Part shown: in pieces, positions 1 to 32,000 of the stretch
Layout: the number at the start of each line of letters is the position of its first letter
Numbering within the stretch: position 1 is the stretch's first letter
DNA from: Microcystis aeruginosa NIES-843
GTDB taxonomy: Bacteria > Cyanobacteriota > Cyanobacteriia > Cyanobacteriales > Microcystaceae
Assembly (NCBI RefSeq): GCF_000010625.1
Contig: NC_010296.1
Location: forward strand, 1,320,001-1,352,000
DNA: 32,000 nt
Direction of reading: 5' to 3'
Made by a program: the position numbers and the translations under genes
Notes under the pieces: model-generated
Databases searched by the model: none
Seen by the model: the letters and a program-made list of their open reading frames with translations, nothing else
Told to the model about the DNA's origin: nothing

Positions 1-1511
1 ACCATGGCGATATGGGTTTCGGGATGTTTCGCTGCCCAAGTTTCCTTGACTCCGAGGACTTTTTCCTGGTGTCCGGGCCAAATATCAAGATCGGTGGCGA
101 TAACGTAGCCTAATTTTTCGTGAACGGCGTAGGAGTTCCAGGGTTCCCCCACACAATAACCGTCGATCTTACCCGCTTTTAGTAGGGAAACCATCTGAGG
201 CGGCGGAATTACGGCTAAATTCACATCACTATCGGGATCGATGCCGCCACTAGCTAACCAGTAGCGTAACAGTAGATTGTGCATGGAAGCAGGGTGAACC
301 ATGCCGAAAGTGGCGATTTTATCGGGACTTTGCTGGAGGGCATCCTTTAAGTCCTCGAGTTTTTCTACCCCCAATTCCCTGTATTTATTGCTGAGGGTGA
401 TGGCGTTACCGTTGCGACTGAGTACCAAAGCGCTAATCACGGGGACAGAGGGCTTATTGCCGGCCCCAATGGTCATGCTCAGGGGCATTCCCGCCACCAT
501 CTGGGCCGCATCGAGACGACCGGTGGCCACTCCTTGGGCGAGTGCTTTCCAGTTGGGTTCCCGTTGCAGGATAACATCCTCTAATCCTTCCTCGGCGAAG
601 AAACCTTTCTCTTTGGCAATAATAATCGGGGCGCAATCGGTGAGGGGGATAAAACCGATGGTAGGATTGGTTTTCAGTCGGGTAGCTTGGCCGATCACTG
701 TTACTGGTTCGCTGGGTTGGCCGACTTTCTTCGATCGCTTCTGTTGGTTGAGGAAATAAACGATCTCGTTACGGAGGGAGTAGTAACTGGGGTGGTTAAC
801 TACTTCTAAACGATGCCGGGGCCGGGGAATGGGAACATCGAGAATCTGACCGATATGGGCCTCCGGACCGGTGGTTAACATCACCACTCGATCGGATAGT
901 AATAGGGCTTCATCCACATCGTGCGTGACCATGATACAGGTAACGTGGCTTTCCTCGACGATTTCCATCAAACGTTCCTGTAAATTGCCTCTGGTTAACG
1001 CATCCAGCGCCCCAAAGGGTTCATCGAGTAGCAGAACTTTTGGCCGTAGGGCTAAAGCGCGGGCGATCGCTACCCGTTGTTTCATGCCTCCCGATAATTC
1101 TCCCGGTCGTTTGTTGGCCGCATGGCGCAGGTGTACCATATCGATACTATGTTCGATGACACTTTTGCGTTCAGCAGCCGGCAGATGACGCAGCACACGG
1201 TTAACTCCTAGGGCGATATTTTCCCGGACGGTTAACCACGGCAGCAGCGAATAATTCTGGAACACCACCATGCGATCGGGACCGGGACCTTTAATTTCTT
1301 TTCCCTCTAAAATTACCCCTCCCACCGTCGGGCGATCGAGTCCAGCGACCATATTTAAGAGGGTGGATTTCCCGCAACCGGAGTGACCGATTAAAGAGAT
1401 AAATTCCCCTTGAGTAACGCTGAGATCGATATTTTTCAGGGCAATATATTGACGGCCATCGGGCAGAGGGAAAACCTTATCAATGTGATCGACTTCAATA
1501 AATGCAGACAT
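1..1511 (-). CDS. nrtC: Nitrate/nitrite ABC transporter ATP-binding protein NrtC (ATPase domain fused to an NrtA-like solute-binding domain). The C-terminal part runs off the window start.
   Basis: Absent from the ORF track because no stop lies in the window. Minus-strand translation from the ATG (complement of 1509-1511) reads MSAFIEVDHIDKVFPLPDGRQYIALKNIDLSVTQGEFISLIGHSGCGKSTLLNMVAGLDRPTVG. This contains Walker A GHSGCGKST. Later come the ELSGGMKQR signature and LLLDEPFGALD (Walker B). Then follows IGFIPLTDCAPIIIAKEKGFF, which parallels LGFIALTDAAPLIIAKEKGLF of the NrtA ORF in this window. The plus ORFs 301-759 and 871-1188 are antisense shadows. Confidence 0.9.
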   Translation of the reverse strand, partial: MSAFIEVDHIDKVFPLPDGRQYIALKNIDLSVTQGEFISLIGHSGCGKSTLLNMVAGLDRPTVGGVILEGKEIKGPGPDRMVVFQNYSLLPWLTVRENIALGVNRVLRHLPAAERKSVIEHSIDMVHLRHAANKRPGELSGGMKQRVAIARALALRPKVLLLDEPFGALDALTRGNLQERLMEIVEESHVTCIMVTHDVDEALLLSDRVVMLTTGPEAHIGQILDVPIPRPRHRLEVVNHPSYYSLRNEIVYFLNQQKRSKKVGQPSEPVTVIGQATRLKTNPTIGFIPLTDCAPIIIAKEKGFFAEEGLEDVILQREPNWKALAQGVATGRLDAAQMVAGMPLSMTIGAGNKPSVPVISALVLSRNGNAITLSNKYRELGVEKLEDLKDALQQSPDKIATFGMVHPASMHNLLLRYWLASGGIDPDSDVNLAVIPPPQMVSLLKAGKIDGYCVGEPWNSYAVHEKLGYVIATDLDIWPGHQEKVLGVKETWAAKHPETHIAM

Positions 1512-1661
1512 TTTCAGTTATCAGTTATTAGTTATCAGTTATCAGTTATCAGATGTGAGTTTTTAGTTTACTGTTTACTGTTTACTTAAAAAGCTCCCCA
1601 CACCCCACACCCCACACCCCACACCCTGCCCCCACCGAAAAACTTTTTGCCGCAAACCCTA
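1512..1661. repeat. Intercistronic repeat block: CAGTTAT heptamers, TTTACTG repeats, a CCCCACA array, and the terminal fragment of the TAGGG-type MITE
   Basis: Direct reading. CAGTTAT units span ~1515-1552 and TTTACTG units ~1566-1587. Positions ~1597-1661 are ccccacaccccacaccccacaccccacaccctgcccccaccgaaaaactttttgccgcaaacccta. This matches the right end of the MITE copy at 30584-30808. Confidence 0.85.
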
Positions 1662-2486
1662 TTTATTTTCTTCGGGTACAACTAATTTAGCGATGTAGGC
1701 CATGAGGCGATCGAGTAAGAAACCAACAATACCCACATAAATCAGGGCGAGGATAATTTCACTGATCATGGAACTATTCCAAGCATCCCAGATAAAGAAG
1801 CCAATTCCCACGCCACCGATCAGCATTTCCGCCGCTACAATCGCCAACCAAGATAAACCGATACCGATTCTTAATCCCGTGAAAACGTAGGGAACAGTAG
1901 CGGGAAAAAGAATATTGAAAAAGTATTCAACTTTGGATAATTTTAGCACTCTAGAGACGTTTTTATAGTCTTGGGGAACCTGCTGTACTCCCACGGCCGT
2001 GTTAATAATAATTGGCCAAATTGCTGTAATAAAAATTACAAATATGGCACTAGGTTCGTTATTACGAAAAGCCGCTAGGGAGATGGGTAGCCAAGCTAGG
2101 GGGGGAACGGTACGCAGGATTTGGAAAATCGGATCGATCGCATCATAAATTAGGGCGTTACTACCGATTAAAATTCCTACGGCGATGCCGACAATAGCGG
2201 CTAGGGTAAAACCGACGGCCACCCGTTGTAAACTGGCGAAAATTTGCCAGAATAACCCCACATCCGTGCCACCATTATTGAAGAAGGGATTAATAATTAA
2301 TTCCCAGGTATCGCTAACCACTTTAGTGGGACTAGGGAGGGGGGCATCGGGACTAAAACAGAGTATTTGCCAGATGGCAAGGAAAATTAATAAAGCAATC
2401 GCCGAAGTTGCTAGTTTGGGTAATTTTTTTTTCAGGTCTTTTACCCATTTTGAACCTTGAGAACGACGAGAAATAGAAACAGCCAT
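1659..2486 (-). CDS. nrtB: Nitrate/nitrite ABC transporter permease NrtB
   Basis: 275-aa ORF with multiple hydrophobic spans and a BPD-transporter-like loop. It sits between the NrtA-like binding protein and the NrtC ATPase in the canonical nrtA-B-C order. Confidence 0.88.
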   Translation of the reverse strand: MAVSISRRSQGSKWVKDLKKKLPKLATSAIALLIFLAIWQILCFSPDAPLPSPTKVVSDTWELIINPFFNNGGTDVGLFWQIFASLQRVAVGFTLAAIVGIAVGILIGSNALIYDAIDPIFQILRTVPPLAWLPISLAAFRNNEPSAIFVIFITAIWPIIINTAVGVQQVPQDYKNVSRVLKLSKVEYFFNILFPATVPYVFTGLRIGIGLSWLAIVAAEMLIGGVGIGFFIWDAWNSSMISEIILALIYVGIVGFLLDRLMAYIAKLVVPEENK

Positions 2487-2488
2487 AA

Positions 2489-2682
2489 TCAGTTATCAGT
2501 TATCAGTGGTTGAGTTATCAGTGGTTGAGTTATCAGTGGTTCAGTGGTTCAGTGGTTCAGTGATCAGCTTTTATCTTGGCTTGCTCCGCAAGAATTTCAG
2601 TTATCAGTTATTAATTACCAGTTATCAGCAAATCATCTTTAACTGTTGACGGGTTACTGATTACTGATTAGTGATCACTGAT
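2489..2682. repeat. Intercistronic short-tandem-repeat block between nrtA and nrtB (CAGTTAT heptamers, GTTGAGTTATCAGTG x2, GTTCAGTG x3, TACTGAT units)
   Basis: Direct reading of 2489-2682. No ORF is present, and the repeat units are 7-16 bp with no spacers. Confidence 0.85.
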
Positions 2683-4005
2683 TTAAATCTTCTTGATCTT
2701 GAGGGAATCGAGGTAGGCTTGGGGATTTTCGGGGTCAAATTTCACGCCATCAAAGAAAGTTTCCACGCCGCGAGAGGTAGAGGTGGGAATTTGGTCGGCG
2801 GGAACATTGAGGGCTTTAGCGGCTTCCCTCCAGATATCTTCCCGGTTAACCTTATCAACTAAAGCTTTGATGTCCGTATCGGCGGGAATATAGCCCCAAC
2901 GGATGTCTTCAGTCACAAACCAAGTATCATGACTCTTGTAGGGATAGGAAGCGTTATCAGCCCAGAATTTCATGGCTACGGGGCTATTTTCAATTTTGCG
3001 ACCATCACCGAAATCGATATTACCTTGCATTCTTCCCAAGATATCGGCGGGGTCAATTTTCAGCCATTCCCGTCCTGAAATAATCTCGCACATTTCCTTA
3101 ACATTAGCGGGATCGTTGCACCATTGCTGCGCTTCCAGAACAGCCATGGTTAAAGCTTTTGCCGCCTTGGGATTTTTATCCACCCAATCGGCGCGTAAAG
3201 CGAAGGCTTTTTCAGGGTGATCCTTCCAGAATTCTCCAGTGATCAGGGCAGTGTACCCGAGGCCTTTGGAGACGATTTGGGCGTTCCACGGTTCGCCGAC
3301 ACAGAACGCGTCCATGGTGCCGACTTTCATATTGGCCACCATCTGCGGCGGGGGAACGACGATGAGGGAGATGTCATTATTGGGATCGATGCCGCCCGCA
3401 GATAGCCAGTAACGCATGAACAGGTCGTGGTTGCCCCCCGGAAAGGTGACGGCAGCTTTCATTTCTTTGCCGGCAGATTTCGCTTTGGTGAGGGTTTCTT
3501 TGAGTTTAGAACTGTCGAGGTCGAGTTTTAAATCCGCGTGGGATTTGGAGATCGATATCGCCTGACCGTTGGTATTCAAACGTGCCAGAATATACATCGG
3601 TACGGGCTGTTTGGTGATTTTGCCCAAGGTCATTAGGTAGGGCATGGGGCTGAGGATGTGGGACCCGTCGATACCGTTACCCGCCGAACCTAATTCGAGG
3701 TTATCCCGGGTTGCAGCCCAAGAAGCTTGTTTCATCACTTGCACATCGGGCATCCCGTGTTTAGCGAATAAACCTTTTTCTTTAGCGATAATTAAGGGGG
3801 CAGCGTCGGTGAGGGCAATAAAACCTAGTTTAGCGGTGGTGACTTCGGGAGTTTCTCCACTGGCAGCGGGGGAAGCGGCAGGACTGCCGGCCGGGGAGGG
3901 ACTGGTTGCGGTATTATTGGGAGTGGCGCAACCGTGGAGAATTGCTGTTCCTACGGCAGTTGCCCCGGCAGTGAAGATAAATCTACGTCTAGAAAGTTTA
4001 CTCAT
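2683..4005 (-). CDS. nrtA: Nitrate/nitrite ABC transporter substrate-binding lipoprotein NrtA (the CmpA paralogue is not strictly excluded)
   Basis: 440-aa ORF. The N-terminus MSKLSRRRFIFTAGATAVGTAILHGC is a Tat-like/lipoprotein signal with a lipobox Cys. The NrtA/CmpA-family core includes KLGFIALTDAAPLIIAKEKG, FCVGEPWN and SYPYKSHD. An NtcA-type promoter lies upstream. Confidence 0.88.
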   Translation of the reverse strand: MSKLSRRRFIFTAGATAVGTAILHGCATPNNTATSPSPAGSPAASPAASGETPEVTTAKLGFIALTDAAPLIIAKEKGLFAKHGMPDVQVMKQASWAATRDNLELGSAGNGIDGSHILSPMPYLMTLGKITKQPVPMYILARLNTNGQAISISKSHADLKLDLDSSKLKETLTKAKSAGKEMKAAVTFPGGNHDLFMRYWLSAGGIDPNNDISLIVVPPPQMVANMKVGTMDAFCVGEPWNAQIVSKGLGYTALITGEFWKDHPEKAFALRADWVDKNPKAAKALTMAVLEAQQWCNDPANVKEMCEIISGREWLKIDPADILGRMQGNIDFGDGRKIENSPVAMKFWADNASYPYKSHDTWFVTEDIRWGYIPADTDIKALVDKVNREDIWREAAKALNVPADQIPTSTSRGVETFFDGVKFDPENPQAYLDSLKIKKI

Positions 4006-4330
4006 GGACTAAAAAATCGTGATTAGAAACTAAACAAAGGTGATGAAACGGTGAAAAATTCTCATTACTTCCCCTAACTGACTGCGGTGATAACCGAGAA
4101 AATTTCTTGAAAGTAACTGTTGATTCAGTAAGGCGGCTTTAACTATTTTTATCTCTCGATCGCTTTTGCTTCTCCATCTAGGGAGATTTAGCAATAGTTT
4201 TTGTCTAAGAGATTTTTTTTTAGAAGCATAACAGTTTTGAGGAGTGGATAGATAGATAGGGGCGGTTTTTGGTCATCTGGGCTAGAAAGATCACTTTATT
4301 TCAGGGTTATTACCAAAGTAATTAACTTAA

Positions 4331-4371
4331 ATTTACAGTCTTCAACAGGAAAATTCGTATAGATTGTTACA
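4331..4371 (-). promoter_or_regulatory. Putative NtcA-activated promoter for nrtABC: a GTA-N8-TAC box plus a -10 TAAATT
   Basis: GTAtagattgtTAC lies at 4358-4371. On the minus strand a TAN3T-type -10 (TAAATT, complement of 4331-4336) lies 21 nt downstream of the box. This matches the canonical class II NtcA promoter geometry and is oriented toward nrtA. The implied 5' UTR is ~320 nt. Confidence 0.55.
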
Positions 4372-4722
4372 AAATATTGTCAGCCATGTCATAAAAGCAT
4401 AAAAATTTGTCTGAAACGCATGGTGGGGCGATGGGGGTTTTTTAGCTATCTTGACTCAGTTATCAGATTTGAGTTTGCCGTTCACTGATTACTGGTTAAT
4501 GTTTACCGATGACTGAAAAATCGCCGCAAGTATTAGCGACGCGACCAGCTTGAGACAATCTCTGTTATGCTTTGGAACTTGCCAAGGGCGAAAGCATATT
4601 ATTATCGATCGATGTTTCCCCTTGATTAGATGCTTAGGAATATTGTCAATAGTGGCAGTTAGTCATCTGTGCCTATTTGATCGTTGGTCTTGATCACGAT
4701 ACTTTTAATCCTTACTGTCGCA

Positions 4723-5997
4723 CTGACAGGGGGACAAGCAAGCTGAAAAGCTTATGTAGCATAAAATACAGACACAGACTCCAAAAAAAGATAAGTCATA
4801 TTTACCATATATGACCTAAATAACGAAAATGATAAGTGAACTATACCAGAAAGTGTTAGAAAATGAACTGGGACGAGCCAGATATCTACTGTTGTTAATG
4901 ATAGTTGGAACCTTGCAAATACTAAAGCAAGCTAAGTTAGAGATATTAGCTGAAGCCTTACCAATACCAATCCTGTTTGAGAGTCGGAGAAAAAAACTAA
5001 AAAGATTTTTAAAGCTGGAAATTCTGAATATTGAAAAAATCTGGTTTCCGGTCCTAAAAGAGATGTTAAAACAGCAGCAGAGATTCACAACAAAAGGATT
5101 AGCGTATATTGCTATAGACCGGACAAGTTGGGGAGCAATAAATATCTTGATGGTGAGTCTAATTTATGACAAGAGAGCCATGCCAATCTATTGGGAGATA
5201 TTAGATAAAAAAGGAAGTAGTAATCTCGAAGAACAGCAGCGAGTATTAGAAAAAACATTGACCGTGCTATCAGGTCATAAAATAGTGGTGTTAGGAGATA
5301 GAGAATTTTGCTCGGTCAGTCTTGGAAAGTGGCTTCAGAAGCAGAGTTTATACTTTTGCTTAAGACAAAAAAAAAGTACAAATGTCAAGACAAAAGAAGG
5401 AATTTATCAAGAAATGAGAGCCTTAGGTTTAAGTCCAGGAACTAAACTATTTTTAAATGATGTTAATATTACAAAAGAGAAGGGATTTGGCGAGTTTAAC
5501 TTAGCGGGTAAGTGGAAAAAAACTTATCGGGGTTTTCCAACAAAAGAGCCTTGGTATATTCTGACTAACTTTGGAGATTTAGAGACGGCAATAATGGCCT
5601 ATCAAAAAAGATTTGATATTGAGGAGATGTTCCGAGATTTTAAGTCGGGAGGCTATAGCTTAGAAGGTTCTCAATTAGCACCGAAATACCTATCAAAGCT
5701 GATAATTGTTATAGCTATCGCCTATACAAGTGCCACACTACAAGGTAAAAAAATTAAGGATATGGGAATCCAAAAATATGTTACAAGACCTGAAAAAAGA
5801 TATAAACGTCAACGCAGACACAGCAGTTTTTATGTGGGTCAACATCTCTATCATTGGCTCCAGCTACATCAAATGTTCCCAAAAAATATAGAAGAGCTAA
5901 TGCAAATTAGCCGCTATCGGTTGAAGGATTACATCAAAGGACAAAGAGCGATATCGCTTGCCCTATCTACCTTCTAGCTCGCTTGTCCCCCTCTCAG
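4723..5997 (+). mobile_element. Intact IS4-family insertion sequence (1275 bp) with 22-bp terminal inverted repeats and an 8-bp target-site duplication
   Basis: IRL is ctgacagggggacaagcaagct (4723-4744). IRR is agctcgcttgtccccctctcag (5976-5997). They are reverse complements with 2 mismatches. The flanking direct repeat ctgtcgca occurs at 4715-4722 and 5998-6005. Confidence 0.9.
4829..5977 (+). CDS. IS4-family DDE transposase
   Basis: 382-aa ORF. DDE candidates are IAIDRTSW, VVLGDREF and the E in DIEEMFRDFK. The sequence YQKRFDIEEMFRDFK fits the IS4 Y-x2-R-x3-E-x6-K signature. The stop codon lies inside IRR. Confidence 0.9.
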   Translation: MISELYQKVLENELGRARYLLLLMIVGTLQILKQAKLEILAEALPIPILFESRRKKLKRFLKLEILNIEKIWFPVLKEMLKQQQRFTTKGLAYIAIDRTSWGAINILMVSLIYDKRAMPIYWEILDKKGSSNLEEQQRVLEKTLTVLSGHKIVVLGDREFCSVSLGKWLQKQSLYFCLRQKKSTNVKTKEGIYQEMRALGLSPGTKLFLNDVNITKEKGFGEFNLAGKWKKTYRGFPTKEPWYILTNFGDLETAIMAYQKRFDIEEMFRDFKSGGYSLEGSQLAPKYLSKLIIVIAIAYTSATLQGKKIKDMGIQKYVTRPEKRYKRQRRHSSFYVGQHLYHWLQLHQMFPKNIEELMQISRYRLKDYIKGQRAISLALSTF

Positions 5998-6421
5998 CTG
6001 TCGCACCTATCCCAGACTCTTATCAAAAACTGGCTGTCTGGGATTCAGGAAAGGGCTGAAAAAATCTCTTAAATAACCTTCAATTATTCTACAGCGTTTT
6101 ATCTGTTGTCATTTCATTTTAAGATGGCTCAAAGTTTCCCCGTTCCTCACTATCTTTCGGGTTTACTAGGCTTTTAGAACGGTTTTATGACTTTGATTGT
6201 TGACGATATTTGCTCTGTCTTTGAGATGACTTTTGCTGGTCTGCTGCCGAGATTGACACAAGAGAGGTAAAATCGACTCTGTGGGGATGCTTTAACCGGC
6301 ATCTCTGTTTTTTGACAGGGGAAGATTTAACTGCCCCGACAATCGATCGAGCGTTAAACCTAAGCCGCTAAACTGAACATAGCTGCTTGTCCTTGGCTCT
6401 CATTTCTCAGATTGTAAAATA

Positions 6422-7588
6422 ATGCAAATTTATCTTGACTATAGCGCCACTACCCCCACTCATCCCCAAGTAATCGAGCGGGTTGCCACTATTCTCCAGC
6501 ATCATTGGGGCAATCCCTCCAGTTTACACACTTGGGGACAGGATACGGCGACAGTCATCGAAATGGCCAGAGAACAGGTGGCAGGGTTAATTAATGCCAA
6601 TCCGGACCAGATTATCTTCACTTCTGGCGGCACGGAAGCGGATAATTTAGCAATTATCGGGGTTGCTCAACAGTATAACCGCCCCCGTCATATTATTATT
6701 TCTAGTGTGGAACATTCTGCGATCGCTGAACCCTGTAAACAATTAGAGCAGCAAGGTTGGCAAATTACTCGTCTTCCCGTCAATCGTCAAGGTAGAGTTA
6801 ATCCTTTAGACCTAAAAGCCGCAATTCAAAGCGATACGGTCTTAATCTCCATTATTTACGGACAAAGTGAGGTGGGAACCTTACAACCGATTGAAGAATT
6901 GGGCAGCATTGCCAGAGAAAGGGGTGTTCTTTTTCACACCGATGCGGTGCAGGTGGCGGCAAGATGCGATATTGATGTGCGGAAACTGCCCGTAGATTTA
7001 TCATCTCTTTCTAGCCATAAAATTTATGGAATGCAAGGATCGGGAGCTTTATACGTCAGAGCGGGTGTCGATATTTTACCATTACTGCGGGGCGGTGGTC
7101 AGGAAAAAGGTCTGCGATCGGGAACCCCAGCCGTACCAGCGATCGCTGCTTTCGGTTTAGCGGCCGAATTAGCCCAAAAAGACTTAATTAGCGAAAAAAT
7201 GCGTTTAATAGCCCTGCGAGATCGATTATTTGACCTCTTCGCCGATTATCCTTATCTGCTGCCCACGGGGGACCGATTCTATCGTTTACCCCACCACGTC
7301 AGCTTTATTGTCCGTCCGGACGATGACAGTCACATCACGGGAAAACAGCTAGTTCGTCAGCTTAATTTAGCAGGAATCGGCATTAGTTCCGGATCCGCCT
7401 GTCATAGTGGCAAACTTTCCCCCAGTCCAATTTTAAAAGCTATGGGCTACAGCGATCGAGAAGCATTGGCGGGAATTCGTTTAACCCTGGGAAGGGACAC
7501 CAGCGCAGCCGATATCGATTGGACGGCTCTAGTATTAAAACAAGTGATTGATCGCTGTTTATCTGCCTTAATTGTTAGCAAGAGTTAG
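6422..7588 (+). CDS. Cysteine desulfurase, class V aminotransferase (NifS/IscS family)
   Basis: 388-aa ORF. It contains MQIYLDYSATTP, FTSGGTEADNLA, a SSHKIYG pyridoxal-lysine motif, and SSGSACHS with the catalytic Cys loop. Confidence 0.9.
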   Translation: MQIYLDYSATTPTHPQVIERVATILQHHWGNPSSLHTWGQDTATVIEMAREQVAGLINANPDQIIFTSGGTEADNLAIIGVAQQYNRPRHIIISSVEHSAIAEPCKQLEQQGWQITRLPVNRQGRVNPLDLKAAIQSDTVLISIIYGQSEVGTLQPIEELGSIARERGVLFHTDAVQVAARCDIDVRKLPVDLSSLSSHKIYGMQGSGALYVRAGVDILPLLRGGGQEKGLRSGTPAVPAIAAFGLAAELAQKDLISEKMRLIALRDRLFDLFADYPYLLPTGDRFYRLPHHVSFIVRPDDDSHITGKQLVRQLNLAGIGISSGSACHSGKLSPSPILKAMGYSDREALAGIRLTLGRDTSAADIDWTALVLKQVIDRCLSALIVSKS

Positions 7589-7589
7589 T

Positions 7590-7787
7590 TTATCCCTCAA
7601 ATTGCCCTTCGATCAAGATAATTTCGCCAAAATCGGGAATCCATGCCACCCAACGGCCCTGATCCTGTTCACAGAGTAGTAGTGCTTCATCAAAGCTGTA
7701 TGGAGAGGGAAGCATTCTGAGTTGTACCCATGTGTTTGCTTGGGGGCAAGTAACAACGGCAGTAGTGCGGTATTGTAGTAAAGACAT
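7590..7787 (-). CDS. Small hypothetical protein (65 aa)
   Basis: ATG-initiated ORF convergent with the desulfurase gene. Its composition is protein-like (…EALLLCEQDQGRWVAWIPDFGEIILIEG…). No motif was recognised. The overlapping alternative ORF 7613-7798 looks less protein-like. Confidence 0.4.
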   Translation of the reverse strand: MSLLQYRTTAVVTCPQANTWVQLRMLPSPYSFDEALLLCEQDQGRWVAWIPDFGEIILIEGQFEG

Positions 7788-7930
7788 ACACAGATCACCC
7801 TGATAATTCTGTATCTAAATTTACAAACAAACCGATGACTGTGGGTGACTTTGTTTTAAATCTTTACCTTTTCATTGGTAGTTTGAGAAAAAATCTCTCT
7901 TTCTTGCCCACGGTTTTCGACTACCAATCC

Positions 7931-8157
7931 TAGTTAGGGTTTGCTGAATAAATGTGAAATATAGACGAGGTAAGGGTTTTAGGGTTCTGTTTCGCCGCCA
8001 CAGATGCAAGATTTTGAGAGAATCGTGGTTCAAAACCTTGCGTCTTCATCGGCCCGCGTCCTGTAGGGGCGAAGCATTCGGGCAATAACCTATCGCTGAA
8101 ACCGGAGATTTTCTATCCGAATGCTTCGCCCGTACTTTTTGCCGCAAACCCTAGTTA
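7931..8157. mobile_element. MITE-like element with TAGGGTTTGCTGAA / GCAAACCCTA termini and a distinct core containing a 15-bp perfect hairpin
   Basis: The left end is tagttagggtttgctgaa (7931-). The right end is tttttgccgcaaaccctagtta (-8157). An internal inverted repeat gggcgaagcattcgg (8067-8081) pairs with ccgaatgcttcgccc (8117-8131). There is no ORF. Confidence 0.7.
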
Positions 8158-8193
8158 TGATCTTTAATGGTAAATGATAGTTGATAACTGGTA

Positions 8194-9135
8194 ATGGTAA
8201 GTTCTTTCCCTCGCACCTATAAAATCGCCGTCATCGGTGACGTTCACGACCAATGGGAAATAGAAGATAATTTAGCTCTAGAAGCTTTACAAGTGGATTT
8301 AGCCCTATTTGTCGGCGATTTTGGCAATGAATCCCTAGAAATTGTCGGCCGGATTGCTAGTTTGTCCTTACCAAAAGCCGTTATTCTCGGTAATCACGAC
8401 GCTTGGTATAGTGCCACCTCCTGGGGACGAAAAAAATGTCCCTACGATCGCAACAAGGAAGATCGTGTCACCGCCCAGTTAGAATTATTAGGGGTTGCTC
8501 ATGTGGGTTACTCAAAACTAGACCTACCCAGTTTAGAGCTTTCGATTGTTGGGGGTCGTCCCTTTACTTGGGGGGGATCCGAGTGGAAAAATGGAGAATT
8601 TTTTCAAGAACGCTATAATATCAGCAGTTTTGCCGAATCTACCGCCAAAATTATCGCTAATATTCAAGATACTGCCTATAATAACCTGATTTTTTTAGGT
8701 CACAATGGTCCGGCCGGACTGGGAAAGGAAGCGGAAGCTATCTGTGGTCGCGATTGGCAACCCTTGGGAGGGGACCACGGGGACCCGGATTTAGCAGCGG
8801 CCATCGAACAAGCACAGCTATTAGGAAAACAGGTTCCTCTCGTCAGTTTCGGTCATATGCACCACCGTCTCCGTCATACTACTTCCCGTTTACGCAATCC
8901 CGTGGTCACTTCCGAGATGGGAACTGTTTATCTGAATGCTGCCAGTGTCCCTCGTATTCTCCACTCCGATACGGGTAAATCTCGCAATTTTTCCCTAGTC
9001 ACTCTTGAAGAAGGTCTAGTCACAGAAGCATCTTTAATCTGGTTGAACGATAATTTCGAGATTATCAGTAATAGAAAACTTTATCACTCCGGGTCATCAA
9101 TCGATCGCCTATCTCCCCAATCTTGTTATTCTTAA
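8194..9135 (+). CDS. Calcineurin-like metallophosphoesterase family protein
   Basis: 313-aa ORF carrying the metallophosphoesterase motif series IAVIGDVHD, FVGDFGNE, LGNHDAW, LGHNGP and SFGHMHH. Confidence 0.8.
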   Translation: MVSSFPRTYKIAVIGDVHDQWEIEDNLALEALQVDLALFVGDFGNESLEIVGRIASLSLPKAVILGNHDAWYSATSWGRKKCPYDRNKEDRVTAQLELLGVAHVGYSKLDLPSLELSIVGGRPFTWGGSEWKNGEFFQERYNISSFAESTAKIIANIQDTAYNNLIFLGHNGPAGLGKEAEAICGRDWQPLGGDHGDPDLAAAIEQAQLLGKQVPLVSFGHMHHRLRHTTSRLRNPVVTSEMGTVYLNAASVPRILHSDTGKSRNFSLVTLEEGLVTEASLIWLNDNFEIISNRKLYHSGSSIDRLSPQSCYS

Positions 9136-9160
9136 TTTACATCTCCCCACACCCCACTTC

Positions 9161-10117
9161 CTATAGATAGTTAATTTTTTGAGCGAGTAGAGGTAAAGCA
9201 AGAGCGATAGTAACACTAACTATCATACCGATAAAAGCTTTTAAGGCATCCCCTAAAACCAGTTTACCCGTGGCGGCTAAATTAGGGGTTTCTCTGGTTA
9301 AAGTCAGAGAAATTTCTCGACCTCCTAATAAACCTAAAAATACCCAAGTGGTACTCATGGGAATATGATTATAGCCAACGAAAAACAGTAAAATTAGACC
9401 ATAAATTAAGTTAATAATTGTTGCAGAACGCAGATCATGGGCGTTAGTTTTGCTAGTGACAATTTTCTCGATTTGACCACCGTGATTAATAAAAATGATG
9501 GTTTGCAGGAGTAGCATAACTGTTAGAGATAAAACTAACCATGTTGCCGCTAACTTTCTGGGAAGATAGGCGAAAATATTAGCAAAATCTTGCATTAACC
9601 ATTGACTCCAGAGAAACCCGGTGGATAACCACTGTAAAACCACCCAGATTTTTTGAGGTTCTTGATTAACTGTTTCTAGGAAAAAGTTTTCTAATTGATA
9701 AATAATTCGATAGATGACTAACCCCACTATAACAGCAATAGCATAACCCCAAGCAGATTTAATTAACATTTCATCTAGAGATTGGGGAGCAAAAACTGTT
9801 AAAACCAAAAAGGTTGTACTCACAGGTATTCCCCAAGTGGTGAGAATTAAAATTGCTAAGGGAGGAACGATATAAATCCAAGTAAAAGTTTCTGGGAAGG
9901 GAATCATTTCTAGTCGATTATAAGCCACATCTCCCTGATTAATATACCAACCAGCGATAAAAATCGAGGCTAAGATTATACTGGTGTACAGCCATAAAAT
10001 CCACCAAGGACGTTCTTCATTGGCACTTAAAAAAGTCCCTAAAGTTTGTAGGGAATCGTTGGCAACAATCGCATAAGCTGATAGGATAAAGCCAGCAATC
10101 ATCAAAAAATTACTCAT
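9161..10117 (-). CDS. Polytopic integral membrane protein with weak PiT/PHO4-like transporter motifs
   Basis: The ORF is almost entirely hydrophobic spans. IVANDSLQTLG, GIPVSTTFLV and IPMSTTWVFLG resemble the GANDVAN / PVSTTH motifs of PiT-family transporters. The start is set at the first ATG (MSNFLMIAG) because the track start at 10153 is a TTG. Confidence 0.6.
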   Translation of the reverse strand: MSNFLMIAGFILSAYAIVANDSLQTLGTFLSANEERPWWILWLYTSIILASIFIAGWYINQGDVAYNRLEMIPFPETFTWIYIVPPLAILILTTWGIPVSTTFLVLTVFAPQSLDEMLIKSAWGYAIAVIVGLVIYRIIYQLENFFLETVNQEPQKIWVVLQWLSTGFLWSQWLMQDFANIFAYLPRKLAATWLVLSLTVMLLLQTIIFINHGGQIEKIVTSKTNAHDLRSATIINLIYGLILLFFVGYNHIPMSTTWVFLGLLGGREISLTLTRETPNLAATGKLVLGDALKAFIGMIVSVTIALALPLLAQKINYL

Positions 10118-10262
10118 AGACAAGTGAAAAAAATAAAACTTAAAGTAATACAAATCCTGTTCAAACAGTAGAGAAAAGCGCAGAGGTAGGAGAGCGGGAA
10201 GTGGGGAAGTGGGAATAAACGAAAACTTCCTACATCCCCATTAATATAACTGCTATAACTCC

Positions 10263-10811
10263 TTAATTTTGCTTTAAAAAATCCCTCGCTAGATAGAAAG
10301 CAGCTAAACTACCAGAGACGGTAATTTCCTGTGGATTAATTTCCTGTAAAGGTCGAAGAATAACTTCAATTTCCTCGGTAATATCTAACTTTTGTTGACC
10401 TGTGGGAGTAGCATTAAGAGCCAAAAAAATATGAATTCTGTTAGTATCTTTAACGGGATTATCGTACAAAACAGCCAGAGGTATTAGAGAATCACTTTGA
10501 TAACCGGTTTCCTCCTCGAATTCCCGACGCGCTGCCGCAGTAATATCATCTTCACCCGCATCTACTGCCCCGGCGGGAAATTCCAATAAAATTTCCTTAA
10601 CTCCGTGACGATATTGACGGACAAAAACCAATTGATTATCCCCAGTAACTGGAACAACTAAAACAATTTCAGGACGAATATTAACGAAATAATCATCGAT
10701 AACTTGTCCAGAGGATAACTTCACTGCGTCTTGACGGACTTGACACCAACGATTATGAAAAACTAGCTCGGATTTAATAATTTGCCATTTTTTTAAATTA
10801 GTCATCGACAA
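10263..10811 (-). CDS. NUDIX hydrolase (ADP-ribose pyrophosphatase-like)
   Basis: 182-aa ORF with the Nudix box GAVDAGEDDITAAARREFEEETGY (GX5EX7REUXEEXGU). Confidence 0.85.
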   Translation of the reverse strand: MSMTNLKKWQIIKSELVFHNRWCQVRQDAVKLSSGQVIDDYFVNIRPEIVLVVPVTGDNQLVFVRQYRHGVKEILLEFPAGAVDAGEDDITAAARREFEEETGYQSDSLIPLAVLYDNPVKDTNRIHIFLALNATPTGQQKLDITEEIEVILRPLQEINPQEITVSGSLAAFYLARDFLKQN

Positions 10812-10912
10812 TCCTGTTATAATTGCAGTGAAATTACTAAACTTTTTCTCAGATAATTATAGCTATCTAGGGACTATTTCTGATAAGATTTAATTTTATA
10901 CTCCCATCTCCC

Positions 10913-11752
10913 ATGTCGTTAATTCAATGGTATCCCGGTCATATTGCCAAAGCGGAAAGAAAACTCAAGGAACATCTTAAACTCGTGGATGTGGTCTTAG
11001 AAGTGCGCGATGCTCGCATTCCCTTAGCTTCCCATCATCCGCAGGTGGACGATTGGATTGGCAATAAACCGCGCTTGTTAATCTTAAATCGTCTCGATAT
11101 GATTCCCGAATCTGCCCATCAACAATGGGTAACATGGTTTAAAAGTCAAGGAAAAACCGTCTATTTTACTAACGCTAAACAGGGAGAAAGAGTTAAAGCA
11201 ATTATCAAAGCGGCGGAAAAAATTGGCGATGAAATTAACCAAAAACGCCAACTGAGAGGAATGTTACCGCGTCCAGTGCGCGCCGTGGTGATCGGGTTTC
11301 CCAATGTGGGCAAATCTGCCCTGATTAACCGTTTATTAGGGCGAAAAGTCGTCGCCAGCGCCCGCAGGGCCGGAGTAACGCGACAATTACAATGGGTACG
11401 AATTTCCGACACCTTAGAACTATTAGATGCGCCGGGGGTGATCCCTTCCCGTTTAGATAATCAAAGGGATGCGGTGAAATTAGCTATCTGTGAGGATATT
11501 GGGGATGCTGGTTATGATAACCAAAGGATAGCGGCGGCTTTTGTCGATTTATTAGTAGAATTAAACTATGAAGGTCTTTTACAATCTCGTTATGGGTTGA
11601 ATACTCTAGACATGACCGGGGAAGATTTTATCGAAAAATTGGCCAATCTCAAATATCAAGAAGATAAAGAAAGGGCAGCCATGCAGTTACTCAATGATTT
11701 TCGTAAGGGAATCATCGGGGCTATTCCCTTAGAATTGCCCCCTTCCTCTTGA
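10913..11752 (+). CDS. rbgA: Ribosome biogenesis GTPase A (YlqF/RbgA), circularly permuted GTPase
   Basis: 279-aa ORF. It begins IQWYPGHIAKA. LNRLD (G4) precedes the P-loop GFPNVGKSALIN (G1), and DAPG (G3) follows. This order is the permuted arrangement typical of YlqF. Confidence 0.88.
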   Translation: MSLIQWYPGHIAKAERKLKEHLKLVDVVLEVRDARIPLASHHPQVDDWIGNKPRLLILNRLDMIPESAHQQWVTWFKSQGKTVYFTNAKQGERVKAIIKAAEKIGDEINQKRQLRGMLPRPVRAVVIGFPNVGKSALINRLLGRKVVASARRAGVTRQLQWVRISDTLELLDAPGVIPSRLDNQRDAVKLAICEDIGDAGYDNQRIAAAFVDLLVELNYEGLLQSRYGLNTLDMTGEDFIEKLANLKYQEDKERAAMQLLNDFRKGIIGAIPLELPPSS

Positions 11753-11773
11753 AATCGCCTGTTTTTAACTCAA

Positions 11774-11997
11774 TAGTTAGGGTCTGCTGAAAAAGTTTTT
11801 CCTAGGGGCAGGGTGTAGGGTGTAGGGTGTGGGGTGTGGGGTTTTACCGATTTTGAGGGGGTCAATTACCTAATTTTCAGGGAAAAAGTAGCTGAATTTC
11901 CCCCTGATCACTCCCATATCTGGTACTTTTGGATTTCAAAAAAGGCTAAAAGTCTTATCCAGCAAAGTTTTTAGATTTATTCAGCAGACCCTAGTTA
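11774..11997 (+). mobile_element. MITE copy A (~224 bp): TAGGGTCTGCTGAA / TTCAGCAGACCCTA termini with an internal (GGGTGTR)n array
   Basis: Perfect 14-bp terminal inverted repeats lie at 11778-11791 and 11980-11993. It is ~90% similar by eye to 13622-13846 (same orientation) and to 30584-30808 (inverted). There is no ORF. Confidence 0.8.
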
Positions 11998-12131
11998 ATT
12001 CCCGAATTTGTCAAAATTACCGCCTGTTAGTCCACTGAGTTGCGGATAAGATTAAAGAAATCGGTAAAGTTGCGGGGATCGATCGAACTGTGAAGGAAGA
12101 TAGGGAATAAACGACAGAGATAACAAAGACT

Positions 12132-13616
12132 ATGGGCAAACCGACTGGCTTTATCGAATTCCTGCGTGAACTTCCTTCCGAACTTACCCCCCTCGATCGC
12201 CTTCATAATTGGGATGAGTTTCATCTTCCCATGCCAGAAGATAAACTCCGCAATCAGGCCGCCCGTTGTATGGATTGTGGTACACCATTTTGTCACACGG
12301 GAACGCTAATTAGTGGCATGGCCAGTGGTTGCCCGATTAATAACCTGATTCCCGAATGGAATGATTTAATCTATCGAGGATTGTGGCGAGAAGCCCTCGA
12401 TCGCCTCCATAAAACCAATAATTTCCCCGAATTTACCGGTAGAGTCTGCCCCGCTCCCTGTGAGGGTTCCTGTGTTCTCGGTATTCATAATCCCCCCGTT
12501 ACGATCAAAAATATTGAATGTTCGATTATTGACAAAGGTTGGGAATCCGGTTGGATTACTGCCAATCCCCCCGCCATCCGTACCGGCAAAAAAGTGGCCG
12601 TGATCGGTTCTGGACCTGCTGGATTAGCAGCCGCCGACCAGTTAAATAAAGCCGGTCACTGGGTGACAGTTTATGAACGGGCCGATCGCCCCGGGGGGCT
12701 ATTAATGTACGGTATCCCCAACATGAAGTTAGATAAGGAAGAAGTCGTTCTGCGTCGTCTCCAGATGCTCGAACAGGAAGGGGTAAAAATGGTCTGTAAC
12801 ACGGAAGTGGGCAAGGATATCAGCGCCCAAGACCTATTAAACGAATACGATGCCGTGGTTATCTGTACCGGGGCCACCAAACCCCGGGATTTAAACATCG
12901 AAGGTCGCCAATTAAAGGGCATTCACTTCGCCATGGAGTTTCTCACCGCTAATACAAAAGCACTATTAGATGGACAACCGGGGGAGGATTTTATCTCGGC
13001 CGCGGGTAAAGACGTGGTAATTATCGGCGGTGGCGACACGGGAACCGACTGTGTGGGGACTTCCCTGCGTCATAACTGCCGTAGCGTCACCCAATTAGAG
13101 ATTATGCCGCAACCGCCCCGAGAACGGGCCGCCGATAATCCCTGGCCCGAATGGCCGAAAATCTACCGTCTGGACTATGGACAAGAGGAAGCGGCCGCAC
13201 GTTTTGGCGATGACCCCCGGGTTTATACCACCACGGCGACTAAATTCGAGGGGGATAGCGAGGGCAACGTCACAGGGATTCACACGGTACGGGTGGAATG
13301 GCAACGCAACGAAAAAGGGCAGTTTATCCCCCAACCGGTAGCAGGAACAGAAAAAGTCATCCCGACGCAATTGGTTCTATTGGCCATGGGATTTTTGGGA
13401 CCAGAACAGCCTTTACTCGATGATTTAGGCTTAGAAAAGGATGCCCGCAGCAATATCAAGGCCGAACACGGTCAATTTGCCACTAGCTTACCGAAAGTGT
13501 TCGCCGCAGGGGATTGTCGTCGTGGTCAAAGTTTGGTGGTTTGGGCGATTAATGAAGGTCGCGGGGCCGCCAGAGAATGCGATCGCTTTTTGATGGGGGC
13601 GACGGATTTACCTTAA
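12132..13616 (+). CDS. gltD: Glutamate synthase small subunit (NAD(P)H-dependent GOGAT beta chain)
   Basis: 494-aa ORF. It has N-terminal Fe-S Cys clusters ([18 protein letters not shown]), the dinucleotide folds [14 protein letters not shown] and [13 protein letters not shown], and a C-terminal [16 protein letters not shown]. Confidence 0.9.
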
Positions 13617-13621
13617 ACCAG

Positions 13622-13846
13622 TAGTTAGGGCTTGCTGAAAAAGTTTTTTGTGGGGGCAGGGTGTGGGGTGTGGGGTGTGGGGTGTAGGGTTTTACCGATT
13701 TTGAGGGGGTCAATTACCTAATTTTCAGGGAAAAAGTACCTGAATTTTCCCCCCGATCACTCCCATATCCGGTACTTTTTGATTTCTAAAAGGTCTAAAA
13801 GTCTTACCCAACAAGGTTTTTAGATTTATTCAGCCAGCCCTAGTTA
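13622..13846 (+). mobile_element. MITE copy B (~225 bp), same family and orientation as copy A
   Basis: It begins tagttagggcttgctgaa and ends ttcagccagccctagtta. Its internal sequence is colinear with 11774-11997, including ttttaccgattttgagggggtcaattacctaattttcagggaaaaagta. Confidence 0.8.
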
Positions 13847-14023
13847 CTCCTGCCATTGTCCTGACTTGCTGGGGGTGCTTACCCCTTGTGATAGTCAGGG
13901 CCAAAAAGAGGCCTCAGCCATAGCCATCAAAACCCAACCGCCGGTCAAACCTTCTCAATCTGAAGAGGAGGAGGAGCGACGAAACAATTGTCCCTATTGC
14001 CTATCTAGACAATTGCTCCCTGT

Positions 14024-14764
14024 TTAAACCGTTGCCGCCGATGAATCAAGCACCACCTGTTCATTGGTGGGTAACTCCAGACAATAACCCGCACCGTAAA
14101 CGGTTTTAATATAGCGAGGATGACGGGGATCGGGTTCTAGTTTCGTTCTCAGATGGCGAATATGAACGCGAATAGTCTCGATATCATCATCGGGATCGTA
14201 TCCCCAGACCTCCTTGAGAATATCACTAGGGGAAACGGTTTGACCGTGACGTTGGAGAAGACAGTGGAGTAACTCGAATTCTAGATGGGTTAACTTGACC
14301 ACACTTTCAAACCAGACCGCCTCAAAACGTTCGGGAACCAGGGTTAAAGGTCCAAAACTGAGTATTTCTGAGTGTTTAGCGGCTTGGGGAATGCGATCGG
14401 TGCGTCTGAGGAGAGCGCGTACCCTAGCTAACATTTCCTCCACCTCGAAAGGTTTGGTCAGGTAATCATCAGCACCCGCATTAAAACCTTCCACTTTATC
14501 TTGGGTTTGTCCTAAGGCTGTGAGCATCAAAATCGGGATGTCGGACGTGCGTTCATCTCGTCGCAAACGCTGACAGACAGTAAAACCATCGACTTTGGGC
14601 AGCATTAAATCCAGCATGATTAAATCGGGTTGTAACTGGACGGCCAAGGCCTGGCCTTTAATCCCGTCCTCTGCGGGATTAACGTCATAACCCGCCATCT
14701 CCAGGTTGATGGAGACTAATTCCGCGATTGCAGGATCATCATCGATTACAAGTATTCGGGGCAT
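14024..14764 (-). CDS. rpaA: OmpR-family two-component response regulator, RpaA-type (circadian/redox output regulator)
   Basis: 246-aa ORF. It has a receiver domain ([10 protein letters not shown], phospho-acceptor context LIMLDLMLP, and LTA/K motifs) plus a winged-helix domain ([19 protein letters not shown]). The N-terminal sequence closely resembles my recollection of cyanobacterial RpaA. Confidence 0.8.
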
Positions 14765-15274
14765 TACCAGAGTGTTATGACTAAGGGTTTGGGTAGGGGG
14801 TTGCTAAATGTGTTCTCGCTGACATCGCAACTAGGGCTTTGTCTCTCAAGGGCTTGAGTTTAGCACAACATAAAGAATCCTGTACTGATTATAAGCATGA
14901 TTGCTAAATTCGGTTTTAATTTGTGAAATTTTGCTGATATAAGTCTCCTGAATGTTAAGAATTTTTAAGAAGCGTGAAGAATGTTGCTCGATGATTGATA
15001 TTGGCGCTAGACTACACCCTCTCTCTCAACAAGATCAACTAGGGAGCAGTTTTTCACTAATCTTTACAATTGCGCCATCTCGATCGATACCGGTTTCAAC
15101 CGGCGGTCAAGTCCTGCTAGAGCTAACTTTTCTCCCTAAGCTCCCCCGGCGGCACTGTAAAAATTCTTAATAAAATTACCGATCGATTCAGTTTAATCTA
15201 CCAAAATAGACGGTTTTAGTAAGCATCTGTAACGAACCCGATCCATTCCACTCATCCCAACAGGTGATCATAAT

Positions 15275-15994
15275 ATGAGCGTTAATTTATCAACTCAACT
15301 GCGGGAAGGCACGAAAAAATCCCACACCATGGCAGAAAACGTCGGTTTTGTCAAGTGTTTTCTCAAAGGTGTGGTAGAAAAAACTTCCTATCGCAAACTG
15401 GTGGCTAACCTCTACTTCGTCTATTCGGCCATGGAGGAGGAGATGGAAAAACTTCCTAGTCATCCCGTCGTTTCTAAAATCTGTTTTCCTGAACTCAATC
15501 GCAAAAATGCGCTAGAACAGGATTTATATTTTTATTATGGTCCCAATTGGCGCAACGAGATCGCTTTATCTCCCGCAGGTCAGGCCTACGTTAACCGGAT
15601 TCGGGAAATCGCCACAACAGAACCCGAATTATTAGTCGCCCATTCCTATACCCGTTATCTCGGCGATCTGTCCGGGGGGCAAATATTGAAAAAAATCGCC
15701 GAAAAAGCGATGAATCTGGAAACTGGTGGCACGGCTTTCTATGATTTCAAAGATATTTCCGACGAAAAAGCCTATAAAAACCACTATCGTCAAACCCTCG
15801 ACGAGTTACCGGTGGATCAAGCCATGGCCGATCGCATTGTCACCGAAGCTAACGCCGCTTTTGGCATGAACATGAAAATGTTCCAAGAGTTGGAAGGTAA
15901 TCTGATCAAAGCGATCGGAATTATGCTCTTTAATACTCTCACCCGTCGTCGCACCACCGGCAGCACCGAAACTGGATTGGCTACCGCCGAATAG
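15275..15994 (+). CDS. ho1: Heme oxygenase 1
   Basis: 239-aa ORF. LREGTKKSHTMAENVGFVKCFLKG carries the proximal His. YTRYLGDLSGGQILKKI is the heme-oxygenase signature. Confidence 0.92.
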   Translation: MSVNLSTQLREGTKKSHTMAENVGFVKCFLKGVVEKTSYRKLVANLYFVYSAMEEEMEKLPSHPVVSKICFPELNRKNALEQDLYFYYGPNWRNEIALSPAGQAYVNRIREIATTEPELLVAHSYTRYLGDLSGGQILKKIAEKAMNLETGGTAFYDFKDISDEKAYKNHYRQTLDELPVDQAMADRIVTEANAAFGMNMKMFQELEGNLIKAIGIMLFNTLTRRRTTGSTETGLATAE

Positions 15995-16529
15995 TAGTCA
16001 AGAAAACCTAAAAAAACGGATAATTCTAGAATTGGGGTAATGGTTAGCCTTGACATCCTCGCCGCCCTAAAAGTGCGGCGATTCCTAAACCTCACGATTT
16101 AAGTTTCTGCTTCCACCACCGTCGCATACCACAGTTAAAAAACCATGTACTGTCTTACACAGAGTCCACAGACTTTCGCCCCATTTCAGAAGCCCGATTC
16201 CGTGTGTCCCACGGTACGTTGACCGCCTATAGCTTCTTGTACTTGTTGCGCGCGACTTTTTACCCGGCCAAGCTTTTCTGGTCGGAACCCCCTAAGCCGA
16301 GTTTTCAAGGTGCTGCGCCGTCCACTTGGTTTTCGAGACTGGCCTTTTAATTCTAACGTAAAGCCAACCTAGAACGGCGGGGTTTCAGACCCAAAATTTC
16401 CGATGATTATTATCTGAATTTCGGAGTTATCCGTTATATTTTGGCTTTTTATTCAGGAGATAGGAGTCAGGGTGATAGGGTTTTGGGGTGATAGGGATTT
16501 AGGGGTTTAGGGAAATTTCATCCAAATGC

Positions 16530-16668
16530 TCCACTACCCCACTACCCCACTTCCCCCCACACCCCACACCCCACACCCTACTTCCCCACTTCCCCCCACA
16601 CTCCACACCCCACACCCCACACCCCACACCCCACACCCCACACCCCACACCCCACACCCCACTTCCCC
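16530..16668. repeat. CCCCACA heptamer tandem array (about 15 units, some degenerate as CTTCCCC/CCCTACT)
   Basis: Direct reading. The ORFs 16499-16693 (-) and 16526-16714 (+) are pure translations of this repeat (GVWGVGC / PHTPHPT). Confidence 0.9.
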
Positions 16669-16835
16669 GATGATCGAGAAAAAACTTCATCAAGAGGGGA
16701 ACAACTTCCAGTAAGATGAAAAATGGTCAGTGAAAAAGCTAACCGAAATTTATTGTCGGAAATGGTAACACCGCCCCATTTCCCCAGACCCTAGAGGCTA
16801 GAGTCCGGTAAACCAGCGGATAAAAATTGACATCC

Positions 16836-17084
16836 ATGAGTGAAGGTATTTTCGATCGAGTTAAAAAAGTTGTTGTGGAACAATTAGAAGTAGAGCCGGA
16901 AAAAGTTACTCCCGACGCAAGCTTTGCTAATGATCTGCAAGCTGATTCCCTTGATGTGGTCGAGTTAGTGATGGCTTTAGAGGAAGAATTTGATATTGAA
17001 ATTCCCGACGAAGCGGCCGAACAAATTGACACTGTAGGCAAAGCTGTTGACCATATTAGCGAGAAAGTAGGAGCAACCGCCTAA
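16836..17084 (+). CDS. acpP: Acyl carrier protein
   Basis: It contains the LGADSLD-type phosphopantetheine site ([26 protein letters not shown]). The start is moved to the first ATG (MSEGIF) because the track start at 16827 is a TTG. Confidence 0.92.
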
Positions 17085-17154
17085 TTATTGCGGGAAAATT
17101 GACAATTTAGCCTTAAATATCTGGGGCAAAATCTGCCCTTATTTTTGAACAAAC

Positions 17155-18405
17155 ATGACAGAATTGCCATTAAAAAGGGTTGTCATCACGGGGATGGGTG
17201 CAATCACTCCCCTCGGCAATAATCTAGCAGACTATTGGACAGGCTTAATCAACGGCAAAAGTGGCATTGGTTTAATTACACACTTTGATGCCTCCCGTCA
17301 CGCTTGTCGCATTGCTGGGGAAGTGCGGGGTTTTGACCCCCACGACTATGTGGATCGCAAAGAGGCAAAGCGCATGGACCGTTTCGCTCAATTTGCCGTC
17401 GCCGCCAGTTTGCAAGCACTGCAAGATTCTCGATTAGTTATCGACGCTCTCAATGCCGATGATATAGGCGTACTAATCGGTACGGGCGTGGGTGGCATAA
17501 AAGTGCTTGAGGATCAACAGGAAATTTACTTGACAAAAGGTCCGGGCCGGTGTAGTCCCTTCATGATCCCGATGATGATTGCCAATATGGCCGCTGGTTT
17601 AACCGCCATCCACACGGGGGCCAAAGGACCGAGTAACTGCACCGTGACCGCTTGCGCCGCCGGTTCCAATGCCATCGGCGATGCTTTTCGTCTAGTACAA
17701 AGGGGTTTGGCCAAAGCGATGATCTGCGGTGGGACGGAGGCCGCCGTTACCCCCCTAGGATTGGCTGGTTTTGCCTCCGCTAAGGCCCTGTCCACCCGCA
17801 ACGATGACCCCACCCGGGCCAGTCGTCCCTTTGACAAGGATCGGGATGGTTTTGTTATGGGGGAAGGGGCAGGAATCTTGATTATAGAGGAATTAGAAAC
17901 GGCCTTAGCCCGTGGGGCGCGGATTTACGCCGAAATGATCGGTTATGGTCTGACTTGCGATGCCTATCACATGACGGCACCGGTTCCCGATGGTCGTGGG
18001 GCCACCAGAGCGATCGAATTAGCGATCAAAGATGCCGGTTTGACTCCGGCGGAAATTAGCTATATCAACGCCCACGGCACCAGTACAGGGGCCAATGATC
18101 CCACGGAAACCAAGGCGATTAAAAAAGCTTTAGGAGAATCGGCCTACCAAATCCCCGTCAGTTCCACCAAATCGATGACAGGCCACCTTTTAGGCGGTTC
18201 TGGCGGCATTGAAGCCGTGGCCACGGTAATGGCGATCGCTAATGAGCGGATTCCCCCGACTCTCAACCTTGACAATCCTGACCCCGATTGTGATCTTGAT
18301 TACGTCCCCTACGAAAGTCGTCAGCAGATAGTTAACGCTGCCCTCTCCAACTCCTTTGGATTTGGTGGCCATAACGTCACCTTAGCTTTTAGAAAATATG
18401 CTTGA
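17155..18405 (+). CDS. fabF: Beta-ketoacyl-ACP synthase II
   Basis: 416-aa ORF. The active-site Cys is in TVTACAAGSNAIG, the His residues are in CDAYHMT and INAHGTST, and the C-terminus reads SNSFGFGGHN. It lies directly downstream of acpP. Confidence 0.92.
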   Translation: MTELPLKRVVITGMGAITPLGNNLADYWTGLINGKSGIGLITHFDASRHACRIAGEVRGFDPHDYVDRKEAKRMDRFAQFAVAASLQALQDSRLVIDALNADDIGVLIGTGVGGIKVLEDQQEIYLTKGPGRCSPFMIPMMIANMAAGLTAIHTGAKGPSNCTVTACAAGSNAIGDAFRLVQRGLAKAMICGGTEAAVTPLGLAGFASAKALSTRNDDPTRASRPFDKDRDGFVMGEGAGILIIEELETALARGARIYAEMIGYGLTCDAYHMTAPVPDGRGATRAIELAIKDAGLTPAEISYINAHGTSTGANDPTETKAIKKALGESAYQIPVSSTKSMTGHLLGGSGGIEAVATVMAIANERIPPTLNLDNPDPDCDLDYVPYESRQQIVNAALSNSFGFGGHNVTLAFRKYA

Positions 18406-18487
18406 GTCGATGCCCCCGAAAGAGTAATCTTTGAGTGGCTCCCTCTTTAACCTGGTCTTATTTTTGTAGTTCATTCTAAAAAACATT

Positions 18488-20494
18488 ATGGTTGTCGCCT
18501 CCCAATCCCTCGAAGAACTTTGTATTAATGCGGTGCGTTTTTTAGCGGTGGATGCCGTAGAAAAAGCTAAATCGGGACACCCCGGACTGCCGATGGGGGC
18601 CGCACCCATGGCCTTTGTCCTCTGGGATCAATTCCTGCGTTTTAACCCGAAAAACCCCCAATGGGTCAATCGCGATCGTTTTGTTCTCTCCGCCGGTCAC
18701 GGTTGTATGCTGCAGTATGCTTTGATGTACCTGACCGGATACGATAGCGTCCCCCTAGAGGAAATTAAACAATTCCGGCAGTGGAAATCGAAAACCCCTG
18801 GCCACCCCGAAAATTTCGTCACGGAAGGGGTAGAAGTGACCACTGGTCCTCTGGGTCAAGGGATTGCTAATGGTGTCGGTTTGGCCCTAGCAGAAGCCCA
18901 TTTAGCGGCCCGTTTCAACAAGCCGGATGCCAAAATTATCGACCATTACACCTATGTGATTTTGGGTGATGGTTGCAATATGGAGGGTATTTCCGGGGAA
19001 GCTTGTTCTTTAGCCGGTCACTGGGGTTTAGGCAAGTTAATCGCTCTCTACGATGATAACCATATCTCGATCGATGGTTCCACCGATATCGCTTTCACCG
19101 AAGACGTGAGCAAGCGTTTTGAAGCCTACGGTTGGCACGTTCAGCACGTCGAGAATGGTAACACCGATTTAGATGCCATTGCCAATGCGATCGCAGCCGC
19201 CAAAGCTGTCACCGATAAACCCTCGATGATTAAAATCACCACCACCATCGGTTATGGTTCCCCCAATAAGTCTAATACCGCCGATGTTCACGGGGCAGCT
19301 TTGGGAGCAACAGAAATCGAGTTAACCCGAAAAGCATTAGGTTGGGAATACGAGCCGTTTGTGGTTCCCGATGAGGTGTTAAATCGTTTCCGGCAAGCAG
19401 TGGACAAGGGAGCGACGGCAGAAACGGACTGGAATAAGTTATTTAACGAATATCAGGCCAAATATCCCGCAGAAGCGGCTTTATTTGAACAGTTAACCAC
19501 CGGTCAACTGCCGGAAGGTTGGGAGCAAGCTTTACCGGTTTATAAACCCGAAGATAAGGCGCTCGCTAGTCGTAAACACTCGGAAATCTGCTTAAATGCG
19601 CTTGCGGGGGTTTTACCCGGTTTAATCGGTGGTTCGGCGGATTTAACCCACTCTAACTACACCGAATTAGAGCATTTTGGTAATTTCCAAAAAGGCAGTT
19701 ATCAGGAGCGTAACGTCCATTTTGGCGTGCGGGAACACGCGATGGGGGCGATTTGTAACGGGATTGCTCTCCATAACACGGGATTGATTCCCTACGGGGC
19801 GACTTTCCTGATTTTCACCGACTATATGCGGAATTCTATCCGTTTATCGGCATTGTCAGAAACCCGCGTCATCTGGGTAATGACTCACGATTCCATTGCC
19901 TTAGGGGAAGATGGACCGACTCACCAACCCGTGGAACACGTTGCTTCTCTGCGCGCTATTCCTAACCTCTTAGTCATGCGTCCGGGGGATGGTACGGAAA
20001 CTTCCGGTGCTTATAAAGTAGCGGTGAGCGAAACTAAGCGCCCGACGTTACTAGCATTATCCCGTCAAAATCTGCCCAATTTAGCGGGAACTTCCCTCGA
20101 TGGTGTGGCTAAAGGTGCTTATATTATCACCGATTCTGAAGGTACTCCCGATGTCATTCTCATCGGTACGGGTGGCGAGTTGTATCTCTGCGATAAAGCG
20201 GCTGCGGTGTTAAAAGAAGCAGGAATTAAAGCTCGCGTCGTTTCTATGCCCTGTTGGGAGCTATTCGAGGAACAATCGGCAGAATACAAAGAATCGGTAC
20301 TGCCGAAAGCAGTGAAAAAACGTCTCGCAGTGGAAGCGGGTTCAACCATGGGTTGGCATCGTTACATCACCGATGAGGGGGATGTGTTGGGGGTTGATAC
20401 CTTCGGCGCTTCTGCTCCAGGAGGTGTGATTCTAGAGAAGTTCGGTTTTACCGTGAATAACGTGGTAGCGAAGGCAAAAGCGTTGTTAGGTTAA
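18488..20494 (+). CDS. tkt: Transketolase
   Basis: 668-aa ORF. It contains SGHPG, the ThDP motif [10 protein letters not shown], and [16 protein letters not shown]. Its last 61 bp lie inside the 64-bp sequence repeated at 22650-22713. Confidence 0.93.
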
Positions 20495-20497
20495 TTA
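20434..20497 (+). repeat. Direct repeat copy 1 (64 bp): the functional tkt 3' end plus 3 bp
   Basis: agagaagttcggttttaccgtgAataacgtggtagcgaaggcaaaagcgttgttaggttaatta is identical to 22650-22713 except A20456 versus G22672. Confidence 0.95.
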
Positions 20498-20516
20498 CCT
20501 GAAATCTTAGCTGTAA

Positions 20517-20545
20517 TGAGTCAGAAAAATCTGGCTCATTTTTTT
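20517..20545 (+). terminator. Rho-independent terminator downstream of the current tkt stop
   Basis: Stem tgagtcag / ctggctca (one G-U pair), loop aaaaat, followed by a T7 run. Confidence 0.7.
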
Positions 20546-20558
20546 GTTTTTCTATTGT

Positions 20559-20584
20559 GACTGTCAGTCAGTGGACTAGGGGTC
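20559..20584 (+). promoter_or_regulatory. Putative C-box operator pair for the R-M controller protein
   Basis: GACTgtcAGTC (20559-20569), then the spacer agtg, then GACTagggGTC (20574-20584). This lies 24 bp upstream of the C-gene ATG. It matches the GACT-N3-AGTC C-box pattern known for C.PvuII-type controllers. Confidence 0.55.
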
Positions 20585-20607
20585 ACGTCAGGCAGTTTAA
20601 TCGAAGC

Positions 20608-20868
20608 ATGGCAAAGGACAATTTAGCTCAATTTGGCAGATGTTTACATAATGCTCGCATTCAAAAGGGTTTATCCCAAGAAAGGTTGGCCGAAGCGGCC
20701 AATTTGGATAGAACTTACATCAGTCTTCTTGAACGTGGTAAAAGGAATCCTTCTTTACTATGCTTGATTTCTTTATGTAGAGCATTAAACATAAGTCTTT
20801 CGGAGCTTTTTAACACTATGTCTATAAATTCCGATGTAAATACTGATGATGTCAGAAGATTTGATTAA
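20608..20868 (+). CDS. XRE-family helix-turn-helix controller (C) protein of the R-M system
   Basis: HTH core QERLAEAANLDRTYISLLERGKRNPSLLCLISLCRALNISLSELF. Its 3' end overlaps the REase start by 23 bp. The start is set at the first ATG, because the track GTG start at 20557 would lie inside the operator. Confidence 0.8.
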   Translation: MAKDNLAQFGRCLHNARIQKGLSQERLAEAANLDRTYISLLERGKRNPSLLCLISLCRALNISLSELFNTMSINSDVNTDDVRRFD

Positions 20869-21676
20869 ATTGCTTGAGCAGTTTTTGCATGATAACGAGC
20901 TTGAATGGGAATGGTTTGAAAAAATAGAAAGTTTTTGTAAGAGTTATAGTTTGAATATCAAATATATTACAGAAGTTCTCAATGATCCAAAAGTTATTCC
21001 TATGATTCGTGGCAAGTTTTTTGAGTTCACTGTACAAGATGAACTGTCAAAAATACTCGCAAATAATTATTTAGTTACTAATCCTCGCTTAAATCCTCAA
21101 GCTGGTTCTCACGATATAGATGTAGCTATTATCAATCAAAAAAACGCCAAAAAATACTCTGCTGAATGTAAGTTAGCCAAAAAAGGTAGTTTCCGTCTTC
21201 AGGGAGGTATCAGACCTTTTATTGAAGTCAAATGTATGAGATCAAGAACCTTAGGAGACAAAGCAGCAGAACAAAGGTCTAAATTGATAGGAATACCTTC
21301 AACAAGCCTAAATATTCACAAAGATCAATATATTGAAACAGATTTTGATTTAGTGATTACATCTCTTGCCAATGCTTTTTTTCAGACCAATTTAGAAACG
21401 GGACTATTTGTTTGGAAGCCCACACCAAAAGAGCAAATATTTTTAAGCAAAATTAATATTAATAATCAAGAAGAAGCCCTTTTAAAAATGTACGTTGCCA
21501 GAAGTAAAGATTTAACAGCAAATCAAACCAATAATATCAATTGTTCTCGCCAGAAATGCCACGATAACAACTGTAATTTCATCCCTAATTATCCCAAAAT
21601 TTTCTTTGATGTTAATACGGCTGAACCTCTACAACCATGGCTACCGATAGAAAAAATAGAGGATTTACTTGATTAA
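20846..21676 (+). CDS. Putative type II restriction endonuclease (PD-(D/E)XK fold)
   Basis: 276-aa AT-rich ORF co-transcribed with the C gene and convergent with the MTase. The candidate catalytic motif is SHDIDVAII...SAECKLAKK (D...E-x-K). No other family was recognised. Confidence 0.6.
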   Translation: MMSEDLIKLLEQFLHDNELEWEWFEKIESFCKSYSLNIKYITEVLNDPKVIPMIRGKFFEFTVQDELSKILANNYLVTNPRLNPQAGSHDIDVAIINQKNAKKYSAECKLAKKGSFRLQGGIRPFIEVKCMRSRTLGDKAAEQRSKLIGIPSTSLNIHKDQYIETDFDLVITSLANAFFQTNLETGLFVWKPTPKEQIFLSKININNQEEALLKMYVARSKDLTANQTNNINCSRQKCHDNNCNFIPNYPKIFFDVNTAEPLQPWLPIEKIEDLLD

Positions 21677-21685
21677 AATTAGGAA

Positions 21686-22579
21686 TCAAGATACATCGAA
21701 TAAACTTAATTGTAGAGGTGTAAATCTTGCAGGTTTCTGAAGATCATAATTAGCAATAAATACCTCCTTGCCCTTGCGTCTTTCACTCTGATAACCATGT
21801 TCTAATTTTAAACCATTTTTTTGATCATCAGTTCGATTAATAGTGTAATTCCATTCATTATCTTGTAAAGAAATACACCAATCATACATTTCTCTAATTT
21901 CGGAGCAATTATCATAAGTCAAAAGAAATTTAAATCGATGTTGATGTTTTTTCAACGTCTTACATAACCTTTCATGATCTTCTAGACTGAAGAAGCAGGA
22001 ATAGAATTTATTTTGATCTGCTTGAAAGTAAGGAGGATCGACAAATAAAAAGTAATCATCGGGTAATTGATTGATTAAATCTTCAAAATCTAAACAAGAT
22101 AAATTGACATTTTGCAGTTTTTCCGAAGTGGTTTTTAGGTGAGAAGGCCAGTTTTCAGGACGCATAGAATACTTATCACCATAGCCCCAATAACAATTTT
22201 CAAGTTTCATAATTCCTGAGTAGGAAGTTCTATTTAGATAATACCAACGCATGGCTCTTTCTAGGTCATTGGCTGGTTGAAATTCATTTTTATAATAATT
22301 GTGTAATTCTTTGGTAGCGTTTAGATCTTTTAATAATTCAATTAGACTATCAAGATGATCTTTGATATGTCGATAACAGTTCATTAATTCCTCATCTTTG
22401 TCATTGAGAATATTCTCTGCTACACTTTCCTTAGCAAAGAATATAGATGCTCCCCCCGCAAAGGGTTCACAATACTTATGGTGACTAGGAAGACAAGCTA
22501 AGATTAGCTTACGGGCATAAAATTTACCGCCAGGATAACGAAAAGGAGAATTACTAAGTTTTTTAGCGATTTTGGACAT
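21686..22579 (-). CDS. N6-adenine DNA methyltransferase, D12 class (Dam-like)
   Basis: 297-aa ORF. It contains FRYPGGKFY, the AdoMet motif CEPFAGGASIFF, and the catalytic motif VDPPYF, in the Dam-family order. Confidence 0.85.
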   Translation of the reverse strand: MSKIAKKLSNSPFRYPGGKFYARKLILACLPSHHKYCEPFAGGASIFFAKESVAENILNDKDEELMNCYRHIKDHLDSLIELLKDLNATKELHNYYKNEFQPANDLERAMRWYYLNRTSYSGIMKLENCYWGYGDKYSMRPENWPSHLKTTSEKLQNVNLSCLDFEDLINQLPDDYFLFVDPPYFQADQNKFYSCFFSLEDHERLCKTLKKHQHRFKFLLTYDNCSEIREMYDWCISLQDNEWNYTINRTDDQKNGLKLEHGYQSERRKGKEVFIANYDLQKPARFTPLQLSLFDVS

Positions 22580-22649
22580 TACCTTTGATTTTAGAGGCTT
22601 TTCTTTGAGATTATTTTAACAAAATTACGATATTTTATCTAGGAATGTC

Positions 22650-22713
22650 AGAGAAGTTCGGTTTTACCGTGGATAACGTGGTAGCGAAGGCAAAAGCGTT
22701 GTTAGGTTAATTA
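22650..22713 (+). repeat. Direct repeat copy 2 (64 bp): orphaned ancestral tkt 3' end (would encode ...[19 protein letters not shown])
   Basis: See copy 1. It is followed by its own terminator at 22736-22757. Confidence 0.95.
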
Positions 22714-22735
22714 AAACTTTGGTTTTGTGGAAAAA

Positions 22736-22757
22736 GCCCGCGCCAGCGGGTTTTTTT
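22736..22757 (+). terminator. Rho-independent terminator (probable ancestral tkt terminator)
   Basis: Stem cccgc / gcggg with loop gcca, preceded by an A5 run and followed by a T7 run. It lies 23 bp after the orphaned tkt stop. Confidence 0.7.
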
Positions 22758-22778
22758 GTGCTAGGATCTAACCCTATC

Positions 22779-23219
22779 GTGCAAAGGGTTGACTGGGTGA
22801 TTCCTTTTACAGACAGAGAACTACAAAAAGCATGGAGAGAAAATCAACGAGCGGCAAAGGTCAAAACCATAACTAACGCTCATCGTTTATTGCTATTTTA
22901 CTCCGTTGAATGTGGTCTCAAAGCGGTTTTACTGAAAAGACAAAGTAAAGATTGCACCGATTCTTGTCGAGAATTACTTGAAGTGCGGCATGATATAAAT
23001 AAGTTACTAGACAAACTAGCTGCGGGAGAAAAACTAAAACTTCCCTCACAATTAAGTATGAAACCTTTAAAAAATAATCAAGAGAGAGAGCTTTCTTCCG
23101 GTGAAATTAATCAAATGTGGCGATATGGGGGATGCTGTGAAAATATCAAGGATGGTGAATTAGAAAAAAAATTGTTAGATATATTAAGTTGGATTGCACA
23201 GGAGTTGCAGGGACTATGA
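22779..23219 (+). CDS. HEPN-like small protein (putative RNase effector). The start is uncertain: GTG at 22758, 22779 or 22797.
   Basis: There is no in-frame ATG near the 5' end. The track start at 22719 would run through the terminator. FYSVECGLKAVLLKRQ ... CRELLEVRHDINKLLDKL resembles the HEPN helix pattern, with an R-x6-H motif (R at 22968-22970, H at 22989-22991). The stop overlaps the next ATG (ATGA at 23216-23219). Confidence 0.6.
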   Translation: MQRVDWVIPFTDRELQKAWRENQRAAKVKTITNAHRLLLFYSVECGLKAVLLKRQSKDCTDSCRELLEVRHDINKLLDKLAAGEKLKLPSQLSMKPLKNNQERELSSGEINQMWRYGGCCENIKDGELEKKLLDILSWIAQELQGL

Positions 23220-25960
23220 GAAGACGGCCATTACTAACTTGGTTTGATATTAAAAGAAAAATTGCTCGCGAAACCGCTAACGGAAATGACTTACCTGATA
23301 GTATTGTTAAAATTAGTTGTTTTAGTAGTGCTTTAGAGATTGGTATTCAAAGTCAAAATGATCAACCAAAAGCTAACTCAATATTAAAAGAATGGTTCGG
23401 AGATTGGTATCAAGAATCAGAACAAATTATTCAGCTAGATATTGATAATGCTTCTATTCCTGTAGAATTTATTTTAATAGATAATAGTTCTTATTTTTCT
23501 CCATCGATTCGACCTTTTTGGCAGGAAGTCGCTTATTTAAAAGAAAATACAGATTCAGAGCAATCGGATAATTTTTTACCCAATGCTTATCAAGATAAGC
23601 CAGAAATTATTGCTTTTTATTCTTTTAAAGGTGGTGTGGGAAGAACCCTACATTTAGCCGCTTATATTCTTGCTCTCTTAGCAAGAGCAAAAGATATAAA
23701 TAAACCAATTAAAATTTTAGTTATTGACTCAGATTTAGAGGCTCCGGGGTTAACCTATTGGCAAAGGTATGAAAGTCAAGAGGCAACCGTATCTTTGAGC
23801 AATTTTTTAGAAGTTTATCAATATCCCAAGCCATCTCTAGAGGTGGCACTCTCTTGGGTAACTCAAGAAATTAAGAAAACTGCCAAACAGCAAAATAAAT
23901 CAACTTTATATTTTTTACCCGCTTTTATTGAAGAAGAAGAACTCTTAGATACTCCTATACTGCCAGAAAATTTAGCCAGAAATCCGTCGGGTGCTTGGGA
24001 GGTAGGGGATGCAATTCATCAATTAGGGCAAAAATTAGCAGTAGATTATATATTTATTGATTTAAGAGCAGGATTAAGTGAAATTTCTAGCCCAATTTTA
24101 TTTGACTCTAGAATCCAAAGATTTTTAGTAACAACAGTTAATGAGCAATCTTGGCGAGGTGTCAGGATGGTTTTAGAAAAAATTGGCTTACTAGCTCCCA
24201 GTGACTCAAAAGTAAAGGATGATAATTATTATGATCCTTCGATAATTATTAGTTTTTTAACCCCAGAAGTCAGAAATTTATCAGCATTTGAGAATATTTT
24301 AGAGCAATTACAGTCGGCTTATGTTCAACCCAAAAATGAGAGTTTATATACTACTAGACTGGATATTAAAGAAACTTATTTCGCCCAAGAGTTACTATAT
24401 GTTAACAATTGGGACGAAGCTCAAAACAAATTAAGTTCAACTTCCTTGATGGAACTGGCAAGACAATGGGCAGAAGATGAATTATCTAATAATAGCATTG
24501 CATCAGCCACACCTTCAGATAACTCCTTAGATGATGTGAAAAAACTCAGGGATACTTGCAATAAATATATTTATGCAGAAAAGGGAGAAGGGGAAGATTT
24601 ACTCATTACCGAGCCATTGAAAAATCTCGCTCGTAATTTTCAAGATAAACTACCTAATGTTATCTCAATTGGTGCTAAAGGTGCGGGAAAAACCTTTAAT
24701 TATATTCAGCTATCTCGCCTACAGTCTTGGGAAAATTTTTTAAATAAAGTTGATCCTCAAAATCAAGAAAATTCCCGAGAAAATCTCGGTTTAATATTTC
24801 CTTTACTGCAATCAAAAAATTTAGCAGAGGATGCCAAAGATATTCTTGAGCAAGCACGGCAAAATGTTAATAATTTTCTTAATAATGATTATCAATTTTC
24901 CTTCTCGGATTTAAGAGACAGAATCACGCAGTCGCTATCAAATCAGGATTGGAATGAGGTTGATTGGACAAATTTTTGGATCAAAGAAATTTCGAGAGTT
25001 TTAGGTTATAATCCTGAAAATTGTCAATTACATAAACTGCATGAATACCTTCAACAAAAAAACTCGAAGATTATATTTTTATTTGATGGATTAGAAGATG
25101 ATTTTCCTAATGTTGCCAATGATAAGGATAACCTTCAACGAAAAGCCTTGAAAGCTTTGATCGATCATTTACCCAATAAATTATCAGAAATTCGGCAATC
25201 TAATCTCGGCTTGATTGTCTTTCTGCGTCGAGATTTCTTGAGATATACAATCACACAAAACTCGCAACAATTTGAAAACTTATATCGTAATTATGATCTA
25301 TCTTGGAATCTAGAATCGTTTCTTAAACTTTCCTATTGGCTCTGCATACAATCATCGGTTATTAATGCTAACCCTCAAGATTTATTCGATTGTTCAATTG
25401 AAGATTTAAAAGGAAAACTAGAACGACTTTGGGGCAAAAAATTAGGAGCAGATAATGCAAGGGAAGCTAAGTCAGACAATTGGATTTTTGCCGCTTTAAC
25501 CGATTTTAATGGAAGACTACAAGCGCGGGATATTGTGAGATTTTTGTACCATGCTGCTAATATTACTGTAGAAAAAAAAGAAGAAATACAATTTACTAAA
25601 TGGTCGAATACTAGACTGTTACCTCCCCAAGCGATTCGACGAGCGCTTAAACCCTGTAGTGAAGAAAAAGTTGACGAGTCTAAGGAAGAATATCCTATAT
25701 TTAAAATCTGGGTACAAGAAAGGTTACATGAATATAGTGATAAAAAAATTCCTTTTTCTCTAGAACAGTTTAATCTGGATGCTACTACAGTCAATATTCT
25801 TGAGCAAATGGGAGTAATTTACGAGGACAAGGATAAAGAAGATGCAGTTCGTTATTATATGCCCGAAATATTCCGTGAAGGGTTAGGATTTTCTAGTCAA
25901 GGTGCGCGTCCTCGTGTTCTCGCTTTAAAGCGCAAAGTTTTGGGGAAATCAAATTTTTAA
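23216..25960 (+). CDS. 914-aa multidomain NTPase: unknown N-domain, then a ParA/MinD-like ATPase with KGGVGR-variant Walker A, then a second STAND-like P-loop NTPase module
   Basis: An AGGAG Shine-Dalgarno (23200-23204) precedes the ATG at 23216. Module 1 has FYSFKGGVGRT (23627-23647 = KGGVGRT), ILVIDSDLEAPG, and the Walker B-like DYIFIDLRAG. Module 2 has GAKGAGKT (24671-24694) and IIFLFDGLEDD (D at 25085-25087). The ~280-aa C-terminal region has no recognised motif. Confidence 0.8.
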   Translation: MRRRPLLTWFDIKRKIARETANGNDLPDSIVKISCFSSALEIGIQSQNDQPKANSILKEWFGDWYQESEQIIQLDIDNASIPVEFILIDNSSYFSPSIRPFWQEVAYLKENTDSEQSDNFLPNAYQDKPEIIAFYSFKGGVGRTLHLAAYILALLARAKDINKPIKILVIDSDLEAPGLTYWQRYESQEATVSLSNFLEVYQYPKPSLEVALSWVTQEIKKTAKQQNKSTLYFLPAFIEEEELLDTPILPENLARNPSGAWEVGDAIHQLGQKLAVDYIFIDLRAGLSEISSPILFDSRIQRFLVTTVNEQSWRGVRMVLEKIGLLAPSDSKVKDDNYYDPSIIISFLTPEVRNLSAFENILEQLQSAYVQPKNESLYTTRLDIKETYFAQELLYVNNWDEAQNKLSSTSLMELARQWAEDELSNNSIASATPSDNSLDDVKKLRDTCNKYIYAEKGEGEDLLITEPLKNLARNFQDKLPNVISIGAKGAGKTFNYIQLSRLQSWENFLNKVDPQNQENSRENLGLIFPLLQSKNLAEDAKDILEQARQNVNNFLNNDYQFSFSDLRDRITQSLSNQDWNEVDWTNFWIKEISRVLGYNPENCQLHKLHEYLQQKNSKIIFLFDGLEDDFPNVANDKDNLQRKALKALIDHLPNKLSEIRQSNLGLIVFLRRDFLRYTITQNSQQFENLYRNYDLSWNLESFLKLSYWLCIQSSVINANPQDLFDCSIEDLKGKLERLWGKKLGADNAREAKSDNWIFAALTDFNGRLQARDIVRFLYHAANITVEKKEEIQFTKWSNTRLLPPQAIRRALKPCSEEKVDESKEEYPIFKIWVQERLHEYSDKKIPFSLEQFNLDATTVNILEQMGVIYEDKDKEDAVRYYMPEIFREGLGFSSQGARPRVLALKRKVLGKSNF

Positions 25961-25991
25961 TGGTTCGAGCTTTTTGGCAATGACTATATGA

Positions 25992-26195
25992 TTGATTGTT
26001 GTCAGCTTTTCAAAACAGGATTTGCTATTACCCAGCATTGGGGAATTGATTCGTTCATCAAAAAAGCTACACTACTGGGATTCTTGTGTTTTTTTAGCTT
26101 TCCTGAAAAATGAAAAGGATAAAATTAATGATTGTATTTCTGTTCTCAAAGTAGCTGAAAATGGTCAGGTAATCTGTCACCGCCGCCTACTCTAG
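25992..26195 (+). pseudogene. Truncated N-terminal fragment of a PIN-domain (VapC-like) toxin gene
   Basis: KKLHYWDSCVFLAFLKNE...VLKVAENGQVI resembles the first ~45 residues of PIN toxins (the h-h-D-[ST]-x-V-h-h pattern with the first catalytic Asp). The frame then ends after CHRRLL. There is no ATG start and it abuts the tRNA 3' end. Confidence 0.35.
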
Positions 26196-26232
26196 TGCAG
26201 TCAAAGCCGATCACCCGAAGCCATCAAAACTA

Positions 26233-26305
26233 TCCAGGGTGCAGGAGTTGAACCTGCCTAGCACGAATTATGAGTTCGTTGCCTCAACCGCTCGGCCAAC
26301 CCTGG
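26233..26305 (-). tRNA. tRNA with CAU anticodon (elongator Met, or more likely the lysidine-modified Ile2 type)
   Basis: The minus strand reads CCAGGGT TG GCCGAGCGGTTGAGGC A ACGAA CTCATAA TTCGT GCTAG GCAGG TTCAACT CCTGC ACCCTGG A. This gives a perfect 7-bp acceptor stem, a 5-bp anticodon stem, a 5-bp T stem, U33, anticodon CAT and A37. No CCA is encoded. The D-arm and T-loop resemble the plastid trnI-CAU as I recall it. Confidence 0.85.
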
Positions 26306-26369
26306 GTTATACTATTAACTCATTATAGATCGGTAATCACTCCGAACGTGAAAATCCAGCCCCACCAAG

Positions 26370-26663
26370 ATGAAAAAATTTGCAATCAGCACCTCCTTGC
26401 AGTTAGGACTCCTTTTGATGGTAGCCATGTTAGCCGCCGGCTTCGGTAGCGGTTGGGTAGCCTATCAATTGGGAATCGCCTCCCTGAAGGGAGTCAGTCA
26501 ACCGGATATCAACCCTGCTAAAAAGTTTACCAACGATCGCACCAGTTATGGTCGCAATCAAACTTTTATCCCCGTGAAAGAAGAAGAGGTGCTGAAAAGA
26601 GTGAGAGTTTATATGCAACAACAGAAAAACCAACCGCAATCAAAGGATGAAACCAAAGGATAG
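26370..26663 (+). CDS. Small membrane-anchored hypothetical protein (97 aa)
   Basis: ATG-initiated ORF with one N-terminal hydrophobic span (LQLGLLLMVAMLAAGFGSGWVAY) and a charged tail. No motif was recognised. Confidence 0.5.
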   Translation: MKKFAISTSLQLGLLLMVAMLAAGFGSGWVAYQLGIASLKGVSQPDINPAKKFTNDRTSYGRNQTFIPVKEEEVLKRVRVYMQQQKNQPQSKDETKG

Positions 26664-26695
26664 GCTTTAAAAAAGGCGAATTTTGCCTTTTCGCT

Positions 26696-28030
26696 ATGGA
26701 TAATCAGGATTTATTGACTCGTTTAATTTTAGTCTTTTTACTAATCGTCCTCAATGCTTTTTTCGTAGCGGCCGAATTTTCGCTCGTGTCTGTCCGTCGT
26801 ACCCGCATCAGTCAGCTAGTGGCTGCGGGAGATGTGCCAGCGCAGACGGTCCAATCTCTACAAAGAAGTCTCGATCGCTTACTTTCCACTACCCAATTAG
26901 GTATCACCCTTTCTAGTTTAGCTTTAGGTTGGATCGGGGAGAGTACCATGACCGTTTTTGTGAGGAAATTACTAAGTTTTTTACCCTTTTCCTTAAACTG
27001 GCAAAATCTTCTCTCCCATGGTTTCTCTCTTTGTCTAGCTTTTTTAATCGTGGCCTATCTCCAGATAGTTTTTGGGGAACTTTATCCCAAATCCCTCGCT
27101 TTAATTTATGCCGAACCAATGGCGCGATTATTAGCGGCACCTATTGGCGTTATTTCCCGAATTTTTAAGCCTTTTATCGGTATTCTTAACCAATCAACTC
27201 GTTTTTTATTGGTTTTAACCCGTATCCCCGAAGTAGATCTACAGCGTTCTAGTCGGGTAACTTCCGAGGAATTACAATTAATTATCAGCATGGAAGGGGA
27301 ATTAACGGGATTAGAAGCAGCGGAAAGGAAAATTTTAAATAATGTTTTCCAGTTTAGCGAAATCACTGCCGCGGAAATCATGGTTCCCCATAACCGTTTA
27401 GTAGCTATTTCCTCGACCGCAACTTTTGAGGAATTATTGCTCCAAGTAGTTAACAGTGGCTATTCTTGTTATCCTGTGGAAGGAGATTCCGGTGATGATA
27501 TCCGTGGTCTGATCGATTTTAAAGATTTAGCTTTACCCCTTGCTCAGGGTCAGTTAAATTTAACAACCCCGATTAAACCTTGGTTAAAACCTGTGCGTTT
27601 TTTCCCCGAAACCACTGCTTTAAATGAATTACTAACAGTGATGCGGGAATCATCCTTAAAGATGGTTATCATTGTCGATGAATTTGGCAGAACAGCCGGT
27701 TTATTAACCCTAAAAGATTTAATCGGTGAGATTCTGGGAACTTTTTCCCCTAGTGATGAATCAGGAACAGTAAAATATCAACTCCTCGATGAATCGACTT
27801 TTCTCGTACAAGCACAAATGAATTTAGAGGACGTGAACAAAGCATTAAATTTAAGTTTACCCTTGGCCGATGAATACCAAACCCTAGCTGGTTTTGTCCT
27901 CCATCATTGGCAAAAAATACCGAAGGTGGGAGAACAATTATATTACCAAAATTTAGAATTTACCATCATTTCTAAGGTCGGCCCTCGCTTGGAACAAATT
28001 AAGATTTATCGGCAACAACTATCCTCATGA
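26696..28030 (+). CDS. Hemolysin-family / CNNM-type protein (DUF21 transmembrane domain, CBS pair, CorC_HlyC domain)
   Basis: 444-aa ORF. The N-terminal DUF21 pattern is LNAFFVAAEFSLVSVRR. Then comes the CBS-pair region (AAEIMVPHNRLVAIS...), then the C-terminal transporter-associated domain (TLAGFVLHHWQKIPKVGE). Confidence 0.85.
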   Translation: MDNQDLLTRLILVFLLIVLNAFFVAAEFSLVSVRRTRISQLVAAGDVPAQTVQSLQRSLDRLLSTTQLGITLSSLALGWIGESTMTVFVRKLLSFLPFSLNWQNLLSHGFSLCLAFLIVAYLQIVFGELYPKSLALIYAEPMARLLAAPIGVISRIFKPFIGILNQSTRFLLVLTRIPEVDLQRSSRVTSEELQLIISMEGELTGLEAAERKILNNVFQFSEITAAEIMVPHNRLVAISSTATFEELLLQVVNSGYSCYPVEGDSGDDIRGLIDFKDLALPLAQGQLNLTTPIKPWLKPVRFFPETTALNELLTVMRESSLKMVIIVDEFGRTAGLLTLKDLIGEILGTFSPSDESGTVKYQLLDESTFLVQAQMNLEDVNKALNLSLPLADEYQTLAGFVLHHWQKIPKVGEQLYYQNLEFTIISKVGPRLEQIKIYRQQLSS

Positions 28031-28106
28031 TATAAACAAGAAACAACTTTTCTCATTTATCCTTCTTGATTGTTAATCGAGTCAATAGCTGCCCACTCCT
28101 GTCACC

Positions 28107-29228
28107 ATGAAACACCTTTTGACACTCCTCCCCCTCAGCTTGGGATTAATTGCCCTCACCCCCGCAAATTTGCCCCTAGAACGTTTTGAAATCTCACAAT
28201 TAGGAACATCTACGGGATACGATGAACGACTGCTAACGGACAAAAAAACCCTCCTACAAGCGATCGATCATAGTTTACGTTATCTGAATAGCTCGGCGGC
28301 GATCCGCGCCTATCAAAATTATCCTATTCCTGAAATAAATCGTCAGCGAGTGCAGCGTTCCTTAGTCCGTTTTCGTCAATTAGTGCAGAATTCTCCCACT
28401 CCCGCAGCTCTACAAAAGGCAGTTAAAAAAGAATTTATTTGGTATCGTTCTTTGGGTAATGATAGCCAGGGAAATGTTAAATTTACTGGTTATTTTGAGC
28501 CAATTTATCAAGCAAGTCGGCAAAAAACCGCCGAGTATAAATATCCTCTTTATCGCCGACCTGCTAACTTTTCTCGCTGGTCAAAACCCCATCCAGCTAG
28601 GGTAGAATTAGAGGGAAAAGATGGTTTACTGGGGGAAAATAGCCGTCTCTCGAGATACGAATTAGTCTGGTTAAAAGATCGCTTAGAAGCTTATTTAGTT
28701 CATGTGCAAGGTTCGGCGAAATTACGTTTACCTAATGGTCAAATTATGAGCATCGGTTTTGATGGCAATACCGAGCATCCCTACACAAGTCTGGGAAAAG
28801 AAATGATTGCCGATGGTATTTTTCCTGCTGAGGGTTTAACCTTACCAATGGTTTTGGATTTTCTCAGAAATAATCCTGAGCAATTAAAGAATTATATTCC
28901 CCGCAATAATCGGTTTATTTTCTTTCGAGAAACCCACGGCGCAGCTGCCACTGGTAGTATTGGAGTTCCGGTTTTACCGGAAAGATCGATCGCTACAGAT
29001 AAAAGTATTTTTCCCCCCGGTGCTTTAGCAGTAATTGAGACAGAAATTCCCCAGGGAAATCTTAATAAAAAATTAGTTAGTCGCTATGTTCTCGATCAAG
29101 ATACTGGCAGTGCGATTAAAGGTACTGGGAGGGTAGATATTTTTATGGGAACAGGAAAAAATGCGGGTGAGCGAGCCGGTTTAATTAATACTCCCGGTCA
29201 ATTATATTATTTATTATTGAGGGAATAG
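28107..29228 (+). CDS. mltA: Murein transglycosylase A family protein (MltA plus 3D domain), secreted
   Basis: The signal peptide is MKHLLTLLPLSLGLIALTPA. The MltA motifs are FTGYFEP and YLVHVQGSAKLRLPNG. The 3D-domain motif is DTGSAIKGTGRVDIFMGTG. Confidence 0.85.
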   Translation: MKHLLTLLPLSLGLIALTPANLPLERFEISQLGTSTGYDERLLTDKKTLLQAIDHSLRYLNSSAAIRAYQNYPIPEINRQRVQRSLVRFRQLVQNSPTPAALQKAVKKEFIWYRSLGNDSQGNVKFTGYFEPIYQASRQKTAEYKYPLYRRPANFSRWSKPHPARVELEGKDGLLGENSRLSRYELVWLKDRLEAYLVHVQGSAKLRLPNGQIMSIGFDGNTEHPYTSLGKEMIADGIFPAEGLTLPMVLDFLRNNPEQLKNYIPRNNRFIFFRETHGAAATGSIGVPVLPERSIATDKSIFPPGALAVIETEIPQGNLNKKLVSRYVLDQDTGSAIKGTGRVDIFMGTGKNAGERAGLINTPGQLYYLLLRE

Positions 29229-29310
29229 GAAATAGTATAGGTAGAATTAAGATACAATTCCCAGAATCGGTTATCGGTTATCATATTTAAGGGAGAATTT
29301 TAAAAATAGA

Positions 29311-30474
29311 ATGATGGAAAAAAACACAAATATAGATTGGTCGGATTGTGGTCCAATTACTTTAGTAGTCGTGCAGCCGACTTCTTTTTGTAATCTCAAT
29401 TGTGATTACTGTTATTTACCCGATCGCCACTTAAAAAATACCTTATCCTTAGATTTAATCGAGCCGATTTTTCAGAGGGTTTTTAGTAGTCGTTTTCTCC
29501 AAGATGATTTTACCATTTGCTGGCACGCCGGCGAACCGTTAGCAGTTCCCATCAGTTTTTATGAAAGTGCTTTCGCCAAAATTGCGGAAGTTAGCGAGAA
29601 ATATAATCAGCAGGGTTACTGTTTTCGTCATTCAGTACAAACTAACGCCACTTATATTAACGATGCTTGGTGTCAATTATTTAAAAAGCATGATGTTTAT
29701 GTGGGAGTCAGTCTTGATGGACCGGCCTTTATTCACGATATCCACCGGCAAAACCGCAAGGGAACTGGCAGTCATGCTGCTACAATGCGGGGGATTTCTT
29801 TCTTGCAAAAACATGAAATTGATGTGAGTGTCATCGCTGTTTTAACAGAAGATTCTCTCGACTATCCCGACGAAATTTTTAACTTTTTTTGGGATCATGG
29901 TCTTACCGATGTGGCTTTTAATATGGAAGAAACCGAGGGTATTCATTCGCAATCTTCCTTAGATAAATTAGGTATTGAACAACGTTATCGCCAGTTTATC
30001 GCCAGATTTTGGGAGTTAGTCACGGCCAAACAAGGAGAATTTAAGCTGCGGGAATTTGAATCGATCTGTAGTTTAATTTATGCCGATGAACGCTTAGAAA
30101 ATACCGATATGAATCGACCTTTTATGATTGTCAATTTTGATAATCAAGGTAATTTTTCCACCTTTGATCCGGAATTACTATCGATTAAAACCCAACCCTA
30201 CGGCGATTTTATCTTTGGTAATGTTTTGACCGATTCCCTGGAATCTATCTGTGAAACTGAGAAATTTCAAAAAATTTACGCTGATATGTGCGGTGGAGTC
30301 GATTTATGTCGGCAAAAATGCGATTATTTTGGGGTTTGCGGGGGGGGGGCCGGTAGTAACAAATATTGGGAAAATGGCACTTTCAACTCCACAGATACTA
30401 AAGCCTGTTTATACCGGATTAAGTGTATCACCGATATAGTTCTTGATCGCCTAGAAAATTTATTAGAAGTTTAA
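29311..30474 (+). CDS. Radical SAM / SPASM-domain maturase (anSME/AslB-like)
   Basis: The radical SAM cluster motif is CNLNCDYC (CX3CX2C). The C-terminal SPASM Cys pattern is CRQKCDYFGVCGGG...C...C. Confidence 0.85.
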   Translation: MMEKNTNIDWSDCGPITLVVVQPTSFCNLNCDYCYLPDRHLKNTLSLDLIEPIFQRVFSSRFLQDDFTICWHAGEPLAVPISFYESAFAKIAEVSEKYNQQGYCFRHSVQTNATYINDAWCQLFKKHDVYVGVSLDGPAFIHDIHRQNRKGTGSHAATMRGISFLQKHEIDVSVIAVLTEDSLDYPDEIFNFFWDHGLTDVAFNMEETEGIHSQSSLDKLGIEQRYRQFIARFWELVTAKQGEFKLREFESICSLIYADERLENTDMNRPFMIVNFDNQGNFSTFDPELLSIKTQPYGDFIFGNVLTDSLESICETEKFQKIYADMCGGVDLCRQKCDYFGVCGGGAGSNKYWENGTFNSTDTKACLYRIKCITDIVLDRLENLLEV

Positions 30475-30487
30475 AGATTTTTTTAGC

Positions 30488-30555
30488 TATCAGTAATCAG
30501 TAATCAGTAATCAGTTATCAGTTATCAGTTATCAGTTCACTGATTACTGTTTACT
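30488..30555. repeat. ATCAGTA/ATCAGTT heptamer tandem array plus TTACTG units
   Basis: Direct reading: atcagtaatcagtaatcagtaatcagttatcagttatcagttatcagttcactgattactgtttact. Confidence 0.9.
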
Positions 30556-30583
30556 AATAACTTATGAAACAAACCTGATCTAA

Positions 30584-30808
30584 ATAGGGTCTGCTGAATA
30601 AATCTAAAAACCTTGTTGGATAAGAATTTTAGACTTTTTTCCCATCAAAAAGTGCCAGACATTGGGGTGATCGGGGGGGAAATTTAGGCACTTTTTCCCT
30701 GAAAATTAGGTAATTGACCCCCTGAAAATGGGTAAAACCCTACACCCCACACCCCACACCCCACACCCCACACCCTGCCCCCACGAAAAACTCTTTCAGC
30801 AAACCCTA
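30584..30808 (-). mobile_element. MITE copy C (225 bp), inverted relative to copies A and B
   Basis: It begins tagggtctgctgaa (30584-30597) and ends ttcagcaaacccta (to 30808). Its internal sequence is the reverse complement of copies A and B, including the (CCCCACA)n array. Confidence 0.8.
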
Positions 30809-30872
30809 AATACCATTTTTCCAAAGTAACGACAGAGATGGTCATGCCTGCTACGAATAAAGAAAAATGGTA

Positions 30873-31583
30873 TTATTCTTCTTCTAAACTTAATCCTAAC
30901 GCCTGTAAGCGTTCCGCTAGTCGATCCGCACGTTTCTTTTCTTTATCGGCACGTTTCTTTTCTTTATCGGCACGTTTCTTTTCTTTATCGGCACGTTTCT
31001 TTTCTTGACGCATTTGAGACTCTAACTCAACAGTTGTTAAAAATTTCTCTCCATCAGGACGATACAATTCTAAACTAGATTTATTCCAGATAAAACGCAC
31101 ACCTAAACGGGGACTTATCCAGTCATTGATGGGGATAATTTCTCTTAAAGTTTTTCCCTGTCTTTGCCATCCTTGTAAACGACAGCGCATCGGGTTATAT
31201 AAATAGTATTCTTCTACACTATATGTGTCATAAAACTCTAATTTTCGACTCATCTCTGCTTTTGTATTCTTCGGTGATAGAATTTCAAAAACCACTTGAG
31301 GAGCGATATTTTCTTCCTGCCATTGACGATAGGAACCCCTTCGTCCTTTGGGACGGCCAAAAGCTACAATCACATCGGGAGCAACCGGTGAAACCAAAGT
31401 AGAACGCAGAGGATACCAGAGTAAATCTCCGGCAATAAACACCTTAGGGTCATCGGCAAAGATAATCTCTAAATTCTCCTTAATTTTGACAATCCACTCA
31501 TATTGTTCGGTATTATCTGCCATCGGTTGACCATCGCTATCGGGGAAAAGAAGATCGTCGTCAATATCAAGATAACTAACCAT
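30873..31583 (-). CDS. Uma2-family (DUF820) PD-(D/E)XK endonuclease with a C-terminal KKRADKE heptad expansion
   Basis: 236-aa ORF. It contains PDSDGQPMADNT, VAPDVIVAFGRPKGRRGSY and VVFEILSPKNT, all typical of cyanobacterial Uma2 proteins. The C-terminus reads EKKRADKEKKRADKEKKRADKEKKRAD. Confidence 0.85.
   Translation of the reverse strand: MVSYLDIDDDLLFPDSDGQPMADNTEQYEWIVKIKENLEIIFADDPKVFIAGDLLWYPLRSTLVSPVAPDVIVAFGRPKGRRGSYRQWQEENIAPQVVFEILSPKNTKAEMSRKLEFYDTYSVEEYYLYNPMRCRLQGWQRQGKTLREIIPINDWISPRLGVRFIWNKSSLELYRPDGEKFLTTVELESQMRQEKKRADKEKKRADKEKKRADKEKKRADRLAERLQALGLSLEEE
30928..31010. repeat. 21-bp tandem repeat (3 full copies and a truncated, divergent fourth) inside the Uma2 coding sequence
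   Basis: The unit gcacgtttcttttctttatcg occurs at 30928-30948, 30949-30969 and 30970-30990, with a truncated, divergent copy to 31010. It is in-frame and encodes KKRADKE repeats on the minus strand. Confidence 0.9.
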
Positions 31584-31629
31584 TGTCTTTTAATTTTAAT
31601 AGATGGTTGTTTTCTGATTATAGCAAGAT

Positions 31630-31768
31630 AATTATGAATTATGAATTATCAATTATCAATTATTAATTATTAATTATGAATTATGAATTGGGGAGATGGG
31701 GTAATGGGGGAGTGGGGGAGTGGGGGAGATGGGGTAATGGGGGAGTGGGGAGGAGGGGAGAAGGGAGA
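31630..31768. repeat. AATTATG/AATTATC/AATTATT heptamer array followed by a G-rich GGGGAGT/GGGGAGA/TGGGGTAA array
   Basis: Direct reading of 31630-31689 (AT heptamers) and 31690-31768 (G-rich units). Confidence 0.9.
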
Positions 31769-31912
31769 AAAAAGCTGATGGCTGACAAAAGGTCTTAAGC
31801 GGCGGTTATATCTATTAAAGTCTATATTTATCAAAAAGTTAATTGACTAGAATCTATAAAAGCGTTAGGATTGATGGTGACAAATAGTTGTTATTGAGAA
31901 GGGGATAAGAAC

Positions 31913-32000
31913 TTGATACAGGCAACCCTGCACCAGTTAAGGGTTTTCGAGGCTACCGCTCGACACAGTAGCTTTACCAAGGCGGCCGAGGAGTTATTTA
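31913..32000 (+). CDS. LysR-family transcriptional regulator, N-terminal HTH (CbbR/CmpR/RbcR-like); partial, runs off the window end
   Basis: A TTG start is preceded by gaagggga. Translation reads (M)IQATLHQLRVFEATARHSSFTKAAEELF, which matches the LysR HTH signature as found in cyanobacterial RbcR/CmpR-type regulators. Confidence 0.7.
   Translation, partial: MIQATLHQLRVFEATARHSSFTKAAEELF

Follow-up and report, generated by a model that had tools for sequence, protein, structure and literature searches.

Insertion of restriction-modification (R-M) genes with a long target duplication was reportedly described by Nobusato et al. in 2000. Integrative elements often target the 3' ends of genes, which are then restored by the 40-100 nt that become duplicated, and Type II R-M systems controlled by a C protein, those of the PvuII/AhdI/Esp1396I kind, carry C-boxes of the GACT-N3-AGTC type. 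Inserts of the long-target-duplication class are recognised by the presence of R and M, a length of less than 20 kb, a direct repeat that is unique and longer than 30 bp, a relative with an empty site and the absence of a mobility gene, and the main confounder is integration at gene 3' ends (PMC2853133). Furuta, Abe and Kobayashi 2010 included in this class a comparison of Microcystis aeruginosa NIES-843 with PCC 7806, with a repeat of 88/88 bp and, according to the text, which points to supplementary Figure 7h, an orphan M (PMC2853133). Sequential displacement of effectors with retention of the immunity genes has been described for the T6SS effector-immunity arrays of Vibrio cholerae and for Rhs/CDI orphan tips (PMC5361080). 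In this study, we report the analysis of a C-R-M cassette at the 3' end of the transketolase gene (tkt) in a 32-kb stretch of M. aeruginosa NIES-843 DNA (the window). What appears to be new here is a derived Asn allele of tkt, an old polymorphism spread by recombination, and displacement of R at a hot spot that leaves an orphan M.

Methods

Microcystis loci were retrieved through exact matches to the ACP, tkt and M proteins, and those compared (about 50) were 24 stretches of metagenome and 25 loci from genomes. A search of genome contigs with the tkt C-terminus returned other cyanobacteria only (best identity 81%) and was uninformative on empty sites in Microcystis.

Results

Anatomy of the locus

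The gene order acpP-fabF-tkt is kept in all Microcystis loci examined, and in the window it is followed by the cassette, with these features:

18488..20494, + strand: tkt (transketolase, 668 aa), the conserved target and anchor gene (Pfam Transketolase_N, Transket_pyr and Transketolase_C_1)
20434..20497, + strand: upstream 64-nt copy, the functional tkt 3' end (61 nt with stop) plus TTA
20498..20556, + strand: spacer that forms the left cassette end and contains a terminator hairpin of its own at 20515-20546 (terminator scan and fold)
20557..20586, + strand: C-box operator GTGACTGTCAGTCAGTGGACTAGGGGTCAC, two GACT-N3-RGTC half-palindromes (conservation with related cassettes)
20608..20868, + strand: C (controller) gene, 86 aa (Pfam HTH_3, 1.2e-15; PADLOC Control_protein, 1.2e-16)
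20846..21676, + strand: R, Type II restriction endonuclease gene, 276 aa, intact (PADLOC REase_II PDLC03516, E 4.9e-68, full length)
21686..22579, - strand: M, N6-adenine DNA methyltransferase gene of the D12/Dam family, 297 aa (Pfam MethyltransfD12, 3e-33; TIGR00571; PADLOC MTase_II, 4.8e-81)
22580..22649, - strand: region upstream of M, which closes the cassette on the right and contains a promoter-like site (-35, 22641; -10, end at 22613)
22650..22713, + strand: orphan 64-nt copy of the tkt end on the downstream side, in which the ancestral Asp codon is kept
22714..22760, + strand: putative ancestral tkt terminator, hairpin 22731-22757 (fold; contiguity with the tkt end at empty sites)

The original prediction had placed a 64-bp direct repeat with a single Asn/Asp mismatch around exactly one C-R-M unit, with a terminator behind each repeat copy, and every part of this description was borne out. 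Alignment confirmed the coordinates and identity of the repeat, of which 63/64 positions are identical, with abrupt loss of identity at both ends; the one difference is A20456 against G22672, that is, AAT (Asn) against GAT (Asp). Only two copies of the 64-mer are present in the window, and a match of this kind was found in 0/100 dinucleotide-preserving shuffles. According to the Pfam and PADLOC matches, a single intact C-R-M unit of Type II occupies the 2152 bp that separate the copies (20498-22649). Both hairpins fold, at -14 kcal/mol (z -4.1) on the left and -18.5 kcal/mol (z -2.4) on the right, and the left terminator is predicted to stop tkt transcription now and to shield C-R from read-through. 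GC content drops from 0.49 to about 0.32 at 20500, and the tract of low GC extends to about 26000 owing to an independent second accessory module that comes next.

The C, R and M genes

The C gene overlaps the start of R by 23 nt, and R and M are convergent. For M, the match to NCBIfam TIGR00571 (122 bits) exceeds the cut-off, and the FAGGAS (SAM-binding) and DPPY (catalytic) motifs are visible in the translation. Neither sequence nor fold gave a name for R: there was no match in Pfam, NCBIfam or PDB sequences; its AF2 model (pLDDT 93) gave weak fold matches to PD-(D/E)XK nucleases only, none of them significant in Foldseek. Apart from the REase_II HMM match, R has a predicted catalytic core, D92...E107-x-K109, whose three residues are invariant in 35 homologues, as are C233, C238 and C243. 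We infer that R and M are enzymatically active.

The C, R, M layout is also found in Merismopedia and a JGI contig, where the contexts are unrelated, with R proteins about 61% identical to that of the window. The C-box upstream of C is the sole non-coding stretch shared with these two cassettes; neither the left end (20498-20556, 59 nt including the terminator) nor the right edge upstream of M showed conservation among related cassettes. As in C-controlled Type II systems, a small HTH gene precedes and overlaps R, a double palindromic operator lies 5' of C, and M is convergent with its own predicted promoter. Unlike those systems, the R of the window belongs to a family without a Pfam or NCBIfam model or a solved structural relative.

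Empty sites and carriers in other Microcystis

At eleven loci (L086, L087, L093, L108, L109, L113-115, L123, L129 and L130) tkt runs through one 64-mer directly into the sequence found from 22714 onward in the window, and at every empty site the terminator of 22714-22760 lies immediately 3' of the single 64-mer. Relatives without R-M genes thus carry one copy, not two, and join tkt to what follows the downstream copy here, which supports the earlier reading of that copy as an orphaned ancestral gene end. Among the genomes and metagenomes examined, M lies between the copies at all two-copy loci, and two copies without M occur at none. Each 64-mer in the approximately 50 loci is either a true tkt end or stands beside the M upstream region, which together with the downstream 64-mer always accompanies M. 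One complete genome shows this two-copy structure, as do dozens of independent assemblies and metagenomes. A protein identical to M is indexed for 483 of the blocks in the collection, and 10/10 of the contexts listed are linked to tkt. Four right-hand neighbours occur beside the cassette, namely a 146/914-aa module, a 255-aa gene with PIN, a 255-aa fragment and Pkinase-GUN4.

Insertion junctions are identical in every carrier, including cassettes up to 1.9% diverged, and point to a single original insertion. The upstream 64-mer, of which there are four alleles among strains, tracks the host tkt, and the downstream one is nearly constant (C10/G23) in all M-bearing loci. The empty site is probably the ancestral state, on grounds of parsimony and the foreign character of the cassette; these grounds do not include an outgroup with the same flank, that of a Microcystaceae MAG bearing no relation to either terminator. 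Because 30/30 outgroup cyanobacteria have D or E at the position of A20456, Asn is the derived allele of the functional tkt, with the orphan copy keeping the ancestral Asp, and the mismatch is not a product of decay in the orphan. The Asn allele is found both with and without the cassette.

Diversity and spread of the cassette

Among carriers of the window haplotype, the cassette varies by 0-3 nt and tkt at up to 55-60 sites (up to 3%); between L081 and L089, for example, 31/1946 tkt sites differ and 0/2152 cassette sites. Cassette haplotypes differ from each other by up to 1.9%, and in an unbiased set pi was 0.0115 for the cassette against 0.0270 for tkt. A six-fold lower diversity of the cassette than of tkt was rejected as partly an effect of ascertainment, loci L096-L105 having been picked by exact M identity, and the diversity claim was accordingly narrowed to one haplotype common to diverged backgrounds. 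The occurrence of this near-unchanged haplotype in diverged tkt backgrounds argues that it spreads by homologous recombination within limits set by the repeats. The identity block has sharp edges (left 20443/20456, right 22744-22863); such edges would also be expected from heterology-limited recombination with cassette-less partners, and are no proof of a circle. Taken across the loci compared, the cassette is an old, widespread presence/absence polymorphism of Microcystis and not a recent event in the window strain. Recombination from a donor with tkt-linked R-M genes, offered in the original prediction as the alternative to insertion, is most likely how the window strain got or kept its copy.

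Displacement of R and a hot spot 3' of tkt

The locus was found in several states: empty, with the intact cassette, with R deleted, with R displaced by another module, and re-invaded by an intact cassette. In the displaced state, modules led by the 64-mer and terminator stand in place of C and the 5' part of R, and M is left as an orphan; there are three breakpoints, at R nt 273, 428 and 485. The position 3' of tkt is occupied, depending on the strain, by R-M, by a KGGVGR-ATPase/PDC-M28-like pair, by a 255-aa gene with PIN or by a GAF kinase. Judged from these arrangements, the tkt flank is a hot spot at which C and the 5' part of R have been displaced repeatedly by incoming modules.

Discussion

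Comparison with described systems

As in R-M inserts with long target duplication (PMC2853133), R and M lie here in a short, low-GC insert with no mobility gene; the repeat is direct, unique, longer than 30 bp and single-copy at the related empty site, and it spans the stop codon, so that the target gene stays intact. The insert of 2152 bp plus one 64-nt copy is well under 20 kb, and all six defining features of the class are found, the uniqueness of the repeat being judged from the 32-kb window and about 50 loci. The cassette of the window is not a new kind of element. The footprint proposed earlier stands; the class is wider than the Helicobacter genomes mentioned with it, as it already has a Microcystis example. 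That example, as published, has an 88-bp repeat and an orphan M against 64 nt and C-R-M here; it is given there under no locus tags and could be the same locus (PMC2853133). Unlike the published pairwise cases, the present one is at population scale, with dozens of carriers and empty sites, several haplotypes and diverged backgrounds.

Differing accessory and defence-like modules 3' of tkt recall the integrase-free defence-island hot spots at core genes, from which this locus differs in that one module bears the core-gene end and hence has homology on both sides. The likeness to T6SS and Rhs arrays (PMC5361080) lies in a conserved upstream gene that serves as the anchor, in the displacement of the toxic partner (here R) with the protective M orphaned, and in anchor 3'-end remnants that sit between modules. 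In contrast to those arrays, the anchor is a housekeeping metabolic gene outside the system, and the modules do not form one allelic family but are unrelated units of a defence or accessory kind.

Origin of the cassette

The explanation that we consider probable is one insertion of a C-R-M unit at the tkt end with a 64-nt target duplication, followed by spread through homologous recombination. The 2152-bp cassette, with its own terminator, C-box, C, R and convergent M, would have entered the chromosome of a Microcystis ancestor at a point 61 nt short of the tkt stop codon, with no integrase, transposase or terminal inverted repeat taking part. Duplication of 64 nt of target would have preserved tkt in the left copy and left the right copy as a non-functional remnant joined to the original terminator. 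The duplication step, which left no diagnostic trace, may have involved staggered breaks and fill-in, the fusion of two chromosome copies with breaks at points 64 nt from each other, or homologous joining on one side combined with illegitimate joining. The insertion happened once, given the junctions shared by all carriers, and the cassette would have moved afterwards between genotypes with tkt as the left arm; its portable right arm would be made up of the duplicated 64 nt and the 47 nt of the terminator, and would match any strain whatever lies downstream.

An unlikely alternative is that a donor segment of tkt, terminator and C-R-M recombined homologously on the left and joined illegitimately on the right, 61 nt before the stop of the recipient. 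The upstream copy would then be donor DNA and the downstream one the orphaned old tkt end, with no true target duplication. The left 59 nt, unconserved up to the C-box from which conservation begins, are what a donor tkt terminator would lead one to expect; the three breakpoints in R are evident one-sided events at this locus, and a comparable route has been suggested for T6SS effector-immunity arrays and Rhs (PMC5361080). However, a donor form with tkt, left terminator and C-R-M and without the downstream 64-mer was absent from the loci examined, as was the left terminator after tkt without the cassette. Moreover, carriers share no fixed divergent tract in the 3' part of tkt that would resemble donor DNA, and the copies are 64/64 identical in L096, L097 and L104, so the donor would have been Microcystis itself.

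It is very improbable that a recombinase acting in trans integrated the cassette, as passenger or element remnant, with the 64-mer as att core. A gene 3' end restored by a duplicated segment is typical of integrative elements, and a nearly constant downstream copy beside a variable upstream one would fit. The end of a protein gene was used here, however, not a tRNA or att-type site, and the 2.2 kb are wholly filled by C, R and M. No integrase or transposase was found within 10 kb on either side in the window, the nearest DDE transposase (4829-5977) being 14.5 kb off, and about 50 related loci likewise showed no integrase or recombinase. Phage records gave no match to the cassette, plasmid records only a distant M match (Acinetobacter plasmids), and none of the loci examined has it at a second chromosomal site. 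Carriage by an IS or transposon was likewise rejected, as there is no transposase, terminal inverted repeats scored no better than shuffles and the duplication is 64 nt, not 2-15 bp; the cassette does lack transposase, integrase and terminal inverted repeats, as first noticed. Junction microhomology was absent from the cassette ends. No long flanking repeats surround the related Merismopedia and JGI cassettes, which suggests that this R-M family does not by its nature produce such duplications. Similarity by chance, a dispersed element and an artefact of assembly can all practically be dismissed, given the shuffles, the restriction of the 64-mer to two contexts in the approximately 50 loci compared, and the recurrence of the structure in a complete genome and dozens of assemblies.

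Beyond the insertion with target duplication that we favour, it is possible, if doubtful, that the duplicated tkt end is more than a scar, namely the working part of an integrase-free mobile unit, which would form a circle by repeat recombination, re-enter any strain at the identical site by a RecA-type route and have its R displaced by newcomers. Because its far side carries 64 nt of a core gene that is universal, such a unit would be homologous at both ends to the chromosome of every Microcystis. Kobayashi's group is said to have proposed 'release and re-infection' steps of the R-M life cycle without evidence; if true, the mobile unit would represent those steps, and anchor-driven displacement of R would generate orphan methyltransferases.

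Conclusions

The locus is a clean, population-scale case of an R-M system that settles beside an essential gene without a recombinase of its own, and it shows R-M circulation within a bloom-forming cyanobacterium. Its range of natural states makes it a place to test excision and re-integration of repeat-flanked R-M units, and the same locus is suited to asking how orphan methyltransferases arise.

Loci compared

The window corresponds to Microcystis viridis NIES-102 (AP019314.1, from position 5158122). About 50 Microcystis loci, from genomes and metagenome contigs (handles of the form L081), were collected by exact-protein look-ups for ACP, tkt and M and by a metagenome scan using a 33-mer of the tkt end. 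A Microcystis tkt query against genome contigs gave no Microcystis among the 80 matches listed, which should not be taken as biological absence; the best match listed was a Microcystaceae MAG (81% identity).

Organisation of the cassette and its flanking repeat

The cassette, the 2152 bp between two copies of a 64-nt repeat (64-mer), carries controller (C), Type II restriction endonuclease (R) and DNA methyltransferase (M) genes. Its features in the window are:

18488-20494: tkt; its last 61 nt plus TTA form the upstream repeat copy
20434-20497 and 22650-22713: direct repeat, 64 nt, single mismatch (A20456 versus G22672)
20608-20868: C gene; HTH_3; PADLOC Control_protein
20846-21676: R gene, overlapping C; PADLOC REase_II, E 4.9e-68
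21686-22579, minus strand: M gene, convergent; D12/Dam family; PADLOC MTase_II, E 4.8e-81

The original prediction, namely a 64-bp repeat of the tkt end plus 3 bp with one mismatch, exactly one C-R-M unit in the 2152 bp, a terminator of its own behind each copy, and no accompanying transposase, integrase or terminal inverted repeat, was borne out in all its factual statements. Both copies were located, the match between them breaks off sharply at both edges, and the window holds these two copies only. C, R and M were identified by HTH_3, PADLOC and D12 matches, both proposed terminators gave good folds, no integrase or transposase was detected within 10 kb of the cassette, and a terminal inverted repeat was looked for at the cassette and not found. 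Two further genes in the window are unlinked to the cassette: a DDE_Tnp_1 transposase gene (4829-5977, plus strand), 14.5 kb upstream, and, near the window end, a gene of the Uma2 family (putative restriction endonuclease-like; 30873-31583, minus strand).

The cassette's own terminator, directly 3' of the tkt stop, now ends tkt transcription and keeps read-through out of C-R. The duplication has its left edge exactly at the centre of the palindrome TCTAGA (TCT/AGA, 20431-20436) and its right edge within TTAATTAA (22707-22714), which is present only at the cassette-less site or downstream copy. Both palindromes may be there by chance; they would matter if either were the recognition site of the cassette's or another resident restriction enzyme.

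Cassette proteins and relatives

The M protein has FAGGAS and DPPY motifs. R gave no sequence match in Pfam, NCBIfam or PDB; its family is widespread, with 344 matches in cyanobacteria, Vibrio, Chloroflexota and others, and members are often annotated as fused to the HTH gene. D92, E107, K109 and three C-terminal cysteines were invariant in 35 homologues. The AlphaFold model of R was confident (pLDDT 93), and its structural neighbours, all weak, were exclusively PD-(D/E)XK nucleases. The operator GTGACTGTCAGTCAGTGGACTAGGGGTCAC (20557-20586) is kept in the cassettes of Merismopedia glauca and a JGI contig, whose R is only ~61% identical. These two cassettes share the C, R, M layout and are flanked by unrelated housekeeping genes, with no long flanking repeats around them.

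Empty and occupied sites in Microcystis

Empty sites (L086, L087, L093, L108, L109, L113-115, L123, L129, L130) contain a single 64-mer after tkt, followed by the sequence found behind the downstream copy in the window, including the ancestral terminator (22714-22760); the simplest reads tkt, 64-mer, terminator, Pkinase, GUN4, 97-aa gene, CNNM. Two doubts had been attached to the original prediction, that relatives without R-M genes might still carry both copies and that the 64-mer might be a dispersed element. Neither applies to the loci compared, in which two copies occur only with M, and the 64-mer occurs only at the tkt end or next to M. Among the ~50 loci none had two copies without M, and M lay between the copies in every two-copy locus. 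Each copy is a true tkt end or adjoins the M upstream region; the sequence behind it is either the terminator or the cassette left end. Of 22 informative metagenome contigs, 6 had the intact cassette, 7 an R-truncated form with orphan M, and 9 no R-M. The exact M protein was indexed in 483 blocks, with tkt linkage in 10/10 contexts listed.

History and spread between genotypes

Junctions are identical in all carriers, including cassette haplotypes up to 1.9% apart, which indicates, from the junction sequences, that the carriers derive from one insertion event. Four alleles occur at the live tkt end, whereas the orphan (downstream) copy is nearly always C10/G23; both copies are identical in three carriers (L096, L097, L104). 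As the polymorphic codon is Asp or Glu in 30/30 outgroup cyanobacteria, the Asn of the window is a derived allele of tkt, with the ancestral state preserved in the orphan copy. The Asn and T10 alleles were each found with and without the cassette.

In the unbiased set, diversity was 0.0115 for the cassette versus 0.0270 for tkt, which makes the cassette an old resident. A six-fold contrast was rejected as inflated, since L096-L105 had been picked by M identity; the discordance between cassette and tkt survives correction for this selection. L081 and L089, the latter retrieved via ACP, differ at 31/1946 tkt sites and 0/2152 cassette sites. Over the whole cassette (C, R and non-coding), strains with the window haplotype differ by 0-3 nt, against up to 55-60 sites in tkt. 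Right-hand neighbours of the cassette are of four different kinds, and together with the discordance this means that homologous recombination carries the cassette from one genotype to another. The shared block begins inside the upstream repeat (20443/20456 in 21/27 informative pairs) and ends 30-210 nt past the downstream repeat, and the only right-hand homology that every background shares is the 64-mer plus 47-nt terminator. Transfer may use a circular intermediate or linear DNA; edges just as sharp would result if recombination with cassette-less partners were limited by heterology.

Loss of R and replacement by other modules

This locus behaves as a hot spot for modules. Low GC runs on to ~26000 because a separate module adjoins the cassette region:

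22779-25960, plus strand: second accessory module; 146-aa gene overlapping 914-aa gene, directly 3' of the ancestral terminator

The 914-aa protein combines an AAA ATPase domain of the KGGVGR type (NCBIfam 8e-47) with a Sll1717-family P-loop domain, and the module matches the candidate defence system PDC-M28B/C in PADLOC. Its presence is independent of that of the R-M cassette. In the empty-site strain L087 the 146-aa gene contains a DDE_3 transposase (IS; 14245-15288). At 26044-26173 lies a remnant (the initial ~128 nt) of a PIN-domain gene that is intact elsewhere (L090, 14590-15060), so the 146/914 module took the place of an earlier one made up of 255 aa plus PIN.

In other strains either module, led by 64-mer and terminator, has taken the place of C and of the 5' portion of R. 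The breakpoint in R is at nt 273, 428 or 485, and M, now an orphan, is retained with the downstream 64-mer. These orphan-M forms (L090, L092-094, L110, L111, L118-120, L127/128, L131) read tkt, 64-mer, terminator, 255 aa-PIN or 146/914, truncated R, M, 64-mer, terminator, and their direct repeat is 111 nt (64-mer plus 47-nt terminator). R also has an internal deletion in L082 and L103. R is lost repeatedly and M kept.

In L096-L105 an intact cassette lies upstream of an R remnant, implying that the cassette re-entered the same site. This second, partial R copy, ~97% identical (to window 21118-21607 or 21330-21607), lies downstream of the neighbouring module:

L096-L101, L103, L104, ~14326-14814 (tkt-forward): partial R copy
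L099/L105, 12508-12784: partial R copy

In every one of these strains the remnant stops at R nt 762 (window 21607); the chromosome then runs into a different region (Peptidase_M48, TauE), so a genome rearrangement breakpoint lies inside the remnant. Serial R displacement with M left behind resembles T6SS effector displacement with immunity genes retained, attributed to homology-facilitated illegitimate recombination (PMC5361080).

Origin of the duplication

The footprint of the locus shows every feature that PMC2853133 requires for "insertion with long target duplication". According to that study, such repeats often span a stop codon, leaving the target gene intact; it includes a Microcystis case and offers no proven mechanism. 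One rival has to be taken seriously, in which donor DNA already carrying the cassette behind tkt was joined homologously on one side and illegitimately on the other. The 59 nt left of the operator (20498-20556), which include the cassette-left terminator, show no conservation in related cassettes; this fits such joining, and the terminator may be a relic of the donor's tkt 3' flank, but the donor form was not found among the loci compared. An integrase acting in trans is an unlikely agent of the insertion. Chance or artefact as the source of the repeat structure is excluded; dinucleotide-preserving shuffles gave no match.

The reading of the locus as an R-M insertion with long target duplication was correct, and what is added to it is a population picture of single origin, repeat-bounded spread and serial displacement of R.

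Follow-up and report, generated by a model that had tools for sequence, protein, structure and literature searches.

Introduction

A dyad of a HEPN protein (MAE_18760 family) and a ParA/Soj-like protein was predicted to be a toxin-antitoxin system by Anantharaman et al. (2013, Biology Direct), and HEPN families that draw their histidine from a helix-2/3 insert were described in the same work. In Table S1B of Rousset et al. (2022, Cell Host Microbe), system 43 was entered as 'HEPN' and 'AAA_31' with the comment 'Likely a RNAse', and it is missing from the cloned-system tables of that paper. PDC-M28 of PADLOC, which has three genes (A, B and C) and 121 instances, was derived through guilt-by-embedding and is one of 145 candidates described as untested by Payne et al. 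(2024). Additionally, Kaur et al. (2020, eLife) described MinD/ParA-like domains, termed 'inactive', that are joined to AP-ATPases and vWA proteins and belong to conflict systems in multicellular bacteria. No experiment on any member of the family to which the present gene pair belongs was found in the literature.

The two-gene unit and its locus in NIES-843

The window was the whole 32,000-nucleotide stretch of Microcystis aeruginosa NIES-843 that was analysed (NC_010296.1, positions 1,320,001 to 1,352,000). Two open reading frames of interest were found on the plus strand, a small one ending at 23219 and one of 914 amino acids running from the ATG at 23216 to 25960, whose orthologues are named 'KGGVGR-motif variant AAA ATPase' in RefSeq. 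The stop and start of the two genes overlapped as ATGA (23216-23219), and the AGGAG ribosome-binding site of the large gene was located on the same strand at 23200-23204, within the end of the small gene and 11 nt before the ATG, exactly as the initial annotation had reported.

The small gene probably starts at the GTG at 22797 (22797-23219, plus strand, 140 aa), because the N-termini of its homologues match up with this start, which leads into VIPFTDRE. In the annotation of the source genome another in-frame GTG was chosen, at 22779 (146 aa). The start at 22758 that had been used earlier is also in frame, but it falls in the T-run of a terminator hairpin, and the homologues fit 22797. This terminator, a GC-rich hairpin followed by a T-run (GAAAAAGCCCGCGCCAGCGGGTTTTTTT), occupied 22731-22757 of the plus strand just upstream of the small gene, was also detected on the minus strand, and stands directly after tkt in other strains. 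Residue numbers of the small protein are given below in the 153-aa numbering counted from 22758.

In 77 of 80 loci of the large gene, the profile of the small protein matched immediately upstream and in the same orientation. Of 72 junctions compared, 49 overlapped by 4 nt and six by 1 nt. The three exceptions to the pairing were L025, L027 and L075; L025 and L075 had no small-gene match because the contig stops at the match to the large gene, while L027 carried about 3 kb of upstream sequence. The pairing, seen in 77/80 independent loci, and the overlap, seen in 49/72, are more than chance. The two genes form an obligate, translationally coupled pair, so that both the fixed two-gene module and the conserved neighbourhood of the small gene, which the initial annotation had suggested looking for among homologues, were borne out.

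The region from 20500 to 26000 had a GC content of 0.32-0.38 compared with 0.40-0.56 in the flanks. HIP1 (GCGATCGC) was missing after 19194 and up to 32000; this gap runs on to the end of the window and is therefore not specific to the island, so that of the AT-rich, HIP1-free island described earlier the low GC was confirmed and the HIP1 argument was lost. The neighbours described earlier, an R-M cassette and a PIN remnant, were both identified beside the pair. The R-M-like type II cassette (20557-22579) consisted of an HTH controller (20557-20868), a 276-aa ORF for which no family match was obtained, and a D12 N6-adenine methyltransferase (21686-22579, minus strand). The 3' end of tkt was found on both sides of the cassette as a 65-nt direct repeat (20433-20497 and 22649-22713, one mismatch). 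On the other side of the pair, the first 43 codons of a PIN gene were found on the plus strand at 26046-26174, within the ORF 25992-26195 (ORF residues 19-61), and shared 91% identity with residues 1-43 of a PIN protein that is intact (156 aa) in other Microcystis strains. A tRNA-Met gene followed on the minus strand (26233-26305).

Domain architecture of the large protein

The large protein showed the four-part layout that had been proposed: its N-domain is followed by a domain of ParA/MinD fold, then by a separate P-loop NTPase of NACHT style, and finally by a C-terminal region. The N-terminal domain (23216-23590, residues 1-125, plus strand) was assigned as alpha/beta from secondary structure, and W9, D11 and P100 were invariant in it. 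No motif had been recognised in this domain by eye, and Pfam gave no match either. Its mean column conservation of 0.45, similar to that of the linker spanning residues 331-470 (0.44), placed it among the least conserved parts of the protein.

The ParA/MinD-fold domain (23600-24184, residues 129-323, plus strand) contained the motifs KGGVGRT (residues 138-144, 23627-23647), ILVIDSDLEAPG (residues 167-178) and DYIFIDLRAG (residues 277-286). It scored 160 bits with NF047398, whose cut-off is 90. All Pfam ParA-type models stayed under their cut-offs on the large protein. In Foldseek the first NTPase domain matched MinD (3q9l, E 2.4e-5, probability 1.0) and also Soj, FlhG, NifH and McdA. KGGVGRT was present in 68/68 full-length members, which means that the P-loop lysine is replaced by arginine (R143); the signature lysine K138 is retained together with D171, D173 and D282. 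Because the P-loop lysine is an arginine in every member, the module is not a standard ParA ATPase. The earlier description as a ParA/MinD-like ATPase thus held for the fold and failed for the P-loop.

The MinD/Soj fold of this domain raises the question of a housekeeping role as a positioning ATPase of the ParA type, as the annotations 'ParA family protein' and 'MinD-like ATPase' would imply. Such a role appears very improbable, as arginine takes the place of the P-loop lysine in all members and the invariant partner is the HEPN-like protein, with no ParB, parS or MinE partner. Among the top 25 of 158 neighbour Pfam families, none was of the ParB type.

The second P-loop NTPase (24626-25315, residues 471-700, plus strand) carried GAKGAGKT as Walker A (residues 486-493, 24671-24694) and FLFDGLEDD as Walker B (residues 621-629, 25076-25102). 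GxKGxGKT was found in 68/68 sequences and DG[LIV]E[DEN] in 63/68, with G486, K488, G489, G491, K492, T493, D624, G625 and E627 invariant. As read from the sequence, Walker A is intact and Walker B is NACHT-style. No Pfam NACHT or NB-ARC match was obtained for this domain, AAA_22 reached 20.8 bits against a cut-off of 27, and NF047389 (Sll1717 family) reached 58.3 bits, under its cut-off of 75. Its Foldseek matches were BrxC, ORC/Cdc6 and p97. Mic1-like Microcystis phages also carried this second NTPase domain in truncated form, and in most of these phages its P-loop was degenerate.

The C-terminal region (25316-25957, residues 701-914, plus strand) was mostly helical and matched the C-terminal part of PDC-M28C. 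It was strongly conserved, for example at R771, D772, R775, R800, P804, C814, K818, E884 and R887, and no repeats were found in it.

The small protein and its candidate active site

The family of the small protein comprised at least 559 clusters at 50% identity, and its members were almost always stand-alone proteins of 130-150 aa. The AF2 model was all-alpha with a pLDDT of 91 and had long helices at residues 19-33, 40-61, 114-122 and 132-151, and the second and third of these were separated by an insert made up of short helices plus a hairpin. The best PDB fold matches in Foldseek were HEPN proteins (1ufb, 4nqf, 3o10, 2hsb, 1wol, 1wwp and 7bxo_H), with E values of 0.8-6 and TM scores of 0.33-0.49. 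Four-helix cytochrome b562 bundles scored among them, and no match with E < 0.001 was obtained. No Pfam family reached its threshold and the PDB sequence search gave no match; PF05168 appeared below threshold in 3/102 members, namely in 1/50 (E 0.039) and in 2/52 (E 0.003). UniProt names this NIES-843 protein HEPN. The small protein is only weakly HEPN-like: the top fold matches had E values of about 1 and were mixed with cytochrome bundles, and no profile match reached threshold.

Seven residues (Y48, E51, G53, K55, H78, R122 and Y123) were invariant family-wide, down to 26% identity. The R-x6-H dyad on which the initial annotation relied did not survive this comparison. The sequence RELLEVRH is present, but it is situated in the insert, and its arginines R71 and R77 vary in the family while H78 alone is conserved. 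At the end of helix 3, where Rx4-6H was looked for, R122 was invariant and no histidine was found 4-6 residues after it. The candidate catalytic residues would instead be E51 and K55 of helix 2, H78 of the helix-2/3 insert and R122/Y123 at the end of helix 3, an arrangement that may correspond to an "alternative histidine" HEPN layout rather than to Rx4-6H.

These features also bear on a reading in which the pair is a defence module and the small protein a non-catalytic adaptor or regulator with a degenerate HEPN-like bundle. The effector would then reside in the large protein, either as its N-terminal domain or through nucleotide consumption or filament formation by the NTPases. The small protein has no canonical Rx4-6H, its HEPN fold match is no better than that of generic four-helix bundles, and the N-terminal 125 residues of the large protein are variable and without a family match, as effector or sensor heads often are. 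We regard an adaptor as unlikely nonetheless, because the seven invariant residues include an acid/His/Arg set typical of an active site and not of a scaffold, and HEPN families with an insert-supplied histidine have already been described.

Distribution and genomic neighbourhoods

In Microcystis, the site downstream of tkt was hypervariable, with R-M genes, PIN genes, IS elements and the presence or absence of the pair itself. The gap between tkt and the small gene was only about 68 nt in L086-L088 and L098, and the same methyltransferase as in the NIES-843 cassette was located downstream of the pair in other strains. The pair was absent from L093, L095 and L097, where R-M genes or a pair of a 255-aa protein and PIN took its place. 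Of the pair, L091 retained no more than a 3' remnant of the large gene, and in L092 an IS had inserted between the two genes, both of which were intact.

At least 549 species genomes encoded a full-length homologue of the large protein; they came from Cyanobacteria, Desulfobacterota, Gamma- and Betaproteobacteria, Firmicutes, Planctomycetota, Acidobacteriota, Chloroflexota and Actinomycetota; the archaeal occurrence was one Methanogenium MAG. Among complete E. coli genomes the pair was rare (11/5426, 0.2%). In E. coli 4/2-1 the order was tRNA-Leu, int, the pair, IS21, psu, delta and sid, which corresponds to the int-psu hotspot of P4-like satellites (Rousset et al., 2022). In a P2-like prophage (L102) the pair stood between the portal gene gpQ and a gpA-like nickase gene, which is the old/tin hotspot. 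One locus (L052) had the pair inside DISARM, between DrmD-DrmMI and the DEAD+DUF1998 helicase, and in another (L043) DrmD-DrmMI was followed by the pair and then by an HNH gene. The pair is accessory and is found in recognised defence hotspots.

Most loci, however, were solo insertions beside housekeeping genes such as ileS, metH, purL and PPDK, and in the Nostocales one locus was kept (rpsB-tsf-x-recG-pair-ABC transporter), which looks like long vertical retention. The 'classic defence island' of the initial annotation was therefore an accurate picture of the Microcystis hotspot with its R-M and PIN genes and of some homologues at known defence sites (P4 int-psu, P2-like Q-A and DISARM), but not of the mostly solo insertions or the fixed Nostocales locus. 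Retention beside rpsB, tsf and recG, together with the enrichment of the family in filamentous or large bacteria, would suit a housekeeping positioning ATPase. Against such a role, the pair was absent or decayed in some Microcystis strains and occurred in only 0.2% of E. coli genomes, and the examined E. coli locus (H7) lies within a P4 satellite.

The location of members on satellites, prophages and integration hotspots, the many solo-insertion loci and the tight translational coupling, which suits a fixed stoichiometry, would all agree with a plain toxin-antitoxin or addiction module. In such a module a constitutive HEPN-like toxin would be countered by the ParA-like antitoxin via a nucleotide-dependent conformational change or phosphorylation, and mobile elements or islands would be stabilised without phage sensing. 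Exactly this was proposed for the HEPN (MAE_18760) and ParA/Soj dyad by Anantharaman et al. (2013). For the present pair it seems distinctly improbable. A 900-aa protein with two NTPases and a conserved sensor-like C-terminus is much too elaborate for an antitoxin, and the IS that splits the intact genes of L092 may argue against an unrestrained toxin; moreover, toxin-antitoxin function and phage defence can coexist.

Proposed function

The pair almost certainly belongs to the bacterial conflict or anti-phage systems. The reading that we favour, with reasonable though not high confidence, is a horizontally mobile conflict module of the anti-phage or abortive-infection type that is a Microcystis member of the system 43 family and related to PDC-M28. 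The conserved pairing, the wide distribution, the hotspot locations, the polymorphism among Microcystis strains, the low GC, the domains of the large protein, the weak HEPN-likeness of the small one and the truncated NTPase copy in Mic1-like phages were counted in its favour. The weak HEPN match, the solo loci, the retention in Nostocales and the conserved C-terminus were counted as evidence against this reading.

In the favoured defence module, the large protein would act as a nucleotide-dependent switch. Its second NTPase and conserved C-terminal region would sense a cue associated with infection and change the oligomeric state, and the KGGVGR domain may serve as an ATP-binding dimerisation module with slow or no turnover. 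The small HEPN-like protein would be the effector, held inactive in complex with the large protein and switched on when two copies meet. Activation by two copies is proposed because known HEPN RNases assemble their active site across a dimer.

In a bolder form, the pair would be a widespread immune system of at least 549 species of bacteria and an archaeon in which a ParA-fold dimerisation domain (KGGVGR) impaired in hydrolysis and a NACHT-like NTPase of the same polypeptide control a non-canonical HEPN RNase with a catalytic histidine from the helix-2/3 insert, and the NTPase core captured by the Mic1-like phages would be a decoy that poisons the assembly of the host protein. We consider this speculative and, taken as a whole, doubtful. 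If true, the decoy of the Mic1-like phages would represent an anti-defence protein of a new type.

Comparison with known systems

By description, the domains of Kaur et al. (2020) resemble the large protein in that a MinD/ParA fold predicted to be catalytically impaired is joined to a STAND-type NTPase, with a preference for cyanobacteria and other filamentous bacteria; they occur in vWA-MoxR ternary or peptide-processing systems, whereas the pair has no such neighbours. The Avs/AVAST and bNACHT systems share with the pair a P-loop NTPase that has helical domains after it and a Walker B of the form hhhhDG[LIV]E[DEN], the coupling to a nuclease-type effector, putative in the pair, and the same P4/P2 hotspots. 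The pair differs from them in that its putative effector is a separate protein and in its extra ParA-fold domain, and the C-terminus of its large protein is conserved and without repeats, whereas the sensor domains of Avs-type STAND proteins evolve fast.

The 2013 dyad, likened here by architecture alone, also has a small HEPN-type gene adjoining a ParA/Soj (SIMIBI) ATPase gene, and the MAE_18760 family takes its name from a Microcystis aeruginosa gene. That family, however, is listed with Rx4-6H and as often fused to other N-terminal domains, whereas no Rx4-6H is found in the present family, whose members nearly always stand alone, and a second NTPase is not mentioned in the description of the dyad by Anantharaman et al. 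(2013).

The comparison with PADLOC, one of the checks proposed earlier, returned partial matches to PDC-M28. PDC-M28B matched the N-domain and the KGGVGR domain (E 1.9e-15, 54.9 bits, partial coverage) and PDC-M28C matched the second NTPase and the C-terminus (E 5e-11, 40.1 bits, partial coverage), while PDC-M28A was not significant against the small protein (E 0.0065). B and C are separate genes in PDC-M28 and are fused in the Microcystis large protein, and the same match pattern was repeated in five further members of the fused family. One fused-family member lies inside DISARM, and embedding was the criterion that defined the PDCs. The B/C fusion, the low scores, the partial coverage and the non-significant A indicate that the pair represents a sister family and not PDC-M28 itself.

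System 43 (WP_016245208 with WP_016245209/WP_100774474) has the same order as the Microcystis pair, with a HEPN-annotated protein of ~145 aa followed by a KGGVGR protein of ~890 aa. Identity is 45% between the small proteins (E 9e-35). The large ones align along their full length at 37% identity and have KGGVGRT, GAKGAGKT and DG[IL]ED in common. The two differ in their sites, since system 43 occupies int-psu at tRNA-Leu in P4-like satellites and the Microcystis pair a chromosomal hotspot after tkt. The module had been taken to be undescribed, a claim that has to be withdrawn because its E. coli homologue was already catalogued as system 43 by Rousset et al. (2022). With relatives listed as candidates in 2013, 2022 and 2024, the pair is not an undescribed system: system 43, the HEPN and ParA/Soj dyad, PDC-M28 and the NCBIfam model NF047398 all predate the present analysis.

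Gene organization and neighborhood of the pair

The small gene and the large gene, both on the + strand, overlapped by ATGA at 23216-23219, the small ORF ending at 23219 and the large one, of 914 aa, running from the ATG at 23216 to 25960. An AGGAG was located at 23200-23204, 11 nt before the second ATG. These features, like all the motifs quoted in the initial annotation, were found in the window sequence where it had placed them. The small-gene start proposed there, 22758, was disfavored because it fell within the T-run of a terminator hairpin (22731-22757). GTG 22797 (homologue N-termini) or 22779 (source annotation) is a more likely start; residue numbers of the small protein used here follow the 153-aa version beginning at 22758.

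The R-M cassette, the PIN remnant, tkt (18488-20494) and the tRNA (tRNA-Met) were neighbors of the pair as described before, and the GC content was 32-38% over 20500-26000 vs 40-56% around it. Upstream of the pair were an HTH controller gene, a 276-aa ORF (20846-21676) presumed to be the restriction endonuclease of the cassette, and a D12 adenine methyltransferase gene. The 276-aa ORF had no match among the Pfam families, and it shared 23 nt with the HTH controller gene. The 2.1-kb cassette was flanked by two direct copies (20433-20497 and 22649-22713, 1 mismatch) of a 65-nt segment from the 3' end of tkt, so that a copy of the tkt end with the tkt terminator now precedes the small gene; the same terminator lies directly 3' of tkt in other strains. 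The methyltransferase of this cassette was found downstream of the pair in other strains. The PIN remnant (about 26046-26174, residues 19-61 of ORF 25992-26195) shared 91% identity with the N-terminal 43 residues of a complete 156-aa PIN protein from other Microcystis strains, whose gene, with that of a 255-aa partner, directly followed tkt in three loci (L095, L097, L099). The description of the island as free of HIP1 (GCGATCGC) was correct for the island itself, but the gap ran on to the right-hand edge of the window, from 19195 to 32000. These final 12.8 kb without a site also included ~6 kb of genes of ordinary appearance outside the island; 6 sites were present in the first 19.2 kb.

The small protein

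The AlphaFold2 model of the small protein was all-alpha (pLDDT 91), with long helices at residues 19-33, 40-61, 114-122 and 132-151 and an insert of short helices and a β-hairpin between helices 2 and 3. The proposed HEPN likeness was borne out in part: HEPN proteins led the fold matches, but no fold or profile match was significant. The top Foldseek matches in the PDB were mostly HEPN structures (1ufb, 4nqf, 3o10, 2hsb, 1wol, 1wwp and 7bxo_H) with TM scores of 0.33-0.49, interspersed with cytochrome b562-type bundles, and none was below E 0.001; Foldseek against viral structures gave no informative match. Profile searches in Pfam, NCBIfam, PADLOC and PHROGs returned nothing significant, and PDB sequence searches with three profiles returned no match. 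In per-member Pfam scans of two alignments, PF05168 (HEPN) matched 3 of 102 members, below threshold. The protein of the window is named "HEPN domain-containing" in UniProt, and an E. coli homologue has been annotated as HEPN (Rousset et al. 2022). Together, the fold and sequence searches hint at a HEPN assignment.

In 52 members, the most distant of them 26% identical, seven residues (Y48, E51, G53, K55, H78, R122 and Y123) were invariant. The R-x6-H dyad pointed out earlier was not a family feature, since R71 and R77 of RELLEVRH varied across the family. [quoted passage not shown] 2013). Residues E51, R122 and H78 would fit this layout, with the histidine coming from the insert. The small subunit might instead be non-catalytic, the effector residing within the large protein; the missing Rx4-6H motif would agree with this and the seven invariant residues would not, and this alternative is possible but unlikely.

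Domain structure of the large protein

Residues 129-323 matched NCBIfam NF047398, "KGGVGR-motif variant AAA ATPase", with 160 bits (cut-off 90), and superposed on MinD, Soj, FlhG, NifH and McdA in structure comparison. Within this domain K138 (the signature lysine), D171, D173 and D282 were invariant in 68 full-length sequences, and the P-loop lysine of KGGVGRT was replaced by arginine in all 68 of them. Such a change in P-loop NTPases is expected to leave nucleotide binding possible and to impair hydrolysis. A reading as a ParA partition ATPase was rejected because no ParB partner appeared among the top 25 of 158 neighbor Pfam families and the P-loop lysine was an arginine. "Inactive MinD/ParA-like" domains fused to STAND ATPases have been described in conflict systems (Kaur et al. 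2020).

The second NTPase (residues 471-700) was indeed separate from the ParA-like domain. Its Walker A motif, GxKGxGKT, was intact in 68/68 sequences and its Walker B motif, DG[LIV]E[DEN], in 63/68. It scored 58 bits against the Sll1717 family (cut-off 75), and its fold resembled BrxC and ORC/Cdc6. No family matched the first 125 residues or the C-terminal region; conservation was among the highest in the protein for the C-terminal region and among the lowest for the N-terminal domain.

Pairing and distribution

One genome per species was scanned for relatives of the large protein, which gave at least 549 loci, and the best 80 were fetched. These 80 came from Cyanobacteria, Betaproteobacteria, Firmicutes, Planctomycetota, Acidobacteriota, Chloroflexota, Actinomycetota, Desulfobacterota (cable bacteria and Syntrophobacteraceae) and Gammaproteobacteria (Thiomargarita, Parabeggiatoa, Thiothrix, Methylomonas, Pantoea and Endozoicomonas), with one archaeal relative in a Methanogenium MAG. 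The small gene proved to be a conserved neighbor, as had been expected: in 77/80 loci an HMM match immediately preceded the large gene, on the same strand. Among the three loci without one (L025, L027 and L075), the contigs of L025 and L075 ended at the match, and in L027 ~3 kb upstream of the match was present. In the 72 loci where the junction could be evaluated, the genes overlapped by 4 nt in 49 and by 1 nt in 6. The small-protein family formed 559 clusters at 50% identity (E < 0.001), and nearly all members were stand-alone proteins of 130-150 aa. Matches on plasmids were confined to three Ralstonia megaplasmids (full-length in two, a 14% fragment in the third), which indicated that the pair is not generally plasmid-borne. 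A toxin-antitoxin pair has been proposed for a dyad of a HEPN gene (MAE_18760 family) and a ParA/Soj-like ATPase gene (Anantharaman et al. 2013); a plain toxin-antitoxin or addiction module would suit the close pairing, and we regard it as quite unlikely.

Genomic context and hotspots

Microcystis is a bloom-forming cyanobacterium rich in defense genes, and the site downstream of tkt was hypervariable in this genus. The pair directly followed tkt in four Microcystis loci (L086-L088 and L098), the order R-M then pair was found in the window and in L094, and the pair was absent from L093, L095 and L097, where R-M genes or the pair of 255-aa and PIN genes occupied the site. In Microcystis flos-aquae DF17 (L092, 13728-18064) a DDE_3 transposase gene (IS) lay between the small and large genes, and in another locus (L091, 18443-19365) the large gene was reduced to its last ~260 codons, a 3' remnant with a frameshift, and the small gene was gone. 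For Microcystis, the pair marks a fast-turnover hotspot adjoining tkt.

In E. coli, the pair was present in 11/5426 complete genomes. Strain 4/2-1 (L108, CP023834.1, 9557-18859) carried it (WP_016245208 and WP_100774474) in a P4-like satellite at tRNA-Leu, where it was flanked by the integrase gene and psu; the int-psu site of such satellites is an anti-phage hotspot (Rousset et al. 2022). On an IMG/VR contig (L102, 1019-11357) the pair lay between the portal (gpQ) and replication-nickase (gpA) genes of a P2-like prophage, which is the old/tin hotspot. One locus (L052) had the pair embedded in a DISARM system, between DrmD-DrmMI and a DEAD+DUF1998 helicase, and another (L043) had the order DrmD-DrmMI, pair, HNH gene.

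The claim of a defense-island context held for the variable Microcystis site and the named hotspots, but most of 26 non-redundant loci had housekeeping flanks. Nine loci, eight from Nostocales and one from Coleofasciculaceae (L001, L002, L003, L005, L006, L023, L032, L039 and L061; about 3600-17300 in each), shared the order rpsB-tsf-x-recG-[pair]-ABC transporter, with the ABC-2 transporter genes in the opposite orientation. This stable placement beside recG is unusual for a defense system. A housekeeping ParA-like role would be at home in such a setting, but not in the P4 satellite of E. coli, and is highly improbable.

A fragment of the large gene in Mic1-like phages

Gene 5 of Microcystis phage Mic1 (L101, MN013189.1, 5031-5651, 206 aa), annotated as "ParA family protein", aligned at 60% identity with the second NTPase of the large protein (residues 471-693) and not with its ParA-like domain, and a Pfam search gave no ParA match. 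A partition system of the ParABS type had been inferred for Mic1 (Yang et al. 2020); this inference rests on gene 5 being called ParA and is undercut by the alignment. Five metagenomic Mic1-like contigs (L103-L107, around 6001-6519) carried a homologue at the same place, and the flanking genes were 90-98% identical to those of Mic1. The Walker A motif was intact (GAKGAGKT) in L103, whose contig ended before the Walker B region, degenerate (GEDVAKKT) in Mic1, and replaced by GEGVAENT with a ~35-residue deletion in L104-L107. The DGLEN Walker B and an identical C-terminal end point were kept in Mic1 and L104-L107. Gene 5 has two readings: a fragment captured from the host that is being eroded from the 5' end, or possibly a decoy that mimics the host protein with an inactive P-loop and is a candidate anti-defense gene. 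Conservation does not separate decay from decoy, because the Mic1-like phages are such close relatives. The fragment is a concrete lead on phage counter-defense.

Proposed mechanism and comparison with known systems

With the architecture, conservation and context observed here, the pair is probably a two-gene conflict or anti-phage module with the large protein as the switch and the small HEPN-like protein as the effector, and it is a credible defense candidate. For sensing, activation and RNase activity, we infer the following. The large protein would act as a nucleotide-dependent switch, in which the second NTPase and the conserved C-terminus may form the sensing and oligomerizing part and the KGGVGR domain may be an ATP-binding dimerizer. 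The small protein, a putative RNase, would be activated when brought into a dimer, as proposed by likeness to characterized HEPN RNases. If it is a working defense system, it adds a family across many phyla with an unusual regulatory design, a ParA-fold domain with an invariant arginine for the catalytic lysine joined to a NACHT-style NTPase, and a HEPN variant without the canonical motif. Since E. coli homologues reside in P4 satellites, the pair is directly testable with standard phage panels.

The pair belongs to an already catalogued kind of candidate and is not, as first thought, an undescribed system. Its E. coli homologue is entered as P4-hotspot system 43, "HEPN | AAA_31", for which 34 loci are given and which is commented on as "Likely a RNAse" (Rousset et al. 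2022); the system 43 proteins were 45% (small) and 37% (large) identical to those of the window over the full length. System 43 is not among the tables of cloned systems in that study, and the string KGGVGR was not found in its system-table file. No published experimental characterization of the family was found in the literature, and the 2026 STAND survey in Nature makes no mention of a ParA-fused clade. In Avs-type receptors the sensor ends vary, whereas the large protein showed the opposite, a conserved C-terminal region. PDC-M28, a three-gene candidate that has been found inside BREX, DISARM or type I R-M systems (Payne et al. 2024), was also compared. The N-terminal half of the large protein matched PDC-M28B and the C-terminal half PDC-M28C, while the small protein matched PDC-M28A at E 0.0065 only, and five further members of the fused family gave the same pattern. 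Identity with PDC-M28 was rejected because the genes are fused here and the scores were low; from this match pattern, the fused family is a sister of PDC-M28 and not a member of it.
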